Shown here: positions 1 to 64,000 of the stretch, piece by piece
How the letters are laid out: every line of letters begins with the position of its first letter
How positions within the stretch are numbered: position 1 is the stretch's first letter
Assembly: GCA_045648165.1 (NCBI GenBank)
Contig: JAZRNL010000008.1
Location: forward strand, 50,834-114,833
Source: Clostridia bacterium
GTDB taxonomy: Bacteria; Bacillota; Clostridia; UBA1381
DNA: 64,000 nucleotides
Direction of reading: 5' to 3'
The notes under the pieces: generated by a model
Databases searched by the model: none
The model's input: only the letters and a program-made list of their open reading frames with translations
What the model was told of the DNA's origin: nothing
Made by a program: the position numbers and the translations under genes

Positions 1-2525
1 TTACCTTCACGAACAAGCTTGCTGATTAAATTATAATTTTCAATTAGTGACTGCGATGTAGGAAGTCCTTTTTCATCACATTCAGGTTTCAGAACTACAA
101 CTTTTGATCCTGACTTCTTAAATTCCGGACTTATAACATTCTTAAGCTCATCTGTTGTTACTGCAAAAGATACAAGCGTGGGCGGAACGTCAATTTTTTC
201 GAAGGTACCACTCATTGAGTCCTTGCCGCCTATTGATGCAATCCCCAAATCCATTTGCGCCTTGAACGCGCCCAAAAGTGCAGAAAGAGGCTTACCAAAA
301 CGTTCAGGGTTCTTGCCCGGTTTTTCAAAATATTCCTGGAATGTGAGGTACACATCTTTGAATTCTGCACCAGCTGCAACGAGCTTTGATACTGATTCAA
401 CAACCGCAAGATAAGCACCGGCATAAGGATTCTTTTCTGTAATAAATGGATTATAACCGTACGACATAAATGAACATGTGTCGGTGTCACCCTTTTCAAC
501 AGAAATTTTATGAACCATAGCCTGAATAGGTGTGCGCTGATTCTTACCTCCAAAAGGCATAAGAACAGTTCCAGCTCCGATGCTTGAGTCAAACTGCTCA
601 GACAAACCTCGTTTAGAGCAAACATTAAGGTCTGCAACCAGCTCTTTCATCTGACCTTCAAAGTCGTCTGAAACATTCTTTGAAAAATCCGCGCCTGCCA
701 CAGTTTTAACATCAACGTGTTTTGGAGCGCCATTAGAGTTTAAGAATTCACGGCTTATATTTACTATAGTATTGCCGTTCCAGTGCATAACAAGATATGG
801 TTTTTCTTTAACTGTTGCAACCATGCTTGTTTCAAGATTTTCCTTGTCGGCAAGCTCGCAGAATTTCTCTGCGTCCTCACGCGCTACAACTACAGCCATT
901 CTTTCCTGAGATTCACTGATTGCAAGTTCTGTACCGTCAAGACCGTCATACTTTTTAGGAACGAGGTCGAGGTTAATTTCAAGTCCATCTGCAAGCTCAC
1001 CGATTGCAACGGACACACCGCCGGCACCGAAGTCGTTACATCTCTTTATAAGCTTTGAAGCTTCAGGATTTCTGAACAAGCGCTGAAGCTTGCGTTCTTC
1101 AGGAGCATTACCTTTCTGCACTTCTGCACCGCAGCTTTCCAAAGATTCAAGACTATGTGACTTTGAAGAACCTGTTGCACCACCACAACCGTCACGGCCG
1201 GTTTTACCACCGAGGAGGATTACAACGTCACCGTCTGCCGGGCATTCACGACGAATATTTTCTGCAGGAGCCGCCGCAATAACTGCACCGATTTCCATTC
1301 TCTTTGCAACATATCCGTCATGGTAAATCTCATCAACAATACCTGTAGCAAGACCTATCTGGTTACCATATGAACTATATCCGTTCGCAGCACCTGTTAC
1401 AATCTTTCGCTGTGGGAGCTTACCATTCATCGTTTCTGAAACGCTCTTACGCGGGTCTGCCGCGCCTGTTACGCGCATAGCAGCATATACGTAGCTTCGT
1501 CCTGAAAGGGGATCGCGGATTGCACCGCCGATACAGGTTGCCGCACCGCCAAAGGGTTCAATTTCTGTGGGATGGTTATGAGTTTCGTTCTTAAAAAGAA
1601 GTAACCATTTCTGAGTTTCGCCGTCAACGTTTACGTCAATTTTAACAGTACATGCATTAATTTCTTCTGATTCGTCAAGTTTTTGGAGCTTACCGGTTTT
1701 CTTAAGGAAACGGGTTGCAATTGTTGCAACATCCATAAGGTTAACAGGCTTAGTTCTGCCAAGTTCTTTTCGGGTATTTAAATATCTTTCATATTCCTTT
1801 TCAATTACAGGATCCTCAAAAGTAACATTTTCAAGGGTTGTGAGGAATGTTGTATGTCTGCAGTGGTCAGACCAGTAGGTATCAATCATTCTGATTTCAG
1901 TGATTGTTGGATCTCTATTTTCTGAAAGGAAATAGCTCTGGCAAAATTTGATATCATCAAAATCCATAGCAAGACCGTATGTGCTTATAAAATCAGCAAG
2001 TCCTGTATCATCAAGCTTACAGAAACCATCGAGCGTTGCAACGGTTGTAGGAATTTCATATTCAACCTTAAGGGTAGCCGGAAGTTCCAGTGTAGCTTCT
2101 CTTGATTCAACGGGGTTAATAACATACTTTTTGATAGACGCAGTATCCTCCGCACTAATGTTACCTTTAATAACATAAACCTTAGCAGTGCGAACTAAAG
2201 GTCTGTCGCCCTTCGAAATAAGCTGAATACATTCAGCAGCGGAGGAAGCCCTCTGATCGAACTGACCTGGAAGATATTCTACCGCAAAAACGGTTGCATT
2301 ACGAAATTCGAGTTTTTCAAAAACATTATCAAGTTGAGGCTCTGAAAAAACAGTGCCTGATGCATAATCAAAAAGCTCTTTTTCAATTCCTTCAACATCG
2401 TATCTGTTTATAATTCTAAGGTCTTCGACAGAAGAAATCTGCAAAAGTTCCATAATATCTTTTTTAAGCGATGCAGCTTCACCTGCAAGTTCTTTTTTCT
2501 TTTCTACATAAATTCTGTAAACCAT
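1..2525 (-). CDS. purL: Phosphoribosylformylglycinamidine (FGAM) synthase, single-chain large PurL; C-terminus lies off the window
   Basis: The minus-strand frame opens at ATG 2525 (AAGGAA upstream) and reaches position 1 with no stop, so it is absent from the ORF track. My translation starts MVYRIYVEKKKELAGEAASL. It contains DTYWSDHCRHTTF, FKNETHNHPTEIEPFGGAATCIGGAIRD and GGKTGRDGCGGATGSS, which are typical FGAM synthase blocks. Confidence 0.9.
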   Translation of the reverse strand, partial: MVYRIYVEKKKELAGEAASLKKDIMELLQISSVEDLRIINRYDVEGIEKELFDYASGTVFSEPQLDNVFEKLEFRNATVFAVEYLPGQFDQRASSAAECIQLISKGDRPLVRTAKVYVIKGNISAEDTASIKKYVINPVESREATLELPATLKVEYEIPTTVATLDGFCKLDDTGLADFISTYGLAMDFDDIKFCQSYFLSENRDPTITEIRMIDTYWSDHCRHTTFLTTLENVTFEDPVIEKEYERYLNTRKELGRTKPVNLMDVATIATRFLKKTGKLQKLDESEEINACTVKIDVNVDGETQKWLLLFKNETHNHPTEIEPFGGAATCIGGAIRDPLSGRSYVYAAMRVTGAADPRKSVSETMNGKLPQRKIVTGAANGYSSYGNQIGLATGIVDEIYHDGYVAKRMEIGAVIAAAPAENIRRECPADGDVVILLGGKTGRDGCGGATGSSKSHSLESLESCGAEVQKGNAPEERKLQRLFRNPEASKLIKRCNDFGAGGVSVAIGELADGLEINLDLVPKKYDGLDGTELAISESQERMAVVVAREDAEKFCELADKENLETSMVATVKEKPYLVMHWNGNTIVNISREFLNSNGAPKHVDVKTVAGADFSKNVSDDFEGQMKELVADLNVCSKRGLSEQFDSSIGAGTVLMPFGGKNQRTPIQAMVHKISVEKGDTDTCSFMSYGYNPFITEKNPYAGAYLAVVESVSKLVAAGAEFKDVYLTFQEYFEKPGKNPERFGKPLSALLGAFKAQMDLGIASIGGKDSMSGTFEKIDVPPTLVSFAVTTDELKNVISPEFKKSGSKVVVLKPECDEKGLPTSQSLIENYNLISKLVREG

Positions 2526-2544
2526 GGATTTACCGTTCCTTTCA

Positions 2545-3810
2545 TCAATTGTCTGAAGTTGCCTTTAACGCACGCTGACCGATGTCACTGCGGTAATATG
2601 CATTCTTAAAATTAACAGATCTAACTGTTTCGTATGCAGCCGCAATTGCTTCTTTAAGGGTAGGTGCAGTTTCTGTTACGCCAAGAACTCTGCCGCCGGA
2701 GGTAAGGAGCTTACCATCTTCAAGCTTTGCACCGGCAACATATATGTTTTTGTCCCCGGGCATTGTAATTTCATACCCTGTAGCATAATTCTGTGGATAA
2801 CCGTCAGATGCCATTACAACACAGCAAGCACTGCCTTTTGAAAATCTTATATCTGCTTCATCAAGCTTACCATCGGCGACTTTTTTGAATATTTCAAACA
2901 AGTCACTCTCTAAAAGTGGGAGAACTACCTGAGTTTCAGGGTCACCAAATCTGCAGTTATACTCTATAACTTTAGGACCGTCAGGCGTAAGCATAAGTCC
3001 AAAATAAAGGCAACCGGAAAAAGTTCTTCCCTCACTGTTCATAGCTTCAACTGTAGGAATAAAGATTTTTTCCATACATTCCTTTGCAATTTCCTCAGTA
3101 TAATAAGGGTTAGGAGCTATAGTTCCCATACCACCGGTATTAAGACCTTCGTCATTATCCTTTGCGCGCTTATGGTCCATTGAAGAAACCATAGGAATAA
3201 CCGTTTTTCCATCTGTGAAAGAAAGAACTGATACTTCGGGGCCTGTAAGGAATTCTTCAATTACTACACGGCTTCCGCTTTCACCGAAAACCTTATCCTC
3301 CATCATAGATTTTACTGCAGAGATAGCCTCATCCCTTGTCATTGCAATTATAACTCCCTTGCCCAAAGCAAGTCCATCTGCTTTGACAACAGTAGGTATC
3401 GGAGCGGTTTTCAGATATTCAAGAGCTTTATCAAGCTCTGTAAAAACCTCATACTGAGCTGTAGGAATATTATATTTCTTCATAAGATTTTTCGAAAAAA
3501 CCTTACTGCCTTCAATAATTGCCGCATTAGCCTTTGGTCCAAAGCATTTTACCCCAATTTTTTCAAGTGCATCAACTACTCCCAGCACTAAAGGATCATC
3601 AGGTGCAACTACTGCAAAATCAATTGATTTTGAGGCTGCAAATTCAGCAATACCCTCAACATCCGTAGCTTTAATACTAACACATTCTGCATCTGCTGCA
3701 ATACCACCATTACCCGGCAATGCATAGATTGTTTCAATTCCGGAATTTTCCTTTAACTTCTTAATAATAGCATGTTCACGGCCGCCTCCGCCTATTACCA
3801 TAACTTTCAA
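2545..3810 (-). CDS. purD: Phosphoribosylamine-glycine ligase
   Basis: ORF 2545..3855 carries the VMVIGGGGREHAI N-terminus and an ATP-grasp body. GGAGG followed by an 8-nt spacer precedes the TTG at 3810, so the real start is probably there (or ATG 3801) rather than ATG 3855. Confidence 0.93.
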   Translation of the reverse strand: MKVMVIGGGGREHAIIKKLKENSGIETIYALPGNGGIAADAECVSIKATDVEGIAEFAASKSIDFAVVAPDDPLVLGVVDALEKIGVKCFGPKANAAIIEGSKVFSKNLMKKYNIPTAQYEVFTELDKALEYLKTAPIPTVVKADGLALGKGVIIAMTRDEAISAVKSMMEDKVFGESGSRVVIEEFLTGPEVSVLSFTDGKTVIPMVSSMDHKRAKDNDEGLNTGGMGTIAPNPYYTEEIAKECMEKIFIPTVEAMNSEGRTFSGCLYFGLMLTPDGPKVIEYNCRFGDPETQVVLPLLESDLFEIFKKVADGKLDEADIRFSKGSACCVVMASDGYPQNYATGYEITMPGDKNIYVAGAKLEDGKLLTSGGRVLGVTETAPTLKEAIAAAYETVRSVNFKNAYYRSDIGQRALKATSDN

Positions 3811-3879
3811 ATCAATAACCTCCAGCTTTATCTTTTTACGCCAAATAACCCCCATGCAAAAAGCCGGGGGCTATTATTA

Positions 3880-5070
3880 TCAATGATGGAAAAGTCTTGC
3901 GTGAGTGAATGCCATCACCATTCCATATTTATCGCAAGTTTCTATAACATTATCGTCACGAATTGAACCACCGGGCTGAGCAACATATGAAACGCCACTC
4001 TTAGCAGCTCTTTCGATATTATCACCAAACGGGAAGAAGGCATCGCTGCCGAGAGAAACACCGCTTATTGAAGATAGATATGCTTTCTTTTCTTCACGGG
4101 TTAAAGGCTCAGGCTTAACACTGAAGGTGTTTTCCCAAACGCCATCAGCGAGAAGATCTTCATAGTCATCTGAAATATAAATATCAATAGCATTGTCTCT
4201 GTCAGGTCTCTTAACCGTGTCAAGAAATGGAAGGTTAAGCACCTTATCATGCTGACGGAGATGCCAGATATCTGCCTTATTTCCGGCAAGACGAGTACAG
4301 TGAATTCTCGATTGCTGTCCGGCTCCAACACCTATAGCCTGTCCGTCCTTTGCAAAGCAAACAGAGTTAGACTGTGTATATTTGAGTGTAATAAGAGCAA
4401 TAATAAGGTCTCTCTTAGCCTCTTCTGAAAGCTCTCTATTTGCAGTTACAATTTCTGTGAGCATAGAGTTATCAATTTTAACATTGTTTCTTCCCTGCTC
4501 AAAAGAAATTCCATAAACCTGCTTAATCTCGATTTCTTCAGGAATATAGCTTTCATCTATTTTTATAACATTGTATGAGCCGTTTCTCTTTTGCTTTAAA
4601 ATTTCAAGCGCTTCATCTGTATAACCGGGAGCTATAACGCCGTCGGAAACCTCACGCTTTATAAGGCGTGCAGTTACTGCATCACAGACATCGGATAGAG
4701 CAATAAAATCACCGAAAGAGGACATTCTGTCTGTTCCTCTTGCTCTTGCATAAGCGCAAGCGAGAGGTGAAGAATCAAGGTCAGCAAGATCATCTACAAA
4801 GCAAGCTTTTTTTAGTTTTTCATCAAGAATCGTACCAACCGCTGCCGATGTAGGGCTTACGTGCTTGAATGAAGCTGCGCAAGGCATACCTGTTGCCTCT
4901 TTTATTTCTTTAACAAGCTGCCAACTGTTAAGTGCATCAAGAAAATTGATATATCCCGGTCTTCCGCAAAGAATTTTAATAGGAAGTTCGCCGTTTTCCA
5001 TATAAATCCTTGCCGGCTTCTGATTAGGGTTACAACCGTATTTAAGTTCAAATTCTTTCATTGCATTCAT
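3880..5070 (-). CDS. purH: AICAR formyltransferase, transformylase-only PurH (no MGS-like IMP cyclohydrolase domain)
   Basis: 396 aa, about 130 aa shorter than a bifunctional PurH. It has AICARFT-type blocks (GISFEQGRN, GAGQQSRIHCTRLAG, SDAFFPF). It sits in the pur operon directly before a PurO-type cyclohydrolase gene. Confidence 0.85.
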   Translation of the reverse strand: MNAMKEFELKYGCNPNQKPARIYMENGELPIKILCGRPGYINFLDALNSWQLVKEIKEATGMPCAASFKHVSPTSAAVGTILDEKLKKACFVDDLADLDSSPLACAYARARGTDRMSSFGDFIALSDVCDAVTARLIKREVSDGVIAPGYTDEALEILKQKRNGSYNVIKIDESYIPEEIEIKQVYGISFEQGRNNVKIDNSMLTEIVTANRELSEEAKRDLIIALITLKYTQSNSVCFAKDGQAIGVGAGQQSRIHCTRLAGNKADIWHLRQHDKVLNLPFLDTVKRPDRDNAIDIYISDDYEDLLADGVWENTFSVKPEPLTREEKKAYLSSISGVSLGSDAFFPFGDNIERAAKSGVSYVAQPGGSIRDDNVIETCDKYGMVMAFTHARLFHH

Positions 5071-5075
5071 TCCTT

Positions 5076-5795
5076 TCAGACATTTCCGTTTATCATTCTG
5101 TTTTCTACAGTACCATCTATAAGCGAAACAAATCTTACATAAAGAGAGATTTTGTTCTTACTATCCAGATTAGTCCAGATATCATTTGTAAATTCATCAA
5201 TATCATTGGGAATTGAAACCCTCTCAGGCTCACCTAAAAATGTGGGTATAGGATTTCCATCAGTTACGTATGTGTGAATAAAATGACCGGTTCCGGGAAG
5301 CGCAGTATATGAAAAAGTGTAACGGTTACATTCTGTTCCCTCTGCATCCGCACTCTTGAGAATACTCATCTTATACTTTAGTTTCTCGTCTGAAAAATCA
5401 AACATACCACTTATTCTCGGTGTAAGATTTGGTGCATCAGGCTCAAACTCTCTTGTTTCAAGAGCCTCCTCAAAAGTTTTTCCATCTTTTATAAAGTCAT
5501 AAACAGTATCAGTCTGGTCACCATTTGTGACAATAAGATAATCACCAATTTTTCTGATTGGTGAATAAATTATAAGAGAGGGGTCTTCTACCTTCGATGC
5601 ATCAAAGGGATGGATTATAACCTCATCACCATTTTCTACAAAAATTCTATTTCTTGAATTTTCACTGCGACCCATAATGAAATATGCAACAGCAGCTTTT
5701 GTTCCGTCGGTTGTTTTTCCGAGAACTATACCTCGTCCTACATAAGGATTGCCGGAAATCAGCTCTCCTATGTTTTTTTGCTCGTACACGTTCAT
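5076..5795 (-). CDS. purO: IMP cyclohydrolase, PurO-like (archaeal type)
   Basis: The sequence from MNVYEQKNIGELISGNPYVGRGIVLGKT...AYFIMGRSENSRNR matches the IMP_cyclohyd family as I remember it. A GGGAG RBS sits before ATG 5795. The longer ORF start at 5864 would overlap purN by 67 nt. Confidence 0.75.
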   Translation of the reverse strand: MNVYEQKNIGELISGNPYVGRGIVLGKTTDGTKAAVAYFIMGRSENSRNRIFVENGDEVIIHPFDASKVEDPSLIIYSPIRKIGDYLIVTNGDQTDTVYDFIKDGKTFEEALETREFEPDAPNLTPRISGMFDFSDEKLKYKMSILKSADAEGTECNRYTFSYTALPGTGHFIHTYVTDGNPIPTFLGEPERVSIPNDIDEFTNDIWTNLDSKNKISLYVRFVSLIDGTVENRMINGNV

Positions 5796-5797
5796 TG

Positions 5798-6400
5798 TTA
5801 TTCTCCCTTCTCTTTTAAAAGCTTCTGCGAAACTATTTCCGCTGCAGCAGGCAAAATCTTCCATTCTGCCTGTTCCATAACTCTTTTTTGTAAAATATCA
5901 GGTGTATCACCGCTTTGAATTTCAACTGCTTTTTGCAAAATAATCTCGCCGCCGTCAGGAATTTCGTTTACATAGTGAACTGTTGCACCAGTCACTTTAA
6001 CACCATATTCAAGTGCAGCCTCATGGACATGAAGACCATAAAAACCTTTGCCGCAAAACGAGGGAATGAGTGAAGGATGAACATTTATAATACGCTTAGG
6101 ATATTTAGAAGTAAAGTTTTCACTGAGAATACACATAAATCCGGCAAGAATTATAAGCTCTATTCCATTTTCTTCAAGAACTGAAACAAGATTTTGTTCA
6201 AAAACTGACTGCTCTACTCCCTTTTTGGGAACAACTGATGTTTTTATTCCAGCTTTTTCTGCGCGCTTTAGTGCATATGCATCTTCATTATTTGAAACCA
6301 CAAGCACAATTTCGCCACTCTTCAGGCTATCTGAATCAATAAGTGCCTGAAGATTTGTTCCGCCACCTGAAACCAAGACAGCAATCTTCGTCTTTAGCAT
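5798..6400 (-). CDS. purN: Phosphoribosylglycinamide formyltransferase
   Basis: 200 aa with [26 protein letters not shown] and GATVHYV blocks. It overlaps the purM stop by 7 nt. Confidence 0.93.
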
Positions 6401-7422
6401 ATGATAACACCTTCCTCAGAACGAACGATTTCGCCAATTATGTATGCATTTTCTCCGTTTGCTCTGAGTATTTCAAGCGCTTTATCTGCGTCATTCTTAG
6501 AAACTGTAATACTCATACCAACACCCATATTGAATGTGTTGAACATATCTCTTTCAGGGATATTACCTGTTTTTTGAATTAAATCAAAAACAGGAAGAAT
6601 TTTAACTGCAGACTTTTCAATCTTAGCACCAAATCCTGAGGGTATGCTTCTTGGGATGTTTTCGTAGAAACCTCCACCTGTAATGTGAGATACTGCCTTA
6701 ACAGTAATACTATCAAAAAGTGCAAGCATAGGCTTTACGTAAATTTTCGTGGGAGTAAGAAGAGTTTCACCAATAGTGCTTCCCTCAAACTTTTCAAAAA
6801 TCTTATCAGTTTCGCCTATTCCAAACACACGTCTTACAAGTGAAAAACCGTTTGAATGAACACCGCTTGACGGAAGTGCAATTATAACATCGCCCTCTTG
6901 TACAGTTGAGTTATCAAGAACCTTTGATTTATCAACAACACCAACAGAGAAACCTGCAAGGTCATATTCATCCACAGGGTAAAAACCGGGCATTTCAGCA
7001 GTTTCTCCACCAATCAGTGAGCAACCAGACTGAACGCATCCATCTGCAATACCTGAAACAATTGAAGCAATTTTTTCAGGATAATTTTTTCCGCAGGCAA
7101 TATAGTCCAGGAAAAATAAGGGTTTTGCACCGCAGCAGATTATATCATTAACACACATTGCCACGCAATCGATACCAACGGTATCATGCTTATCAAGTAA
7201 AAACGCCATCTTAAGCTTTGTACCAACACCATCTGTTCCACTGACTAACACAGGCTTTGTAATACCTGTCATATCAAGCTCAAAAAGTCCGCCAAAACCA
7301 CCAATAACAGATGCGGCTCCTGTTCTTTTAATATGCTCTTTCATAAGTTCAACCGCTTTGTAGCCTGCGGTTATATCAACGCCTGCTGCTGCGTAGCTAT
7401 CTGATTTTGATTTTGAATTCAT
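6394..7422 (-). CDS. purM: Phosphoribosylformylglycinamidine cyclo-ligase (AIR synthetase)
   Basis: 342 aa with [24 protein letters not shown] and HITGGG motifs. Confidence 0.95.
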
Positions 7423-7441
7423 AATTAATTTGTCCTTTCTG

Positions 7442-8866
7442 TTATTCTTTACCGTCCCAGCAATATGTGCAAAGCTTACACGGCTCTAATCCTATTGACT
7501 CTATAACACCCTCCAGCGTCTGGAACTCAAGCGAGGCAAAATTGAACTTATCACATATAGCCTTCCTGAGGTTTTTTCCTCTCTCAGTTGATGTATCACT
7601 ATATTCATCAATATGCTTAAGACCTTCCTCTCCCTCAAGCTCAACAATGATACGCCTTGCAATAAGCTCCATTTCATCAGTTGCACGCGTGAAATTGAGA
7701 TATTTACAGCTATACATAATAGGTGGGCATGCGGACCTCATATGAACAGCCTTAGCACCATTTGCATAAAGAAAATCTACAGTTTCCTTCAGCTGAGTTC
7801 CCCTTACTATAGAATCGTCTACAAACAAAAGACTCTTGTCCATTATAAGCTCATGAACAGGTATCTGCTTCATTTTCGCAATTTTATTTCTGTCGGACTG
7901 CTTTGCAGGTGTAAAGCTTCGTGCCCATGTTGGAGTATATTTAATAAACGGACGGGCAAACGGAATATGTGAATTATTTGCATATCCTATAGCATGCGGA
8001 GTACCGGAATCAGGAACACCACCTACAAAGTCTATGTCCATATCCATTCCATTTTTTCTGTCGTTTTCAGCCAGTATGCTACCATTTTTGCATCGCATAA
8101 CCTCTACATTAACACCTTCGTAATTAGATGTCGGATAACCGTAGTAGGTCCACAAAAAAGCACATATTTTCATTTTGTCGCCGGGAGGATTGTGCTGTAT
8201 GAGCTTTTCGGAAGTTAATTCAACAATCTCACCGGGACCAAGTTCCTTTTCATCCTCATATCCAAGCTTTTTATACGCAAAAGATTCAAACGAAACACAC
8301 ATTCCATCCTCATTTTTTCCCACAAGAACCGGTAATCTTCCAACCTTGTCTCTTGCAACTATGATGGAACCGTCATTTTTTAAAATAAGAATTGAAACCG
8401 AACCTTTAACAACTTCATGAGCAAATTTAATCCCTTCAACAATGTCGCCCTTCATATTTATCAGAGCAGCTATAAGGTCTACTGAATTTACTTTTCCACC
8501 GGTCATTGCACCAAAGTGCCCACCGCCAAAGTTGAGATATTCTTCAATAAGCTCCTCAGAATTATTTATAAGACCAATTACCGAGATAGCATATGTTCCC
8601 GCTTTAGAACGTATGAGAAGAGGCTGGGGGTCGGAATCGCTTATTGCGCCAATGGCTGACGTTCCCTGCATTTCATCAAATATTTTTTCAAACTTAGTTC
8701 GGAACGGTGAATTCTGGATGTTGTGTATGTCCCGCTGTAAACCAATCTCTTTATCAAAAGCCGCCACACCGCCGCGTCTGGTCCCAAGATGTGAATGATA
8801 ATCAGTTCCAAAGAAAACGTCATATATAGCATCATGTTTGCTTACTACACCAAAAAAGCCACCCAT
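7442..8866 (-). CDS. purF: Amidophosphoribosyltransferase-like protein with an intact PRTase domain but no N-terminal Cys nucleophile
   Basis: 474 aa. The N-terminus is MGGFFGV where PurF normally has MCG(I/V)xG. The PRPP loop [16 protein letters not shown] is present. It occupies the purF slot in the operon. See findings. Confidence 0.8.
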
Positions 8867-8906
8867 TAAGCTAAAATCCCCTTTCAGACAATTAGATAAG
8901 ATTTAA

Positions 8907-9401
8907 TCAATTGTTGTATTTATTGCTGATTTTAGCATCAGCATCAAGAACTTTTTCTGCTCCTGCTGCTCTCTCATCATCCAACCGCTGCGCAAGTCTG
9001 TCATCGTTTACTGAGAGAATTTCAACAGCCAGAAGAGCAGCATTATGTGCTCCGTCAATTGCAACTGTTGCAACAGGCATACCGTTCGGCATCTGAACTG
9101 TTGAGAGCAGCGCATCCATTCCGTCAAGAACAGAAGCCTTCACAGGAATTCCGATAACAGGAAGAGTGGTGTTTGCAGCAATTGCTCCTGCAAGATGAGC
9201 CGCTTTACCTGCAGCTGCGATAATTGCACCAAAGCCATTTGCCCTTGCATTGGCCGCAAATTCCTTAGCCTGTACCGGTGTACGATGTGCAGAATATACG
9301 TGCACCTCAAAAGGTACGTTATACCTTTTCAAAACATCTATTCCCTTTTCAACAACAGGTAAGTCTGAATCGCTACCCATGATAATTGCCACTTTTTTCA
9401 T
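8907..9401 (-). CDS. purE: N5-carboxyaminoimidazole ribonucleotide mutase (class I PurE)
   Basis: Starting at [16 protein letters not shown], with SAHRTP and [10 protein letters not shown] class-I signatures. The 30 extra codons of ORF 8907..9491 run through the riboswitch and terminator, so I rejected that start. Confidence 0.92.
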
Positions 9402-9435
9402 CACAAATTCCAACCTTTCGCTATTAGAATAATCA

Positions 9436-9560
9436 TAAAAAGGCAGACCCATTCTATTCACGGTTGAACAGGCTGCCCAGACGGTCGACAAAAAAGTTTT
9501 CCGTTTTCTGCTCCCTTGCGGTGCACCGCAAACCCGTCAGTTACAAAAAACGCCATTCTT
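9436..9560 (-). promoter_or_regulatory. ZTP (pfl-motif) riboswitch with terminator expression platform, leader of the pur operon
   Basis: The minus-strand leader reads GUAACUGACGGGUUUGCGGUGCACCGCAAGGGAGCAG, then a linker, then GUCGACCGUCUGGGCAGCC. The remembered pfl consensus is ACUGGCG...CCACCGGGGAGC...CGACCGCCUGGGCA. The GGCAGCC segment can alternatively pair with GGUCUGCC, which is followed by UUUUUAU, forming a terminator. Confidence 0.75.
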
Positions 9561-9596
9561 TATTTTGAAAGAATACTATAAAAATGTTATGTCAAT

Positions 9597-9625
9597 ATTA
9601 TACCAAAATCCAAAAAAACTGTCAA
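9597..9625 (-). promoter_or_regulatory. Sigma-A type promoter of the pur operon
   Basis: On the minus strand: TTGACA (9625-9620), a 17-nt spacer, then TATAAT (9602-9597). Both hexamers match consensus perfectly. Confidence 0.7.
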
Positions 9626-9670
9626 GAGTTATAATGACAAAATTTATATATATTTATAAATATAATTTAT

Positions 9671-10906
9671 TCAATGTGCAATTTCTGTTTTAAACACTTT
9701 CCTTACCTCACCAATAAGATACAACGAACCGCAAACAGCACATACGCCATCATTTTCAAGAGCACGTCTGACTGCTTCTGCGGAGTTTTCGCAAACCGTT
9801 GCATTAATCCCGTTTATTTCAAAAGCCTTTTTATATTCATCAACCTCTAAAGAACGTGGGACATCACATTTGGTAACAACAATTTTCTTTGTAACTTCTG
9901 AAAGTTTTTGTGCAATTGAATGGTAGTCTTTATCCTGCATAACACCGGTGACGATAGTAATCGGCTTATCAATATTCTTTGCACTTTTAACAAACTCAGT
10001 AACACCATCAATATTATGGCATCCGTCAAGCAAAATACGTTCAGAAATCCACTCAAACCTACCCGGCCAAACAGTTGTCTCAAACCCTTCAGCAATATGA
10101 CGTTCATCAATAGAAAATCCGAAGTTCCGCAAAACTTCAATTATCTCCAGACACACAGCTGCATTTGAATATTGATAGCTGCCTTTAAGGGACAATCTAT
10201 ATTTTTTGTTTTTATAAACCAGTGCATCACCAGCAATGAGAGGCTTACTGCAAACCGTTAGTTCAGCATTCTTATCTCTGGCAGTTTTAGAAAATACCTC
10301 AAACACCTCAGAAGAAGGTTCAGGATATAGCACAATATGTCCTTCATTTTTTATAATCCCTGCTTTTTCCCGAGCGATTTTCTGAATTGTATTACCAAGG
10401 TATTGCATATGGTCAAATCCCACTGACGTAACAGCAGCAACAATACTCTTCCCAATTGCATTAGTAGCATCCAGTCTACCGCCCAAACCGGTTTCAAGCA
10501 CAACAACATCGCAGTCTTTTTTCTCAAAGTACAAAAGTGCTATGGCGAATATCACCGAAAACTCTGCAAGCTCTATGTTTTTACTTTTAACAACATCCGC
10601 TACCTTTGATGCAATTACCGCAAGTTCTTCGTCATTTATATCTTCTCCATTAAACTTTATCCGTTCATTAAATCTTTCTAAAAACGGCGATGTGAACAAA
10701 CCCGTTCTATACCCTGCACACCTCAGAACACTGTCTGTCATAGCAGAAACAGAACCTTTACCATTGGTACCTGCAATGTGAACAAATCGAAGTTTATTTT
10801 CGGGCGAACCAAGTTCTTTAAGAACGGCTTTGAGATTTTGATTTCCCAGGGGCTTTGAAAGCTTTGGAGACGAATGTATATAATTTAAAGCCTCGTCATA
10901 ATTCAT
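9671..10906 (-). CDS. folC: Folylpolyglutamate synthase / dihydrofolate synthase
   Basis: Contains MNYDEALNYIHS, HIAGTNGKGSV (P-loop) and a Mur-ligase fold. AGGAG lies 9 nt before ATG 10906. The ORF-track start at 10924 is a TTG. Confidence 0.9.
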   Translation of the reverse strand: MNYDEALNYIHSSPKLSKPLGNQNLKAVLKELGSPENKLRFVHIAGTNGKGSVSAMTDSVLRCAGYRTGLFTSPFLERFNERIKFNGEDINDEELAVIASKVADVVKSKNIELAEFSVIFAIALLYFEKKDCDVVVLETGLGGRLDATNAIGKSIVAAVTSVGFDHMQYLGNTIQKIAREKAGIIKNEGHIVLYPEPSSEVFEVFSKTARDKNAELTVCSKPLIAGDALVYKNKKYRLSLKGSYQYSNAAVCLEIIEVLRNFGFSIDERHIAEGFETTVWPGRFEWISERILLDGCHNIDGVTEFVKSAKNIDKPITIVTGVMQDKDYHSIAQKLSEVTKKIVVTKCDVPRSLEVDEYKKAFEINGINATVCENSAEAVRRALENDGVCAVCGSLYLIGEVRKVFKTEIAH

Positions 10907-11118
10907 TATTATATCTCCTATCAAAATTATTTATAAACTGCTAACTAATTTATTTTAAATCAATTTTTCAACTCATACTATATTTTACAACCAACAAATA
11001 ACAATGTCAATAAAAATTACAACAAAAAATGGAATATTCAAAGCAAGCGCAGCATATACATATTGTAAATAACAAAAGCATATTACTATGCAACAAAGTA
11101 ACAGTCAGGAGGATTACA

Positions 11119-11772
11119 ATGGAATACAACGGAAATAATCAAGCAAAAATTATAGGTAATATGGTGGATGAATTATCATTCAGCCATCAGGTATACGGCG
11201 AAAAATTTTACATCTTCACTTTGAAGGTGCCACGCCTTAGCGGTACATACGACTTTATCAAAATTCTAACATCGGAGCGCTTGCTTACAGACTGTTCCTG
11301 CAACCCGGGAGATTTTCTTGAAATTGACGGTCAGTTCAGGTCATACAATAGTACAGAGGAGAATTCAAACAGACTTGTTCTCACTGTTTTTGCCAAAAAT
11401 ATAAATCAGTGCGACGACCTTGCTCCAAAAAACCCCAATTCGCTATATCTTGACGGATATATATGCAAGCCGCCGATTTACAGAACCACTCCCTTCGGGA
11501 GAGAAATAACTGATATGCTCATCGCAGTAAACCGCACCTACAGCAAATCAGACTACATACCGGTTATTGCCTGGGGCAGAAACGCAAGATACTGTAAGAA
11601 TTTCCAGGTAGGAGAGCATATACGCGTTTGGGGCAGAATTCAGTCCAGAACTTATCAGAAGCATCTTAATGAAGAAGAAACAATTACAAAAACCGCTTAT
11701 GAAGTTTCAGTAAACAGACTGGAGCTTGCAGAAGAAGCAGAAGAGGAATTGATTGAAACCGAAAAGGTGTAA
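11119..11772 (+). CDS. SSB-like protein with two OB-fold halves
   Basis: CAGGAGG RBS before ATG 11119. There are two internally similar OB-like halves; the second carries PVIAWGRNARYCKNFQVGEHIRVWGRIQSRTYQK. The C-terminus is acidic. Confidence 0.55.
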   Translation: MEYNGNNQAKIIGNMVDELSFSHQVYGEKFYIFTLKVPRLSGTYDFIKILTSERLLTDCSCNPGDFLEIDGQFRSYNSTEENSNRLVLTVFAKNINQCDDLAPKNPNSLYLDGYICKPPIYRTTPFGREITDMLIAVNRTYSKSDYIPVIAWGRNARYCKNFQVGEHIRVWGRIQSRTYQKHLNEEETITKTAYEVSVNRLELAEEAEEELIETEKV

Positions 11773-11811
11773 AATAACAGGTGTTATTGCAAAGCAATAA
11801 CACCTGTTATT
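11773..11811. terminator. Bidirectional intrinsic terminator
   Basis: Perfect 18-bp hairpin AATAACAGGTGTTATTGC-AAA-GCAATAACACCTGTTATT between convergent genes. Confidence 0.8.
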
Positions 11812-12211
11812 GTTTATATAAAATACGTTCGACATATTTGTTTACTTTTTCAAAAACAAGCCCTACAAAGAACCAAAGGGGTCCATAATCAAGACGTATG
11901 AGTCCTGCCACGGAAAACAAACTGTCATAGCGCCACGGAGTAACTCCAAAAAACCTAAAGATACCGCCGCTTATAAATTCAACTGCAAATATAAGACACA
12001 TCCAGACAAGCCCGCGTTCAAACCATTTTCTGTGTTTTATTCTACATAGCACCTTTTCCAGAAGCAAACCTCCGCCACCGTAAATTATAAACATCCATAA
12101 TGAGGTTCTTCCGATCATATTCAAATCCCCCGACAAAAGGCCGCACCAACCCGTCCATAAAACTTCTATATTCCAACCAAGTAATCCGTAAATAATAAAT
12201 TTAATCATCAT
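11807..12211 (-). CDS. Small polytopic membrane protein of unknown function
   Basis: 134 aa with four hydrophobic segments. I cannot assign a family with any confidence. Confidence 0.5.
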   Translation of the reverse strand: MMIKFIIYGLLGWNIEVLWTGWCGLLSGDLNMIGRTSLWMFIIYGGGGLLLEKVLCRIKHRKWFERGLVWMCLIFAVEFISGGIFRFFGVTPWRYDSLFSVAGLIRLDYGPLWFFVGLVFEKVNKYVERILYKQ

Positions 12212-12303
12212 AAATATATTTTTGCCAAAAAAACAAAAATATATTTACAAAACAAAAAAAAGATGTTAAAATACAGAGCAGTTATATCGAAAGGATGATC
12301 ACT

Positions 12304-12771
12304 ATGAAAATTCTGGTTTTTTCGGATTCCCACGGATATTATAACAGAATACTGCCTGTTATTAAAAAACACGACGACGCGGATATGGTAATACATTGCG
12401 GAGATATTATCAACGATTGTATCAGCTTATCAAAGTTAATAAGTCCATCAATCAGATTTTGCTACGTAGCAGGAAACAATGATTATGCTTCAAACGAACC
12501 TAAAGAACTTACCATCGAAGTAGAAGGCAAAAAGCTTTTCATAACACACGGTCACATATACGGAGTTAAGTCAGGTTTAGATTCTCTCAAGAGAAAAATC
12601 AAGGAAGGATATGACCTTGTAATTTACGGTCACACACATATTCCCAACACAGAATACTATATGGGAGGAATTATACTTAACCCCGGAGCAATGTGCTATG
12701 CAACAAAAAGCAGCTACGCAGTAGTAACAATAAACAATAGGATTATAAAAACTACAATTGAAAATATTTAG
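12304..12771 (+). CDS. YfcE/MJ0936-family metallophosphoesterase
   Basis: Contains MKILVFSDSHG, HCGD and GHTH motifs. Confidence 0.8.
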   Translation: MKILVFSDSHGYYNRILPVIKKHDDADMVIHCGDIINDCISLSKLISPSIRFCYVAGNNDYASNEPKELTIEVEGKKLFITHGHIYGVKSGLDSLKRKIKEGYDLVIYGHTHIPNTEYYMGGIILNPGAMCYATKSSYAVVTINNRIIKTTIENI

Positions 12772-13249
12772 ACTTTTCAATTTCATACTTTAATTTTAGT
12801 AAACCCCGTTGGATTTGTTTAGAAACAGTATTCGGCTTCATATTCAGAATTGAAGCCATCTCGCCAATAGTGAAATTTTCAAAAAGATATAGTTTTAAAA
12901 CATTGCTGTATGTATGCATATTATTAATCAAGCCAACCAAAAATTCTAAACTTTCATTTTCCAGAAACACATCAAGCGGGTCGGCTAACACCACGTATTC
13001 GTTTGTTGTTAAATATTTTTCAATTTCAATTTCAGCAATAATTTCATTACAAATATTCATAACATAATCAAAAGTCAGTTTATCATTTCCGCAATATTTT
13101 GAAAAATCCATAATACATTTAAGTATACTCCTATGCAGCACTTCCTCTGATAGTACAACATCGTGCAATTTACATTCAATATGAGAAATCAGGTTATCAC
13201 GCTCTGAAAGATAAAATATTTCAACCTCTTCCCTTTTAGTCTTTGTCAT
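12752..13249 (-). CDS. Sigma-70 region-4-containing protein (divergent sigma-like factor)
   Basis: The C-terminus FTIGEMASILNMKPNTVSKQIQRGLLKLK is a region-4 HTH. I could not recognise a clear region 2. The 3' end overlaps the convergent phosphoesterase gene by 20 nt. Confidence 0.45.
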   Translation of the reverse strand: MTKTKREEVEIFYLSERDNLISHIECKLHDVVLSEEVLHRSILKCIMDFSKYCGNDKLTFDYVMNICNEIIAEIEIEKYLTTNEYVVLADPLDVFLENESLEFLVGLINNMHTYSNVLKLYLFENFTIGEMASILNMKPNTVSKQIQRGLLKLKYEIEKSKYFQL

Positions 13250-13588
13250 ACAAATTCTCACCAAACAAATAATACACCAAAAAATATTTTTGAGGTTATT
13301 TTAACTGAAAAGGGAGATTAATGGGTAATATTGTAATTTTTATCTTAAATCCATACATTAAGAATAAGTTAAGATAAAGATTTACACATCTATGTTATAA
13401 TTATTAATTACAAATTTTGGTAAAAATCTTTTTTTTGAAAAATGTACTGTTTTTTATTTTTAAAATATATTATTATGAAGTAATTGTAAATTTTAATCAA
13501 AAGGTATTCCATATTTAATTAAGTTATGGTATACTAATTCGGATTTGATATCACACTACAGAATATACTGTCTGAAAGGATGAAAATA

Positions 13589-15913
13589 ATGACATTATGC
13601 TCTAAATGCAAAGTTAATCCTGCCATGGTTTTTATAACAAAAATTGAGGACGGCAAAACAGTAAGCGAAGGTTTGTGCCTTTCCTGCGCAAAAGAGTTGG
13701 GGATTGCTCCCGTGGATGAAATGATGAAACAAATGGGAATCAACGAGGAAGACTTGGAAGAGCTTACTACTCAATTTTCGGATATGTTAGACGAATCCGG
13801 GGGTATTGAAGCAATTTCAGAAAGTTTTTCCAACCTACCTGAAGCTCTTGAGGGTTTCAATGAAATCGAAGGCGGTGCACCTACCGCTCCAACAGATATA
13901 TTCAAGAAAATTTTTGGAAACTTCCCATCTCAAGGAGGAGGGGCCGAACCCACAAAACAAGACGGAGGGAAAACTAAAAAGACGCAAAAAGCCGGCAAGA
14001 ACAAGCAAAGTATGCTTGATACCTATGGTACAAACCTGACGGTAAAAGCGGCATTAGGAAAAGTAGACAGGGTAATACACAGAGATACTGAGATTGAACG
14101 TGTTATACAAATTCTAAACAGACGTTCAAAGAATAACCCCGTCCTTTTAGGCGAGCCCGGAGTGGGAAAAACTGCTGTAGCCGAGGGGTTAGCTTGCAGA
14201 ATTTTCGAAAAAAATGTTCCACCAAAGCTTTTAGATTACCAGTTATATCTCATAGATTTCACCGCACTTGTTGCAGGAACACAGTTCAGAGGTCAATTTG
14301 AAGCAAGGCTTAAAAATCTTCTGAACGAAGCAGCTGAGGCGGGAAATGTTATTCTTGTTATTGACGAAATACACAACATAGTTGCTGCAGGTGACGCAGA
14401 AGGTGCAATGAGTGCCGCCAATATTTTAAAGCCTGCACTTGCAAGAGGCGAAATACAGATTATAGGTGCAACTACTCTATCAGAATACAGAAAGCATATC
14501 GAAAAGGACAGCGCTCTTGAAAGGCGTTTCCAACCTGTTATTATTGATGAACCCGATATTCAGGAAAGCATCGAAATATTAAAGGGGATAAAAGACTATT
14601 ATCAGGAATACCATAGCGTTAAAATTTCCGATAAAATAATTGAAAAAGCCGTAAGAATGTCTGAAAGATATATTACAGAAAGATTTCTCCCCGATAAAGC
14701 AATAGATGTAATTGACGAGGCCGGTTCTTCTGTTAATCTAAAAAACAAAGCTTTGTATGAATTTACAAAGATACAGGCAGAAGCTGCAAGCTATGATGAA
14801 AAAATAGAAAAAGCCACCTCAGAAGGTGATTTTGAGACAAGCGCAAATCTTAAAAGTGAATTAATGCGGCTGAACGAACGCATGAAACAGCTCAAAGAAC
14901 AAGCATCACTGGCTGAGATTACAGAAGACGACATTGCAGCGGTTATTGAGTCCTGGACAAAAATCCCCGTTCATCGCCTTACAGAAGACGAAACGCATAA
15001 GCTAATCAATCTTGAAAACCTGCTCCATAATAGAGTTGTAGGTCAGGACGATGCGGTCAATGCAGTTTCAAAAGCTATCCGCCGAGGACGAGCAGATATT
15101 ACAACAAGAAAACGTCCCGTATCTTTTATATTCGCAGGCCCAACCGGAGTGGGAAAAACCGAACTTGTAAAAACAATTGCTGAAGTTATGTTCGGTTCCG
15201 AAGAATCTCTTATACGTCTTGATATGTCAGAATATATGGAAAAGCACGCGGTATCAAAACTTATAGGATCACCCCCGGGTTATGTAGGCTACGATGAAGC
15301 AGGGCAACTCACTGAAAAAGTCAGACGTAAACCTTATTCCGTAATTTTACTTGACGAAATCGAAAAAGCAGACCCGGAAGTTTTCAATATGTTCCTCCAA
15401 ATCCTCGACGACGGAAGAATTTCCGACAGTCATGGTAAAATAATTAATTTTGAAAATGCGATTATTATTATGACAACAAATGCAGGAAGCGAAATTTCCA
15501 CCAAAGCTTTGGGATTTGGTTCTAACATTGAAGATTCAATCTCCGATAACGTTGAGAAAAGTTTGAAAAAACAGTTCAGACCGGAATTTTTAAATCGAAT
15601 TGACGAAATCATCACATTCAAGCCTCTCACTAAAGATGAGCTTAGAATGATAATTGAACTTCTCCTTAAAGACATCTGCGAAAAAATGAAAGAAAAAGGT
15701 GCGACTTTCCAAATCACAAATGAAGCTAAAGAAATTATACTCACTGAAGGCTATGATGCTCAATACGGCGCAAGACCGCTTAAACGAGCAATTCAAAACC
15801 TGATTGAAGATGAACTCTCAAAACTTGCTTTAGCAGGTGAAATCAAAGCAGGAACTAATCTTTCTGCAGATGCAGAAGATGGAAAGATAGTACTCAGAGC
15901 AATTAATGTTTAA
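13589..15913 (+). CDS. clpE: ClpE-type AAA+ Clp ATPase (N-terminal zinc ribbon, two AAA modules)
   Basis: CSKC...CLSC zinc ribbon, two Walker A sites (GEPGVGKT, GPTGVGKT), and a UVR-like EGDFETSANLKSEL segment. AAAGGA lies 8 nt before ATG 13589. Confidence 0.85.
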   Translation: MTLCSKCKVNPAMVFITKIEDGKTVSEGLCLSCAKELGIAPVDEMMKQMGINEEDLEELTTQFSDMLDESGGIEAISESFSNLPEALEGFNEIEGGAPTAPTDIFKKIFGNFPSQGGGAEPTKQDGGKTKKTQKAGKNKQSMLDTYGTNLTVKAALGKVDRVIHRDTEIERVIQILNRRSKNNPVLLGEPGVGKTAVAEGLACRIFEKNVPPKLLDYQLYLIDFTALVAGTQFRGQFEARLKNLLNEAAEAGNVILVIDEIHNIVAAGDAEGAMSAANILKPALARGEIQIIGATTLSEYRKHIEKDSALERRFQPVIIDEPDIQESIEILKGIKDYYQEYHSVKISDKIIEKAVRMSERYITERFLPDKAIDVIDEAGSSVNLKNKALYEFTKIQAEAASYDEKIEKATSEGDFETSANLKSELMRLNERMKQLKEQASLAEITEDDIAAVIESWTKIPVHRLTEDETHKLINLENLLHNRVVGQDDAVNAVSKAIRRGRADITTRKRPVSFIFAGPTGVGKTELVKTIAEVMFGSEESLIRLDMSEYMEKHAVSKLIGSPPGYVGYDEAGQLTEKVRRKPYSVILLDEIEKADPEVFNMFLQILDDGRISDSHGKIINFENAIIIMTTNAGSEISTKALGFGSNIEDSISDNVEKSLKKQFRPEFLNRIDEIITFKPLTKDELRMIIELLLKDICEKMKEKGATFQITNEAKEIILTEGYDAQYGARPLKRAIQNLIEDELSKLALAGEIKAGTNLSADAEDGKIVLRAINV

Positions 15914-15916
15914 TGC

Positions 15917-15976
15917 AAAAAAACCTTTAAAATGCCGAGCGTTCTTAAGAACACTCGGCATATAAAGGTTTTTTTA
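15917..15976. terminator. Bidirectional intrinsic terminator
   Basis: TGCCGAG...CTCGGCA stem nested inside AAAAAAACCTTTA...TAAAGGTTTTTTT, between convergent clpE and hppA. Confidence 0.75.
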
Positions 15977-15990
15977 TTTTACATAATTAA

Positions 15991-18069
15991 TTAAAATAAA
16001 TGGAAATTAACAACCAAAGCTGCAAATACGATAGATACCATACTAAGAAGCTTTATAAGAATGTTAACACTCGGGCCTGCAGTATCCTTGAATGGGTCAC
16101 CAACAGTATCACCAACCACTGCTGCTTTATGATTTTCGGAACCTTTTCCATTGAAGTTGCCGGCTTCTATATACTTCTTAGCATTATCCCAGCTACCTCC
16201 GGAATTCGCCATCATAATTGCAAGAACAAATCCCGAAATGAGTGCACCAGATAGCATACCAACAACACCATTAACACCAAGAACAAGTCCAACTATAATA
16301 GGAGCAATAATTCCGAGTGCTGCCGGAAGTATCATTTCTTTAAGAGAAGAGCGTGTACAAATATCTACACATGTTTCATAATCTGCTTCAGACACCCCTT
16401 GCATCAGCCCGGGGATTTCTTTGAACTGACGCCTTACTTCAACCACAATCTTTTGTGCAGCACGTCCAACCGCCTGCATTGTGTACGCGCTAAACAAAAA
16501 CGGAAGCATTGCACCAACAAATAAACCTACGAGAACTGTGGGATTTGTAATCTGAAGATCGAGAGAACCACCAAGTGCTTTTACCTTATCTGTGTATGAA
16601 ACAATCAAAGCAAGTGCGGTAAGTGCTGCTGAACCAATAGCAAATCCCTTACCTGTAGCCGCTGTTGTGTTACCGAGAGAATCAAGCGCATCAGTTCTTT
16701 CACGTACAGATTTCTCAAGACCGGACATTTCCGCTATTCCGCCTGCATTATCTGCAACAGGTCCGTATGCATCAGTAGCAAGAGTTATCCCAAGGGTAGA
16801 AAGCATACCAACAGCTGAAATACCAACACCATAAAGGCCAAGTTCAAAAGACTGAGCCCCGCCCGCAACAAAATAGCTTATAAGAACAGAAATACCGATT
16901 ATAATTACAGGTATTGCAGTTGAAAGCATACCAAGAGCCATACCGTCAATTATGATTGTTGCACTTCCTGTTTCAGAAGAAGAAGCAAGCTTTTGAGTAG
17001 GCTTATATGAATCGGAAGTATAATACTCAGTGAAAAATCCAATAAGTACACCTGCAACCAGTCCTGAAATCACTGCCCAGAAAACGCCCGAATGTTCAGG
17101 AATTATTTTAAAAATAAGAATTGCAGATACTATTGCAGAAACTGCAGAACTTACATATGTACCGCGTCTGAGTGAACCAAGAAGATTTTTTTGAGTTGCA
17201 CCTTCCTTGGTGCTTACAAAGAATGTTCCAAATATTGATGCAAGAATACCTATCGCAGCAATCATCATAGGTATAATAACCCCGGCAAATCCAAGCCCTG
17301 CTGCAACAGCAAGCGCCCCTGCTGAAATAATCGAACCTACATATGACTCATATAAATCCGCGCCCATTCCTGCAACATCACCAACGTTATCACCTACATT
17401 GTCTGCAATACAGGCTGGGTTCCTGGGATCGTCCTCAGGAATTCCGGCTTCAACTTTACCAACAAGGTCGGCACCCACATCGGCAGCTTTTGTAAATATG
17501 CCGCCACCTACTCGTGCGAAAAGTGCCATTGAGCTCGCACCCATTCCAAATGTAAGCATCGCGCCCATAATACTATTTATATCTGATCCATAAACTAATT
17601 TAAGGATTATAAACCAAACACTGATATCTAAAAGTCCAAGACCAACCACGGTAAGTCCCATAACAGAGCCTGAAGCGAAAGCAATCTGAAGACCTTTATT
17701 AAGCCCTTCTCTTGCCCCGTTAGCTGTTCTTGTGTTTGCATATGTAGCAATCTTCATGCCAACAAACCCTGAAAGACCGGAGAAAAATCCTCCTGACAAG
17801 AAAGCAAAAGGCACAAACCATGTTAGAAATCCGGCAGAAGCAAGAGCGCAAAGTACAACGAACATTACTGCAAAGAATATACCAACAGTTTTATACTGAC
17901 GCTTAAGATAAGCCATTGCTCCCTGTCTTATTTTTTTACCAATACCAATCATCGTTTCAGTGCCTTCCGGTTTACTCTTCACAGAATAGAACTGAACAAT
18001 CGAATAAACAATTGCAACTACAGCGCATAGCAATACTGCATAAGGTGCATAGTTCAAGAATAATTCCAT
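15991..18069 (-). CDS. hppA: Membrane-integral ion-pumping pyrophosphatase, K+-dependent type
   Basis: About 690 aa and polytopic, with GDNVGDVAGMGADL and GDTVGDPFKDT. GNTTAATGKG carries Ala rather than Lys, which is the K+-dependent signature. GGAGGAG lies 6 nt before ATG 18069. Confidence 0.92.
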   Translation of the reverse strand: MELFLNYAPYAVLLCAVVAIVYSIVQFYSVKSKPEGTETMIGIGKKIRQGAMAYLKRQYKTVGIFFAVMFVVLCALASAGFLTWFVPFAFLSGGFFSGLSGFVGMKIATYANTRTANGAREGLNKGLQIAFASGSVMGLTVVGLGLLDISVWFIILKLVYGSDINSIMGAMLTFGMGASSMALFARVGGGIFTKAADVGADLVGKVEAGIPEDDPRNPACIADNVGDNVGDVAGMGADLYESYVGSIISAGALAVAAGLGFAGVIIPMMIAAIGILASIFGTFFVSTKEGATQKNLLGSLRRGTYVSSAVSAIVSAILIFKIIPEHSGVFWAVISGLVAGVLIGFFTEYYTSDSYKPTQKLASSSETGSATIIIDGMALGMLSTAIPVIIIGISVLISYFVAGGAQSFELGLYGVGISAVGMLSTLGITLATDAYGPVADNAGGIAEMSGLEKSVRERTDALDSLGNTTAATGKGFAIGSAALTALALIVSYTDKVKALGGSLDLQITNPTVLVGLFVGAMLPFLFSAYTMQAVGRAAQKIVVEVRRQFKEIPGLMQGVSEADYETCVDICTRSSLKEMILPAALGIIAPIIVGLVLGVNGVVGMLSGALISGFVLAIMMANSGGSWDNAKKYIEAGNFNGKGSENHKAAVVGDTVGDPFKDTAGPSVNILIKLLSMVSIVFAALVVNFHLF

Positions 18070-18304
18070 TATTATCTCCTCCAAATTATAAGTTATCTAA
18101 TTTATAGTGTAATTATAATTTTAACTCAAAAAAATCGTTAAGTCAATATTTTCATAAAATTTTAGCAAGATTTTATAACAATTAATTTGTTTATAAGATA
18201 TTAATATAACAACTGCAATATGGATATATACAATAATGTATAACAGTATATTTTTTTGTGTATACACAAGAAAAAAGGATTGCAAAAATGCAATCCTTTG
18301 AATA

Positions 18305-18844
18305 TCAGCCTTCCATATGCCTGCCCAGAAAACCTGCAGCACTTTCGGCAAGTTTCATTTCAACCTCGCCAGGTTTTTCATTCCCTTTTACAGCGATAAT
18401 AACTGAACCTATTGTATCACCCTCAGAAATTATAGGCATAACAACACCTGCATTATAGTCAACTGCAGAATCTACTATAAGAACTTTTTTGTTTTCTCCG
18501 GTTGAAATATAAACAGTTTTTTCATTCATAAACTGCTCTATATCATGGCTTACTGATTTTTCAAGAAACTCCTTTTTAGGAACACCGGAAACCGCTATAA
18601 CATTATCTCTGTCTGTTATACAAGCACCAAATCCGCTTGTTTTTGCCAAAGTCTCCACATAGCTTGCAGCAAAATCCCCAAGCTCACCAATGGGTGAATA
18701 TTTTTTGAATATTACCTCGCCGTCTGTTGTGGTATATATTTCCAAAGGATCTCCTTCCCTGATCCTGAGAGTTCTTCTAAGTTCCTTAGGTATTACTACC
18801 CTGCCCAAATCATCTATTCTTCTTACAATTCCTGTAGCTTTCAT
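18305..18844 (-). CDS. spoVT: Stage V sporulation protein T (AbrB-family regulator)
   Basis: MKATGIVRRIDDLGRVVIPKELRRTLRIREGDPLEIY SpoVT/AbrB swapped-hairpin N-terminus followed by a GAF-like C-terminus; 179 aa. Confidence 0.9.
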   Translation of the reverse strand: MKATGIVRRIDDLGRVVIPKELRRTLRIREGDPLEIYTTTDGEVIFKKYSPIGELGDFAASYVETLAKTSGFGACITDRDNVIAVSGVPKKEFLEKSVSHDIEQFMNEKTVYISTGENKKVLIVDSAVDYNAGVVMPIISEGDTIGSVIIAVKGNEKPGEVEMKLAESAAGFLGRHMEG

Positions 18845-18971
18845 TTATCAGTTGCTCCTTTTGTTTGATTTTACAAAACTATTGTGTGCACAACAAGGAA
18901 TTTTTATGTAAGGATTTTTTTGTAAAACAGATTAAAAATATAAAGCGCAGTTGTCAAAACACAGCTGCGCT

Positions 18972-19784
18972 TTATATAAATTCCAGAACAACTATTACAG
19001 AAGTCAAAATAAAGAAGAAAATAAGAGCTATAATATCTCTCTTACCCGGATGATATTCTGTCATTTTAGTTCTGCCTTTTCCGCCCCTGTAGCACCTAGA
19101 CTCCATAGCGGTTGCAAGCTCATCTGCACGCCTGAATGCGCTTACAAACAAAGGAACAAGTATAGGGATTAAGGATTTTGCTCTTTTTATTATACCGCCT
19201 GATTCGAAATCAGCACCTCTTGCCTTCTGAGCCTTTATAATTTTATCCGTTTCATCTGCAAGAGTCGGAATAAACCTGAGCGCAATAGTCATCATCATTG
19301 CAATTTCATGAGCTGGTACCTTGATTACAGACAAAGGTCTTAGTAAACGCTCAATACCGTCAGTAAGCTTAAGAGGTGTTGTTGTTAGTGTAAGCACTGA
19401 TGTTGAAAGAAGAAGATATAAAAGACGTATTACCATAATTATAGCAGTCCTTACTCCCTGCTTTGACACCGAGAATACAAACAACCCAAACACATCTGCA
19501 GATAACAGTTTATCACCGGGAGTCATAAACAAATTCATTACCGCAGTGAACACAAGTATAAACACCATAGGTTTTATACCTTTTAAAATAAGCTTAAGAG
19601 GAACTCCGCATGAAAAGAGGATAGTAATAGTAAATATACTCACAATCACATATGATAAAATCTCATCTATAATAAACAAGAGTACCATATAAAGAACAGC
19701 AAGTATAATTTTGATTTTGGGGTCCATTCTATGAATGAAAGAATCTCCTTCAACATATTGGCCTATTATAACATCTTTAAACAT
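18972..19784 (-). CDS. ecfT: ECF transporter transmembrane (T) component
   Basis: 270 aa membrane protein with the ALRFIP...KAQKARG signature, directly downstream of two ECF ATPase genes. Confidence 0.88.
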   Translation of the reverse strand: MFKDVIIGQYVEGDSFIHRMDPKIKIILAVLYMVLLFIIDEILSYVIVSIFTITILFSCGVPLKLILKGIKPMVFILVFTAVMNLFMTPGDKLLSADVFGLFVFSVSKQGVRTAIIMVIRLLYLLLSTSVLTLTTTPLKLTDGIERLLRPLSVIKVPAHEIAMMMTIALRFIPTLADETDKIIKAQKARGADFESGGIIKRAKSLIPILVPLFVSAFRRADELATAMESRCYRGGKGRTKMTEYHPGKRDIIALIFFFILTSVIVVLEFI

Positions 19785-19786
19785 AA

Positions 19787-20644
19787 CTATCTGCCCTCCT
19801 TACGAAGAAGTTCTGAAATTGCGTTAATTCCATATTTCAGAGTATAGATATGAGGTGGCAGTTCATAGCCTTTATTTCTTAACTTATCTGTTATAGATGT
19901 GATCTGGGGCACATTAAGACCTATTTTTTTAAGTTCCTCTCCTCGGGAAAATATCTCGGCCACAGTCCCAGTCATTGCCACTGTTCCCTTGTTCATAACA
20001 ATAATTCTCTCAGCAACCCCTGCAACATCTTCCATAGAATGAGAAACAAAGATTATAGTCATTTCAGGGCGTAATTCGTGAAGATTTTTAAGCATCGCAA
20101 GAATTCTGTCTCTTCCCTTTGGATCAAGACCTGCCACCGGTTCATCAAGAACTAACACTGACGGTTCCATTGCAATAACACCCGCAATAGCTACTCGCCT
20201 TTTCTGACCGCCTGACAATTCAAAAGGAGACTTCAAAAAATATTTATCTTTTATCTCCATAATTTCACAAGCACGAATTACACGGTGTTTGATTTCCTCT
20301 TCGCCAAGTCCGAGGTTTTTAGGCCCGAAAGCTATATCATCATATACAGTTTCTTCAAAAAGTTGATACTCAGGGTATTGAAAAACAAGACCAACTTTTT
20401 TTCTGATTTCAATTTTATTTGCGTTTTTATCTGTAACATCCAACCCGTCGATTATCACTGTTCCTGAAGACGGCATGGTAAGTGCATTAAAATGTTGAAT
20501 AAGAGTCGATTTACCGGAACCTGTATGACCAATCAAAGCAACAATTTCACCGTTTTGTATATCTAAGTTTATATTATCGAGCGCAACTCTACCGGTAGGC
20601 AATCCCTCTCCGTAAACGAAGCTAAGGTTTTTAACACTAATCAT
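19787..20644 (-). CDS. ecfA2: ECF transporter ATPase A2
   Basis: ABC ATPase motifs GHTGSGKST, LSGGQKRR and LVLDEP. ATG 20644 forms an ATGA overlap with the ecfA1 stop. Confidence 0.9.
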   Translation of the reverse strand: MISVKNLSFVYGEGLPTGRVALDNINLDIQNGEIVALIGHTGSGKSTLIQHFNALTMPSSGTVIIDGLDVTDKNANKIEIRKKVGLVFQYPEYQLFEETVYDDIAFGPKNLGLGEEEIKHRVIRACEIMEIKDKYFLKSPFELSGGQKRRVAIAGVIAMEPSVLVLDEPVAGLDPKGRDRILAMLKNLHELRPEMTIIFVSHSMEDVAGVAERIIVMNKGTVAMTGTVAEIFSRGEELKKIGLNVPQITSITDKLRNKGYELPPHIYTLKYGINAISELLRKEGR

Positions 20645-21489
20645 TTTCCTACCTCCAGCAAACGCACAATCTCTCTCACACACTCTTCTGAAGTGATAAC
20701 GTGAGGAATAGGAAAGCCCTCTTCTCTCAAAGAGAAAGCGAGCTCAGTGGCTTGGGGCACATCAAGACCGATTTTCTTAAGCAAAGTAATATTTTTAAAT
20801 ACTTCAAACGGTGTATCATCCAGGAGAACCTTGCCGTTATCCATTACAACCACCCTGTCTGCTTCTGCCGCTTCGTCCATATAATGAGTGATAAGTACAA
20901 CAGTTACTCCTCTTTCACGATTAAGTTTTTTTATAGTTTCAATAACTTCTGTACGACCAACAGGGTCAAGCATTGCCGTAGGCTCGTCAAGGATAATATA
21001 TTTAGGCTCCATAGCAAGAACAGATGCAATTGCAACTCTCTGCTTCTGACCGCCGGAAAGTCTGGATGGTTGCTGACGTCTGTAATCATACATACCTACA
21101 CACTTAAGGCACGCATCGACACGGTTTCGGATTTCTTCAGAGGGTACTCCAAGATTTTCAGGTGCAAAAGCAACATCATCTTCTACCACCGCCGCCACCA
21201 TCTGGTTGTCGGGATTCTGAAACACCATTCCAACATCAGAGCGAATGTCAAAAAGACGGTCCTCATCCTTAGTGTTGATACCGTCTACTATACAATCTCC
21301 GCTATCAGGTATAAGTATACCGTTTAAATGCTTGGCAAGTGTAGATTTCCCTGAACCATTATGACCAAGAATTGCCACAAACTCCCCTTCTTTTATAGAA
21401 AGGCTCACATTATCAAGCACACGGGCTTCTTCATCTGATACTTCTTTTTGATAACTGAATGATATGTTTTTAATTTCAATCATTATCAA
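20641..21489 (-). CDS. ecfA1: ECF transporter ATPase A1
   Basis: ABC ATPase motifs GHNGSGKST, LSGGQKQR and IILDEP. Confidence 0.9.
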   Translation of the reverse strand: MIMIEIKNISFSYQKEVSDEEARVLDNVSLSIKEGEFVAILGHNGSGKSTLAKHLNGILIPDSGDCIVDGINTKDEDRLFDIRSDVGMVFQNPDNQMVAAVVEDDVAFAPENLGVPSEEIRNRVDACLKCVGMYDYRRQQPSRLSGGQKQRVAIASVLAMEPKYIILDEPTAMLDPVGRTEVIETIKKLNRERGVTVVLITHYMDEAAEADRVVVMDNGKVLLDDTPFEVFKNITLLKKIGLDVPQATELAFSLREEGFPIPHVITSEECVREIVRLLEVGK

Positions 21490-21681
21490 TCAAATCCTTT
21501 ACAAAATTAAACATAATGATACTATCATAAATCCAACAAAAAATAAATACTTTTTTTACATTTTGTGGCTATCTTTACAAAAAAACAAATTTACCTTACA
21601 TAAAATTTAGATAAATACAAACCTCATAAATATATATTATCGTCATTAATATTACAAAATGATTAAACTATTATTATTCTG

Positions 21682-21728
21682 TTGACAAAAAAATAGCATT
21701 ATGATATTATAGTATCTAATATTAGATA
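21682..21728 (+). promoter_or_regulatory. Promoter plus 16-bp palindromic candidate operator for the ligase-ACP operon
   Basis: TTGACA (21682-21687), 17 nt, TATTAT (21705-21710), then the perfect palindrome TATCTAATATTAGATA (21713-21728) over the expected transcription start. Confidence 0.5.
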
Positions 21729-21745
21729 TCAAGGAGTGTGATACG

Positions 21746-23311
21746 ATGAAGATGAAATACAAGCCCTTACAAAAAAAGTTAGAGCTTAATAACTTCAAGG
21801 ATTTAATTGAATTCAGAGCTAACTCTTCAAACAAAATTGCGTATAAGTACAGACTGAAAAAAGAAGTCATAGAAATCACAGCCGAACAGTTCAAGCAACA
21901 CATCGAATTTTTTGGAACTTATCTGTATAATTGCGATGTAAAAAACACAAAGGTAGCCTTAATCGGTGAAAATAGTTATGAATGGATTGTTTCATATTTT
22001 GCTATAGTAAATGGTGGAAATGTGGTAGTTCCCCTGGATAAAGAACTTTCACCCGAAGATATTAAAGAGCTCATCACAAGAAGTAATTGTTCTGCGCTTG
22101 TGTATGCAGACTCATACAGTGATATTGCGGAGGATAATTCTGAACTGAAAACATATTCTATGAAAGACTTTGCCAAGTTTTACGAAGAAGGCCGTAAAAT
22201 TATTGACGGTGGCAATACTGAGTATCTCGACTATGTTCCTGACGGTGATGCAATGAGCTCAATTATATTCACTTCAGGTACTACCGGCAAGCCTAAGGGT
22301 GTTATGCTTTCACCAAAAAACATGATAGCAGACATCAATGCTGCAGGAAGCATTTCTTCTCTTGCCGGAGATACTTTGCTTACTCTTCCTTTGCATCATA
22401 CATTTGCTTTTTCAACAAGTGTAATTGCAAATATTATGTTTGAAGGCACAACAGCTATCAACGCCAGCATCAGAAACTTCAAGAAAGACCTGGCAGAATT
22501 TAAGCCAAGAAACATATGCGTTGTTCCACTCTATCTCGAATCACTTTACAAAAACATCTGGAACGGAGCTAAAGAACAGAAAAAAGATAAGCTTTTGAAG
22601 GTTATGATAAAAATAAGCAACATCCTCAGAAAAGTCGGAATAGACCTCAGAAGAAAGCTATTTAAATCTATTCTTGATAATCTTGGCGGAAATCTCGACC
22701 TTCTCGTTGCAGGCGGTGCACCCATCAGCGATGTTTACACAAAAGGCTTTGACGATTTAGGAATAACAGTTCTTAACGGCTACGGAATTACAGAATGTTC
22801 TCCTGTAGTATCAGTTAACGAATATGGAAACCTTGTACTTGGCAGTGTTGGTGTTGTATGCGATTGTTGTGAAATAAAGATTAAAGACGGAGAAATCCTT
22901 GTCAAAGGTGAGAACGTAATGCTTGGATATTTTGGAGATGAAAAGGCAACCGAGGAAGCGTTTGATGATGGTTGGTTTAAAACCGGTGACCTTGGTCATC
23001 TGGAAGGTAACATTCTTTTCATCACAGGAAGAAAGAAAAACCTTATCATTTTAAGTAACGGTAAAAACGTATCACCTGAAGAATTGGAAGACCTTATTCT
23101 TACCAATTCAAACGCAGATGAAGTTATTGTTTCAGCAGAAGGCGACTACATCGGCGCAGAAATATACGCAGAAAACCGTGAAGGTATTCAGGAAGCAATA
23201 AATGAACTTAACAAAAAGCTTCCTTCCTACAAGCAAATCCAGAAAGTCACATTCAGAGATACTGAATTTGAAAAAACCACAACAAAGAAAATAAAGAGAA
23301 AATACAACTAA
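21746..23311 (+). CDS. AMP-dependent synthetase/ligase (long-chain acyl-CoA / acyl-ACP synthetase-like)
   Basis: 521 aa with IFTSGTTGKPKGVML, GYGITE, and TGDLG...GRKKNLI adenylation motifs. Confidence 0.85.
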   Translation: MKMKYKPLQKKLELNNFKDLIEFRANSSNKIAYKYRLKKEVIEITAEQFKQHIEFFGTYLYNCDVKNTKVALIGENSYEWIVSYFAIVNGGNVVVPLDKELSPEDIKELITRSNCSALVYADSYSDIAEDNSELKTYSMKDFAKFYEEGRKIIDGGNTEYLDYVPDGDAMSSIIFTSGTTGKPKGVMLSPKNMIADINAAGSISSLAGDTLLTLPLHHTFAFSTSVIANIMFEGTTAINASIRNFKKDLAEFKPRNICVVPLYLESLYKNIWNGAKEQKKDKLLKVMIKISNILRKVGIDLRRKLFKSILDNLGGNLDLLVAGGAPISDVYTKGFDDLGITVLNGYGITECSPVVSVNEYGNLVLGSVGVVCDCCEIKIKDGEILVKGENVMLGYFGDEKATEEAFDDGWFKTGDLGHLEGNILFITGRKKNLIILSNGKNVSPEELEDLILTNSNADEVIVSAEGDYIGAEIYAENREGIQEAINELNKKLPSYKQIQKVTFRDTEFEKTTTKKIKRKYN

Positions 23312-23326
23312 GAAAGGGACATTAAT

Positions 23327-23545
23327 ATGTTTGAAAGAGTTAAAAATATTTTATCAGAATTTGCAGATGCAAATGTAATCGCACCTGACGCATCCCTCAC
23401 CGCTGACTTAGGTCTCACATCATTCGATGTTATTTCTATCATAATGGCTTTTGAGGATGAGTTTGAAATCGAAATTTCAGACAGGGATGCCCATAAAATG
23501 GTTACAGTACAGGACATTGTTGACTACATAGAAGAAAGAGTATGA
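23327..23545 (+). CDS. Acyl carrier protein
   Basis: 72 aa and acidic. DLGLTSFDVISIIMAFEDEF carries the phosphopantetheine Ser context. It lies 16 nt after the ligase stop. Confidence 0.75.
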   Translation: MFERVKNILSEFADANVIAPDASLTADLGLTSFDVISIIMAFEDEFEIEISDRDAHKMVTVQDIVDYIEERV

Positions 23546-23618
23546 ATTTTAAGGTTTTGTGTCAAGGCGCCAAACCTATATTACACTTCAATGTTATCAA
23601 CCGATAATTCATAAAATA

Positions 23619-23653
23619 AACAGCTCTGATTGCACAAATGCATCAGAGCTGTT
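23619..23653. terminator. Bidirectional intrinsic terminator
   Basis: AACAGCTCTGAT-loop-ATCAGAGCTGTT followed by TTT, between convergent genes. Confidence 0.75.
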
Positions 23654-23669
23654 TTGATATTAACCAACA

Positions 23670-25100
23670 TTACTCAGGAATTTTGTTCTCTCCAGTAAAT
23701 AGTTCATATGCTTTATTTAATTGTTCATCAACAAGGATTTCTAAAGAAGAAAACTCTTTATCAATTCTTGACTGCGTTGTTATATCAAGAACCCCATATG
23801 AATATAAATCTGTTTTCTCCTGGAATTCTTTAATAGCATCTTCTAAAAGGATATCAAACTGTTCATTAATTTCCCCACTATAGTAACCAAGATAATACAG
23901 TTTTTCCTTTGCCACCTTCACATCAGTCCCAACATCACCAATCTTAAGTTTATTTAAGAAACCAAATTGAGGATACTTTTTAACATCAATAGGCTTTAAA
24001 ACGTTTTCCACTTCAACATCCGGATAAAGTCCTATACCGTTAATGGCATTGCCGTTTCTTGTAAGATAATGCCCTATTGTGAGTTTGAAAACAGAGCCGT
24101 TTGAAAGGGGAAACGTACCCTGTATAACACCTTTTCCGTATGTTTTATTACCTATAAGAATTCCCGCTTTTGAATCCTGTAAAGCACCCGCTAAAATTTC
24201 CGCTGCGCTGGCAGTGTATTCATTTACAAGAACATTAAAATTATATTTTGTAGATTTAAGCTCAGAATAAAATGTTTTGTTCATATACGGCTGACGATAT
24301 TTAGTGTCAACAATAACCCCCTCAGGGACAATTAAACGACCTAAGGTTACTGCACAGTCAAGATATCCTCCGCCATTATTACGAAGGTCCAGAATAATAT
24401 TTTTTATTCCGTCTTTATCCGCAGAAGACAAAGCTTCAGAAAACTCCAGTGTTGTATGATCTGACATATCTATAACGCTGATATAGGCCACATCATCAGA
24501 CAGTTTCGTATAAGTTACAGTATCCTCATTAACTTCACAACGTATTACATCATATGTAAACGTTTCGCCATTTCGAAGAACTGATACATTAACAACTTTT
24601 CCAAGTTCCCCCGCAATCGCATTTCTCACTGCATTAGTGTTTTTGCCGTACATATCTTCGCCGTTAACTTTGGATATTTTATCACCAATCATCATTCCAC
24701 AGGCTTCTGCCGAACTCCCCTGTGTAAAACCTGTAATAACCACATATCCTTCACGTTGTTCAATACGTACACCTATTCCGTAAAATGTACGATTTATACC
24801 ATTTACAAAACCCTGGTACTCCTCTTTAGTGAAAAATTCACTATACGGATCAAGAGCAAGTAACATACTTTTAAGGAGTTCAAGCAGCTTATCGTCATCA
24901 TCTTTGACATATTCAGATATTGCTCTTAGCATTATATTTGTATCGTCAAGAGTGTCGTCAATATAGTATGTTGAAATGTAACCCGCTACCTGTTCAAAAA
25001 CGCCATATTCAGGACTGAACTCAAATTCAGCCAGAGCTAAAGATGGCGCAACAAACATTGCAAGACACATAATCAAAGAAATCAGTCGTTTAAATTTCAT
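23670..25100 (-). CDS. ctpA: S41 C-terminal processing peptidase with PDZ and a C-terminal peptidoglycan-binding domain
   Basis: Signal peptide, PDZ (GDKISKVNGED), LDLRNNGGG, a SAAE...GNKTYGKG catalytic region, and a PG_binding_1-like tail (LYYLGYYSGEINEQFD). Confidence 0.85.
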   Translation of the reverse strand: MKFKRLISLIMCLAMFVAPSLALAEFEFSPEYGVFEQVAGYISTYYIDDTLDDTNIMLRAISEYVKDDDDKLLELLKSMLLALDPYSEFFTKEEYQGFVNGINRTFYGIGVRIEQREGYVVITGFTQGSSAEACGMMIGDKISKVNGEDMYGKNTNAVRNAIAGELGKVVNVSVLRNGETFTYDVIRCEVNEDTVTYTKLSDDVAYISVIDMSDHTTLEFSEALSSADKDGIKNIILDLRNNGGGYLDCAVTLGRLIVPEGVIVDTKYRQPYMNKTFYSELKSTKYNFNVLVNEYTASAAEILAGALQDSKAGILIGNKTYGKGVIQGTFPLSNGSVFKLTIGHYLTRNGNAINGIGLYPDVEVENVLKPIDVKKYPQFGFLNKLKIGDVGTDVKVAKEKLYYLGYYSGEINEQFDILLEDAIKEFQEKTDLYSYGVLDITTQSRIDKEFSSLEILVDEQLNKAYELFTGENKIPE

Positions 25101-25540
25101 ATTGTTTCCTTTCTATCTATACATTTAACTGTTATGGTTACGTTGTTTCTGTAAGTTTTGTCGGTGATATCCATTTTATAATCCAAAACAATTTTACCAC
25201 CATCAGAATCAAGTGCGCACATTACATTTTTGCACTTTATAGAGACGGGAATACTGCCATAAGGAGTATTATACACAGTTTTATATTCTTTCCCGCTTTT
25301 GAATGTAAGCACAGAAGAATAAGAACCCGTGCGCTTAATTTCAACCGTTTCACCATCGCATCTTATCACACTGTCAGACATTTTATCACCATCTTCGCCA
25401 TATTCAGTGTAGAATATAAAATATTTATCTTTTTTAATATATAACGAGCCGTTATATTCATCAGAGATAAGAGTTTTTTCTCCATCATCAATCTGAACGG
25501 TTCTTACCTTAACAACAACTTCTTTTTTTAAGTTATCCAT
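25097..25540 (-). CDS. DUF1934 (YwiB-like) beta-barrel protein
   Basis: 147 aa, with size and sequence character consistent with YwiB-like proteins. It overlaps the ctpA start by 4 nt. Confidence 0.6.
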   Translation of the reverse strand: MDNLKKEVVVKVRTVQIDDGEKTLISDEYNGSLYIKKDKYFIFYTEYGEDGDKMSDSVIRCDGETVEIKRTGSYSSVLTFKSGKEYKTVYNTPYGSIPVSIKCKNVMCALDSDGGKIVLDYKMDITDKTYRNNVTITVKCIDRKETI

Positions 25541-26602
25541 TTACTTTAATCGGTCCTCCGCAAGTTCAATAAGACGGTCAAGAAGTTCAGAATAACCAAC
25601 TCCGCAGGCTTTCCAAAGCTTAGGATACATACTAATATTGGTAAATCCGGGAAGTGTGTTGATTTCATTCAGTATAACTTTATTATCAGAGTTTCTCACA
25701 AAAAAGTCAACTCGGGAAAGTCCCATACCATCCATAGCACGAAAAGCTTTAACCGCATAGGCTCTTATCTCCTCACGAATTTCAGGCGCAAGGTCAGCCG
25801 GTATATGAAGCTCAGTTGTGTTATCGTTATACTTGGCGTCAAAGTCGTAGAATTCAACCATAGGCACAATCTCCCCAACCTCTGATGCATCGGCATTAAG
25901 ATTGCCCAAAACTGCACATTCAACCTCTCTGCCATCGATATTTTCCTCGACTAAAACCTTTCTGCCGAATTCCAGCGCATATAAAATTGCACTTTTGAGC
26001 TCTTCTCTGCAATTTGCTTTACCCACCCCCACAGATGAGCCTGTAGATGCAGGCTTTACAAAGCAGGGATACCCAATTTTTTCTTCAATTTCGGTTATTT
26101 TCATATCTACATCATCGGCATGAAGCACAGTTACCCATGCAGCCTGCGGAATCCCTGCATTCCCAAAAACAATTTTAGATAGAGTTTTATCCATCGAATT
26201 TGCACTACCCGGCACGCCCATACCAACATATTTTATACCGCTGAGCTCAAACAAACCCTGAACAGTACCATCTTCTCCATATTCACCGTGAAGCACAGGA
26301 AAAACACAGTCTATTTTTATGAGTTCGACATTTCCATCCTTCCACATAAGCAATCCGCCATCAGAAGTGTCAGGAGAAATAATAGCTTTATAAAGGCAAT
26401 CCTTTTCTTGTTCCCATAAACCGCCTTCAATTTTATTATAATCACCTGTATACAAAAACCATTTCCCTGTTTTTGTAATACCCAGCATATGTACATTATA
26501 CTTATCTTTGTTAAGATTTCTTATTACAGAAGTTACAGATTTTAAAGAAATTTCATGTTCAGGCGACATGCCGCCGAACACAACACATATATTTTTTTTC
26601 AT
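25541..26602 (-). CDS. ddl: D-alanine--D-alanine ligase
   Basis: VVFGGMSPEHEISL, VLHGEYGEDGTVQG, and an ATP-grasp C-terminus ending NEINTLPGFT. Confidence 0.95.
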   Translation of the reverse strand: MKKNICVVFGGMSPEHEISLKSVTSVIRNLNKDKYNVHMLGITKTGKWFLYTGDYNKIEGGLWEQEKDCLYKAIISPDTSDGGLLMWKDGNVELIKIDCVFPVLHGEYGEDGTVQGLFELSGIKYVGMGVPGSANSMDKTLSKIVFGNAGIPQAAWVTVLHADDVDMKITEIEEKIGYPCFVKPASTGSSVGVGKANCREELKSAILYALEFGRKVLVEENIDGREVECAVLGNLNADASEVGEIVPMVEFYDFDAKYNDNTTELHIPADLAPEIREEIRAYAVKAFRAMDGMGLSRVDFFVRNSDNKVILNEINTLPGFTNISMYPKLWKACGVGYSELLDRLIELAEDRLK

Positions 26603-26742
26603 ACAAAAAATCCTTTCAGAAATTACATACCTCTATGATACTATTAATTTTTATAAATTTCAAGACTTTTAATAAAATTTAATATATTTTTAAAATAAAT
26701 CAAAAAAGGAAAAACGCATAAAACGTATTTCCTTTCACATAT

Positions 26743-27609
26743 TTATGTACCTGACAGTTCATCCATTGCCGCCAAAACTATTTTTGCATTTTCCTCATAA
26801 ATATCAGCAAGTTGCTCAGTAGGAATAGGATTTTTGCCCATAGCCATTTCAACGGTAAATCCCGGATTACCGAACTCCTTTATAAACCAATCCTTACATC
26901 CGCCGTATGAGGCCGTTCCTACAGGCATAGTAACAGCATATCCGCTTACTTCTCCCATTCTATTTGCTATATCTTCACTTCTTTTTTCAACCATTCCGTC
27001 AAAATCATAATAAATTTCCCTACCCTGAGAATGAAAACATATAAGCATATCAGCTTTAAGATCCCTCAAAAAGCCACAAAGAGCAATAGTTTCAGGTTCA
27101 CTTTCCGGATACTTCCCTCCATAAAGGGACGGTGCCGGTTTTTTAACAGTATTTTGCCACAACGCATCGTAATTATGGTTGAGATCAACTCCCGAAGCAT
27201 TAGCCTGCCATACCTTACTGAAGCTATGAATTCCAACGGAGCTTATCAGCTTCCTGTGTACAGGATTTGTTATATCAAGCCCGTTAACCGCGATATCAAC
27301 GCCATCCGGATTAATCATAGGCAAAATATACAACGTTACATCGGTGAAAAACTCTACGGCATTTTTATCAAACAGCTTCCCGTCGTTCATAAGCGCGAAA
27401 TTATATTCCTTTACGAAACGCATAAGAAAGCATGTAGTTATATATTCCAAACCATGATGAGCTCCGGTAATTACAAGTTTTTTATCTCCCCTCCCGGTTT
27501 TAAGGCAATATATTTCTCTCCCCATAGATGTTTCACCTATTGATGTAACCTCAGTTGCAACTGGATTTAAAAATTCAATCTCTTTTTTTAAAACATTAAA
27601 ATCATACAT
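26743..27609 (-). CDS. M14-family zinc carboxypeptidase (gamma-D-glutamyl-diamino-acid peptidase-like)
   Basis: GAHHGLEYIT (HxxE zinc site), NPDG and FHSQG. GGGAAGGA RBS before ATG 27609. Confidence 0.75.
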   Translation of the reverse strand: MYDFNVLKKEIEFLNPVATEVTSIGETSMGREIYCLKTGRGDKKLVITGAHHGLEYITTCFLMRFVKEYNFALMNDGKLFDKNAVEFFTDVTLYILPMINPDGVDIAVNGLDITNPVHRKLISSVGIHSFSKVWQANASGVDLNHNYDALWQNTVKKPAPSLYGGKYPESEPETIALCGFLRDLKADMLICFHSQGREIYYDFDGMVEKRSEDIANRMGEVSGYAVTMPVGTASYGGCKDWFIKEFGNPGFTVEMAMGKNPIPTEQLADIYEENAKIVLAAMDELSGT

Positions 27610-27629
27610 AAAAATCCTTCCCAAATTTT

Positions 27630-28073
27630 TCAAAAAATTTTTACCACATAAAATACTAATCCGCACAAAAATGATGACAACGTTGCAAATAGTATTACCG
27701 GGCCGGCAATGGTAAAAAGCTTTGCACCGACTCCCAGAACTAATCCCTCAGACCGTGCCTCAATTGCCGGCGATACAACAGCATTTGCAAAACCGGTTAT
27801 GGGAACAACCGTACCTGCTCCTGCAACTTTTCCAATTTTAGGAAAAACATCCAGACCGGTCAATATTCCCGCTACTACAATAAGAGTTACAGAAGTAAGT
27901 GTTGCCACTGTCTTTTCAGGCAATTCAAAACTTTCATAAAATGAAGATAAAAACTCACCCAAAACCCAGATTGCCCCGCCTATCAAAAACGCATTTATTG
28001 TATCTTTTATAACAGGCGATTTTTTTGATTTGTCCATCACATAGCTATTATACTCTTCCTTGGTCATATTCAC
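27630..28073 (-). CDS. spoVAC: Stage V sporulation protein AC
   Basis: 147 aa, aligning by eye along its length with B. subtilis SpoVAC (GAGTVVPITGFANAVVSPAIE...SEGLV). Confidence 0.85.
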   Translation of the reverse strand: MNMTKEEYNSYVMDKSKKSPVIKDTINAFLIGGAIWVLGEFLSSFYESFELPEKTVATLTSVTLIVVAGILTGLDVFPKIGKVAGAGTVVPITGFANAVVSPAIEARSEGLVLGVGAKLFTIAGPVILFATLSSFLCGLVFYVVKIF

Positions 28074-28233
28074 AGTTCATCACTCCATAATTTTATGGAT
28101 ATAGTATTTCACACATTATAATATATATTCAATAAATGTTAACTTTATTTAAATTTTTTAGAAACTACTTGAAAATTTGTTGTTTTAGATATATACTAAA
28201 ATAGTCTATATAACTTTAAATATGGAGAGAATT

Positions 28234-29088
28234 ATGTTCGGTTACGTAAATGTATTAAAAGATGATTTAAAAGTACGGGATTATATGTTGTTCAGATCAT
28301 ACTATTGCGGGCTTTGCAAGGCTTTAGGAAAACATTGTTCAGAAAGCTCAAGACTCGGTCTTAGTTATGATATGACATTTCTGGCAGTACTTCTTAGTTC
28401 GCTAAGTGATTCACCTGTAGAAATACAAAATTCCTCTTGCATAATGCATCCCTTTACCAAACGAACATATATAAAAAACGAACCGTCAATAGATTATGCC
28501 GCAAACGCTTCCGCTTTACTTTACTACAGCAAAATAAAAGATGACTGGAAAGATGATAAGTCTTTAAAGGCACTGATAGGACTGTTAATATACAAAAAAT
28601 CATATAAAAAGGCATCAAAAAGATATCCGGATCTTGCAAGAAACATAAAACACCATCTAAAAGAGCTGTCAAGACTGGAATCAGAGAAAATAACAGACAT
28701 TGACCTCACTGCAAATTGCTTTGCAAAAATCACGGAAGAGATATTTTCTCCCGACTTTATCGGCGAAAACAAACGTCCTGCAGCCTGGCTTGGCTACAAT
28801 ATAGGACGTTGGATATATGTGGCAGATGCATTTTCCGACCTTGATAAAGATATAAAAAAGAAAAATTTCAATCCCTTTCTTCCAACGAGCGATGTTAAGG
28901 ATTACGACAAATATAAATCCGACATTGCCAAACAGCTTTCTGTTTCTATGACATTCACCTTGGAAAATGCAGCATCAGGGTTTAACCTTCTTAAAATACA
29001 CAAAAACGAAGAAATATTAAAAAATATACTTTACTCAAGCCTTAAGGCAAAACAAGACAAAATTTTAAATTATAAGGATGTGGAATAA
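28234..29088 (+). CDS. DUF5685-family protein
   Basis: The [33 protein letters not shown]-terminus matches DUF5685 as I remember it. GGAGAG RBS before ATG 28234. Confidence 0.6.
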
Positions 29089-29707
29089 TTTGAATCCATA
29101 TGAGGTACTTGGCGTTCCTGAGAATGCCGATCAGGAAACCATAAAAAAAGCTTACAAAGAGCTTGTAAAAAAATATCATCCCGACAAATACGTTAATAAC
29201 CCATTGGCGGACCTTGCAAGCGAAAAATTAAAAGAAATAAATAAAGCCTATGATATGCTTACAAAAAACTCTCAAAACTCATATTCGGAAGGGTATGCCG
29301 GCAAAGGAAGTAACTCCTACGGTAATAACTACAGAGGATACAACACAAGCAATCACAATTTCCAAACTGTACGGATGCTTATCAGTATGCGGCAATACGC
29401 ACAGGCTATCAACATCCTGAATTCTCTCCCCCACAATGCAGAATGGAATTACCTTATGGGTGTTTGCAGAATTAATATGGGTATGTACGATTCAGGCATT
29501 TCCCACTTAAGAACTGCCGTACAAATGGAACCAAACAACCTGGAATATCGCTCCACCCTGAACAATGTAGAAAACAGAAACACAACTTACCGCCAGTACG
29601 ACACTATGTCAGGTTGCGGTACAGACCCCTGTTCCTGCTGTTCTAACCTCATTTGTGCAGACTGCTGCTGCGAATGTATGGGCGGTGACCTTATTTCATG
29701 CTGCTGA
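29078..29707 (+). CDS. J-domain protein with N/Y/G-rich linker, TPR-like region and C-terminal cysteine string
   Basis: J domain NPYEVLGV...KKYHPDK with the HPD tripeptide. The tail [31 protein letters not shown] has 11 Cys in the last 31 residues. It overlaps the DUF5685 gene by 11 nt. Confidence 0.8.
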
Positions 29708-29719
29708 GAGGTGCAGAAT

Positions 29720-30226
29720 ATGACAAAAACGAAAGAGCTTTCTCTCGGTGCAATGGGATGTGCACTGTCGTTCCTGTTTTTGCTGGGATGTTCACTTATC
29801 CCCACAGGCAAGCTTGTAATGGGTTTTCTTGCTTCTTTTGTACCCTGCGTACTATACATCGAAAACAAATCCCTTAAAACTCCTTTACTATCAGGAATTT
29901 CATCTGCATTGCTTGCAGGTCTTATACTACCAAAATCAGGTCTTGGTGGGCTTGTTATAATTATGTACTGCACTTGCCTTTGCTACTATCCGATACTAAA
30001 AGCAATAATAGAAAGATTACGAAATTTGGCTTTTGAATGGATATTAAAAGTGATTTATTTCGTAGTTTTAACTTTAGCCATCAAATTAATTACTAAAGCA
30101 CTGGGAATTGATATATTTAACATATGGGCAGGCATTATCGCACTTTGTGCATATGATTATCTGCTTTCATCCTTAATAGGATACTACACAAGATTTATAT
30201 CACCACGGATAAAAAAATCAAGATGA
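29720..30226 (+). CDS. Polytopic membrane protein of unknown function
   Basis: About 168 aa with 5-6 hydrophobic segments. The GAGAGGTG RBS overlaps the J-protein stop codon, and ATG 29720 lies 13 nt after that stop. Confidence 0.55.
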   Translation: MTKTKELSLGAMGCALSFLFLLGCSLIPTGKLVMGFLASFVPCVLYIENKSLKTPLLSGISSALLAGLILPKSGLGGLVIIMYCTCLCYYPILKAIIERLRNLAFEWILKVIYFVVLTLAIKLITKALGIDIFNIWAGIIALCAYDYLLSSLIGYYTRFISPRIKKSR

Positions 30227-31203
30227 AAGGACCAAATAAAATGTCTGAAAAGAAATGCGAACAGCATATTACCTCAATCGGAGGTCAAGCCGTTATGGAA
30301 GGCGTTATGATGCGCGGGCCTCAGAAAACGGCAGTAGCCGTAAGAAAACCCGACGGAGAAATAACAATCAAGACTGATGAAAACGGTACAAAAAAGAAAA
30401 ATGCTATACTAAAATTACCTATTATACGCGGCTGTATTAATTTTTTTGAAAGTATGGTTATAGGAATAAAAGCACTTATGTACTCCGCGGAATTTGTAGA
30501 TCTCGAAGAAGATGGGCAAAGTGAGAGTAAATTCGAAAAATGGCTGGAAAATAAACTTGGTGACAAAATTAAAGATGTGGTAATTTACTTCTCTCTCATC
30601 ATATCGTTATTCTTGAGTGTGGGTTTATTTATTCTTCTACCTACTGTTATAACAAGAGGAATAGAAGCTATTTTCAACTCCATTCCGTTTGTTGGAACGA
30701 AAACGTTTACCAGTCTTTGCGAGGGTATAATCAGAATGGTTATTTTCCTCAGCTATCTTGCACTCGTTTCGCAAATGAAAGATATAAAAAGAGTATTCGA
30801 ATATCATGGCGCAGAGCATAAAACCATCGCCTGCTATGAAGCCAACGAAGAGTTGACTGTTGAAAATGCAAGAAAACATACACGTCTTCACCCAAGATGT
30901 GGTACAAGCTTTTTGCTTTTTGTTATGGTTGTGAGTATAATAATTTTCTCTCTGCTTCCCAGAACTTCAATTATTCCACGTATCCTTATGCGTATCGCCC
31001 TACTCCCTGTTGTAGCAGGAATTTCATATGAAATTATAAAACTTGCAGGCAGAAGCAAGAGTAAATGTGTTTCTTGGCTTACAAAGCCGGGACTCTGGCT
31101 TCAAAAGCTTACAACAAGAGAACCAGACGACAGCCAGCTTGAAGTTGCAATCGAATCTATAAAAGCAGTTATTCCCGAGGATAAAAACGACGACAAATGG
31201 TAA
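30223..31203 (+). CDS. DUF1385 (YqhQ-like) membrane protein
   Basis: IGGQAVMEGVMMRGP...HGAEHKTI...HPRCGTSF signature, in the usual position upstream of prmC. Confidence 0.8.
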   Translation: MKGPNKMSEKKCEQHITSIGGQAVMEGVMMRGPQKTAVAVRKPDGEITIKTDENGTKKKNAILKLPIIRGCINFFESMVIGIKALMYSAEFVDLEEDGQSESKFEKWLENKLGDKIKDVVIYFSLIISLFLSVGLFILLPTVITRGIEAIFNSIPFVGTKTFTSLCEGIIRMVIFLSYLALVSQMKDIKRVFEYHGAEHKTIACYEANEELTVENARKHTRLHPRCGTSFLLFVMVVSIIIFSLLPRTSIIPRILMRIALLPVVAGISYEIIKLAGRSKSKCVSWLTKPGLWLQKLTTREPDDSQLEVAIESIKAVIPEDKNDDKW

Positions 31204-32009
31204 TAAATGAATTAAAAAAAGAAATAGAGAAAAAATTAGGGTACAGAGATGCACAGCTTCTGATAACAGGCTTTCTTGACATTTCAGTGACCGAGTATAT
31301 ACTTTCCGGTAATAGTGAAATACCTGAAGATAAAGCAGACAAAATACGCGCTCTTACAACACGTGTAATAAATGGCGAGCCACTGCAATATGTTGTGGGC
31401 ATTACGGAGTTTATGTCGCTGAAATTCAAAGTAAAGCCGGGTGTGCTCATCCCTCGCTCGGATACAGAGACTTTAGTTGAGCAAACTATACATGAAATCG
31501 GCTTAGATAAAGTAAACGTTCTCGACATAGGCACTGGTTCGGGTTGTGTGGCAATCAGCATTGCAAACTACTGCAAAAACGCCGGCGTAACTTCTATAGA
31601 TATAAGCGAAGTGGCACTATCTGTAGCTAAAGAAAATGCGGAATTAAACAGAATCAAAGTTGATTTCAAAAAATACGATATAATGGCAGAAATACCGAAA
31701 GGTAATTTTTATATAATAGTTTCAAACCCTCCTTATATTCCAACTGATGTTATAAAAACCTTAGATTGCAACGTAAAAGATTACGAACCTGAAATAGCCC
31801 TTGACGGAGGCGCAGACGGACTTGATTTTTACAGAAGGATTATTTCGATTGCTCCAACTCTCCTTAATACAGGCGGAAAAATTTTATTTGAAGTAGGATA
31901 TGACCAAAGCGAGAAAGTCTCTGAACTTTTAGAGAAAGATTTTTCGGGAATTTCCATAGTTAAAGACTTGCGCGGTATTAGCAGAGTTGTTATGGGAGTT
32001 TTGAAATAA
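31197..32009 (+). CDS. prmC: Release-factor glutamine N5-methyltransferase
   Basis: GEPLQYVVG, the SAM site DIGTGSGCVAI, and the catalytic NPPY. Confidence 0.9.
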   Translation: MVINELKKEIEKKLGYRDAQLLITGFLDISVTEYILSGNSEIPEDKADKIRALTTRVINGEPLQYVVGITEFMSLKFKVKPGVLIPRSDTETLVEQTIHEIGLDKVNVLDIGTGSGCVAISIANYCKNAGVTSIDISEVALSVAKENAELNRIKVDFKKYDIMAEIPKGNFYIIVSNPPYIPTDVIKTLDCNVKDYEPEIALDGGADGLDFYRRIISIAPTLLNTGGKILFEVGYDQSEKVSELLEKDFSGISIVKDLRGISRVVMGVLK

Positions 32010-32144
32010 CCAGATTAAAGAGCAGAACTATATGATATTTTAAATCAAGACTTTGTCGAGATAAAATTAAATCCGTCCCCTGACCGCCGCAAGGCGATTT
32101 AATCTGCTCAGATGATTTATTCGACATACGTCAGATTTAGTTCA

Positions 32145-32173
32145 CAAAAAAAGAGCACTGCGTGCTCTTTTTT
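32145..32173. terminator. Intrinsic terminator downstream of tRNA-Leu
   Basis: AAAAAAAGAGCAC-TGC-GTGCTCTTTTTTT. Confidence 0.75.
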
Positions 32174-32262
32174 TGGTGCCGATGACCGGGGTCGAACCGG
32201 TACGGGAATCTCTTCCCACGGGATTTTAAGTCCCGGGCGTCTGCCAATTCCGCCACATCGGC
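32174..32262 (-). tRNA. tRNA-Leu(UAA), CCA encoded
   Basis: Hand-folded: acceptor GCCGATG/CATCGGC, anticodon stem CGGGA/TCCCG with loop CTTAAAA, a long variable arm, and TTCGACC in the T-loop. Confidence 0.9.
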
Positions 32263-32389
32263 TTATAACAGGTGGTATTATACCATACACCATATAAAAT
32301 GTCAACTGTTTTTTAATAAAATAAGAAAAAAATCTTGAATTCACATTAAAAATGTGTTAGAATAACTATATTAGCGAGGTGATAAGCAT

Positions 32390-33241
32390 ATGAATTGTTA
32401 TACATCTAAACAATTTTTCGGAGATAGCGAAGAATTTCATGTGAGTCGTATATCGAGCCGGGACGTTCAGCTGCATAGCCATGAATTTATTGAGCTTGTA
32501 TATATTTATTCAGGAGAAGCGTACCACGAAATTGACGGCATTAAATACAAAACTCAAAAGGGCGATATGTTGTTTATAAATTACGGAAGCAACCATAAAA
32601 TATATGCCGATTCGAAATTCGTATATTACAACATTTTATTTACACCCGCCTTTTTAAGTAAAGAGCTTACTAATTCCAGAAATGCATTTGACCTTCTTAT
32701 GCTTAACTCATTCAGCAGCTTTGCGAAATCCGGTCAATGCTCCAAATTTACTTTCAGCGGTTCAGAAATGCTGCTTACCGAAAAAATTATAGAAGAAATG
32801 CAATTGGAATTTAAAAATAAAGAAAACGGACATTTTGAAATAATTAAAAGCTATATGACCGTACTGCTTATAAATCTGTTTAGAAAAATGGATGCCACAT
32901 CCTCACTCCCTGAAAAAAAGAAAATCCCCGCAGAAATGATTGAATATATTGAATCCCACTATAAAGAAAAAATAACGATTAATACACTTGCTGGCAGATG
33001 CTTCTATAATCCATCATATTTCAGCCGGATTTTCAAAGAAACATATGGTGTAAATTTAACACAATTTATTGCAGATAAACGCTTTGATAATGCATGTATA
33101 CTTCTTACAACTACGAATCATACAGTTGAAGAAATAGCTGTTATGTCCGGATATAAAAACACTGCTGCAATATATAAACATTTCAAATCAAAGCTTGGTA
33201 TCACACCAAACGAATATAGGCATAAAAACACCTCTATATGA
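32390..33241 (+). CDS. AraC-family transcriptional regulator (cupin plus double HTH)
   Basis: N-terminal cupin (HSHEFIELVYIYSG) and C-terminal AraC HTH (SYFSRIFKETYGVNLTQF...GITPNEYR). Confidence 0.88.
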   Translation: MNCYTSKQFFGDSEEFHVSRISSRDVQLHSHEFIELVYIYSGEAYHEIDGIKYKTQKGDMLFINYGSNHKIYADSKFVYYNILFTPAFLSKELTNSRNAFDLLMLNSFSSFAKSGQCSKFTFSGSEMLLTEKIIEEMQLEFKNKENGHFEIIKSYMTVLLINLFRKMDATSSLPEKKKIPAEMIEYIESHYKEKITINTLAGRCFYNPSYFSRIFKETYGVNLTQFIADKRFDNACILLTTTNHTVEEIAVMSGYKNTAAIYKHFKSKLGITPNEYRHKNTSI

Positions 33242-33419
33242 GGTGTTTTACTTTTATAAATATAAAAATTGTGTTGAAAAATTATAAAAAGCTATTAAAT
33301 TTAAATTACCAATACTATATAATTATAAAAAGATGGGTTAAATCAACTTACCTTTTTTTGATAAAAACTTGCGAATTGGGTGATTAACATTCCAAACACA
33401 AAATAGTGCCATATTTGAG

Positions 33420-33703
33420 TCACTCGCCATATATACTCTGGCATTACCTCATTACTATATTCCCAAAGGCTCAGGTTACAACAGATATTATTTTACAAGA
33501 ATATTCAAACAATATAAAGGCAACAACATAGTATTACACACGGACACGAAGCAAAAAACTTAGCAAAAAACTCCTTTTAAAAAAATAACGACTCTATTGA
33601 TAAAATCGCAGCAGAATATGGATTTGAAAATAGTTCTTATTTCGCAAAAGTATTACGTAATCACTGCGGATGTTTGCCAACAGATTTCAGAAAAAATCAA
33701 TAA
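33420..33703 (+). pseudogene. Decayed AraC-family regulator remnant
   Basis: Frame-broken AraC HTH pieces: YFTRIFKQYKG followed by an in-frame stop, then in another frame IAAEYGFENSSYFAKVLRNHCGCLPTDFRKNQ-stop (33583-33703). There is no N-terminal domain and no start codon. Confidence 0.6.
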
Positions 33704-33820
33704 TCAAAAATAGCAGTAAAAAGTCCTAACGCCGGCTTTTGCAGGGGTGCAAATGCCGTGCTTGCCAATAATGCCTTTAGGCATATAAAAAGGCAAATTA
33801 TCGAACATTATCTTACAAGA

Positions 33821-33866
33821 AAAAAACCGCATAAGAGCATATATTTTAGCTTTTATACGGTTTTCT
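33821..33866 (-). terminator. Intrinsic terminator ending the 17-gene redox cluster
   Basis: On the minus strand: AAAACCGTATAAAAGC-loop-GCTCTTATGCGGTTTTTTT. It begins 26 nt after the transporter stop codon. Confidence 0.7.
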
Positions 33867-33891
33867 TTTATCTTATTATATACATTATTGA

Positions 33892-35124
33892 TTAAAATAA
33901 AATTATAATAAATTGAGCAGCAAAGACTACTGCTACAAGGGCAATAGGATAAGTTGCAGCATATGCTGCCGCCACATCTTCCGTTTCTGCAACGTGAATA
34001 AGTGTACCCAATGCAGGTGTACTTGTCATACCGCCGGTAATTGAACCAAGGATATTTAAAATACTTATTTTAAGAACATATTTTGCAAAAACAAAACCTA
34101 TTATCATAGGAAGAATTGTCATTATTATGCCATAAACAAAATAATCTATTTTAAATTCCTGCATAAATCTTGCACCGCCAGAAATCCCTGCACCTACAAG
34201 AAACAACACAAGACCTAATTCTCTGAAAACTTTTAAAGTTGTTACAGAAGGCATAATATTTACTTTTCCTATTTTCCCGAAATGACCAAAAACAAGAGAT
34301 GCTAAAAGACATCCGCCTGTTGTTGTTAATGAGAAAGTTGTACCATCCAAGCCTTTGCTTGAAAGAGGGATTTTTATCATACCAATAAAAACTCCGATTA
34401 CTGCAGCTATTGCAAATGGCGCAATTCCAAAATCATCAAGTTCAATTATTTTACCTGTTAGTTTTTTTGAAACATTAGACTGTTCAGCAACAACCAATTT
34501 TTCACGCTCTTTGTCCATATTCACCTTTAAAATTTTAGGTATAAGCTGAACAAATAAAACAACACCAATAACGCCAAAAATATAAGCAATACCGTAGCCA
34601 ACCGAAACAAGCTGTTCCATTTCAGGGCTTGCTACTGATGCCTTGGCTGCGGAAAACGCCGGTGTAGATGTTAATGCCCCGGCAAATAAGCCGGACACAA
34701 TAGCAGAAAGCCTTTCCATATCAGTTTCGCCCATTAATTTACCGATATATACACACCCAACCGCAACAAGCGCACCTGATATTATAATAACTAATCCAAG
34801 TAACACATATGAAGTAAAATTCTTTTTCATATTGCTAAAAAACTTAGGGCCGGCAATAAATCCAACTGATGAAACAAACAGGATAAGTCCAAGATTTTCA
34901 ACAATCTTCAAAGCATTAGTAGTATAATCAGGAAGCTGAGCTTCAAGATTATCATAAAACAAACAACCAAATACCAAGGCAACTATAAACACGCCGGCTG
35001 AACCTAAAGATATACCCTTGATTGTTATTCTGCCCAACGCATAACCTACAGCCAGAATACACATAATGCAAAATACTAAAAATGTTATTCCTGTAATAGG
35101 TACAACTCCGCCAAATAAATTCAT
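33892..35124 (-). CDS. AAE-family (aspartate:alanine / succinate exporter type, YidE/YbjL-like) transporter, short form
   Basis: 410 aa made of two Asp-Al_Ex-like halves (GRITIKGISLGSAGVFIVALVFG and a second repeat). They are joined by a short linker in place of the RCK_C domains seen in 550-aa members. Confidence 0.7.
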   Translation of the reverse strand: MNLFGGVVPITGITFLVFCIMCILAVGYALGRITIKGISLGSAGVFIVALVFGCLFYDNLEAQLPDYTTNALKIVENLGLILFVSSVGFIAGPKFFSNMKKNFTSYVLLGLVIIISGALVAVGCVYIGKLMGETDMERLSAIVSGLFAGALTSTPAFSAAKASVASPEMEQLVSVGYGIAYIFGVIGVVLFVQLIPKILKVNMDKEREKLVVAEQSNVSKKLTGKIIELDDFGIAPFAIAAVIGVFIGMIKIPLSSKGLDGTTFSLTTTGGCLLASLVFGHFGKIGKVNIMPSVTTLKVFRELGLVLFLVGAGISGGARFMQEFKIDYFVYGIIMTILPMIIGFVFAKYVLKISILNILGSITGGMTSTPALGTLIHVAETEDVAAAYAATYPIALVAVVFAAQFIIILF

Positions 35125-35140
35125 AGCACAAAACTCTCCT

Positions 35141-36739
35141 TTATTTCTTTCTTGTGTAGTCAGGCAAAAGTTTGGGTGAAGCTACTTGAGTATCAATGCC
35201 TGCATCAGAAATTTCTTTTTCGAATTTCTCAATATGTGAGAGTGAAAGCTTACCTACATTTACATTCTTAGCTTTTGCCGCAGCATTCTGACCAGCACTT
35301 CTGCCAAATACAATTATATCCAGCAGAGAATTACCCATAAGTCTGTTCTTACCGTGAATTCCGCCAACTGCTTCGCCTGCAACAAATAAGTTTTCTACAT
35401 TAGTTGTCATACAGTCTGCAGTAATGTCAAGACCGCCGTTCTGATAGTGAAGTGTGGGATAAACCAAAATAGGCTCTTTTCGGATATCTATGCCGTATTT
35501 TTCAAACATACGCATCATAGCCGGAATTCTCTTCTCTATAGTTCCTTCCCCACCGATTTTTTCTATCATCGGGGTATCAAGCCAAACACCTTCACCACTT
35601 CCGGTATCTACACCATTACCTCTTTCAGAACATTCACGAATAATAGAAGCCGCAGCAACATCACGTGTTTCAAGGGGATGCATAAACACTTCACCATTCT
35701 GGTTAACAAGTTTTGCACCAAGTGAGCGGACTTTTTCAGTAACAAGTGCACCAAAAATCTGTTCCGGATAAGCAACACCTGTGGGGTGATACTGAAGTGT
35801 TTCAGCATAAAGAAGCTTTGCACCTGCGCGGTATCCGAGAACAAGACCATCTGCAGTTGCTCCGTAGTGATTTGATGTTGGGAATCCCTGATAATGCATA
35901 CGACCTGCGCCGCCTGTTGCAATGATAACTGTTTTTGCTTTTGCAACCAGGAGCTCTTTTGTTTCCATATTCATAAGAACAGCTCCGGCCGCATTACCGT
36001 TTTCATCAAGAATAAGTTCGATTGCGGAAGTGAAATCAACCACGGGGATATTACGGTTTAAAACTTCGTCACGTAGAGTTCTCATGATTTCAGCACCGGA
36101 ATAATCCTTTGCCGCATGCATTCTCTTTCTTGAAGTACCGCCGCCGTGAGTTGTTACCATTGTTCCGTCAGCTTCTTTGTCGAATTCAACACCTAAATTA
36201 CTAAGCCACAAAATAGCCTCTGGCGCATCACAAACGAGCTTTGATAAGAGCTCTCTTTTTGCAGCAAAATGTCCGCCACCGAAAGCATCAACAAAATGGA
36301 TTGCAGGAGAATCGTTTGGCTTATCAGCCGCCTGAATACCGCCTTCAGCCATCATTGTATTTGCATCACCCATTCTGAGCTTTGTAACAATCATAACATC
36401 AGCACCGGCTTCGTGAGCTTCAATTGCCGCAGATGTACCCGCACCGCCACCACCGATGATTAAAACATCAGTTTCGTAATCGGGTTTTGTGAGGTCAACG
36501 CTGTCTTTTGTTATGCGGCTGTGTGCCTGTAAAATTTCAGCAAGTTCTGTTGGAACCTTATCTCCCTTATTAGGGCCGATTTTTAAAACATCAAATTCGT
36601 CCTTTTTATAGTCCGGATGAAAAGCCGCAAGCAAATCTTCTTTCTGCTTTGCAGTCATACGATCCGGTTCTAATGCAATATTTTTTTCTCTTGCCGCTTC
36701 AACCGCCGCAATAGACTTTTGAAATTTTTCCGAATACAT
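35141..36739 (-). CDS. Soluble fumarate reductase / succinate dehydrogenase-family flavoprotein (TfrA/FrdA-like)
   Basis: FAD fold VLIIGGGGAGTSAA begins near residue 92. Also present: LQYHPTG, ETRD, GATADG and GIHGKNRLMGNSLLD. ANTMMAEGG lacks the His used for covalent FAD attachment. Confidence 0.75.
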   Translation of the reverse strand: MYSEKFQKSIAAVEAAREKNIALEPDRMTAKQKEDLLAAFHPDYKKDEFDVLKIGPNKGDKVPTELAEILQAHSRITKDSVDLTKPDYETDVLIIGGGGAGTSAAIEAHEAGADVMIVTKLRMGDANTMMAEGGIQAADKPNDSPAIHFVDAFGGGHFAAKRELLSKLVCDAPEAILWLSNLGVEFDKEADGTMVTTHGGGTSRKRMHAAKDYSGAEIMRTLRDEVLNRNIPVVDFTSAIELILDENGNAAGAVLMNMETKELLVAKAKTVIIATGGAGRMHYQGFPTSNHYGATADGLVLGYRAGAKLLYAETLQYHPTGVAYPEQIFGALVTEKVRSLGAKLVNQNGEVFMHPLETRDVAAASIIRECSERGNGVDTGSGEGVWLDTPMIEKIGGEGTIEKRIPAMMRMFEKYGIDIRKEPILVYPTLHYQNGGLDITADCMTTNVENLFVAGEAVGGIHGKNRLMGNSLLDIIVFGRSAGQNAAAKAKNVNVGKLSLSHIEKFEKEISDAGIDTQVASPKLLPDYTRKK

Positions 36740-36752
36740 ATTCTTTTCCTCC

Positions 36753-37427
36753 TTACTTCTCTATTTCACGGGTGTTATAAAGCTCTTTCATTTCCTCAAT
36801 TGGCTTTTGCATAAGAGCTTCTATAAGTTCTTTAAAATCACCATTTTCAATTTCCTTAACGCGATCCTCTAAATGACCACATCCCGGAGCTAAATACTTT
36901 CCGTTAATTCTTCTGGCAAGCATCGCAACCTGAGGATGTGAAATTCCTGCGGGGCATCTTGAAGAACATACTCCACACATTACACAGTCAAAAGATTCCT
37001 CAGCACATTTTTCAAAATCACCGCGCTGTGCATAGGCAATATACTGCATAACATTAAGTCCCTGAGTACAGCTTTTAGTGCAGGCCTTACAGCCGATACA
37101 AGCATAAATTTCGGGATAAAGCTGCATCATAACAGATTCATTTACAGGAATGTTTTCAATATCATAGCCTTCCTTAACAAGCGGGAAGAAAGGAAGAGTT
37201 GCAATATACATATTGTCCTCAACCTTAGTCTGACAAGCAAGACAAGCTTTAAGCTCCTTATCGCCTTTTATGCGGTAAATAGTTGCACAGGCACCACAAA
37301 AACCGTTACGGCAGCCGCAACCGCGAACCAACTGGTATCCTGCATATTCCATAGCGGTCATAATTGTTAAATTTTCGGGTACTTCATATTTTTTACCGAA
37401 AAGAAATATATTAACTAATTTTTCCAT
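36753..37427 (-). CDS. SdhB/FrdB-like iron-sulfur subunit (2Fe-2S plus two Cys clusters), no CCG domain
   Basis: CGCRNGFCGAC...C..C at the N-terminus, then CIGCKACTKSC and CVMCGVCSSRCP. Confidence 0.75.
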   Translation of the reverse strand: MEKLVNIFLFGKKYEVPENLTIMTAMEYAGYQLVRGCGCRNGFCGACATIYRIKGDKELKACLACQTKVEDNMYIATLPFFPLVKEGYDIENIPVNESVMMQLYPEIYACIGCKACTKSCTQGLNVMQYIAYAQRGDFEKCAEESFDCVMCGVCSSRCPAGISHPQVAMLARRINGKYLAPGCGHLEDRVKEIENGDFKELIEALMQKPIEEMKELYNTREIEK

Positions 37428-37439
37428 GTTACCTCTCCT

Positions 37440-38273
37440 TTAATACTCATCCGGAAGCTCATCAAGCTCATCACATCTGAAAACCGGACCGTCTTTGCAC
37501 ACATATTTTGCACCAACATTACATCTTCCGCATTTGCCGACACCACACTTCATTCTAAGCTCAAGCGTTGTGTAAATCTGCGTTTTATCAAAACCAAGTT
37601 CACAAAGTCCATCCAAAGTAAACTTAATCATAATAGGAGGGCCGCAAAGAACTGCTGTTTTATTTGTGTCAAAGCCGAGTTTCTTTACATAATTGGGAAC
37701 AAATCCAACATGACCATCCCACCCATCTTGGGGATTGTCAATAGTAAGATGAACCTTTACGCCTGCATCCTGTGACCACTCATCAATGATTTCTTTATAA
37801 TCAAGCAAATCATCCTTACTTCTTGAACCGTAAACTATATCAATTTCACCATAGCGGTCACGATAATGTCTGCAATAATTAATTACGGAGCGAAGTGGTG
37901 CAAGACCAACACCACCTGCAATAAACAACAGGTTTTTGCCTGCAAATACATCATCAACAGGGAACGGTTTTCCGTATGGGCCTCTGATTGTTATCTGCTG
38001 ACCAACCTCTGCCTGATGTAGCCAGTCGGTTACGCATCCGCATTTTTTAATAGAAAATTCCATATACTCTTCGTTCGTGGGAGAAGACGTTATAGAAAAC
38101 ATTGCTTCTCCAACTCCGGGGACAGAAAGCATAGCACACTGACCGGGACGATGGTCAAAAGCTTTTTTGCCATCAGGCAAAACAACTCTGAAGGTTTTGA
38201 TATCAGGAGTGTCGATACGAACATCAGTTATAACACCGACTTTTGGTATTAAAGTTTCTTCTCTGTTATTCAC
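37440..38273 (-). CDS. flxA: FlxA-like FAD/NAD(P)H-binding oxidoreductase with C-terminal 2Fe-2S (AsrB/HydG/PyrK fold)
   Basis: FNR-like fold (RPGQCAML, LLFIAGGVGLAPLRS) and a terminal CGVGKCGRCNVG. Confidence 0.75.
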   Translation of the reverse strand: MNNREETLIPKVGVITDVRIDTPDIKTFRVVLPDGKKAFDHRPGQCAMLSVPGVGEAMFSITSSPTNEEYMEFSIKKCGCVTDWLHQAEVGQQITIRGPYGKPFPVDDVFAGKNLLFIAGGVGLAPLRSVINYCRHYRDRYGEIDIVYGSRSKDDLLDYKEIIDEWSQDAGVKVHLTIDNPQDGWDGHVGFVPNYVKKLGFDTNKTAVLCGPPIMIKFTLDGLCELGFDKTQIYTTLELRMKCGVGKCGRCNVGAKYVCKDGPVFRCDELDELPDEY

Positions 38274-39295
38274 TTATCATCCCCTCCAATCTTTCTCATT
38301 ACTTTAACAATATTCATAGAAATAGGGCACTTAGCAAGACATCTTCCGCAACCTACACAACTGAAAAGACCATTATTGTTTTCAGGATAATAAACAAGTT
38401 TGTGCATAAATCTCTGACGAAAACGTTCTTTTTGGGTAAGTCTGTTATTTCCATGAGCCATTTTTGTGAAATCCGAATACATACAAGAATCCCAACATCT
38501 GAATCTTATAACGCCTTTGCCCGTATTAAAATCTTTAATATCATAGCACTGACAAGTGGGACATACGAAAGTACAGGTTCCGCATCCGAGACAAGCTGAT
38601 GACAATTCTTCCCACTCAGGATTGTTGAAAAACGCATCGGTTTTTCCACCGCCGAAAGAGTTGGTGGTGAGGTCTTTAAGGGGAAGCTTGTTCATAATCT
38701 TTGAAATCTTTTCCTTCTGCTCATTAACCTTAGTTTCATCACATTCATCGGTAAAAGAAACAATCTTTTCTAAAAGAGCTTCTCCCTTTGACGTGTTAGC
38801 CTTAAAGAAAATCTCGTCTTCTGTTTTCCATGTTGTAACGTCGCCCTCAGGTTCTTCTGGAGAAATTCCAAAAGTTTTGCAAAAGCATGTTTCTGCCGGC
38901 TTTGCACAAGCAGTAGACACAATAACACCTTTTTGGCGCCTTGAAGCATAGTAGCTGTCAACAGGCTCGGTGAGGAATACTCTGTCTAAAACCTCAAAGC
39001 TTTTTACATCACAAGCGCGCACTCCGAAAACAACAAAATCTTCTGCTTCGCGTCGATTGTCAATAACTTCAATGTTTTTACCCTCTGTTTTAAATTCCAT
39101 CAAATTTTCCATTTGAGGAAAGAAGAAATCCTTTGGACTTCTTACAGTATTTAAAGCATCGCTCCATAAAACGCCATTTTCCCACTGTTTGTAAACAGCA
39201 CTTCCGTCATTATCATTAGCAGGAATATATAGCTTTGCGGTTTTTGCGATTTCTTCAAAAACCGCATTTATTTTATCAAGAGAACATTTACGCAT
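38270..39295 (-). CDS. flxB: FlxB-like iron-sulfur protein (AsrA / sulfhydrogenase-beta type)
   Basis: CLGCGTCTFVCPTCQC and CVGCGRCLAKCP. AGGAGGG RBS before ATG 39295. It overlaps flxA by 4 nt and flxC by 8 nt. Confidence 0.7.
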   Translation of the reverse strand: MRKCSLDKINAVFEEIAKTAKLYIPANDNDGSAVYKQWENGVLWSDALNTVRSPKDFFFPQMENLMEFKTEGKNIEVIDNRREAEDFVVFGVRACDVKSFEVLDRVFLTEPVDSYYASRRQKGVIVSTACAKPAETCFCKTFGISPEEPEGDVTTWKTEDEIFFKANTSKGEALLEKIVSFTDECDETKVNEQKEKISKIMNKLPLKDLTTNSFGGGKTDAFFNNPEWEELSSACLGCGTCTFVCPTCQCYDIKDFNTGKGVIRFRCWDSCMYSDFTKMAHGNNRLTQKERFRQRFMHKLVYYPENNNGLFSCVGCGRCLAKCPISMNIVKVMRKIGGDDK

Positions 39296-40286
39296 CAATA
39301 TCCCTCCTGTCAAACACTTCACCGGGCTCTAAATCCTCAGTGGTATAATCTACAAGCGGAGCTCTTGATCCAACTTCTGCTCCTGCCTGGTATTCACCAT
39401 AAAATTCGTTAATATCTTTAATAAACTTACGGTTTAAAAGATGAAGTGGAATATTTTGCGGGCAAACTCTTGAACATTCTCCGCAATCTGTACATCTGCC
39501 TGCTACATGATATGCTCTTATAATATGGAACATTTTCTCTTCGAAGCTATTGGCAGGTGCTTTATTTTCAACGCCGGATGCAGGATTGTCAAACACGCAC
39601 TTTTCACATGTACATGCAGGACAGGCATCACGGCAAGCATTACAACGGATGCAACGTGAAAGCTCATTCTGCCAGAATTCAAATCTCTCATCCGAAGTCA
39701 TCGCCTCGATTTTTGCCACCTCATCAAATCGTGACGAATCAACAACTTCGCCTTCATCACCCATAAGCTCGTCGTAAGCTACGTGTTTTTTACTCTTACA
39801 ATTTATGCAACGTTCCAGAAGTACATCCTTTGCAGAAACTGAAACAGCCTTATCTTCATAAATTGTTGTGATAAGAAGATTTTCGCCATCTGAGGCAACC
39901 TCGCTTATTCCCTCACCTGTTACGGCTTTCAGTTTTGAAATATCAACCATCCCTTCGCAAGGAATACCAACTGCATAAACCTTTTCGCGATCGAAACGGT
40001 GTTCAGTTAAAAGTTGATTAAAGCTATAGGTATCGCAAGGCTTTAAGAAAATAAGGATTTTACCTTCAAATCTATCTGTCTTTGAAACGAGATATTTTGA
40101 AAAATTCACTCCGCAAAAATCATTCCAGACAAAATTATCTTTTAAATCTTCTCCGGTTGTGAACATTTTAGGTGTTACATCGTAACCGAATTCGCCCTTA
40201 CTCCATCCAAGAACTGCTGTAACAGTACCGTTTGAAAGCAGAGAAACTGCTTTATCTATTAACTGATTTTGTGTTATCTTTTGCAT
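39288..40286 (-). CDS. flxC: FlxC-like iron-sulfur protein
   Basis: CIRCNACRDACPACTC and CTDCGECSRVCP. GGAGGA RBS. It overlaps mvhD by 13 nt. Confidence 0.65.
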   Translation of the reverse strand: MQKITQNQLIDKAVSLLSNGTVTAVLGWSKGEFGYDVTPKMFTTGEDLKDNFVWNDFCGVNFSKYLVSKTDRFEGKILIFLKPCDTYSFNQLLTEHRFDREKVYAVGIPCEGMVDISKLKAVTGEGISEVASDGENLLITTIYEDKAVSVSAKDVLLERCINCKSKKHVAYDELMGDEGEVVDSSRFDEVAKIEAMTSDERFEFWQNELSRCIRCNACRDACPACTCEKCVFDNPASGVENKAPANSFEEKMFHIIRAYHVAGRCTDCGECSRVCPQNIPLHLLNRKFIKDINEFYGEYQAGAEVGSRAPLVDYTTEDLEPGEVFDRRDIDA

Positions 40287-40708
40287 CGCAGATCCTCCAA
40301 TCTCTTATTCTCTCCAAGTGCTGTAACTTTCTCAACAAAATCGTTCATTGTAGCTGCAAATTTTGCGCCTTCAGCTGCAGAAACCCATTCTACACGTGTA
40401 CGCTCTTTTTCAATACCGAGAAAATCAAGCATAGAAAATAGTGCTGCCATTCTTCTGCGTGTGTAGTAATTTCCGGATGTATAATGACAATCGCCGGGAT
40501 GACAACCACATATAATAACTCCATCTGCACCTCTTTGGAATGCGCGAAGAACAAACATAGGGTTAACGCGACATGAGCAAGGAACTCTTATAATTTTTAC
40601 ATCTGCCGGATAGTTAAGACGGTTGTTTCCTGCAAGGTCTGCACCGGCATAAGAACACCAGTTACAACAAAAAGCAACAATTAAAGGTTTATGTTCATTT
40701 ACTTGCAT
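40274..40708 (-). CDS. mvhD: MvhD/FlxD-like (methyl-viologen-reducing hydrogenase delta subunit family) protein
   Basis: IVAFCCNWCSYAGADLAG...VPCSCRV...ICGCHPGDCHY, typical of the FlpD/MvhD family. It overlaps hdrA by 10 nt. Confidence 0.85.
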   Translation of the reverse strand: MQVNEHKPLIVAFCCNWCSYAGADLAGNNRLNYPADVKIIRVPCSCRVNPMFVLRAFQRGADGVIICGCHPGDCHYTSGNYYTRRRMAALFSMLDFLGIEKERTRVEWVSAAEGAKFAATMNDFVEKVTALGENKRLEDLRCKR

Positions 40709-42693
40709 ATTGCATCCACCTCCGCCATAATTTGATTACTTGCAAATCCGTTCAAGTCCATTGCACCTGACGGGCATGCAACAGTACAAGCGCCACAACC
40801 CTGGCAAACTGCAGGATTAACAACGGCAACTCGTCTTACCTTAGTTGTTCTGTCAGGCATACGGAACTCTTTATCTTCATAAGTGATAGCTCCGTAAGGA
40901 CAAACTCTCTCACAAGAAGAACATCCGTTACACATAAGTTCATTTGAATGAGCTACACAGGGATTTCCTGTTAATTTATCCTTTGCAAGAAGTCCGATAA
41001 CCTTAGAAGCTGCCGCACCAGCCTGAGAAACTGTTTCAGGAATATCCTTAGGTCCCTGACAAGCACCCGACAGGAATACACCTGCAGTAGGGCTTTCTAC
41101 CGGACGAAGCTTCGGATGAGCTTCTGTAAAGAAGTCGTTTGTATCCATACTCGCTGTAAGCATAGTTGCAAGAGGACGCGCGGATTTATCAGGCTCGATA
41201 GCCGCCGCAAGAACCACCAGGTCGGCATCGATATGAAGCTGTTTATTATCAATAAGGTCAGAAGCCTGAACTTTTAGTTTATCACCCTCAGGAGTAACCT
41301 TGCCAACCATACCTTTAACATATTTTACACCATATTCCTCGACTGCGCGGCGATAAAATTCATCAAAGTTCTTACCGGGAGTTCTAACGTCTATATAGAA
41401 CACATAAACCTCGGTATCAGGATACTTATCTCTCACGAGCATTGCGTGCTTGGCTGTGTACATACAACAAATTTTTGAGCAATACTCTTTACCCTTTTCG
41501 GCACAAGCATCGCATCTTGAACCTACACACTGAACGAATACGATAGTTTTGGGGGACTTTCCGTCCGAAGGTCTTTCAAGGTGACCTGCAGTAGGACCTG
41601 CCGCATTTGTAAGACGTTCAAATTCAAGGGATGTAATAACATCTTTAGACTGATTGTAGGCAAACTCATCAAATTTATCCATACTGATTGGATTAAAGCC
41701 AGTTGCAACAACAATCGCACCATATTTTTCATTAATATATTCATCTTTTTGAGTGTAATCAATAGCACCAGCCGCACAAACTCTTGCACAAAGACCGCAT
41801 TTACCATTTTTAAGCATATTACATGCATTGGGATCGATTGTAGCAACCTTCGGAACTGCCTGTGCAAAAGGAATATATATAGCACTTCTGTTATCCATTC
41901 CAAGGTTAAACTCGTTAGGAACCTTCTTCATAGGACACTTTTCAACACAAGCGCCGCATCCGGTACATATATCTTCCTTTACATATCGTGCATTTTTCTT
42001 GATAGTTACATCAAAGTTTCCTACAAAACCTTTGATTTCTGATACTTCGCTGTACGAGAAAATGCGAATGTTTTCATTTTGGGCAACATCCACCATTTTC
42101 GGTGTTAGAATACATGCCGCACAGTCAAGTGTAGGGAATGTTTTATCAAGCTGAGCCATTTTCCCGCCGATTGTAGGCTTTGTTTCAACAATGTCAACAG
42201 GAAATCCTGCATCAGCTATATCAAGTGCTGTCTGGATACCTGCTATTCCACCGCCTATAACAAGAGCTCTCTTTGTAACAGGTGATTCACCCGGTGTAAG
42301 CGGAGTGTTTAAGTTGACCTTAGCAACAGCCGCTTTGCCGAGAATAATAGCTTTTTCTGTTCCTGTGGGGATATCCTTATGCACCCAAGAACACTGCTCT
42401 CTTATATTCGCAATTTCAACCATATAAGGATTTAAGCCTGCGGCAGCTGCAGTTTTTCTGAAAGTTGCCTCATGCATACGGGGTGAGCACGAACAAACAA
42501 CAATGCCTGTAAGATTATGCTCTTTTACCGCTTCCTTAATCATGTCTTGTCCTGCCTGAGAACACATATACTGATAGTCGGTGGAAAAGACAACACCGGG
42601 TTCGCTTTTCAAGGCTTCAGCTACTGCTTTTACATCAACTGTACCTGCAATGTTGCTACCACACCAACATACAAAAACTCCAACTCTTTGCAT
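40699..42693 (-). CDS. hdrA: Heterodisulfide reductase subunit A-like bifurcating flavoprotein
   Basis: 664 aa. N-terminal Cys domain (VFVCWCGSN...VVCSCSPR), FAD site ALVIGGGIAGIQTALD, an inserted ferredoxin (CTGCGACVEKCP, CGLCARVC) and a C-terminal ferredoxin (CNGCSSCERVCP, CQGCGACTVACP). Confidence 0.9.
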   Translation of the reverse strand: MQRVGVFVCWCGSNIAGTVDVKAVAEALKSEPGVVFSTDYQYMCSQAGQDMIKEAVKEHNLTGIVVCSCSPRMHEATFRKTAAAAGLNPYMVEIANIREQCSWVHKDIPTGTEKAIILGKAAVAKVNLNTPLTPGESPVTKRALVIGGGIAGIQTALDIADAGFPVDIVETKPTIGGKMAQLDKTFPTLDCAACILTPKMVDVAQNENIRIFSYSEVSEIKGFVGNFDVTIKKNARYVKEDICTGCGACVEKCPMKKVPNEFNLGMDNRSAIYIPFAQAVPKVATIDPNACNMLKNGKCGLCARVCAAGAIDYTQKDEYINEKYGAIVVATGFNPISMDKFDEFAYNQSKDVITSLEFERLTNAAGPTAGHLERPSDGKSPKTIVFVQCVGSRCDACAEKGKEYCSKICCMYTAKHAMLVRDKYPDTEVYVFYIDVRTPGKNFDEFYRRAVEEYGVKYVKGMVGKVTPEGDKLKVQASDLIDNKQLHIDADLVVLAAAIEPDKSARPLATMLTASMDTNDFFTEAHPKLRPVESPTAGVFLSGACQGPKDIPETVSQAGAAASKVIGLLAKDKLTGNPCVAHSNELMCNGCSSCERVCPYGAITYEDKEFRMPDRTTKVRRVAVVNPAVCQGCGACTVACPSGAMDLNGFASNQIMAEVDAICK

Positions 42694-42709
42694 TTTTGTC
42701 TACTCCCCC

Positions 42710-43096
42710 TTACTTACTATATTTTCTGAATGCACTGACCAGAAGTTGTTGCGGAACATCTTCATCCAGAAGTGCCGGAACATCGTTTGCAGTCATTCTG
42801 TTTTCACCCTGTTTTCTTATAGCACTAAGGCGAACAGCTTCAACTAATTTAGCAGGCTCAACGCCTCTCGGGCATCTGTCGATGCAAGCAAAACAAGATA
42901 AGCATTTATATAATGATTCTGATTTTAAAAGCGGCTGTATATCTCCGCTCTCAACCATACTTACAAACTGATGGGGATGATACTCCATCTCATTGTAAGC
43001 AGGACAGGTAGCAGAGCATTTTCCGCATTTCATACATTTTTTAGGATTTACTCCACTTTGACGGATTAACTCCTCACGAAGATACTTATTATTCAT
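42710..43096 (-). CDS. hdrC: Heterodisulfide reductase subunit C-like (2x[4Fe-4S])
   Basis: CMKCGKCSATCP and CLSCFACIDRCP; 128 aa. Confidence 0.85.
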   Translation of the reverse strand: MNNKYLREELIRQSGVNPKKCMKCGKCSATCPAYNEMEYHPHQFVSMVESGDIQPLLKSESLYKCLSCFACIDRCPRGVEPAKLVEAVRLSAIRKQGENRMTANDVPALLDEDVPQQLLVSAFRKYSK

Positions 43097-43880
43097 TTGT
43101 ATCCTCCTTTACTCCAAGTGCTTCTGCTAAAAGCTCGGTGAAATAAACAACCGGTATATCAGCACCGTTTTTCTCAAGATTGTATTTACAAAGAGGACAA
43201 GCTGTTATAATCATTTCAGCTCCCTGCGCTTTAGCATTGGCTACTACAGAATTACTGCTCTTTTTTGCTAAATCCGGACTTTCAACGCTAACATATCCTC
43301 CACAACACTCATTGCGTTTTGCAAAGATTACAGGCTCTGCTCCCAAAGCCTTTATGAAATTTTCCATAATACTTGGGTTTTCAGGATCGTCCATCTTCAT
43401 AACACTGTTAGGTCTTAATAAAAGACAACCGTAATATGCTGCAATTTTCTTTCCTTTTAGCGGGTTTACAACCTTTTCGGCCAATTTATCAAACCCCACC
43501 AAATCGCGAAGCATTTCAAGATAGTGATAAACCTCGGTTTCTCCAAAATATTCGCCGTCTTCTTGCATATAACGGTTTACTTTATCGGAAAACTCCTTGT
43601 CATTTTGCATAAAATAATTTGTTTGTTTAATAACATTATGGCAAGCTGAGCATACTGTAACTAAAGGCTGTTCTTTTAAAGAAGCATCCTTTAGAGCACG
43701 AACAGAAGAAAGCTTTGTCGCAACTTCATCTTTCGCGGTAGTAAATACTCCGCCGCAGCATTGCCAGTTTTCAATTTCTTCCAGTGTAACCCCTAAAGCT
43801 TCCGCAGATTTATATGCATACAAATCAAGGTCTTTTGCTTTATTTTTCAAGGTACAGCCGGGAAAATAACTAACCTTCAT
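43089..43880 (-). CDS. hdrB: Heterodisulfide reductase subunit B-like (two CCG domains)
   Basis: Two CCG repeats: FPGC...QCCGG...CSAC and YYGC...ECCGG...CPLC. GGAGG lies 6 nt before ATG 43880. Confidence 0.88.
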   Translation of the reverse strand: MKVSYFPGCTLKNKAKDLDLYAYKSAEALGVTLEEIENWQCCGGVFTTAKDEVATKLSSVRALKDASLKEQPLVTVCSACHNVIKQTNYFMQNDKEFSDKVNRYMQEDGEYFGETEVYHYLEMLRDLVGFDKLAEKVVNPLKGKKIAAYYGCLLLRPNSVMKMDDPENPSIMENFIKALGAEPVIFAKRNECCGGYVSVESPDLAKKSSNSVVANAKAQGAEMIITACPLCKYNLEKNGADIPVVYFTELLAEALGVKEDTNE

Positions 43881-43894
43881 TTTATACCTCCAAA

Positions 43895-45271
43895 TCAAAC
43901 CATTTGTTCAGGATGGAATACCTCGTCAAACTTCTCGGAAGTCAAGAAGCCCAATTCAACGCAAGCTTCCTTAAGTGATATATTATCCTTGAATGCCTTT
44001 TTAGCTGTTTTTGCTGCATTTTCGTATCCGATATAAGGATTAAGCGCAGTAACAAGCATCAAGGAATTGTGCAAATTATGATGCATTTTTTCCGTGTTTG
44101 CCTTAATACCCACTGCACAGTTTTTATTAAATGATCGGATTGCTTCAGCCATCAGTCTTGCAGACTGGAGGAAGTTATAAGCACAAACAGGCATAAATAC
44201 ATTAAGTTCAAAATTACCCTGCGAAGCTGCCATTCCAACGGCAACATCATTACCCATTACCTGAACTGCAACCATGGTTACGGCTTCACATTGTGTTGGG
44301 TTTACTTTACCTGGCATAATAGATGAACCCGGCTCATTTTCTGGGATGAATATTTCGCCAAGACCGTCTCTCGGGCCTGATGCAAGCCAACGTACATCGT
44401 TTGCAATCTTCATCATATCTGCAGCAAGTGCCTTAATTGCACCATGTGCAAATACAAGTTCATCCTTTGATGTGAGAGCATGAAACTTATTTTCTGCTGT
44501 CACAAAAGGCTTATTTGTGATATTGCCAACCTCAGCTGCAACAAGTTCTCCGAACTTTTCCGGCGCATTAAGACCTGTTCCTACAGCAGTGCCGCCAAGA
44601 GCAAGCTCATAAAGGGGCTCAACTGAGCGCTTTATAAGCTCAATATCCTTTTCAAGGCTTGAACGCCAACCACTTATTTCCTGTGTAAACTTAATAGGAG
44701 TTGCATCCTGAAGATGTGTTCTTCCGCTCTTAACAATTCCTTCGTTTTCTGCCTCAAGTCGCTTGAATGTGTCTACCAATTCCTGAATTGCAGGAATTAA
44801 TTTATCTTCAAGAACAAGCACAGCGGCAATATGCATGGCTGTAGGAAATGTGTCATTTGAAGACTGACTCATATTAACATCATCGTTGGGATGAAGCAAT
44901 TTATTTCCTAAAATCTGGTTTCCTCTGTTTGCAATAACCTCGTTGGTATTCATATTAGACTGTGTGCCGGAGCCTGTTTGCCATACAACAAGAGGAAAAT
45001 TATCATTTAGCTTTCCTGCCATAATTTCATCACAAGCACCTTTAATAGCTTCAAGCTTTTCCTTTGTCATTTTTTCAGGACGAAGTGTATTATTTGTTAT
45101 TGCAGCTGCTTTTTTAAGCACGCCGAATGCGTGTATGATTTCTGCAGGCATTGTTTCAATACCTACACCTATCTCAAAATTTTCATGACTTCTTTGTGTC
45201 TGGGCAGCCCAAAGCTTATCAGCCGGAACTTTTACCTCACCCATTGAGTCGTGTTCAATACGATATTCCAT
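43895..45271 (-). CDS. fumC: Class II fumarate hydratase
   Basis: HDSMGEVKVPADKLWAAQTQRS and the GSSIMPGKVNPTQCE signature. The start is either ATG 45271 (better RBS spacing) or ATG 45280. Confidence 0.93.
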   Translation of the reverse strand: MEYRIEHDSMGEVKVPADKLWAAQTQRSHENFEIGVGIETMPAEIIHAFGVLKKAAAITNNTLRPEKMTKEKLEAIKGACDEIMAGKLNDNFPLVVWQTGSGTQSNMNTNEVIANRGNQILGNKLLHPNDDVNMSQSSNDTFPTAMHIAAVLVLEDKLIPAIQELVDTFKRLEAENEGIVKSGRTHLQDATPIKFTQEISGWRSSLEKDIELIKRSVEPLYELALGGTAVGTGLNAPEKFGELVAAEVGNITNKPFVTAENKFHALTSKDELVFAHGAIKALAADMMKIANDVRWLASGPRDGLGEIFIPENEPGSSIMPGKVNPTQCEAVTMVAVQVMGNDVAVGMAASQGNFELNVFMPVCAYNFLQSARLMAEAIRSFNKNCAVGIKANTEKMHHNLHNSLMLVTALNPYIGYENAAKTAKKAFKDNISLKEACVELGFLTSEKFDEVFHPEQMV

Positions 45272-45291
45272 TTTGTTCATTCCTTTCTGAT

Positions 45292-46233
45292 TTATATATT
45301 AAGACCTTTTATTAAATCCTTAAGAACGTTTGCACTGTTATGAAGTGCTGCAATTTCTTCATCATTAAGAGGAAGCATAATTTTGCTATGTGCGCCCTTA
45401 TTTCCTACAACATTTAAAAGACTCAGGCACACATCATCAATGCCATATTCGCCATTAAGAAGTGTTGATACCGTAAGAGTTGTATCAATTCCGCTTAAAA
45501 GGCACTGACACACGTGGCAAACTGATATTGACACTGCATAGAATGTCGCGCCTTTGCGCTGAATAACTCTTGCACCTGATTTACGCATATAATTTTCAAC
45601 TTCATCTTTATTAAATTCAGGGTAATCAGCGCCTGTTAAAATTGCATTTCTATAGCTTTCAATGGGCACATTTGATATGTTTGCAATTGACCAGGGAACA
45701 AATGAACTGTCGCCGTGTTCACCAAGCACATAAGCGTGTACATTCTTCTGATTTACTGAATAGTATTCAGAAACTCTTGAACGAAGTCGTGCAGTATCGA
45801 GTATTGTACCTGAACCGATAACGCGTTCCTGCGGGAGGCCTGTATGCTTCAAAAATACATATGTTAAAATATCAACAGGGTTACTAACAATAACGTATGT
45901 GGCTTCAGGAGCAACAGGAACAATTTTATCTGCTATACTCTTTATGATGTCAACGTTAGTCTGAGCAAGGTCAAGCCTTGACTGCCCGGGCTTTCTTGCC
46001 ATACCTGACGTAATAACAACTATATCAGAGCCTGCAGCATCATCATATGTTCCTGCATAAATAGTTGCAGGATTGCAGAAAGGAACGCCCTGTCTTATAT
46101 CAAGGGCTTCGCCAAGAGATTTTTCCTCATTAACATCAATCATAACAATTTCCGATGCAAGCCCCATAATTGTAAGTGTGTATGCAATTGTGGAACCTAC
46201 ATTACCCGAACCGATTACTGTAATTTTATTCAT
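45292..46233 (-). CDS. mdh: LDH-family 2-hydroxyacid dehydrogenase predicted to act as malate dehydrogenase
   Basis: LDH-type blocks (VIGSGNVG, GSGTILDTARLR, VLGEHGDS). The specificity position reads MARKPGQSR, with Arg where L-LDH has Gln. It sits next to fumC. Confidence 0.7.
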   Translation of the reverse strand: MNKITVIGSGNVGSTIAYTLTIMGLASEIVMIDVNEEKSLGEALDIRQGVPFCNPATIYAGTYDDAAGSDIVVITSGMARKPGQSRLDLAQTNVDIIKSIADKIVPVAPEATYVIVSNPVDILTYVFLKHTGLPQERVIGSGTILDTARLRSRVSEYYSVNQKNVHAYVLGEHGDSSFVPWSIANISNVPIESYRNAILTGADYPEFNKDEVENYMRKSGARVIQRKGATFYAVSISVCHVCQCLLSGIDTTLTVSTLLNGEYGIDDVCLSLLNVVGNKGAHSKIMLPLNDEEIAALHNSANVLKDLIKGLNI

Positions 46234-46277
46234 AATAAATCCTACCTTTCAAATCTTGTTTGTTTAGTTGTATTTTT

Positions 46278-47699
46278 TTACTTTAAAACGGATACTGCAT
46301 CTAAAATTGTCTTTTCAAGTGCTTCTCGTCCGTATTTATCCACTTCAGCTTTATTCTTTTCACCATGGGTAAGGCAACCTGCACCTCCGATACAACCACC
46401 GACACACGCCATACCTTCTATGAAGTTAGCATCCAGAACATTCTTACTCTTTTTAAGAAGTGCCATCTTGCAAGCTTCAATTCCGTCACAAGGAATTGCT
46501 TTTAAGTCAAAATCAATGTTCTGTTCCGCGAGCCCTTGGGCAACCGCATCAGAAAGCCCTCCGGAGCGAGCAAATATTCTTCCAAAATAGGATGCATTGT
46601 CAAGAACGTCTTCGTCAAGTGTTGTAATATCAAGGTCCTTACTATCGTAAAGTGCCTGAAGTTCCTCAAATGTAAGAACTGCATCTACATAGGGTTTAAC
46701 TTCCTCAAGTTGTGCTTCTGCTTTTTTTGCAGTACAAGGCCCGATAAACACAACCTTTGAACCAGGATCTGTATCTTTAATATATTTCGCAAGTGTTGCC
46801 ATAGGCGAAAGATTATGTGAAATATATTGCACCAAATCGGGGAATGTCGATTTTACATAAGACACAAACGCAGGACAACATGAACTTGTTAAAAATCCTT
46901 TTTCACTGAGTTCTTTTGACTCTGCCTGAGCAACCATATCTGCACCCAGGGCAGCCTCAATAACAGTGTAAAATCCGAGTTCCTTTAATCCCTTAATTAC
47001 TTGTCCGAGTTTTGCGTAAGTAAACTGGCTTGAGATAGACGGTGCAACCATTACGTAGACTTTGTAATTTTTATTTCCCTCGCTGTTTTTTATAAGCTCA
47101 ATTGCATCTAAAATATATGACTTATCCATAATAGCACCGAAAGGACACTGATATACACAAGCACCGCAACCGGTACATTTACTGTTGTCAATCGCTGCTG
47201 CATTGTCTTCATTAATGGATATAGCCTTGATTTTACATGCATTCTGGCAAGGTCTTTTACGATTTATAATTGCAGAAAACGGACAAACCTTTGCACATTG
47301 ACCGCACTCAACGCATTTTGATTTGTCAATATGCGCTACATGATTTGAATCAAAAATGATTGCACCTTTTTTGCAAACATCTTCGCAGCGGTGAGCAAGA
47401 CAGCCGCGACAGGATTCTGTTACAACATATCCTGCAGACGGACATTCATCACATGCGATATCAATAACCTCAATCACATTGGGATTTTCCTTGTCACCTC
47501 CCATAACAATTTTAATTCTTTCTTCTAAAATTGCTCGTTCTTTGTACACGCAACAACGCATGGTAGAAGTTTTACCAGGTACAATGATTTTTGGAATTTC
47601 AAACACATTTTCAAGCAGAGCATCCTTCCATGCGTAACGTGCAACTTCACGCAGCACCTTATATTTTAAATGCTGCACTTTTGTGTCAAATTTTCTCAT
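46278..47699 (-). CDS. [FeFe]-hydrogenase-family protein (HfsD-like; two ferredoxin-type clusters plus H-domain)
   Basis: 473 aa. CVECGQCAKVCP and CTGCGACVYQCP, followed by H-cluster motif variants TSSCCPAF, GPCTAKKAE and EGMACVGGCIGG. Confidence 0.8.
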   Translation of the reverse strand: MRKFDTKVQHLKYKVLREVARYAWKDALLENVFEIPKIIVPGKTSTMRCCVYKERAILEERIKIVMGGDKENPNVIEVIDIACDECPSAGYVVTESCRGCLAHRCEDVCKKGAIIFDSNHVAHIDKSKCVECGQCAKVCPFSAIINRKRPCQNACKIKAISINEDNAAAIDNSKCTGCGACVYQCPFGAIMDKSYILDAIELIKNSEGNKNYKVYVMVAPSISSQFTYAKLGQVIKGLKELGFYTVIEAALGADMVAQAESKELSEKGFLTSSCCPAFVSYVKSTFPDLVQYISHNLSPMATLAKYIKDTDPGSKVVFIGPCTAKKAEAQLEEVKPYVDAVLTFEELQALYDSKDLDITTLDEDVLDNASYFGRIFARSGGLSDAVAQGLAEQNIDFDLKAIPCDGIEACKMALLKKSKNVLDANFIEGMACVGGCIGGAGCLTHGEKNKAEVDKYGREALEKTILDAVSVLK

Positions 47700-47711
47700 G
47701 TGTCACTCTCC

Positions 47712-48884
47712 TTAAAAATAACTAACTTTAATTCTTTTTCCCATCTTTGTAAGGCACTTTGAAAGTTCCTCAACAAGATTCATTTTTATACTGAAATTTA
47801 TGGGCAAATCAGGATTCTGATGTGCCGGATTTATAGCACGACCTACATAGAAATTTATATCTGTAGCTTCTTCAAACAACAGCTGGCATATAAGTGATGC
47901 ACCATCACGATTATAATTCCACTGCTCATACATTTCGTTATCGCCTAAATAATCCTTGGCATATTCCAAAACTCTGTTTACTGTTATAACGCCTTCAGTA
48001 ACAAGGTCAACTCCTTCAAGATGAGCAATTGGCGGAATGTCTGAATTTTCAAAATTAAGGCTCGCTCTGAGCGGTTTTCTTAAATATTTAGCCGCAATTG
48101 AAGAAGTTGTTCCGCCGCAAATGATGTGCTTCCCTTCTTTTGAGAAGAAAAGAGACATCATTCTATCACAATCATCACGGTTAGACGGAGGACCGAAAAG
48201 AATGTTCATCGGCTCTCTTTTTCTGATTTTTACGATACAGGCAGTTGCATCGTCACCGGGCTTTTGACCATATAGTTTATCACATTCATCAACTAAAAGT
48301 GTGGATAGATTTTTAGCAGTAAGTCCGGATACTGACATAGTTTCCATAAATTCAATAATGTCTTCACGTTTCCAACCAAAGTTATACGCCATACCTATTC
48401 CGGCATGAGGACAGCCGTCGCTCATAGCAATGAAAATATCATTTTCCTGTATACGAATCTGGCTTTTAAAAATCTTTTTGCCACCAATATTCATTTCAGT
48501 TTTCGGATAATCGTAATTCTTATTATTCCGCAACACAATCACCTGGGGATTATCGTACTGAATTATCTCAACCATTTCGTTGTTGATAATCTGCATAATT
48601 GTAAATGTGGAATAGGCAACGCCTCTCACTGAACACACAGGAAGGGTTGCAGCTATAGTTTCGACACACTCTTCAACAGGTAGCCCCTCTGCCATCATAG
48701 TTGAAATAATTTTTGATGTAAGGGTAGAAAGAATACTCGCTTTTACACCGCTCCCAAGACCATCAGCAAGTACGATTACGGTTGAGTTCTCATTTTGTTC
48801 AACAATGTCCACATGGTCACCGCAAAGTTGCTCGCCATAATGATTAATACTTTTCCAGCCGATATCTGCACATAAATCATTCAT
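47712..48884 (-). CDS. SpoIIE/PP2C-family serine phosphatase
   Basis: GDHVDIV...VLADGLGSGVKASILS...MSDGC are PP2C signatures. It overlaps hydS by 8 nt. Confidence 0.8.
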   Translation of the reverse strand: MNDLCADIGWKSINHYGEQLCGDHVDIVEQNENSTVIVLADGLGSGVKASILSTLTSKIISTMMAEGLPVEECVETIAATLPVCSVRGVAYSTFTIMQIINNEMVEIIQYDNPQVIVLRNNKNYDYPKTEMNIGGKKIFKSQIRIQENDIFIAMSDGCPHAGIGMAYNFGWKREDIIEFMETMSVSGLTAKNLSTLLVDECDKLYGQKPGDDATACIVKIRKREPMNILFGPPSNRDDCDRMMSLFFSKEGKHIICGGTTSSIAAKYLRKPLRASLNFENSDIPPIAHLEGVDLVTEGVITVNRVLEYAKDYLGDNEMYEQWNYNRDGASLICQLLFEEATDINFYVGRAINPAHQNPDLPINFSIKMNLVEELSKCLTKMGKRIKVSYF

Positions 48885-50565
48885 CTTGTATCGACTCCTT
48901 TAATTTAGCAAGTGCAATTTTGGTTTCTGCCGCCGTTTCGCCAAGTAAAGAAGCGATTTCCTGAACAATTCTCATCTGCTTGTCTACAACCCGGTCTGCA
49001 ACTTCTATAGTTTGTCGGCTGATATTTTCTTTTTTCCCGCGCTCTATTTCTTCATCGGTAACATCACGCATTATTCCAACTAAAAGTCTTGATTCCTTAT
49101 CATACAGAACAGACTGCTCTACATAGCGTCTGTATTCTGCAAGATATACTCTTTCACCACGTATATTCTTTCCTGTTCTCAAAACCTCTGCAAACAGTTT
49201 AGGATCAAGCACCCTTATTATGCTTTCTCCCAAAACATCCGAATTTGAACGGATATTCATCATATTTCGCGCCGCCTCATTTATCTGCTGCACCTCTAAT
49301 TTTTCATTAAGAACTATAAGACCATTTGGAGTGTTTTTAACAATTGTGTCAGAGAAGCTTTCCGCCTTATCCTTCAGGAAAGGTAAGCACATAGAAATTT
49401 CAGCCTTACCCTGACAAATGGCAATTGCTTTTTCACGGCAGGTATTGTATCCACAAGAACCGCAGTTTAGTTCATCAGAAGGTTTAAATTTTCCCATTTC
49501 TCTCAAAACTGCAAATATTTCTGTTTCACTTGGCATAGCAAGCTTATGCTCTATATATTCAAACTGTTTTTTTAGCTCTGCAGGCTTTGGCTCACTAACA
49601 TCAAAATCATCTTTTCCTGCATAATCCGCAATTGTTATATAGTCTTTAACAGGAGCTGTTCTATGATATTTTTCCATAACAGGACCACCAATACAACTTC
49701 CCACACAGGCAGACATTTCTATAAAGCACTTGTGAATTTTTCCGTTTTCTATATCCCGAAGAGCATCAATACAGTTCTGAACTCCATCAAGGGCTATATA
49801 GTTATATCCGGGAGCGTCCAATGACATTGTTTTCAGAATTCCTCCTGTTGTGGGGAAAAATCTTGCCCTGCTCCGGTCATTCACGTCCATTTTCGGTTTA
49901 AGCTCTATATTCTTTTCCTTGAGCCATACAGATAGCTCTTCAAATGTTAAAACTGCATCAACAATACCCTCGTAATGTTCAGCTTCATCTTTTTTCGCCA
50001 CACAAGGGCCAATAAATACAGTCTTTGCATTCGGATACCTTTTCTTTATATCTACGCAATGTGCCTGCATAGGAGAAACAACATCTGCCAAATATTCAAG
50101 CGCTGCTGGAAAATACTTCTGTATAAGCAAGTTAATAGAATGACAGCAGGATGAAATGATAATATCTCTATCATCCTCACGGAGCATTCTTTCATACTCA
50201 TTTTTAACGATTGTTGCACCGATGGCAGTTTCTTCAACATCATAGAAACCGAGTTGTTTGAGAGCTTCCCTCATAGACTCAATTCCAATGCCCTCATAAT
50301 TCGCAACAAAAGACGGTGCCAAGCTCACAATAACCGGTTCACCGCCTTGCAATAAGACTTTTGCCTTTTCAGTTTCATCAACAATCTGCTTAGCATTCTG
50401 AGGGCAAACAACAAAACACTGTCCGCATAAAATACATTCATTTCCAATAATATGCGCCTGATTTCCTGAAAATCGTATCGATTTAACAGGACAATGACGA
50501 ATACATTTGTAACAGTTCTTACAGTTGGATTTTTTTAAAGTTAAGCAATTGGGCATATTCGTCAC
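48877..50565 (-). CDS. hydS: Sensory [FeFe]-hydrogenase (group C, HydS/HfsB-like) with C-terminal PAS domain
   Basis: N-terminal CKNCYKCIRHCP / CILCGQCFVVCP. H-domain motif variants SSCCHS, GPCVAKKDE and EMSACVGSCIGG. An extra CGSCGYNTC-x16-C (Cx2Cx4Cx16C) site, then a PAS-like region (NTPNGLIVLNEKLEVQQINEAARNMM). Confidence 0.85.
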   Translation of the reverse strand: MTNMPNCLTLKKSNCKNCYKCIRHCPVKSIRFSGNQAHIIGNECILCGQCFVVCPQNAKQIVDETEKAKVLLQGGEPVIVSLAPSFVANYEGIGIESMREALKQLGFYDVEETAIGATIVKNEYERMLREDDRDIIISSCCHSINLLIQKYFPAALEYLADVVSPMQAHCVDIKKRYPNAKTVFIGPCVAKKDEAEHYEGIVDAVLTFEELSVWLKEKNIELKPKMDVNDRSRARFFPTTGGILKTMSLDAPGYNYIALDGVQNCIDALRDIENGKIHKCFIEMSACVGSCIGGPVMEKYHRTAPVKDYITIADYAGKDDFDVSEPKPAELKKQFEYIEHKLAMPSETEIFAVLREMGKFKPSDELNCGSCGYNTCREKAIAICQGKAEISMCLPFLKDKAESFSDTIVKNTPNGLIVLNEKLEVQQINEAARNMMNIRSNSDVLGESIIRVLDPKLFAEVLRTGKNIRGERVYLAEYRRYVEQSVLYDKESRLLVGIMRDVTDEEIERGKKENISRQTIEVADRVVDKQMRIVQEIASLLGETAAETKIALAKLKESIQDE

Positions 50566-50822
50566 ATCCTTTCATTATTAATTACAGATAACACTTTTTC
50601 TTCGAAAAATTCTTTAAAATTATCGCGGTTAATTCCTGTATGTATTACATCATCCACCTGAACAGTTACTCCAAGACGATTACACTTACCGATACAGAAG
50701 CTTCCCGTAAGCGCAACTTCATTCCGAAGATTATTTTCTTCAATAGCTTCAGTAAACAACTCAACTATTTCAGGTGAACCCTTTATATAGCATGAACTGC
50801 CTATGCATATTTGAATTAACAT
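50562..50822 (-). CDS. Thioredoxin-like [2Fe-2S] ferredoxin (HfsA/NuoE-like), copy 2
   Basis: 86 aa with the four-Cys pattern CIGSSC...CIGKC. Confidence 0.7.
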   Translation of the reverse strand: MLIQICIGSSCYIKGSPEIVELFTEAIEENNLRNEVALTGSFCIGKCNRLGVTVQVDDVIHTGINRDNFKEFFEEKVLSVINNERM

Positions 50823-50826
50823 TTCT

Positions 50827-51066
50827 TCACACCTTTGCTGCTATAACATTTTCGAAAAATTCATTAACATTCTCGGGTGTAACTGAATGGAACTCTTCAT
50901 CAACAGTTACACATACACCCTGCTGACATTTACCAAGACAAAAAGTGCCGCCAAGTTCCACTTTATCACCAAGATTGCTTTCATTTATAAGATTCTGAAG
51001 CTCTTCAACGACCAAGCGAGAACCTTTGATATGGCATGAACTGCCAATACAAACTGTTACTTTCAT
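50827..51066 (-). CDS. Thioredoxin-like [2Fe-2S] ferredoxin (HfsA/NuoE-like), copy 1
   Basis: From MKVTVCIGSSCHIKGS...FCLGKC, a paralogue of the downstream gene. The 112-aa ORF start at 51165 has no homology support. Confidence 0.65.
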   Translation of the reverse strand: MKVTVCIGSSCHIKGSRLVVEELQNLINESNLGDKVELGGTFCLGKCQQGVCVTVDEEFHSVTPENVNEFFENVIAAKV

Positions 51067-51136
51067 TTTATATTCAATCCTTTCATATATGGAGGGTAAT
51101 TTCTCGTATATCAATAATAACCCCGATTGTGAATTT

Positions 51137-51207
51137 ATTGTATCATAAACAACGCCAAAAATCAATGGTTATCTACAAATTCCATCATATTGATAAATTT
51201 TTCACAA
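51137..51207 (-). promoter_or_regulatory. Candidate promoter and Rex-like operator of the hydrogenase/fumarate cluster
   Basis: On the minus strand: TTGATT (51165-51160), 17 nt, TG-n-TACAAT (51142-51137). Upstream lies the 18-mer TTGTGAAAAATTTATCAA (51207-51190), which fits TTGTGAA-N4-TTCACAA with 2 mismatches. A lone TTCACAA half-site follows the -10. Confidence 0.35.
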
Positions 51208-51281
51208 TATCTTGATATAATATATATTTTTTTTATTAAAAATAATGATTACATAGATAAAAAGTTATATAATACCATAAC

Positions 51282-51316
51282 AAAAACCGTATAAGAGTTT
51301 ACTCCTATACGGTTTA
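51282..51316 (-). terminator. Intrinsic terminator of the nucleoside ABC operon
   Basis: On the minus strand: AAACCGTATAGGAG-TAAA-CTCTTATACGGTTTTTG. Confidence 0.7.
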
Positions 51317-51363
51317 AATTTTGCTTCAAATTTACAGTAAAATGTAAATCAACAACCTCTTAT

Positions 51364-52350
51364 TTATCGCTCCTCTCGGAAATATGGCAATCCTAAAGCT
51401 GCAGGAGGCTGATGCTCCTTTTTGTTCCTCATGCTGGTTATAATCAGAACTATTATTGTGACAACATAGGGAAGCATTTCAAAAAGCTTTTTAGCACTAA
51501 CACTGATATCCGGAATATACGTAGGTATAACATATAAAAACCCAAACAATATAGAGCCTAAAATACTGATAGATGGACGCCAGACAGAGAATATTACCAA
51601 AGCAATCGAAAGCCAGCCTCGATCACCAAATCCGTTGTTCGACCACACACCGTTTGCATAGTCCATTACATAGTAAAGTCCGCCAAGTCCTGCAATTGCG
51701 CTTCCTATACAGGTTGACAAGTATTTATATCTTGTAACATTTATTCCTGCCGCATCAGCAGTTTCGGGGCTTTCACCCACTGCCCTCAAGTGCAGTCCTA
51801 CTCTGGTTTTATTAAGAATATAAGACGATACAAGTGCAATTATAATTGACACATACACCAAAAATCCGTAAGAAAGAAATATATCTCCAAACCAACCTAA
51901 ACTGGCAGCAAACGGCAGTTGGCTTTTAAAGCAGTTACTTGTATTTGAAAGAGCAATCGAAGGAACATCGGAATCTACAAGCTTAATTAAAGAGCCGCCA
52001 AAGAAATTACCAATACCTATACCAAATGTAGTAAGAGCAAGTCCTGTTACATTTTGATTTGCACGCAGGGTTACTGTCAGGAAGCAATAAATCAGCCCCA
52101 TCAGTGTTGAACCTATTAATGAACAAATCAATGGTATTAAGACCGCTAATAACGGATTAAGAAGTTCAGGAGATGCAACACTTTGTTCATATAAAAATGC
52201 ACCAGCAACACCGCTTATTGCACCAACATACATAATTCCCGGAATACCCAGATTAAGATGACCGGATTTTTCAGTGAGTATTTCACCAGTAGAACCAAGA
52301 AGCAAAGGAGTTCCCTGCATAACCGCACGTTGAATAATTGTGGATATCAT
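51364..52350 (-). CDS. ABC transporter permease (BMP/nucleoside type)
   Basis: 328 aa polytopic protein. It overlaps the preceding permease gene by 4 nt, within an operon that also encodes a BMP lipoprotein. Confidence 0.85.
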   Translation of the reverse strand: MISTIIQRAVMQGTPLLLGSTGEILTEKSGHLNLGIPGIMYVGAISGVAGAFLYEQSVASPELLNPLLAVLIPLICSLIGSTLMGLIYCFLTVTLRANQNVTGLALTTFGIGIGNFFGGSLIKLVDSDVPSIALSNTSNCFKSQLPFAASLGWFGDIFLSYGFLVYVSIIIALVSSYILNKTRVGLHLRAVGESPETADAAGINVTRYKYLSTCIGSAIAGLGGLYYVMDYANGVWSNNGFGDRGWLSIALVIFSVWRPSISILGSILFGFLYVIPTYIPDISVSAKKLFEMLPYVVTIIVLIITSMRNKKEHQPPAALGLPYFREER

Positions 52351-53453
52351 TTCCTCTCCTCCTTCTTGTTAAATTTAATTTTATAGTTTATAAAAAACTC
52401 ACAACCGATAATAAAAAATATAATTATACCCGTTATTATATCAGAAAATGATGAATTGAGTCTGTAGACTTCTGAAATCTTGGATGCACCCTTTTGTAAA
52501 AAGACTATAAGAAGCGAAGTAAGCACCATAAATACAGGATTAAATTTCGCCAGCCAGGAAACCATAATAGCGGTAAAACCTCTGCCGCCGGCAGTATCAC
52601 TTTTCAGTGAATGGTCTGTTCCTGCAACCAGTAAAAAACCTGCAATACCGCAGAGTGCACCTGAAATTGCCATAGTGCGAAGCACTACTTTTTTTACATT
52701 AATTCCAATATATCTGGCAGTTTTTTCACTTTCACCAACAACAGAAATTTCATATCCCTGTTTGCTATATTTAAGGTAGATGTACACAATAACAGTAAGC
52801 AAAGCAACTATTAGAATATTAATAAGATATTTCTGACCGAAAAGTGCGGGAAGCTGACCAAACTCAAGAGTTCTTGGCGTTCCCGAGCCCTTTGGCATGG
52901 ACCATTCTAATGTGTAATATGCCACAATTTGTATGGCTACATAGTTCATCATAAGAGTAAACAATGTTTCGTTTGAGTTAAATCTGGTTTTAAAATATGC
53001 AGGAACAAATCCCCAGATAGCTCCCGAAACAATACTAACGACAAACATTATTGGTATAAGTAAATAATCAGGAATTTTACCGCCGAGAAAAATCATACAC
53101 GCCGCTGTTGCAAGGCCACCTATTAATATCTGCCCTTCTGCACCTATATTCCAGAATTTCATTTTAAAAGCAGGAGTAACTGCAAGTGCTACACAAAGCA
53201 AAATCGCAGTATTCTGGAAAAGATTCCACGCAAGACGAGGAGTTCCAACAGCCCCATCTATCATCGTTATATACATTTCCAATGGATTAAGGTCTGTTAA
53301 AGAAACAGTCACAAATCCACACACAACAAGAGCAAACAGAACTGCAGCAATTCTTATAACCCACGCCTTCCACCAAACAAGTTCATCACGTTTGATTATA
53401 TGCGCCATAGCGCTGCCCAGAGCGGACCAGCATAAATTATCAAGTTTTTTCAT
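52347..53453 (-). CDS. ABC transporter permease (BMP/nucleoside type)
   Basis: 368 aa polytopic protein. Its start codon overlaps the ATPase stop codon by 1 nt. Confidence 0.85.
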   Translation of the reverse strand: MKKLDNLCWSALGSAMAHIIKRDELVWWKAWVIRIAAVLFALVVCGFVTVSLTDLNPLEMYITMIDGAVGTPRLAWNLFQNTAILLCVALAVTPAFKMKFWNIGAEGQILIGGLATAACMIFLGGKIPDYLLIPIMFVVSIVSGAIWGFVPAYFKTRFNSNETLFTLMMNYVAIQIVAYYTLEWSMPKGSGTPRTLEFGQLPALFGQKYLINILIVALLTVIVYIYLKYSKQGYEISVVGESEKTARYIGINVKKVVLRTMAISGALCGIAGFLLVAGTDHSLKSDTAGGRGFTAIMVSWLAKFNPVFMVLTSLLIVFLQKGASKISEVYRLNSSFSDIITGIIIFFIIGCEFFINYKIKFNKKEERK

Positions 53454-55006
53454 TACTGCTCCCCTCCCTTTTCTAATTCAGTATCATTCATAGATTTTGT
53501 CATAAGAATTCCAATCTCTTCTTTTGTGGTGTTTCTTCCGTCCACAATTCCGGTTATTTTCCCGGAACCGATAACCATAATCCTATCGCAAAGCTCCACA
53601 AGAACATCAAGATCCTCGCCCACAAAAATGACCGCCACACCTTTTTTCTTTTGCTCGTTTAAAAGATTATATATTGTGTATGATGAGTTTATATCAAGAC
53701 CTCTTACCGGATACGCCGCCATAAGAACTGTAGGTGAAGATGCAATTTCACGACCGACCAGTATTTTTTGTACATTTCCTCCCGAAAGCCTTCTCACAGG
53801 AGTATGCGCAGAAGGTGTTACTACCTCAAGCCTTTCTATAATCTCTTCCGCTAAAGATTTCGGCTTTTTTCTCTGAAGAAATACAGATTTGCCTTTTTTA
53901 TAGCTTCTGAGCATCATATTATCCACAATATCCATATTCCCCACAAGACCCATACCTAACCGGTCTTCGGGAACAAAAGCAAGTCTTACACCCATTTGTC
54001 TGATTTCAAGAGGAGTTTTATCACGGAGATCTTCTTTTTTGCAGGTTTTAGGATTATTATATATAATACTACCGCTATCAAGGTACTGCAGACCTGCTAT
54101 AGCTTCTAAAAGCTCCCTTTGTCCGCTACCTGCTATACCCGCTATACCTAAAATTTCACCGGAACGAGCACAGAAAGAAACATTGTCAAGAAGCTTTACA
54201 CCATCACGATTTATACAGTCAATATTTTCAACAACAAGTCTGTCAGAACAATTTTCAGGTTCACTGCGCTCAATGTTGAGAGTAATCTTTTTACCCACCA
54301 TCATCTCGGTAAGCTCTGCTTCGTTAGTTTCTGAGGTTTTAACCGTTCCTACATACTCGCCTTTGCGAAGAACAGCCACATTATCAGAAAGCGAAAGAAC
54401 TTCGTGAAGCTTATGAGTAATAATTATAATAGCCTTTCCACTTTCACGCATATTGCGAAGAACCTTAAAAAGCTTAACCGTCTCCTGAGGAGTGAGCACC
54501 GCTGTAGGCTCATCAAGGATCAGAATATCTGCACCTCTGTAAAGCACTTTTACAATCTCCACGGTTTGCTTTTCTGAAACTGACATTTCATATATCTTTT
54601 TATAAGGGTCAAGCTCAAAGCCATATTTATCGGTTATCGCCTTGATTTTTTCTATATTCCCGGGCATATCAAAGCCCTTTTCATCTGCCAGTCCCAAAAC
54701 GATATTTTCTGCCGCACTAAAAACATCAACCAACTTAAAATGTTGATGTATCATTCCTATTTTGTGTTCAAATGCATCTTTAGGTGATGCAATAACAATC
54801 TCCCTTCCATCAGCAAAAATCTGACCACTATCGGGATAGTATATACCGGAGACCATATTCATAAGAGTAGTTTTACCACTTCCGTTCTCGCCGAGAATAG
54901 AAAGTATCTCACCTTTGCAAACCTGAAGAGATATGTTCTTATTGGCAACAACACTGCCAAAGGTTTTAGTAATGTTTCTGAGTTCAAGAGCTATATTCTT
55001 TTCCAT
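53453..55006 (-). CDS. Fused double ABC ATPase (nucleoside/sugar importer type)
   Basis: Two ABC cassettes: GENGSGKTT...ILILDEP and GIAGSGQRE...LSGGNVQK. Confidence 0.9.
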   Translation of the reverse strand: MEKNIALELRNITKTFGSVVANKNISLQVCKGEILSILGENGSGKTTLMNMVSGIYYPDSGQIFADGREIVIASPKDAFEHKIGMIHQHFKLVDVFSAAENIVLGLADEKGFDMPGNIEKIKAITDKYGFELDPYKKIYEMSVSEKQTVEIVKVLYRGADILILDEPTAVLTPQETVKLFKVLRNMRESGKAIIIITHKLHEVLSLSDNVAVLRKGEYVGTVKTSETNEAELTEMMVGKKITLNIERSEPENCSDRLVVENIDCINRDGVKLLDNVSFCARSGEILGIAGIAGSGQRELLEAIAGLQYLDSGSIIYNNPKTCKKEDLRDKTPLEIRQMGVRLAFVPEDRLGMGLVGNMDIVDNMMLRSYKKGKSVFLQRKKPKSLAEEIIERLEVVTPSAHTPVRRLSGGNVQKILVGREIASSPTVLMAAYPVRGLDINSSYTIYNLLNEQKKKGVAVIFVGEDLDVLVELCDRIMVIGSGKITGIVDGRNTTKEEIGILMTKSMNDTELEKGGEQ

Positions 55007-55124
55007 AATAATCTCCATCTTTTAAAATATTGTATTTTTTAATAAACATGCCAACTCTGTTTATGAAAAAACGCAATTAAGTTAATATAGGGCGGAAAAT
55101 CTCCCGCCCTATATATAAAACCAA

Positions 55125-56351
55125 TTAGAACTTACTATTCAAAAGTGTGATGCCATCAATCTGGAGGTCAAAGTAAGGAGCACTACGGAATTCTGATTCA
55201 TGGAAATAACCGTCAGCAATTACTTCAGTATCCTTTTCATAGTTAGCATCTGTATCTACATCTGCAAAATAAGAATCAAGCTTCTTACCTTCTACAGTAA
55301 ATGCACTTGTGTCAAATACATTGATTTCACCTGCAACAAGCTTAGCCTTTGCTTCATCGATAGCTTCCTTAGTTCCCTTAGCAGCAACATTTTCGTTAAC
55401 ATCTGTAAGCTTTACAGAACCAACTTCGAAGCCTTCGCACCAGTCAACAGCAATTTCTTCGCCATTAAGAACTGCATTTATTATATACTTGAAGTAAGGA
55501 GCCCAGTCAATTCTTGAAGAAACAATGAATGTGTTAGGACAAGCACTCTGTGTGCTTCCATTGTAGGAAACGTTAGGAACACCTGCGTTTTCACAAGCTG
55601 TGGGAGCACCCATAGAGTCGGCATGCTGGCTGATAAGAACACAGTTGTTGCTCAAAAGCTTTGTAGCAGCTTCTTTTTCAAGAGCTTCGTCATACCAGCT
55701 GCCTGTGAACTGAACTTCCATTGTTACACTGGGGCATACAGACTTTGCGCCAAGGTAGAAAGATGTGTAACCTGAAACAACTTCAGCATAGGTATAAGCA
55801 CCTACATAACCCATCTTTGCCTGGTCAGCTGTAATCTTGCCGCTTTCAATCATTTCGTTGAGCTTCATACCAGCAGCGATACCTGCAAGATATCTACCCT
55901 CGTAAATTGATGCGAATGCATTATGGAAATTAGGAACATTTTCTGTATGAGCAGTTGTACCTGTTGCATGGCAGAATTCTACTTCCGGGAATTCCTTAGC
56001 AGCCTTCAACATATAAGGCTCATGACCGAAGCTATTTGCAAATACGATATTGCAACCCTGGTCTGCAAGGTCTGCAGCTGCTTCATAACATTCGTTACCT
56101 TCAGGAATATTTGTTTTGAAAATAACCTGTTCAGATTTGAGACCAAGCTCTGCAGTAGCTGCTTCTGCTGCTTCAAGGAAATTCTTGTCATATGTTGAGT
56201 TTTCATCGTGCAAGAAAATGAAACCAATCTTGAAATCAGCCATAGCGCTTGTGTTTGATGCTGTTGTGTCTTTGTTGTCGCAAGCTGTAAGAATGCCAAG
56301 AGCTGATACAAGCATTACAACAACAAGAAGTACTGAAAAAATCTTTTTCAT
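55125..56351 (-). CDS. BMP-family (PnrA/Med-like) substrate-binding lipoprotein
   Basis: Signal peptide ending in the lipobox LTAC. AGGAGG RBS before ATG 56351. BMP-like body (KIGFIFLHDENSTYDKNF). Confidence 0.85.
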   Translation of the reverse strand: MKKIFSVLLVVVMLVSALGILTACDNKDTTASNTSAMADFKIGFIFLHDENSTYDKNFLEAAEAATAELGLKSEQVIFKTNIPEGNECYEAAADLADQGCNIVFANSFGHEPYMLKAAKEFPEVEFCHATGTTAHTENVPNFHNAFASIYEGRYLAGIAAGMKLNEMIESGKITADQAKMGYVGAYTYAEVVSGYTSFYLGAKSVCPSVTMEVQFTGSWYDEALEKEAATKLLSNNCVLISQHADSMGAPTACENAGVPNVSYNGSTQSACPNTFIVSSRIDWAPYFKYIINAVLNGEEIAVDWCEGFEVGSVKLTDVNENVAAKGTKEAIDEAKAKLVAGEINVFDTSAFTVEGKKLDSYFADVDTDANYEKDTEVIADGYFHESEFRSAPYFDLQIDGITLLNSKF

Positions 56352-56412
56352 TTTGTTACCTCCTGCCTTTTCCGGCAAATTATTTATGTAAAAAAGCTTT
56401 ACATACAAAATA

Positions 56413-56985
56413 TTAATTACGGAAAGTCAAGGAATTATCAGACATAGATTCAATAATAGCAAGAGAATCAACTCTGATACCTTTACTCCTTAACTCGTCG
56501 CCTCCACCCTGAAAGCCTTTTTCGATTGCAATTGCACAGCCTGCAAGGCCGGCTCCTGCCTGATTTAAAATATCAATCAGACCTGTCAATGCATTTCCTT
56601 TGGCGAGGAAATCATCTATAAGAAGAACATTATCAGTTTCAGATAAATATTCTTTACTCACTACCGCATCATATACATTTTTTCGTGTGAAAGACTCAAC
56701 CCTTGACGAATAAACCTTGTCCGAAATATTTCCTGACTTGTCCTTTTTTGCAAAAACAACCGGAACATTCATAAATTGTGCCGCAGCAAAGGCTATAGGG
56801 ATTCCTGAGGTTTCTATAGTAAGAATTTTATTAACACCTGATTTTTCATAAACAGCCGCAATTTCTTTGCCCATTTCAAGCAAAAATGAAACATCTATAC
56901 AATGATTAAGAAAACAATCTACCTTGAGTATATTCCCCGGCAAAACCGTTCCCTCTTTCAATATTTTTTCTTCAAGTGCCCTCAT
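56413..56985 (-). CDS. xpt: Xanthine phosphoribosyltransferase
   Basis: MRALEEKILKEGTVLPGNILKVDCFLNH and the PRPP loop VLLIDDFLAKGNA; 190 aa. Confidence 0.9.
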   Translation of the reverse strand: MRALEEKILKEGTVLPGNILKVDCFLNHCIDVSFLLEMGKEIAAVYEKSGVNKILTIETSGIPIAFAAAQFMNVPVVFAKKDKSGNISDKVYSSRVESFTRKNVYDAVVSKEYLSETDNVLLIDDFLAKGNALTGLIDILNQAGAGLAGCAIAIEKGFQGGGDELRSKGIRVDSLAIIESMSDNSLTFRN

Positions 56986-57039
56986 ACATATCCCCCAGTC
57001 AAAAGAATATCACATTAATAACTAAATTAAGATGCAACA

Positions 57040-57068
57040 ATTATATCACGTAATTTCCTAAAAGTCAA
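57040..57068 (-). promoter_or_regulatory. Promoter of xpt / nucleoside ABC operon
   Basis: On the minus strand: TTGACT (57068-57063), 17 nt, TG-n-TATAAT (57045-57040). That leaves a leader of only about 45 nt. Confidence 0.6.
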
Positions 57069-57260
57069 CAAATTTCGCACCTTATAATACCGACATTTTA
57101 ATCAAAAATATGACCATAATTTTGGTAGAATTTACATTAGATGTAAAACGTATGACAAAACAGCTAAATTAAATTCGCTCTTAGCCTGCGAAGGTCATAT
57201 AGCTACCACAGGAAATTTAGCTAAATTTGTCAATTTTGCCAGTGCAAGCAAATTTTAACA

Positions 57261-57300
57261 AAAAAAAAGACATTTTTCTTTGTAGAAAAAAGTCTTTTTT
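57261..57300. terminator. Intrinsic terminator after the tRNA pair
   Basis: AAAAAAAAGACATTTTTCT-TTGT-AGAAAAAAGTCTTTTTTT. Confidence 0.7.
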
Positions 57301-57376
57301 TGGTGGGAGTTACAGGGCTCGAACCTGTGACATCCTGCTTGTAAGGCAGACGCTCTCCCAGCTGAGCTAAACTCCC
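57301..57376 (-). tRNA. tRNA-Val(UAC), CCA encoded
   Basis: Hand-folded: acceptor GGGAGTT/AACTCCC, anticodon loop CTTACAA, T-loop TTCGAGC. Confidence 0.9.
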
Positions 57377-57381
57377 ATTCG

Positions 57382-57458
57382 TGGTCGGGATGACAGGATT
57401 CGAACCTGCGGCCCTCTGGTCCCAAACCAGATGCGCTACCAAGCTGCGCTACATCCCG
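57382..57458 (-). tRNA. tRNA-Pro(UGG), CCA encoded
   Basis: Hand-folded: acceptor CGGGATG/CATCCCG, anticodon loop TTTGGGA, T-loop TTCGAAT. Confidence 0.9.
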
Positions 57459-57488
57459 TTATCCGACATATCTCTTTGCGACTTGGAT

Positions 57489-57517
57489 ATAATACCATAA
57501 AATTCATCATATTTCAA
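57489..57517 (-). promoter_or_regulatory. Promoter of the tRNA-Pro/tRNA-Val unit
   Basis: On the minus strand: TTGAAA (57517-57512), 17 nt, TATTAT (57494-57489). Confidence 0.5.
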
Positions 57518-57564
57518 ACCATTACAAAGCTTATTTTTCTAAATTATGTTTGTAATTCGCTTTA

Positions 57565-58626
57565 TTACTTTGTTTTTCTTAATAATACACCGTTTTTCTT
57601 TATTTTAATAACGCAATATATCGTCAATATCAGCACCGCATAACCTGTATACTCGTACAACCCGGTTACGATTGTTGTAAATCCCAAAGATGACAGAAGC
57701 CATCCAAAACTGATTACAATTGCAGGAATTGTTCTGTTATTATTTTGATTTGACTTAAATTTGAGACATATACCATATGCATTTGCAACTGCGCTCGATA
57801 ATACAGATGCAAATACAACAAAAACGTATATATGCATAAAACCACTTCCCTGCCTTGCTGCAAGTGTCAGCATCGGCATTTCACCAAGATTGATTTTCCC
57901 GTAAAATATACTGATTATTATCCATATTAAAGAGAGAGCGCAAAAGCTCATAAATCCTGACATCAACCCTGCAAGCTTACATTCCTTTTCACATTTAACA
58001 TAACGTGCCCAATCGCATATGACAGGGCACACTGCAAAAGCATTGTACGCCGTATAAACCGCGGACGAAGTTATCATCGATGTAAAATTAAAAAACACAT
58101 TTACACTTCTGTTCTTGAGCATATAAAAAGCACAAAAAACTATCATAAATACTATAATAAATCCAGCTATTCCTCCCCAATTTACAATCTTTTCCGGAGG
58201 CACACAAAGCATATAAAAACAAAGAACACAAAAAGCAAATGCCATCAAAACCCTTGGCGAGCCAAACGTAATATACATCATTTCAACAAACGCGCTTATC
58301 ATAGCTCCAAGGAGAATGAGCATAAACAAACACATCAAGCCACTTGCAAACCTTGCAGTTTTTCTACCACAAAACAAATTCATAAGAGCTTCAAATGTAT
58401 ACACTTTATATTTACTACATAGAGAAAGAAGAAAATACGCAACAAAACCAAACCCTGCTGATGTCAGAACAACACCTGCAAAGCTCAGATTTCCAAATCT
58501 CACGAAATAGTATACAGTTTCGCTCCCAGATGCAAATCCTGCTCCTATAACTGCCGCAAGGTATGCAAGTGTAATTTTCAGTGCATTTTTCAAAAAAACC
58601 ACCTCATAATTATAAATATTCATCAT
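57565..58626 (-). CDS. YkvI-family membrane protein (putative transporter)
   Basis: 353 aa polytopic protein with the IGAGFASGSE motif typical of the YkvI family. Confidence 0.65.
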   Translation of the reverse strand: MMNIYNYEVVFLKNALKITLAYLAAVIGAGFASGSETVYYFVRFGNLSFAGVVLTSAGFGFVAYFLLSLCSKYKVYTFEALMNLFCGRKTARFASGLMCLFMLILLGAMISAFVEMMYITFGSPRVLMAFAFCVLCFYMLCVPPEKIVNWGGIAGFIIVFMIVFCAFYMLKNRSVNVFFNFTSMITSSAVYTAYNAFAVCPVICDWARYVKCEKECKLAGLMSGFMSFCALSLIWIIISIFYGKINLGEMPMLTLAARQGSGFMHIYVFVVFASVLSSAVANAYGICLKFKSNQNNNRTIPAIVISFGWLLSSLGFTTIVTGLYEYTGYAVLILTIYCVIKIKKNGVLLRKTK

Positions 58627-58724
58627 AGAATATATATATTAAAAATGAATTTTATATTACAATAATTGACTTTCATTCGTTTTTAATATATAATATTATA
58701 ATACTATGATTCGGAGGGATAATT

Positions 58725-59303
58725 ATGAGAATATGTGTATACGGTGCGGCAAGCAATGCCATAGCACAAGAATTTATAACAACTACCGAAGAACTTGGAC
58801 GTGAAATCGCAAGAAGAGGTCACAGTATGGTATATGGCGCAGGCGCAAACGGTCTTATGGGTGCCGTGGCAAGAGGTTGCCACGAGCAAGGAGCGCATAT
58901 TATAGGTGTTGCACCTGAATTTTTCAACGCAGACGGTGTACTTTTCGAACACTGCGATGAGCTTATCAGGACAGAAACAATGCGCGAAAGAAAACAGATT
59001 ATGGAAGATAAAGCAGATGCATTTATAATCGTACCCGGCGGAATTGGAACATATGAGGAGTTTTTTGAGATACTTACACTTAAGCAATTAAGACGCCACA
59101 CAAAACCCATGGTTGTGTTTAATATAAACGGTTATTACGACACAATGCAACAGTTTATGATAAACGGTATAGAAAAAAACTTTATGAAAGAAGGCTGTCT
59201 TGAGCTTTATGAAGTATGCACAAGAATAGATGAAATTTTCACATACATTGACAATTACGTTCCTGAAGTCCACGACCTTTTATATTACAAAGAAATCAAA
59301 TAA
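58725..59303 (+). CDS. LOG-family (TIGR00730) nucleotide phosphoribohydrolase
   Basis: VYGAGANGLMGAVARG and the PGGIGTYEEFFE motif. Confidence 0.85.
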   Translation: MRICVYGAASNAIAQEFITTTEELGREIARRGHSMVYGAGANGLMGAVARGCHEQGAHIIGVAPEFFNADGVLFEHCDELIRTETMRERKQIMEDKADAFIIVPGGIGTYEEFFEILTLKQLRRHTKPMVVFNINGYYDTMQQFMINGIEKNFMKEGCLELYEVCTRIDEIFTYIDNYVPEVHDLLYYKEIK

Positions 59304-59313
59304 TGCAAAAAAT

Positions 59314-59364
59314 CCCCACAGTATTAGCGGTGTGTTCTCAAGGGCACTCAGCTAATACTGTGGG
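59314..59364. terminator. Long hairpin after the LOG gene, partly built from FGGY-kinase gene debris
   Basis: CCCACAGTATTAGC-22 nt-GCTAATACTGTGGG, with T-tracts on both sides. Confidence 0.55.
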
Positions 59365-59475
59365 ACGGATCACATTATCATCCTTGTCGAGAATGACAAG
59401 TCCGTGCATCTGCCCTGCAGCAGACATACCTTTGATTTCGTCGGGGTTGAAACAGGATTCAGCTATTCTTATCTT
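59362..59475 (-). pseudogene. Fragment of an FGGY carbohydrate kinase (xylulokinase-like)
   Basis: My minus-strand translation gives FNPDEIKGMSAAGQMHGLVILDKDDNVIRP, close to the xylulokinase block GISGQMHGLV.LDK.G.V.RP. It has no start codon and covers only about 35 codons. Confidence 0.5.
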
Positions 59476-59715
59476 TCAAGATATTTCAAAAAAATTGTTG
59501 GTATTTCTTACAACAAATATGTTAATCAGTACAGAACAAGCAATGCATGCTATATTCTTAGCAATTCAGACTCTACTGTTATTCAATGTGCCCTTGATTC
59601 AGGATACGACTCACTTAGAAGCTTTAACAGAAACTTCAGGAATGCCTTGGAGTTTCACCAACAGACTACAGACAAAAACAAAAAACAACAAGTTAGAGCA
59701 AAATTCAAAATTTAA
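59449..59715 (+). pseudogene. C-terminal fragment of an AraC-family regulator
   Basis: GFSYSYLSRYFKKIVGISYNKYVNQYR...DSGYDSLRSFNRNFRN contains only the HTH region. There is no sensor domain, and the upstream ORF residues are unrelated sequence. Confidence 0.6.
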
Positions 59716-59826
59716 TTCAAACAATATACTTTATATTGACTGCGCCAAATTCTTATGTTAAATAAATACAAATATTTTTCACTTTGAGATTAACACAAGC
59801 AAACAATTATACCAAGGAGTTTTAAT

Positions 59827-60693
59827 ATGCATAACACAGGTTTTACCCTCAATAAAATTCTTTCCGTAAATTCTTTGAGAACTGCTTATGATGATATAAA
59901 AAGATTTGACTTTTTCTTCAGCGGAGAACAACATGATTTCTGGGAATTTGTATATGTGGCAAGCGGAACCGTGGGAGCTACTGCTGACAACAGAGTGTAT
60001 GAACTCTCAGCAGGTCAGGTAATATTTCATAAGCCTATGGAGTTTCACAAGCTCTGGTCTACAGGCGGTACCGAGCCACACGTTATAATTATGTCGTTTG
60101 ACGCATGCGGTCCCGGAATGAAAGATTTTGAAAACAGTATTTTTCTTATGCCCCAAACCGCATCAAAGCAACTATTTAAGATTTTTGAAGAAATCGACCA
60201 GCTTTTTACGCGCTCTTCAAATCTTTCACTCCACCTTAAAGAAGAACCGGACGAATATTCCCTGAATTTACTTGCTCTACATATGGAAATGCTTCTTCTT
60301 GAAATTCTGAAGGGTAAAAAACAAAAAGTTTCCGAGGATGAACACGCAGGTGCAGAAACCTACAGAACAATCATTGACATGATGAACGACAACATAAACA
60401 AGAACCTTACAATATCAGATTTCGCAAACCTTTGTAATATAAGTGAAAGCTACCTCAAGAAAATTTTCACCAAGTATTCGGGAAGCGGTCCCGCAAAATA
60501 TTTCTTAAGGCTTAAAATATCAAGAGCCTGTACAATGCTTTTAAACGGTGCGACTGTTACCCAGGTAAGCAAACACCTGGAATTTGCAAACCAGCAGTAT
60601 TTCAGTACGGTGTTCAAAAGAGAAACAGGCTATAGCCCCACAGTGTATAAAAAGAGAATACTTGTTGAAGGCAATAAAGAAACAAGACGATAA
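59827..60693 (+). CDS. AraC-family transcriptional regulator
   Basis: Cupin-like N-terminus and an AraC HTH C-terminus (SESYLKKIFTKYSGSGPAKY...QQYFSTVFKRETGYSPTVYK). Confidence 0.88.
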   Translation: MHNTGFTLNKILSVNSLRTAYDDIKRFDFFFSGEQHDFWEFVYVASGTVGATADNRVYELSAGQVIFHKPMEFHKLWSTGGTEPHVIIMSFDACGPGMKDFENSIFLMPQTASKQLFKIFEEIDQLFTRSSNLSLHLKEEPDEYSLNLLALHMEMLLLEILKGKKQKVSEDEHAGAETYRTIIDMMNDNINKNLTISDFANLCNISESYLKKIFTKYSGSGPAKYFLRLKISRACTMLLNGATVTQVSKHLEFANQQYFSTVFKRETGYSPTVYKKRILVEGNKETRR

Positions 60694-60730
60694 AATGCTT
60701 GCCGTGATGTGATATCACGGCAAGCATTTT
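60692..60730. terminator. Bidirectional intrinsic terminator
   Basis: AAAATGCTTGCCGTGAT-GTG-ATATCACGGCAAGCATTTT between convergent genes. Confidence 0.8.
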
Positions 60731-60734
60731 TATC

Positions 60735-62102
60735 TTAAAATTTAAAATATTCCTTTGCATTTTTATATGAAATGCCTCCTATAATTGTTTTGAGCATTTC
60801 TTCGTCGTTGGGATAAAGTCCCTCCTCTACCCATTCGCCTATCATATTACAAAGAATTCTTCTGAAATATTCATGTCTTGGATACGAAACAAAGCTTCGG
60901 CTATCGGTGAGCATTCCCACAAATCTGCCGAGAAGTCCAAGATTCCCAAGAGCTTTCATCTGAGTTTCCATACCGTCTTTCTGGTCATTGAACCACCAAC
61001 CTGAGCCGAACTGAATTTTGCCGGGAACCGGTGATTTCTGGAAGTTACCAAGCATCGAGCCAAGAACATAATTATCCTTGGGGTTAAGGGTATAGAGAAT
61101 TGTTTTCGGAAGTAAATTATCCTTTTCAAGACTATCCAGGAAAGCAGAAAGCTTTTCTGCAATACAAAGGTCGTTTATGCTGTCAAATCCGGTATCGGGG
61201 CCTATAGCTTCAAACATACGTGTGTTGTTATTACGGAGCGCCCCTATATGAAGCTGCATTGTCCATCCAAGCTTTGCATATTCCCTGCCACAAACTTTCA
61301 GTAGAGCTGTTTTGAAAATTTCAATCTCATTCATTGTAAGATTGCCGCCATTCATACGCTTTTCAAAAACCGCTTCAGCATCACCCTCGCAATAAGGAAC
61401 AATTTCAAATGAATGGTCTGAAAGCTTACATCCACATTCCGCAAAATAGTGTATTCTCTCTACAATCCATGCAGAAAGCTCACTGTATGATTTAACTCCT
61501 ATTTCTTCAACATAAGGAATAAATGTTGCTTTTTCGATATCCACTGCCTTATCAGGACGGAATGTAGGCAGTACCTTTGCAGAAAATCCGGACTCTGCTA
61601 TCTGTTTATGATACTCGAGACTATCCTTCGGGTCGTCTGTTGTGCAAATAGCATCAACGTTCGATTTTTTTATAAGACCTTTGGATGTAAAATCAGCACC
61701 ATTTATTACTTTATTACACTTTTCCCAGATAGATGGAGCAGTTTTCTCTGTGAGCACTTCATCAATACCGAAATATCTCTTAAGCTCAAGGCTTGTCCAA
61801 TGAAGAATAGGATTTCCGGCACAGTACATCATACAGGATGCAAACTTCATAAACTTATCGTAGTAATCTGCATCACCAGTTATATATTTTTCGTCAATAC
61901 CATTTGAACGCATAACACGCCATTTATAATGGTCTCCTGCTAAAAACAGTTCGCCTACATTTTTAAAGCGGATATCCTCTGCAATCTGCTGAGGGCTCAA
62001 ATGGCAATGATAGTCAATAATGGGAAGTGCTTCCGCATAGTCGTGATACAAATGCTTTGCAGTTTTGGTTTTGAGCAAAAAATCGTCATTAATAAATGTC
62101 AT
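60735..62102 (-). CDS. uxaC: Glucuronate isomerase
   Basis: MTFINDDFLLKTKTAKHLYHDYA...IIDYHCHL. GGAGG RBS before ATG 62102. The ORF-track start at 62165 adds 21 unsupported codons. Confidence 0.92.
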   Translation of the reverse strand: MTFINDDFLLKTKTAKHLYHDYAEALPIIDYHCHLSPQQIAEDIRFKNVGELFLAGDHYKWRVMRSNGIDEKYITGDADYYDKFMKFASCMMYCAGNPILHWTSLELKRYFGIDEVLTEKTAPSIWEKCNKVINGADFTSKGLIKKSNVDAICTTDDPKDSLEYHKQIAESGFSAKVLPTFRPDKAVDIEKATFIPYVEEIGVKSYSELSAWIVERIHYFAECGCKLSDHSFEIVPYCEGDAEAVFEKRMNGGNLTMNEIEIFKTALLKVCGREYAKLGWTMQLHIGALRNNNTRMFEAIGPDTGFDSINDLCIAEKLSAFLDSLEKDNLLPKTILYTLNPKDNYVLGSMLGNFQKSPVPGKIQFGSGWWFNDQKDGMETQMKALGNLGLLGRFVGMLTDSRSFVSYPRHEYFRRILCNMIGEWVEEGLYPNDEEMLKTIIGGISYKNAKEYFKF

Positions 62103-62215
62103 AATAGCCTCCGTTCTGCCCATATATGGGACATAATGTAATCTTAACTGAATATTATACACCACACGACAAAATAAACTATTATAATTTTGCCCTAAAA
62201 TTTTAAAAATATTGA

Positions 62216-62716
62216 TTATTTAACAATCAAGCATGCCATAATCACTCCTACAAGGTCACCCACCATAGCGCAGGGTATAACCTTACGAACATCTTTTATT
62301 CCCGTCCCGGCATAATATACTGCAATTGTGTAAAACGTTGTTTCCGTTGAGCCCATAATAACGCTTGTGAGGCGTCCTATTAAGCTATCGGCACCATATG
62401 TGTTCAAATAATCAGTAAGCAACCCAAAAGAGCCACTTCCCGAAACCGGACGCAGCAGCACCATAGGGATAATTTCGGCAGGCACACCTGTTTTTTCCAT
62501 AACAGGCTCAAGAAAAGATACCACTGCACCTAAAAGTCCTGACGCCCTTAGCATAGAAACTGCAGTAAGCATAGCTACCATTGTAGGAAGAATATGTATA
62601 AGCATCTTTAATCCGTCTTCCCCCCCTTTTGTAACTGCTTCATATACATTAACACGTTTTATAAAGCAAAAAATTATAATCATCAGAATAAAACTAGGTA
62701 TAATATATGATGACAT
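62216..62716 (-). CDS. spmB: Spore maturation protein B
   Basis: 166 aa nucleoside-recognition-type membrane protein, directly after spmA. Confidence 0.8.
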   Translation of the reverse strand: MSSYIIPSFILMIIIFCFIKRVNVYEAVTKGGEDGLKMLIHILPTMVAMLTAVSMLRASGLLGAVVSFLEPVMEKTGVPAEIIPMVLLRPVSGSGSFGLLTDYLNTYGADSLIGRLTSVIMGSTETTFYTIAVYYAGTGIKDVRKVIPCAMVGDLVGVIMACLIVK

Positions 62717-62717
62717 A

Positions 62718-63299
62718 TCATTTCTCCGTTTTATAAATTATTTTGCACATAAATTTGGTGAATAGAATTCCGCAAAAAAGAGCAACCGATGAACAAATCC
62801 ACACAGGTACAACAATTTCTCCTGGTTCCATACTCCCGGCAGACGCACGGAGCGCAATAATTGAAGTAGGCATAAGCTGAAAGGCAGCAGTGTTCATAAC
62901 GGTGAACACACACATAGCTTCGGTTATCCGTCCTTTCGAGGTTTTCGAAAGCTCCCTAATGGCATTTATTCCCATAGGTGTAGCACCATTACCCGTACCT
63001 AACAAATTTCCGGTTACATTAAGAGTAATGTAGTCGGCAGCAGCCGAGGTTTTATCAAGTTTTGGAAAAATTAACGCAATTACAGGCTTTAAAAGCTGTT
63101 TAATCATTCCGCAAAGCCCTGACTGCACTGCCGCCTCCATAAGTCCGCTCCATAAACACATTATTCCTGCAAACGATAAAACAGTTGTAATTCCGCTTTG
63201 AGCACCCTCAAATGCGGCATTAACGGTTGCCTCCACATTACCATTTAGCATAGAAAAAACTATGGAAATAATTATTATTCCGCCCCAAATATAATTCAC
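62718..63299 (-). CDS. spmA: Spore maturation protein A
   Basis: From (V)NYIWGGIIIISIVFSMLNG. GGAGGGG lies 7 nt before GTG 63299. The longer ATG ORF starting at 63377 lacks an RBS. Confidence 0.8.
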   Translation of the reverse strand: MNYIWGGIIIISIVFSMLNGNVEATVNAAFEGAQSGITTVLSFAGIMCLWSGLMEAAVQSGLCGMIKQLLKPVIALIFPKLDKTSAAADYITLNVTGNLLGTGNGATPMGINAIRELSKTSKGRITEAMCVFTVMNTAAFQLMPTSIIALRASAGSMEPGEIVVPVWICSSVALFCGILFTKFMCKIIYKTEK

Positions 63300-63522
63300 T
63301 ATAAATCCCCTCCGTATGAATAATATGAATATTATATTTTTTTTATTACCAATGACGTCTTTCCCCCATTGATACAAAAGATTTGTATTTTTAAAGAATA
63401 AATTATGAATTAAGTATAAATTTCTGAAAAAATGCTTGCAAAACTTTTAAAAAAGTAGTATCATAAAAACAGGACTTCCGAACATTATCGGATGTCGTAA
63501 ATATCCAAAGGGAGGTATGTAT

Positions 63523-63774
63523 ATGTCAATCAGTGAAACAATGAAGTTCAACCTCGGGCTTGACCGTGATACAGAAGTTAAAAATATAATGACAAGAGTT
63601 TATAAAGCTCTTCAGGAAAAGGGTTACGACCCCGTTAATCAGATTGTCGGTTATGTGCTTTCCGGTGACCCCACATATATTACAAGCCACGACGGTGCAA
63701 GAGGTCTAATTACAAAGCTTGAGCAAGACGAACTTTTAGAAGTCTTTGTAAAAACTTACCTTGAGACACTTTAA
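63523..63774 (+). CDS. ireB: IreB-family (UPF0297) regulatory phosphoprotein
   Basis: TMKFN...[40 protein letters not shown] before ATG 63523. Confidence 0.85.
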
Positions 63775-63855
63775 TTATAAGGGAAATTCACAACGCAGAC
63801 ATTACTAAGGTATGTCTGCGTTGCTATGTATTAAATGAATGAGAGGATGACTTAC

Positions 63856-64000
63856 ATGGCAAAGACAGCTGAAAAAAAATCAATGGGACGGGAAATATGG
63901 GAATGGTTCTACACTATTGTAGTCGCACTTGCAATTGCACTTGTTATAAAAGCCTTTTTATTTGATATTGTTGTAGTTGACGGAAGTAGTATGCACCCCA
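63856..64000 (+). CDS. lepB: Signal peptidase I; N-terminal part only, continues beyond the window
   Basis: ATG 63856 preceded by GAGAGGA. There is a TM segment WFYTIVVALAIALVI, then VVVDGSSMHP, the catalytic Ser box. Confidence 0.75.
   Translation, partial: MAKTAEKKSMGREIWEWFYTIVVALAIALVIKAFLFDIVVVDGSSMHP

Follow-up and report, generated by a model that had tools for sequence, protein, structure and literature searches.

It was found that, in a Clostridia bacterium from gut or rumen, a 12-gene operon probably specifies a cytoplasmic pathway that leads from oxaloacetate to succinate without quinones, in which a soluble fumarate reductase would be the high-potential outlet of an NADH-fed, electron-bifurcating Flx-Hdr module. 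The genes are tightly packed and co-directional on the minus strand (33892-46233) of the window, the 64,000-nucleotide stretch of DNA analyzed here. They are given below with the mdh end first, followed by the terminator.

45292-46233, minus strand: mdh, LDH-like NAD-dependent malate dehydrogenase, 313 aa (Ldh_1_N/C domains)
43895-45280, minus strand: fumC, class II fumarate hydratase, 461 aa (Lyase_1 and FumaraseC_C; TIGR00979)
43089-43898 (likely ATG start at 43880), minus strand: hdrB, two-CCG-domain subunit
42710-43096, minus strand: hdrC, 2x[4Fe-4S] subunit, 128 aa (Fer4_8/Fer4_17)
40699-42693, minus strand: hdrA, FAD/FeS subunit, 664 aa (homology to bifurcating HdrA)
40274-40708, minus strand: mvhD/flxD, MvhD-type 2Fe-2S adaptor, 144 aa (FlpD domain, E = 7.5e-56)
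39288-40286, minus strand: flxC, FeS protein, 332 aa (dicluster domain)
38270-39322 (likely ATG start at 39295), minus strand: flxB, sulfhydrogenase-beta/AsrA-like FeS protein (Fer4_22)
37440-38273, minus strand: flxA, NAD(P)H/FAD/2Fe-2S input subunit, 277 aa
36753-37427, minus strand: FeS subunit of the putative soluble fumarate reductase, 2Fe-2S plus 2x[4Fe-4S], 224 aa (Fer2_4/Fer2 and Fer4_9)
35141-36739, minus strand: flavoprotein of the putative soluble fumarate reductase, 532 aa (FAD_binding_2 matched over 1-414/414)
33892-35124, minus strand: AAE-family permease, 410 aa (Asp-Al_Ex twice, E = 1.3e-64)
33821-33866, minus strand: intrinsic terminator closing the operon (hairpin and U7)

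All 12 ORFs of the preliminary description are present at their positions, and its overlaps were found again from the ORF coordinates: 4 nt for flxA/flxB, 13 nt for flxC/mvhD, 10 nt for mvhD/hdrA, and 8 nt for hdrC/hdrB. The flxB/flxC overlap is 8 nt with the flxB ATG at 39295 and 35 nt with an upstream GTG at 39322. The remaining junctions are gaps of 11 to 16 nt. The terminator reported after the last gene was also recovered; its hairpin (33866-33821) with U7 folds strongly at -22.2 kcal/mol (z = -5.7), and 0 of 200 shuffled sequences were as good. When the 12 proteins were checked for hydrophobic segments, the permease was the only membrane protein, and none of the redox subunits has such a segment. 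Thus, the cluster has no FrdC/D-type membrane anchor, as had been claimed.

The mdh product scores above both the L-LDH and the MDH subfamily cut-offs of the NCBI models. Its specificity residue, at position Gln102, is Arg (GMARKPG), without exception across 45 orthologues; judged by this residue, which is the signature of an LDH-like malate dehydrogenase, it is predicted to be one despite passing the L-LDH cut-offs. FumC exceeds the TIGR00979 cut-off (710.7 against 664.75).

HdrB matches methanogen HdrB over its full length in a PDB search (8rvv_B and 5odc_B). Since the ORF as read from its TTG aligns only from residue 7 onward, the start is probably the ATG at 43880. The protein has exactly 10 Cys residues, all of which lie in the two motifs of the form CX31-38CCX34-36CXXC and do not vary among 57 sequences, and it scores equally with the models for the SdhE of MFR and for CoB-CoM HdrB, under the cut-off in both cases. 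The best NCBIfam models for HdrC are HdrC and QmoC. HdrA is homologous over its full length (residues 3-661, 681 bits) to the structurally defined bifurcating HdrA of M. wolfeii (5odc_A), and gives 783 bits with the HdrA2 model. MvhD/FlxD also matches VhuD and the C-terminal part of HdrA2. Domain and motif searches thus bore out what had been read from the letters for HdrB (two CCG domains), HdrC (two CxxCxxCxxxCP motifs), HdrA, and MvhD. The same holds for FlxA as an FNR-like NAD(P)H/FAD fold with a 2Fe-2S site (FAD_binding_6, NAD_binding_1, and DHODB_Fe-S_bind); it aligns with the gamma subunit of sulfhydrogenase I (9nez_C, 189 bits). FlxB matches the ShyB, HydB, and AsrA models and the beta subunit of P. 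furiosus sulfhydrogenase I (9nez_B, 164 bits). FlxB and FlxC are FeS proteins, but the label "poly-ferredoxins" was loose, as both are AsrA/sulfhydrogenase-beta-like.

The FeS subunit has 15 Cys residues conserved in 76 sequences. The earlier name "SdhB-like" is right as to the 2Fe-2S site and the two CxxCxxCxxxC motifs, but the resemblance is distant: the matches to SdhB and to the N-terminal half of TfrB (E = 4e-9) are weak, and all SdhB models stay under the cut-off. A natural fusion of the FeS subunit and the flavoprotein (P0122) is 42% identical and gapless over the 224 aa. In the flavoprotein, residues H318/T320 (HPT), E335, R338, R359, H431, and R466 correspond to the substrate-binding and catalytic residues of Sdh/Frd and are invariant in 81 sequences, as would be expected of a fumarate reductase. 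Asn127, also invariant, takes the place of the covalent-FAD His of SdhA. In Sdh/Frd, covalent attachment of FAD lifts the flavin potential to where succinate can be oxidized, while a non-covalent FAD is typical of soluble enzymes that reduce fumarate rather than oxidize succinate. Among the curated models, methanogen TfrA scores best (353 bits), above the SdhA/FrdA subfamily (289) and NadB (275). Moreover, methanogen TfrB is covered in turn by the FeS protein (19-148), HdrC (134-220), and HdrB (260-487). Parts that lie within TfrB in the methanogen TfrAB are separate proteins in this operon, a Rosetta-stone argument. Thus, there is established precedent for coupling a CCG module to one that reduces fumarate.

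Is this gene order kept in relatives? The order of the nine core genes (HdrB-HdrC-HdrA-MvhD-FlxC-FlxB-FlxA-FeS-flavoprotein) is the same in 56 of the 57 related genome loci with enough flanking sequence, including that of the classic succinate producer Ruminococcus flavefaciens (L071), though HdrB, FlxB, and FlxC drop to 50-60% identity among relatives. This arrangement is far beyond chance. Since all 80 genomes surveyed are rather closely related, with flavoprotein identities of 75% or more, the synteny is partly shared ancestry. The flanks are less constant than the core: fumC is upstream of hdrB in 52/55 loci, mdh upstream of fumC in 44/55, and the AAE permease gene directly downstream of the flavoprotein gene in 48/70. 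Synteny of the FeS/flavoprotein pair with hdr/flx, on which the earlier proposal had been made to depend, is therefore clear. The pair is also modular. Besides the Flx-Hdr-linked form, there is an Hdr-only form, in which a flavoprotein of 55% identity comes after HdrA-MvhD-HdrC-HdrB-FeS and the operon differs elsewhere (L081), relatives lie beside a NuoF-like gene in Gammaproteobacteria (L082/L083), and the pair stands alone in three loci (L026, L084, L085) or is fused (P0122/L086). Because the pair is also found without Hdr, its co-location with Flx-Hdr could reflect co-regulation rather than one complex.

In the proposed mechanism, Mdh would reduce oxaloacetate and FumC would dehydrate malate to fumarate, which the soluble two-subunit enzyme (non-covalent-FAD flavoprotein and 2Fe-2S/2x[4Fe-4S] protein) would reduce. 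FlxA, presumably specific for NADH, would pass electrons via FlxB, FlxC, and MvhD to the HdrA flavin, where each pair would be split. The downhill electron would run through HdrC and the CCG clusters of HdrB to the FeS subunit, the flavoprotein FAD, and fumarate, by direct cluster-to-cluster transfer within a putative physical complex of Hdr and the reductase. The uphill electron would leave through the HdrA ferredoxin domains to ferredoxin. The sum would be 2 NADH + Fd(ox) + fumarate -> 2 NAD+ + Fd(red) + succinate, with about -43 kJ/mol as calculated from E0' values of -320, +33, and about -450 mV. At +33 mV, the fumarate/succinate couple is suited on thermodynamic grounds to be the high-potential acceptor and compares with crotonyl-CoA in this. 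Reduced ferredoxin could be re-oxidized by a hydrogenase, one of which is encoded next door, or by Rnf. The preliminary description had put this model forward, and each part of it that lends itself to checks in silico held up; gene identities, motifs, synteny, and a published parallel all speak for it, while its bifurcation, Hdr-reductase complex, and succinate export are what I infer.

The model of an NADH-driven, ferredoxin-reducing cytoplasmic fumarate reductase is not new. The preliminary description knew of no characterized precedent, but as a hypothesis one exists: Koendjbiharie and van Kranenburg (2019 preprint; BMC Microbiol 2020) independently proposed an equivalent design for the Pseudoclostridium thermosuccinogenes "succinate operon". 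That operon consists of fumC, seven Flx-Hdr genes, and two fumarate reductase genes, which are about 1603 and 676 nt long there and 1599 and 675 nt in the operon of the window. The two operons agree in gene order and gene sizes, and by these they are putatively orthologous. The P. thermosuccinogenes genes reach thousands of FPKM and are co-regulated about 4-fold, and H2 abolishes succinate formation according to the authors (BMC Microbiol 2020), as expected if the model is true, because fumarate reduction would be tied to ferredoxin reduction. Enzymatic, co-purification, or structural proof of a Flx-Hdr-fumarate reductase was not found in the literature or the PDB. The new points are the joining of mdh and the AAE permease to the operon, the very wide spread of the operon family in gut/rumen Oscillospirales-type Clostridia, the modularity of the FeS/flavoprotein pair, and a contiguous sensory-hydrogenase/phosphatase/group-B [FeFe]-hydrogenase block that recurs beside the operon in relatives.

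Two enzymes might instead be linked by a thiol pool: Flx-Hdr would bifurcate NADH electrons to ferredoxin and a disulfide, as proposed for Desulfovibrio, and the thiol would be re-oxidized with fumarate in a Tfr-like reaction. The disulfide-reducing site of HdrB is intact, with both CCG motifs complete and invariant, which leaves room for a thiol/disulfide intermediate; the best curated model of the flavoprotein is a thiol:fumarate reductase, and the 2020 paper has Flx-Hdr passing electrons to "ferredoxin (and thiols)" (BMC Microbiol 2020). However, neither the FeS subunit nor the flavoprotein carries a CCG domain. Since HdrB is the sole CCG protein of the cluster, a free thiol would be made and consumed at one site. 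CCG Cys residues are also kept in non-heterodisulfide proteins (GlpC and the SdhE of MFR, with which HdrB scores as well as with methanogen HdrB), and the operon contains no candidate thiol carrier or genes for its biosynthesis. This reading is thus doubtful.

It is rather unlikely that the operon encodes a non-bifurcating soluble NADH:fumarate reductase, with Flx-Hdr as a long electron wire that reduces no ferredoxin. The simple NuoF-like NADH module beside the gammaproteobacterial pairs means that NADH-to-fumarate transfer is possible in principle without bifurcation. By the same token, where one gene is enough elsewhere, a seven-gene Hdr-Flx with a full-length bifurcation-type HdrA and both ferredoxin domains, kept in 56/57 genomes, would be an extravagant wire, and a fermenter without quinones would lose about 68 kJ/mol. 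That succinate formation is sensitive to H2 in P. thermosuccinogenes also favors a ferredoxin link.

The flavoprotein might not be a fumarate reductase at all but L-aspartate oxidase or another family member that reduces urocanate, acrylate, or a different enoate; fumC and mdh would then be mere neighbors. No curated model reaches its cut-off (718 for TfrA, 453 for NadB), the family is a separate clade with its own N-terminal extension of about 90 aa and without the C-terminal Succ_DH_flav_C domain, and distant members occur in organisms, Prochlorococcus among them, that do not obviously need to reduce fumarate. Nevertheless, every dicarboxylate-binding and catalytic residue of Sdh/Frd is invariant, fumC and an oxaloacetate-specific Mdh are conserved upstream, known succinate producers are among the carriers, and SdhA/FrdA (214-179 bits) outrank NadB (164) in the PDB search. 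NadB is not known to have an FeS partner, whereas this flavoprotein has a dedicated one, fused to it in P0122. The flavoprotein does not group with NadB, and a non-fumarate function is very improbable. A reverse, confurcating enzyme for growth on succinate (succinate + reduced ferredoxin -> fumarate + 2 NADH) is hardly credible, for although flavin-based bifurcating enzymes are reversible in principle and the permease could import as well as export, the invariant Asn replaces the covalent-FAD His, R. flavefaciens and P. thermosuccinogenes excrete succinate, and the operon encodes an oxaloacetate-reducing Mdh.

In the preferred, bifurcating model, the AAE permease would be the transporter for succinate or a different C4-dicarboxylate. 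It has two Asp-Al_Ex halves and a YidE/YbjL duplication domain above the cut-off, and lacks TrkA_C.

The 12 genes are co-directional as described, but the run begins before mdh, with five more tightly spaced genes upstream (46278-51066).

46278-47699, minus strand: group-B monomeric [FeFe] hydrogenase, directly upstream of mdh (TIGR04105, 556 against a cut-off of 450)
47712-51066, minus strand: regulatory block of four genes (Pfam; overlaps or gaps of at most 12 nt), consisting of the next three lines
47712-48884, minus strand: PP2C/SpoIIE phosphatase
48877-50565, minus strand: sensory [FeFe]-hydrogenase-like protein with a PAS domain (HydS)
50562-50822 and 50827-51066, minus strand: two small thioredoxin-like 2Fe-2S proteins

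Only 44 nt, with no hairpin, separate this block from mdh, and the block is preceded by a promoter-like site (51165-51137) and, farther upstream, by a strong terminator (51315-51284). The transcription unit may thus reach upstream of mdh into the hydrogenase block, and the group-B hydrogenase is possibly part of the unit as a ferredoxin re-oxidizing outlet. Its gene also abuts mdh in six other loci (L001, L004, L022, L023, L027, L035) and lies downstream of the cluster in five (L037, L041, L051, L052, L058). HydS and PP2C adjoin the cluster again in L044, L051, and L052, and PP2C alone does so in L046.

All twelve co-directional ORFs of the cluster lie on the minus strand at 33892-46233, as had been described, and each gene assignment (mdh-fumC-hdrB-hdrC-hdrA-mvhD(flxD)-flxC-flxB-flxA-FeS protein-flavoprotein-AAE permease) was supported by both Pfam and NCBIfam. 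The overlaps reported for flxA/flxB (4 nt), flxC/mvhD (13 nt), mvhD/hdrA (10 nt), and hdrC/hdrB (8 nt) were found again, and that of flxB/flxC (8 nt) holds with an ATG at 39295 as the flxB start. The remaining cluster junctions are gaps of 11-16 nt. The terminator expected after the last gene was confirmed by folding as a hairpin with a U7 tract at 33866-33821 (-22.2 kcal/mol, z = -5.7); a consensus terminator scan did not see it because the hairpin has a 10-nt loop. Further terminator-like matches within the cluster are short G+C stems in coding sequence and were disregarded. Of features that bear on co-expression as one unit and on a succinate-producing host, the sequences show the tiny gaps, the one closing terminator, and the occurrence of the cluster in Ruminococcus flavefaciens. 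The cluster had also been said to lack an FrdC/D-type anchor. In a hydropathy scan, transmembrane-like segments were found in the permease alone, and the cluster has no quinol:fumarate reductase anchor (FrdC/D or cytochrome b), no unassigned ORF between its genes, and no hydrophobic redox subunit.

All seven subunit types of FlxABCD-HdrABC are present with their cofactor motifs. HdrB has two CCG domains and matches methanogen HdrB over its full length. Its cysteines number exactly ten, all within the two CCG motifs, and are invariant in 57 sequences. It scores 155 bits against the model of SdhE, the CCG subunit of methylmenaquinol:fumarate reductase, which equals its score against the HdrB model. 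HdrC has two CxxCxxCxxxCP motifs, HdrA aligns full length to the bifurcating Methanothermococcus HdrA (5odc_A, 681 bits), and MvhD has an FlpD domain (E = 7.5e-56). FlxC and FlxB are AsrA/sulfhydrogenase-beta-like FeS proteins, while FlxA has FAD_binding_6, NAD_binding_1, and 2Fe-2S domains; in Pyrococcus sulfhydrogenase I, the gamma subunit is homologous to FlxA and the beta subunit to FlxB. Sequence searches of the PDB (2026 copy) with HdrA, HdrB, FlxA, FlxB, the FeS protein, and the flavoprotein found no solved Flx-Hdr structure.

The proposed soluble fumarate reductase is encoded by two genes.

36753-37427, minus strand, FeS protein of 224 aa
35141-36739, minus strand, flavoprotein of 532 aa

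FAD_binding_2 is matched over 1-414/414 of its length in the flavoprotein. Residues H318 and T320 (HPT), E335, R338, R359 (the proton-shuttle position), H431, and R466 correspond to SdhA residues and do not vary across 81 sequences. Asn127 stands at the position of the SdhA covalent-FAD His, the N-terminus carries an extension of about 90 residues that is specific to the family, and Pfam gave no match to Succ_DH_flav_C. The protein stays below every curated cut-off: TfrA 353 versus 718, SdhA/FrdA (TIGR01812) 289 versus 567, and NadB (TIGR00551) 275 versus 453. Thus, a canonical SdhA/FrdA is ruled out by Asn127, the missing Succ_DH_flav_C domain, and the TIGR01812 score. L-aspartate oxidase (NadB), a grouping that the preliminary description had named as contrary to its model, scores below both TfrA and SdhA/FrdA, and in the PDB ranking SdhA/FrdA structures (214-179 bits) also precede NadB (164 bits). 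This ranking, the FeS partner, and the fumC/mdh context argue against NadB. A sequence search found no close structure in the PDB and no solved member of the family. Among 1.84 billion cluster representatives, the family is distinct: there are few full-length relatives (40-58% identity), which share the N-terminal extension, followed by a clear drop to generic Sdh/Frd/NadB-type proteins of 35-43% identity that align only from residue 88 on.

The FeS protein had been described as SdhB-like. A 2Fe-2S domain and a dicluster domain are indeed present, but its likeness to SdhB and to the N-terminal half of TfrB is only distant (Fer2_3 19.6 versus 27, dhsB 29.6 versus 88). A canonical SdhB/FrdB with a Fer2_3 2Fe-2S, a 4Fe-4S, and a 3Fe-4S cluster does not agree with these scores or with the two complete CxxCxxCxxxC motifs, which point to two 4Fe-4S clusters. 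The 15 conserved cysteines are compatible with one 2Fe-2S and two 4Fe-4S clusters. A gut MAG contig (L086, 5250-7433) encodes a natural fusion of the FeS protein and the flavoprotein (P0122, 727 aa), whose FeS part is 42% identical without gaps over 224 residues. This fusion is good evidence that the two proteins form one enzyme.

How does this set of proteins compare with known systems? Methanogen TfrAB is, like the proposed enzyme, a soluble, anchor-less fumarate reductase whose flavoprotein is wired via FeS clusters to a CCG module of the HdrB type. TfrB is matched in part by each of the FeS protein, HdrC, and HdrB (26-55 bits versus a cut-off of 385); the three cover it in consecutive segments, namely 19-148, 134-220, and 260-487, respectively. 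TfrAB proper is ruled out by the TfrA score, by the TfrB-part scores far below the cut-off, and by the lack of a single FeS+CCG polypeptide; what is one TfrB polypeptide in methanogens is divided here into separate FeS and CCG proteins. In addition, the flavoprotein lacks the C-terminal domain and has the N-terminal extension, and the electron source is a Flx-HdrA module instead of CoM-SH/CoB-SH. The FeS protein, HdrC, HdrB, and the flavoprotein together look like a split Tfr. In type E succinate:quinone reductase and methylmenaquinol:fumarate reductase (SdhABE), a CCG protein, SdhE, likewise partners an Sdh/Frd flavoprotein-FeS pair. However, those enzymes are quinone-linked, membrane-associated, and built from canonical SdhA/SdhB, while the cluster has no quinone site and has HdrA/Flx.

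Full-length homologues of HdrA, HdrB, HdrC, and MvhD occur in the methanogen MvhADG-HdrABC and Fdh-HdrABC complexes (5odc, 7bkb, 8rvu), and the logic is common: electrons run from a donor module via MvhD to the bifurcating HdrA flavin, and from there to ferredoxin and, by way of HdrC/B, to a high-potential acceptor. In the cluster the donor is NADH-linked Flx, in methanogens a hydrogenase or Fdh; the acceptor is proposed to be fumarate, reached via an extra reductase, in place of CoM-S-S-CoB at HdrB. The FlxABCD-HdrABC of Desulfovibrio vulgaris (Ramos et al. 2015) has the same seven subunit types and was proposed to bifurcate electrons from NADH to ferredoxin. There, the proposed high-potential acceptor is a disulfide (DsrC) in the context of ethanol metabolism, whereas the cluster in the window adds a fumarate reductase pair together with fumC and mdh. 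In D. vulgaris the genes run flxABCD-hdrABC, the reverse of the order in the window. As a precedent, a bacterial HdrABC-MvhD physically attached to a non-disulfide reductase is said to exist in Moorella thermoacetica, as the HdrABC-MvhD-MetVF methylene-THF reductase complex reported in 2014 by Mock et al. The Moorella complex differs in its reductase (MetFV) and substrate and has no Flx module.

As a hypothesis, the model of the preliminary description, an NADH-driven, ferredoxin-reducing soluble fumarate reductase, is the best supported and, in my estimation, rather probable. NADH electrons would enter at FlxA and pass through FlxB, FlxC, and MvhD to the HdrA flavin, the presumed site of bifurcation. 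The low-potential electron would go from this flavin to ferredoxin, and the high-potential electron through HdrC, HdrB, and the FeS subunit to a non-covalent FAD and on to fumarate; Mdh and FumC would provide this fumarate from oxaloacetate. The wiring through HdrB is suggested by the TfrB segment matches, by TfrA as the best flavoprotein model, and by the equal HdrB and SdhE scores. Fumarate (+33 mV) is as good a pulling acceptor as crotonyl-CoA, and for 2 NADH + Fd + fumarate I arrive at approximately -43 kJ/mol. I infer that the Flx, Hdr, and fumarate reductase subunits may form a physical complex and may bifurcate electrons.

A similar operon is already on record. According to Koendjbiharie et al. 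(BMC Microbiol 2020, PMC7282089), the 'succinate operon' of Pseudoclostridium thermosuccinogenes consists of a fumarate hydratase gene, seven Flx-Hdr genes, two fumarate reductase genes, and a small hypothetical gene, and the function proposed there is the reduction of fumarate and ferredoxin with NADH. The same study gives expression of thousands of FPKM with approximately 4-fold co-regulation, and H2 abolishes succinate formation in this organism, as expected for a ferredoxin-coupled reductase. The gene order is the same as in the window (fumC, seven Flx-Hdr genes, and two fumarate reductase genes), and the sizes are almost the same.

Gene sizes in P. thermosuccinogenes and in the window (gene coordinates in the supplementary table of PMC7282089 versus window coordinates)
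Flavoprotein gene: about 1603 nt; window, 1599 nt
FeS gene: about 676 nt; window, 675 nt
Five-gene FlxA-to-HdrA block: 5348 nt; window, 5254 nt
HdrB gene: 784 nt; window, 792-810 nt
fumC: 1366 nt; window, 1386 nt

The presumed orthology, including that of the reductase subunits to CDQ83_RS03320 and CDQ83_RS03325, rests on this architecture of gene order and sizes; the P. thermosuccinogenes flavoprotein presumably falls within 50-75% identity to that of the window. Unlike the P. thermosuccinogenes operon, the cluster has mdh joined to its front and a hydrogenase and sensor block contiguous upstream. Its last gene encodes a 410-aa AAE permease, in place of the hypothetical gene of about 250 nt, and its host is an uncultured mesophilic gut/rumen Clostridia bacterium. 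The statement that no characterised Flx-Hdr-Frd system was known needs to be divided: the hypothesis had already been published, in a 2019 preprint by Koendjbiharie and van Kranenburg and in PMC7282089, while no biochemical characterisation was found. Full-text literature searches brought up no enzymology, structure, or Ruminococcus link for a Flx-Hdr-fumarate reductase; PMC7282089 and its cited preprint alone present the idea, and PMC6776011, PMC12174285, PMC8671834, and PMC9044749 have nothing on such an enzyme. The cluster is a further Flx-Hdr-linked soluble fumarate reductase operon of an already proposed type, in an uncultured ruminant/gut Clostridia host.

Is the gene arrangement conserved? 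Two family-specific peptide patterns gave at least 591 confirmed relatives among species-representative genomes. The best 80 of these at least 591 relatives are 75-96% identical and all belong to gut/rumen Clostridia, including MAGs labelled Acutalibacteraceae, Oscillospiraceae, Ruminococcus, and Congzhengia, the cultured Yeguia hominis, and one Ruminococcus flavefaciens genome. The closest among the matches listed are yak-gut MAGs (96%). Synteny was counted by tblastn with the window proteins on the loci of these best 80 relatives (at least 75% identity), while members at 50-75% identity were sampled through five representative proteins. Synteny of the frdAB-like genes with hdr/flx, whose absence from related genomes the preliminary description had named as refuting its model, held widely, the nine redox genes (from HdrB to the flavoprotein) being colinear in 56 of the 57 loci with enough upstream sequence. 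fumC precedes this core in 52/55 loci, mdh is present in 44/55, and the AAE gene directly follows the flavoprotein gene in 48/70. Thus, the flanks are variable and the redox core is constant, even with HdrB, FlxB, and FlxC at 50-60% identity. The sole exception among the 57 is a Congzhengia sp. MAG locus (L026, 9247-11605), whose FeS and flavoprotein genes are 84-85% identical to those of the window; it has no hdr, flx, fumC, or mdh in 10 kb upstream and may be a second copy or a rearrangement.

More distant members have other contexts. In L081 (Logan SRR24270839, 1-10246), an operon that opens with a 2-oxoacid:ferredoxin oxidoreductase of four subunits carries HdrA-MvhD-HdrC-HdrB-FeS ahead of a 55%-identical flavoprotein; this Hdr-linked variant shows no Flx genes on its contig. 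In marine Gammaproteobacteria MAGs (L082/L083, 9366-12891), the FeS and flavoprotein genes are followed by a NuoF-like (Complex1_51K) NADH module without Hdr. Prochlorococcus sp. MIT 1201 (L084, 10001-12357) has the pair without Hdr and with the FeS gene downstream, and in L085 the pair is alone, again without Hdr. Succinate fermentation is not expected of the marine Gammaproteobacteria and Prochlorococcus carriers. The fusion P0122 stands alone, with no hdr/flx in 5 kb upstream, and some still more distant members have the flavoprotein only. Across these contexts (Flx-Hdr, Hdr-only, NuoF-like, and alone), the FeS/flavoprotein pair acts like a portable reductase module for differing electron-input modules.

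As the pair is found without Hdr too, linkage in an operon does not by itself prove one complex. A thiol-mediated scheme with two enzymes is unlikely. Slightly less likely again is a non-bifurcating NADH:fumarate reductase; in its favour, the pair occurs next to the NuoF-like NADH module in marine MAGs, and against it, the HdrA of the window has the bifurcating Methanothermococcus protein as its full-length homologue. That the flavoprotein acts on a different substrate is very improbable; for this reading, its scores lie below all curated cut-offs, and against it, the SdhA-aligned residues are invariant. Reverse operation of the system is the least probable of these rivals.

The first gene of the cluster (mdh, 45292-46233) has the LDH/MDH fold and passes the NCBI cut-offs for L-lactate dehydrogenase (NF000824, 346.6 versus 339; TIGR01771, 332.1 versus 303.55) as well as that of NF004863 (283.8 versus 283). 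However, where LDH has the specificity residue Gln102, this protein has an Arg (GMARKPG), which does not vary among 45 orthologues, and an L-lactate dehydrogenase was rejected on this ground. By the classical Q102R rule, the product is an oxaloacetate-reducing, LDH-like malate dehydrogenase. Annotation pipelines would probably label this gene LDH. The fumC product is a class II fumarase (TIGR00979, 710.7 versus a cut-off of 664.75). The 410-aa permease has two Asp-Al_Ex domains, that is, a duplicated AAE-family membrane domain (TIGR01625, 153 versus 72), without the central TrkA_C domains of AspT and YidE. In the cluster model, it may transport succinate or another C4-dicarboxylate.

The preliminary description had the genes right but closed the cluster at mdh; the co-directional run goes on upstream with five tightly spaced genes (46278-51066).

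46278-47699, minus strand, group-B monomeric [FeFe] hydrogenase (TIGR04105, 556 versus a cut-off of 450)
47712-48884, minus strand, PP2C/SpoIIE phosphatase
48877-50565, minus strand, PAS-containing sensory [FeFe]-hydrogenase-like protein
50562-50822 and 50827-51066, minus strand, two small thioredoxin-like 2Fe-2S proteins

Between the hydrogenase stop codon and the start of mdh lie 44 nt that contain no hairpin. The block is preceded by a strong terminator (51315-51284) and by a promoter-like site with a TG extension (51165-51137), and seventeen genes stand between the two terminators. In six other genomes, the hydrogenase gene likewise directly adjoins mdh. In at least seven further genomes, the hydrogenase, or the sensor and phosphatase, is found immediately downstream of the cluster. 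Altogether, the hydrogenase, sensor, or phosphatase recurs on one side of the cluster or the other in at least 13 related genomes. Since many relatives have no upstream hydrogenase, mdh must also have its own promoter. A ferredoxin-oxidising hydrogenase adjoining a ferredoxin-reducing fumarate reductase fits the model. It is conceivable, at a rather low probability, that the seventeen genes form one unit of about 17 kb (51066-33892), in which an H2-sensing module (the 2Fe-2S proteins, the PAS sensory hydrogenase, and PP2C) co-controls the ferredoxin-dependent group-B hydrogenase and the bifurcating fumarate reductase, and ambient H2 sets the split between succinate and H2. Fumarate reduction would then pull NADH electrons up to ferredoxin, to be vented as H2. 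Removal of H2 by a methanogen lowers succinate formation in R. flavefaciens, a classic finding cited in PMC7174568. Speculatively, H2-sensor control would suit this drop, and the seventeen-gene reading, if true, would explain it.

Should the model be right, fumarate would be the high-potential acceptor in a further class of flavin-based electron bifurcation. This would also explain how quinone- and cytochrome-free Clostridia, such as R. flavefaciens (a major rumen cellulose degrader) and many uncultured gut Oscillospirales-type species, form succinate with the approximately 68 kJ/mol of the NADH-to-fumarate step conserved. Ruminal and colonic propionate is formed from succinate, which as an electron sink competes with H2 and methane; thus, the enzyme is relevant to methane mitigation, models of gut short-chain fatty acids, and bio-succinate production. 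Searches with standard FrdA/SdhA markers and automatic labels ('FAD-binding protein', 'L-lactate dehydrogenase') may overlook the pathway. The hypothesis itself is not categorically new and would not surprise a specialist who knows the preprint, while the enzyme is ecologically important. New here are the strictness of the nine-gene core conservation and the breadth of the system's spread, which takes in R. flavefaciens; the mdh and AAE permease genes joined to the operon; the reductase pair's modular distribution and its natural fusion; and the recurrent neighbourhood with the hydrogenase and H2-sensor block. The system is compact enough for heterologous expression, which makes the six-year-old hypothesis directly testable.

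No quinone, cytochrome, or canonical frd genes were seen in the window. A gene for an H+/Na+-translocating membrane pyrophosphatase (H_PPase, 905 bits) lies on the minus strand at 15991-18084, 16 kb from the cluster, and is a further sign of a non-respiratory, ion-gradient-based energy economy. An AraC-family regulator gene (32390-33241, plus strand) is convergent on the operon end, and the approximately 580 nt between it and the operon terminator (33242-33820) lack any ORF of at least 80 aa. Housekeeping genes fill the remainder of the window, namely a purine biosynthesis operon on the minus strand at 2545-9491 (purE, AIR synthase, formyltransferase, IMP cyclohydrolase, AICARFT, and GARS) and genes for ClpB, D-Ala-D-Ala ligase, and PrmC.

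Follow-up and report, generated by a model that had tools for sequence, protein, structure and literature searches.

A predicted 17-gene transcription unit joining an [FeFe]-hydrogenase and sensor cassette to a succinate operon in a Clostridia bacterium

In the stretch of DNA analysed here (64,000 nucleotides, hereafter the window), positions 51165 to 33815 of the minus strand form one predicted transcription unit of 17 genes, which unites two known modules. The description is based on the genes present, the families to which they belong, their spacing, the predicted promoter and terminators, and the comparative pattern. Both halves are known, the first, a cassette of gut Clostridia, from Thermoanaerobacterium hfsABCD and the Ruminococcus albus HydS-HydA2 cluster and the second as the proposed Flx-Hdr-Frd succinate operon; what is new is the junction of the sensor/hydrogenase cassette with the succinate operon. 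We lean towards a reading in which the two modules are joined so that the hydrogenase would vent as H2 the ferredoxin reduced by Flx-Hdr-Frd, with the sensors tuning the unit.

Boundaries of the unit and the 44-nt junction

All features described lie on the minus strand. The upstream boundary is the intrinsic terminator of the preceding ABC-transporter operon (51284–51315; a 14-bp stem, then a T-run). It is followed by a Rex-operator-like inverted repeat, TTGTGAAAAATTTATCAA (51190–51207), 141 nt 5' of the fdxA1 ATG, and by a candidate promoter with an extended TG (TTGATT-17 nt-TACAAT; 51137–51165), which was found by consensus scan and lies in a block conserved in the window and in two related loci (L001 and L003; L numbers denote members of our comparison set of 160 related loci). 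The Rex-like box, the sole site in the 64 kb within one mismatch of TTGTKAAN4TTMACAA, is conserved in the same two loci within the footprint block and not in more distant relatives; it may be bound by Rex. A strong intrinsic terminator (33815–33876; −22.2 kcal/mol, z = −5.4, 0 of 200 shuffles as good) ends the unit. The promoter scan of the window also returned several consensus-like sites inside coding regions, which may act as internal promoters.

The gene order and tight packing of the hydrogenase genes claimed in the original prediction were confirmed by the coordinates, with spacings of +4, −4, −8 and +12 nt, then 44 nt to mdh. This junction (46234–46277), which holds a ribosome-binding site only, is the sole exception to gaps of at most 16 nt inside the unit. 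Its reported freedom from hairpins also held: the terminator scan called no terminator or hairpin in the 44 nt, and the fold of 46200–46320 (−11.2 kcal/mol, z = +0.72) was equalled by shuffles. The lone promoter-like match in the gap cannot serve mdh because its −10 element would lie within mdh codons 2–4. Homologous junctions in eight further related loci measure 21–50 nt and contain a ribosome-binding site only; gaps of 120 and 149 nt in L023 and L112 both contain their own promoter, with a Rex box in L112. The short, hairpin-free gap, the strong terminators on either side of the unit and the short junctions in the eight relatives support the earlier inference that the cassette is co-transcribed with the fumarate-reduction genes.

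The hydrogenase and sensor cassette

The last gene of the first module (51066–46278) encodes a 473-aa monomeric [FeFe]-hydrogenase of the HfsD/HydA2 type and of group B (B1/B3) (46278–47699). Pfam matches comprise Fer4 domains and Fe_hyd_lg_C (4e-58), and the protein matches TIGR04105 over its full length (556 bits, cutoff 450), which places it in group B, as in CpIII and the Bacteroides/Blautia 'HydM' enzymes. It shares with CpIII the F-x-G-P-C motif 2 and retains M497. In contrast to these group B enzymes, it is encoded alongside a 2Fe-2S partner of its own and a sensor. Across 80 species-level genomes the protein is 79–95% identical. Gut bacteria use group B hydrogenases to reoxidise ferredoxin (PMC12578642), and in Thermoanaerobacterium the ferredoxin-linked hydrogenase is taken to be HfsD (PMC11837493, PMC12288451); the 473-aa enzyme is probably ferredoxin-dependent as well.

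The second hydrogenase homologue (48877–50565, 562 aa; PF02906, PF04060, PF00989 and Fer4) is HydS-like and belongs to the putatively sensory group C. The predicted PAS domain and Cx2Cx4Cx16C site were both recovered, the latter as CGSCGYNTC-x16-C, alongside a Fer4 dicluster, Fe_hyd_lg_C (1e-50) and the PF04060 'FeS' site. Its match to TIGR04105 is partial and under cutoff. The proton-relay Cys, kept by only 17% of sensory enzymes (PMC10055695), is retained.

Neither protein lacks any of the four H-cluster cysteines. The motifs are SSCCHS, FIGPC and EMSACVGSC in the HydS-like protein and TSSCCPAF, FIGPC and EGMACVGGC in the 473-aa enzyme. The cysteines, SSCCHS, TSSCCPAF and GPC had thus been read correctly, but the view of GPC as a deviation does not stand, as GPC with F two residues before the G is normal for groups B, C and D (PMC12138974, PMC10055695). 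TSSCCP is the B1/B3 form of the motif that reads TSCCCP in subgroup B2. Across related loci (64 and 83) both sets of motifs hardly vary, which marks them as family signatures rather than decay.

Between the hydrogenase genes lies the expected phosphatase, a 390-aa PP2C protein of the SpoIIE/RsbU type (47712–48884; PF07228). Its AF2 model (pLDDT 92.8) has SpoIIE, RsbX and Rv1364c as best fold matches. The C-terminus forms a conserved alpha/beta domain of 166 aa (pLDDT 93.6), for which Pfam and the PDB gave no match. The phosphatase is matched by 535 representative proteins at E<1e-30, and the top-scoring full-length ones measure about 390 aa. No kinase, DNA-binding output or known PP2C substrate was found in the 64-kb window, so that a signalling route to transcription cannot be traced, and any targets of HydS/PP2C action are putative. 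The original prediction had correctly seen no partner kinase; this absence is a defining difference from the canonical cluster.

The cassette opens with two thioredoxin-like [2Fe-2S] proteins of 79 aa (fdxA1, 50827–51066) and 86 aa (fdxA2, 50562–50822), which match PF01257 at 34.5 and 26.7 bits (cutoff 24.8 bits). Both keep Cx4C...Cx3C, invariant across 64 loci in FdxA1. Where the sensor is absent, fdxA1 is still paired with the catalytic hydrogenase (L055, L103, L106); fdxA2 gave no match in five loci that retain HydS (L007, L044, L060, L071, L078). We propose, from gene content, that FdxA1 and the group B enzyme would form a catalytic pair and that FdxA2, HydS and the phosphatase would form a sensory set.

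The identification as an hfsABCD-like module was right by domain and family matches. The cassette shares with hfsABCD and the R. albus cluster a PAS-bearing hydrogenase of the HydS/HfsB type with a C-terminal four-Cys site, adjoined by PP2C and an HfsD/HydA2-type monomeric hydrogenase on one strand in tight packing. Identity of composition, as first claimed, stands for HydS, PP2C and the hydrogenase but is doubtful for the 2Fe-2S pair; Thermoanaerobacterium HfsA is reported to align with no known proteins (PMC11837493). In relatives of the window, the cassette apparently stands in a complete R. albus-like setting that includes Rex, AdhE and a small kinase. Their usual order upstream of the cassette, LysR-(Rex)-AdhE-kinase, is consistent with the H2-responsive 8-gene cluster of R. 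albus, which includes a ferredoxin hydrogenase, AdhE, a sensory hydrogenase and a phosphatase (PMC6776011). Unlike hfs and R. albus-type clusters, the 64-kb window holds no AdhE, kinase or rex gene, and the 12 genes that come after its cassette make up a succinate pathway.

The succinate operon and a proposed route for electrons

The second module (46233–33892) has the order mdh-fumC-hdrBCA-mvhD-flxCBA-frdBA-transporter. The LDH-like malate dehydrogenase (mdh, 45292–46233; Ldh_1_N, Ldh_1_C) passes the NCBIfam cutoffs of both LDH and MDH and carries Arg at the Gln102/Arg102 specificity position (GMARKPGQSR), a residue shared by 54 of 54 homologues checked. It is followed by class II fumarate hydratase (fumC, 43895–45280; TIGR00979, 710.7 bits, cutoff 664.75). 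The hdrB-like CCG-domain protein (43089–43880; PF02754 twice), for which the ATG at 43880 was chosen by homology to proteins beginning MKVSYFPGC, resembles SdhE, HdrB and the TfrB C-terminus. Domain matches identify an hdrC-like 2x[4Fe-4S] protein (42710–43096), and Pfam the flavin and Fe-S subunit hdrA (40699–42693), the putative site of bifurcation, whose 783 bits against the HdrA2 model are below that model's exception-level cutoff. The mvhD/flxD product (40274–40708; PF02662, 7.5e-56) matches VhuD and the C-terminal part of the HdrA2 model. An NAD(P)H-oxidising Fe-S/flavin module (37440–40286) consists of flxC (39288–40286), flxB (38270–39322), resembling sulfhydrogenase beta/AsrA, and flxA (37440–38273), which is sulfhydrogenase gamma/AsrB-like with FAD, NAD and 2Fe-2S domains. 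A soluble fumarate reductase is encoded by frdB (36753–37427; 2Fe-2S and 4Fe-4S) and frdA (35141–36739; FAD_binding_2, 9e-70); their best NCBIfam matches are TfrB and TfrA, under cutoff. The last gene encodes a putative succinate exporter of the AspT/YidE/YbjL family (33892–35124; PF06826, 1e-64; TIGR01625) in the position of the 'putative succinic acid transporter' of Pseudoclostridium thermosuccinogenes (PMC7282089).

From fumC to the transporter, the families and their order (fumC, hdrB, hdrC, hdrA, mvhD/flxD, flxC, flxB, flxA, frdB, frdA, transporter) are those of the P. thermosuccinogenes 'succinate operon' (Koendjbiharie & van Kranenburg 2019 preprint; PMC7282089), of which no hydrogenase is described as a member (PMC7282089). 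The window differs in adding mdh at the front and in having the operon fused, with no promoter of its own, behind the hydrogenase/sensor cassette. The seven subunit types, among them the MvhD-like FlxD and a FlxA that binds FAD and NAD, are shared with the Desulfovibrio FlxABCD-HdrABC system of NADH dehydrogenase and heterodisulfide reductase (Ramos et al. 2015, cited in PMC7282089). The genes run in the opposite order, and the presumed high-potential acceptor in the window is fumarate via FrdAB, not DsrC/heterodisulfide. HdrABC and MvhD homologues are also shared with methanogen MvhADG-HdrABC, and the resemblance to TfrAB is divided between FrdA (TfrA), FrdB (TfrB N-terminus) and HdrB (TfrB C-terminus), so that the chemistry of both archaeal enzymes is represented in one operon. 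In contrast to these systems, [NiFe] MvhAG is lacking, the NAD(P)H module FlxABC is present, the group B [FeFe]-hydrogenase is not adjacent to MvhD, and the CoM/CoB thiol carriers are not expected in a Clostridia bacterium.

For P. thermosuccinogenes, NADH-dependent fumarate reduction coupled to ferredoxin reduction has been put forward as a proposal (PMC7282089), and even in that model organism bifurcation by Flx-Hdr-Frd has the status of a hypothesis. Applied to the window, Mdh would convert oxaloacetate to malate and FumC malate to fumarate in a reductive pathway. FlxABC-FlxD(MvhD) would oxidise NADH, and the HdrA flavin would split the electrons, sending one pair downhill via HdrBC to FrdAB and on to fumarate (about +30 mV) and the second uphill onto ferredoxin. 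The presumably co-transcribed group B hydrogenase would then reoxidise the reduced ferredoxin with release of H2, and the AspT/YidE-type transporter would export succinate, for a net reaction of 2 NADH + fumarate -> succinate + H2. HydS/PP2C, and probably Rex, would tune the system. H2 back-pressure would stall electron splitting, which offers a reason for finding HydS/PP2C, as H2 sensor, on one unit with the Rex-like operator, as NADH sensor. Rnf or another enzyme could reoxidise ferredoxin just as well.

Linkage in related loci and competing explanations

The linkage of hfs with hdr/frd genes sought in related genomes is present. The hydrogenase adjoins the succinate operon in about 10 of 64 hydrogenase-centred loci, in several arrangements, and in about 6 of some 45 hdrB-centred loci long enough to read. 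The coupling is facultative, since about 85% of readable succinate operons have no adjacent hydrogenase and most cassettes stand without a succinate operon. The arrangement of the window recurs in L001-003, L009, L013, L014, L019, L023 and L112. At least five gene arrangements were found, several of them without the sensor: L040 has Rex-HfsD-mdh-fumC-hdrB and lacks fdx, HydS and PP2C, in L055 Rex-mdh-fumC-hdrBC is divergent from fdxA1-HfsD, and in L103 and L106 fdxA1-HfsD lies 3' of frdA. In L083 the cassette starts after the transporter, with only fdxA1-fdxA2 before the end of the locus. Succinate-linked loci fall into at least four clades of the HfsD tree. The HfsD of L112 is 88% identical to that of the window, yet its succinate operon is of a different lineage (mdh 68% identical); together with the promoter and Rex box in its gap, this points to independent joining events.

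A possible though clearly less probable explanation is that the linkage is regulatory only. HydS/PP2C would switch electrons between H2 and succinate by H2 partial pressure, with succinate as an alternative NADH sink co-expressed with the ferredoxin hydrogenase at high H2, like AdhE in R. albus, and the catalytic hydrogenase would play no stoichiometric part in fumarate reduction. Such H2 sensing, also proposed originally, is plausible by analogy with R. albus, where the sensor/phosphatase/ferredoxin hydrogenase/AdhE cluster is repressed 111-fold at low H2 (PMC6776011). When hfsB is deleted in Thermoanaerobacterium, the fermentation products shift and adhE is expressed more strongly (PMC5707799). 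At the cassette, AdhE and the succinate operon exclude each other, and HfsD is immediately followed by Fe-ADH genes in L011 and L042. However, sensing is insufficient as an explanation: HfsD stays linked in L040, L055, L103 and L106, which lack sensor and phosphatase (FdxA1 stays too, except in L040), so that the selected association would be with the catalytic enzyme. The lack of an output partner in the window also counts against it.

Less likely still is coupling to H2 uptake, in which the 473-aa enzyme, perhaps via FdxA1, would feed MvhD-HdrA and both fumarate and ferredoxin would be reduced by H2. Because group B enzymes work in both directions electrochemically (PMC11023054), family membership does not settle which way H2 flows. 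HfsD and FdxA1 repeatedly lie beside hdr/mvhD/frd genes, and an orphan fdxA1-like gene immediately 5' of mdh in L089 hints at a possible contact between the small 2Fe-2S protein and the Hdr complex. Against this, MvhD is followed by its own complete NAD(P)H input module, FlxABC, which is kept in every hydrogenase-linked locus extending that far; the [FeFe] analogue of Mvh-Hdr suggested in the original prediction is therefore not supported. About 85% of the readable succinate operons have no hydrogenase beside them, studied members of the group B family are ferredoxin-oxidising H2 producers (PMC12578642, PMC11837493), and in P. thermosuccinogenes, the only studied organism with this operon, an 85% H2 headspace abolishes succinate formation (PMC7282089).

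That two independent operons merely came to lie head-to-tail, without functional meaning, is very improbable: most succinate operons do stand alone, the downstream neighbours of most cassettes are unrelated, highly variable and often on the opposite strand, and a promoter persists between the blocks in L023 and L112, but adjacency recurs in about 15% of loci across the arrangements, HfsD clades and differing succinate-operon lineages given above, and in nine loci including the window the gap has shrunk to 21–50 nt.

AdhE and the kinase are moreover absent in all succinate-linked loci with readable upstream sequence. Succinate thus appears to replace ethanol as the electron outlet linked to the cassette; in evolution the succinate pathway would have taken the place of AdhE as the cassette-attached NADH sink, with the cognate kinase gene missing as well. 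A kinase was seen in 38 of 46 unlinked loci but in none of the 8 succinate-linked ones (Fisher p = 1e-5, phylogenetic relatedness ignored).

Organisation and boundaries of the 17-gene array

Seventeen closely packed genes occupy the minus strand between approximately 51.2 and 33.8 kb of the window. The first five constitute the hydrogenase cassette fdxA1-fdxA2-HydS-PP2C-HfsD (51066–46278), in which Pfam identifies two 2Fe-2S proteins of 79 and 86 aa, a 562-aa hydrogenase (HydS), a 390-aa PP2C phosphatase and a 473-aa hydrogenase (HfsD), spaced by +4, −4, −8 and +12 nt. The remainder is the succinate operon (46233–33892), which starts 44 nt after the HfsD stop codon. The original prediction had given this gene order, the very short gaps or overlaps and the 44-nt distance to mdh, and its description of 51066–46278 is correct in every descriptive respect. 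It had further seen no hairpin in the junction (46234–46277); no terminator was called there and the fold is no better than that of shuffled sequences (z = +0.72). Besides this junction, all intergenic gaps of the array are ≤16 nt. A strong terminator on the minus strand (51284–51315) ends the preceding ABC-transporter operon, as detected by a terminator scan, and behind the last gene, coding for a transporter, lies a second one (33815–33876, minus strand; −22.2 kcal/mol, z = −5.4). Consensus-like sites within the predicted 17-gene unit may act as internal promoters. An Rfam search of 33–52 kb returned no structured RNA in leader or junction, and a horizontal-transfer seam at the junction was rejected because the GC content (0.38–0.41) is flat over 34–52 kb with no compositional break.

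Among the related loci (L-numbers) that are linked, i.e. carry HfsD near the succinate operon, the HfsD-mdh gap forms a graded series of 149 nt in L112, 120 nt in L023 and 21–50 nt in the other eight, with 44 nt in the window. The L112 gap (L112:2450–2600) contains a near-consensus promoter together with a Rex box that is almost perfect, TTGTTAAAAAAATAACAA, and the L023 gap (L023:11420–11543) a promoter, TTGAAA-17-TATAAT. The sole signal in the short junctions, including that of the window, is a ribosome-binding site. Judged from these signals, the L112 and L023 junctions look like unfused intermediates of the 44-nt junction.

The only site in the window with no more than one mismatch to the Rex operator consensus TTGTKAAN4TTMACAA lies at 51190–51207, 141 nt ahead of the ATG of fdxA1 and directly upstream of a promoter candidate, TTGATT-17-TGaTACAAT. 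This block is kept in the two closest relatives with upstream sequence (L001 and L003), with diverging flanks, and conservation of the box does not extend to relatives further away. Upstream of mdh, Rex boxes with ≤2 mismatches occur in 6 of 35 stand-alone succinate operons as compared with about 1% in random windows; this enrichment is far from universal, and Rex regulation was rejected as a general feature and retained for the present locus alone. A rex gene is found directly upstream in other succinate-linked lineages (L009, L013, L014, L040 and L055). Together with the Rex-like box of the window, these rex genes make control of the operon by NADH/NAD+ via Rex likely.

Beyond the distal terminator, frame-shifted remnants of an AraC-family HTH domain (…GYNRYYFTRIFKQYKG… and …IAAEYGFENSSYFAKVLRNHCGCLPTDFRKNQ, the latter followed by a stop; 33470–33705, plus strand) are present in the 650-nt non-coding stretch extending to an intact araC-type gene (32390–33241).

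The hydrogenases and the phosphatase

The cassette shares with hfsABCD and with the HydS-HydA2 cluster of Ruminococcus albus a HydS/HfsB with PAS domain and four-Cys site and an adjacent PP2C-type Ser/Thr phosphatase (HfsC), matched here by a PF07228 protein. A TIGR04105 member is the putative counterpart of the adjacent monomeric ferredoxin-dependent hydrogenase (HfsD/HydA2) of those clusters; we infer its ferredoxin dependence from the literature. The hfsABCD-like composition proposed originally was thus borne out by Pfam for both HydS and the neighbouring phosphatase. At the operon head, the place of HfsA in hfsABCD, two thioredoxin-like 2Fe-2S proteins are encoded in the window; HfsA is described as aligning poorly with known proteins (PMC11837493). 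In the R. albus form the cluster also includes AdhE, Rex and a Ser/Thr kinase as partner, and the window is without all three. Where H2 is held low by a hydrogen consumer, the eight-gene cluster of R. albus is down-regulated 111-fold (PMC6776011).

Both 2Fe-2S proteins match the C-terminal half of PF01257 above the gathering score and keep Cx4C…Cx3C. HydS comprises a 2x[4Fe-4S] domain, the H-domain PF02906 (2.5e-50), PF04060 (2.5e-9) and PAS (1.7e-6). Its four-Cys site CGSCGYNTC-x16-C, corresponding to Cx2Cx4Cx16C, is kept across 64 loci and all four H-cluster cysteines are retained within the motifs SSCCHS, FIGPC and EMSACVGSC. At the positions of CpI, M353 is replaced by Gly (FIGPC) and M497 by Ser (EMSAC), and C299 is Cys. 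Gly at position 353 is the commonest state of sensory enzymes (51%) and Cys at position 299 a minority state (17% of the sensory group; PMC10055695); Ser at 497 and Gly at 353 are also found in the Thermotoga enzyme TmHydS. With these second-sphere residues altered relative to group A, HydS fits the putatively sensory group C.

HfsD scores 556 bits (cutoff 450) with TIGR04105 (FeFe_hydrog_B1, ‘monomeric [FeFe] hydrogenase’), residues 4–445 aligning with model positions 1–461, and 151.6 bits (cutoff 405.95) with the group A NCBIfam model. It carries several Fe-S motifs and is only distantly related to every solved group A structure. Motif 1 reads TSSCCP in 82 of 83 loci, motif 2 F-I-G-P-C, and motif 3 EGMACVGGC, in which the methionine is kept. 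CpIII, a member of subgroup B2, has the same F/G pair in motif 2 in place of T/M, but TSCCCP in motif 1 (PMC12138974, PMC11023054); having the serine version, HfsD was rejected as a B2 member, which fits the labelling of TIGR04105 as B1/B3. The SSCCHS, TSSCCP and GPC sequences that the original prediction had singled out as deviant are all present; GPC, however, is not unusual and is what enzymes of groups B, C and D normally have. Decay to non-functional hydrogenases was rejected, since these motifs are nearly invariant in 64 (HydS) and 83 (HfsD) species-level loci, i.e. they are signatures under selection rather than degeneration.

The 390-aa phosphatase is the best conserved of the cassette proteins and matches PF07228 (SpoIIE/PP2C family). 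Its PPM motifs CGD, DGLGSG and GDD are invariant among 88 diverse family members, and the model of the phosphatase domain, which is of high confidence, superposes on the partner-switching phosphatases SpoIIE, RsbX and RsbU. The C-terminal 166 aa (47712–48212) are modelled as an alpha/beta domain (AF2 pLDDT 93.6), in which G257-G258 (CGGTT), E297-G298-x-x-T301 and N352 vary hardly or not at all among the same 88 members; this domain returned no Pfam match and no significant fold match in the PDB (best E 0.025, TM <0.4). With the complete phosphatase as query, 535 representative proteins match at E<1e-30, the best-scoring full-length members having about 390 aa. A search of the window for a kinase, STAS or anti-sigma protein as substrate or partner found none, in agreement with the absence noted originally, and homologues of the kinase, AdhE, Rex and LysR are missing from the whole 64 kb, even at E<1.

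The succinate operon and its recurrent linkage to HfsD

The mdh product is LDH-like and passes NCBIfam LDH cutoffs. An assignment as ldh was nonetheless rejected because Arg is present at the Gln/Arg specificity position in 54 of 54 homologues checked and fumC is always the next gene. The latter encodes a class II fumarase (above the NCBIfam cutoff) and is followed by genes for HdrB-, HdrC- and HdrA-like proteins, an MvhD/FlxD protein, FlxC (a 332-aa Fe-S protein with no NCBIfam match), FlxB (350-aa Fe-S) and FlxA (FAD/NAD/2Fe-2S). FlxB and FlxA are similar to subunits that oxidise NAD(P)H, namely sulfhydrogenase beta/gamma and AsrAB. The frd products are TfrB-like and TfrA-like fumarate reductase subunits, and the last gene encodes an AspT/YidE-family transporter. 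FrdA (35141–36739) has an 88-aa N-terminal extension ahead of the FAD fold; in the region of residues ~120–135, an Asn (DANT) was aligned by eye with the covalent-FAD His of E. coli FrdA (RSHT), which suggests that FAD is bound non-covalently and that the enzyme reduces fumarate in one direction only, as do the Tfr/soluble types.

From fumarate hydratase to the transporter, this co-directional block (fumarate hydratase-hdrBCA-mvhD/flxD-flxCBA-frdBA-transporter) is present in the window and in more than 40 metagenome loci, and it equals gene for gene the succinate operon of Pseudoclostridium thermosuccinogenes with its fumarate hydratase, seven Flx-Hdr genes, two frd genes and putative succinate transporter. 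An NADH-dependent fumarate reductase also reducing ferredoxin has been proposed for that operon, as a proposal only (PMC7282089 and the 2019 preprint cited there), and 85% H2 in the headspace abolishes succinate formation in this organism (PMC7282089).

Two scans gave 80 loci each, which were compared as 20-kb stretches. The HfsD scan of species-representative genomes (79–95% identity) covered uncultured Clostridia, Acutalibacteraceae, Ruminococcus and related gut and rumen bacteria, with the five-gene cassette in nearly all loci of sufficient length. What comes after HfsD varies widely and in many loci lies on the opposite strand, so that the cassette usually ends at HfsD. The HdrB metagenome scan, with loci mostly from human gut and rumen, showed the mdh-fumC-hdr-flx-frd block conserved throughout. 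A hydrogenase is absent from most HdrB-centred loci having 7–10 kb of upstream sequence, and among succinate operons of readable length about 85% are without one nearby. The linkage of hfs with hdr/frd genes, the recurrence of which in related genomes the original prediction depended on, was looked for and found: mdh and the succinate operon directly follow HfsD in ten loci (L001, L002, L003, L009, L013, L014, L019, L023 and L040, plus L112 from the metagenome scan), and further arrangements exist.

Gene order in L112 is as in the window and L040 reads Rex-HfsD-mdh (L040:6595–11718). In L083 (13400–15455) the cassette begins after the transporter, with fdxA1-fdxA2 present up to the locus end, fdxA1-HfsD alone lies downstream of frdA in L103 (11100–14762) and L106 (17100–20795), and Rex, fdxA1 and an HfsD-like gene are downstream of the succinate operon in L154 (17100–20798). 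In L055 (600–7000), Rex-mdh-fumC-hdrBC is divergent from fdxA1-HfsD, and in L089 (7231–8600) an orphan fdxA1-like gene immediately precedes mdh. Four lineages lack HydS/PP2C and keep the association of HfsD, usually with FdxA1, with the succinate operon. In a quick neighbour-joining distance tree of HfsD the linked loci fall into at least four separate clades. HfsD of L112 is 88% identical to that of the window, while its succinate operon is of a different lineage (mdh 68% identical), which argues for independent joining events.

Most relatives show the order LysR-(Rex)-AdhE-small APH/RIO-like kinase-fdxA1-fdxA2-HydS-PP2C-HfsD (L004–L080, e.g. L080:1404–11404; confirmed by Pfam), consistent with the eight-gene R. 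albus cluster (PMC6776011). Considering loci with enough upstream sequence, the small kinase is present in 38/46 unlinked versus 0/8 succinate-linked loci (Fisher p = 1e-5, with shared ancestry ignored); AdhE likewise is found in 0/8 of the linked ones. Among the open-access papers searched, we found none reporting an Hdr/fumarate reductase operon to which a group B or sensory hydrogenase is joined, nor an exclusivity between AdhE/kinase and the succinate operon. Both modules are already published and the cassette alone is ordinary.

Other genes located right after HfsD on the same strand encode an iron-containing alcohol dehydrogenase (L011:11466–12746, L042:3154–4302) and pyruvate kinase (L058:5656–7068, L059:5830–7254), further fermentation genes attached to the cassette. 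MDH-type genes with Arg at the specificity position lie between PP2C and HfsD in L029 (9038–9973), divergent and adjacent in L068 (5484–6425), both cassettes being without kinase, and about 5 kb upstream of a cassette with kinase in L043 (359–1300). The cassette can thus have malate dehydrogenase alone attached to it.

Possible coupling of H2 release to fumarate reduction

All functional statements rest on homology and on gene context in metagenome-assembled genomes. On this basis we lean, by a modest degree, towards the most parsimonious model, a self-contained redox branch in which the cassette would be combined with whichever NADH sink a lineage uses. NADH would reduce fumarate through Flx-Hdr-Frd, the surplus driving force of fumarate reduction would reduce ferredoxin, and HfsD would vent the reduced ferredoxin as H2, giving the net reaction 2 NADH + fumarate → succinate + H2. 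Studied group B enzymes and HfsD are ferredoxin-reoxidising H2 producers (PMC12578642, PMC11837493, PMC12288451), and the proposed Flx-Hdr-Frd reaction makes reduced ferredoxin that needs disposal. H2 back-pressure would block the branch, so that an H2 sensor on the same predicted transcript would make sense, and the model agrees with succinate formation being H2-sensitive in P. thermosuccinogenes.

A purely regulatory link between the two operons is rather unlikely. It corresponds to the first reading of the original prediction, in which H2 sensing steers electrons to H2 or to fumarate. The recurring association is that of the succinate operon with the catalytic hydrogenase and not with the sensor, and since four lineages keep it without HydS/PP2C, regulation is insufficient as the only explanation. 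Quite doubtful is a docking of HfsD and FdxA1 on Flx-Hdr-Frd as a single bifurcating machine, with HydS/PP2C as post-translational control. It would work as a fumarate-driven NADH-to-H2 engine without free ferredoxin or, in reverse, as an H2:fumarate reductase like Mvh-Hdr plus Tfr. The fdxA1-HfsD pair, repeatedly kept beside hdr/frd, and the orphan fdxA1 of L089 are compatible with this, without being a demonstration.

Slightly less probable still is H2 uptake by HfsD into Hdr as an [FeFe] analogue of Mvh-Hdr, the second reading of the original prediction, which had HfsD feeding MvhD-HdrA. In complexes of the Mvh-Hdr type the hydrogenase genes adjoin mvhD and there is no other donor module, whereas in the window mvhD is flanked by hdrA and flxC-flxB-flxA, and HfsD is five genes away. 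FlxC, FlxB and FlxA, the NAD(P)H input module, always accompany the MvhD homologue and are retained in every linked locus reaching that far; given also the ~85% of hydrogenase-free operons, the complex can do without a hydrogenase as electron donor, and this reading was not upheld. Chance juxtaposition of the two operons deserves hardly any credence.

AdhE and the succinate pathway are attached in a mutually exclusive manner, which suggests a portable sensor/hydrogenase cassette that travels with the NADH sink of its lineage, ethanol formation by AdhE or succinate formation by Flx-Hdr-Frd. This picture predicts a stoichiometric dependence of H2 evolution on fumarate reduction, H2-sensitive succinate formation and Rex control of the operon. 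Loci with and without sensor, kinase and junction promoter provide a natural ‘deletion series’ for dissecting the role of each part. Group B [FeFe]-hydrogenases were recently proposed as the main H2 source in the human gut, and sensors of the HydS type abound both there and in the rumen. The locus and its relatives tie both together with a hypothetical Flx-Hdr-type fumarate reductase; they are of value chiefly as a natural experiment that connects H2 sensing and the production of H2 in the gut with a fumarate reductase that is putatively bifurcating. How Clostridia of gut and rumen balance succinate, H2 and ethanol matters for cross-feeding and methane output.

Elsewhere in the window, a membrane H+-pyrophosphatase (15991–18084, minus strand) and a SpoVT-type regulator (18305–18844, minus strand) are in keeping with a Clostridia bacterium that forms spores and has an energy metabolism based on PPi, like that of P. 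thermosuccinogenes. A ZMP/ZTP riboswitch (9468–9554, minus strand; 61 bits versus a gathering score of 39) precedes the purine-biosynthesis operon purE…purD (2545–9491).
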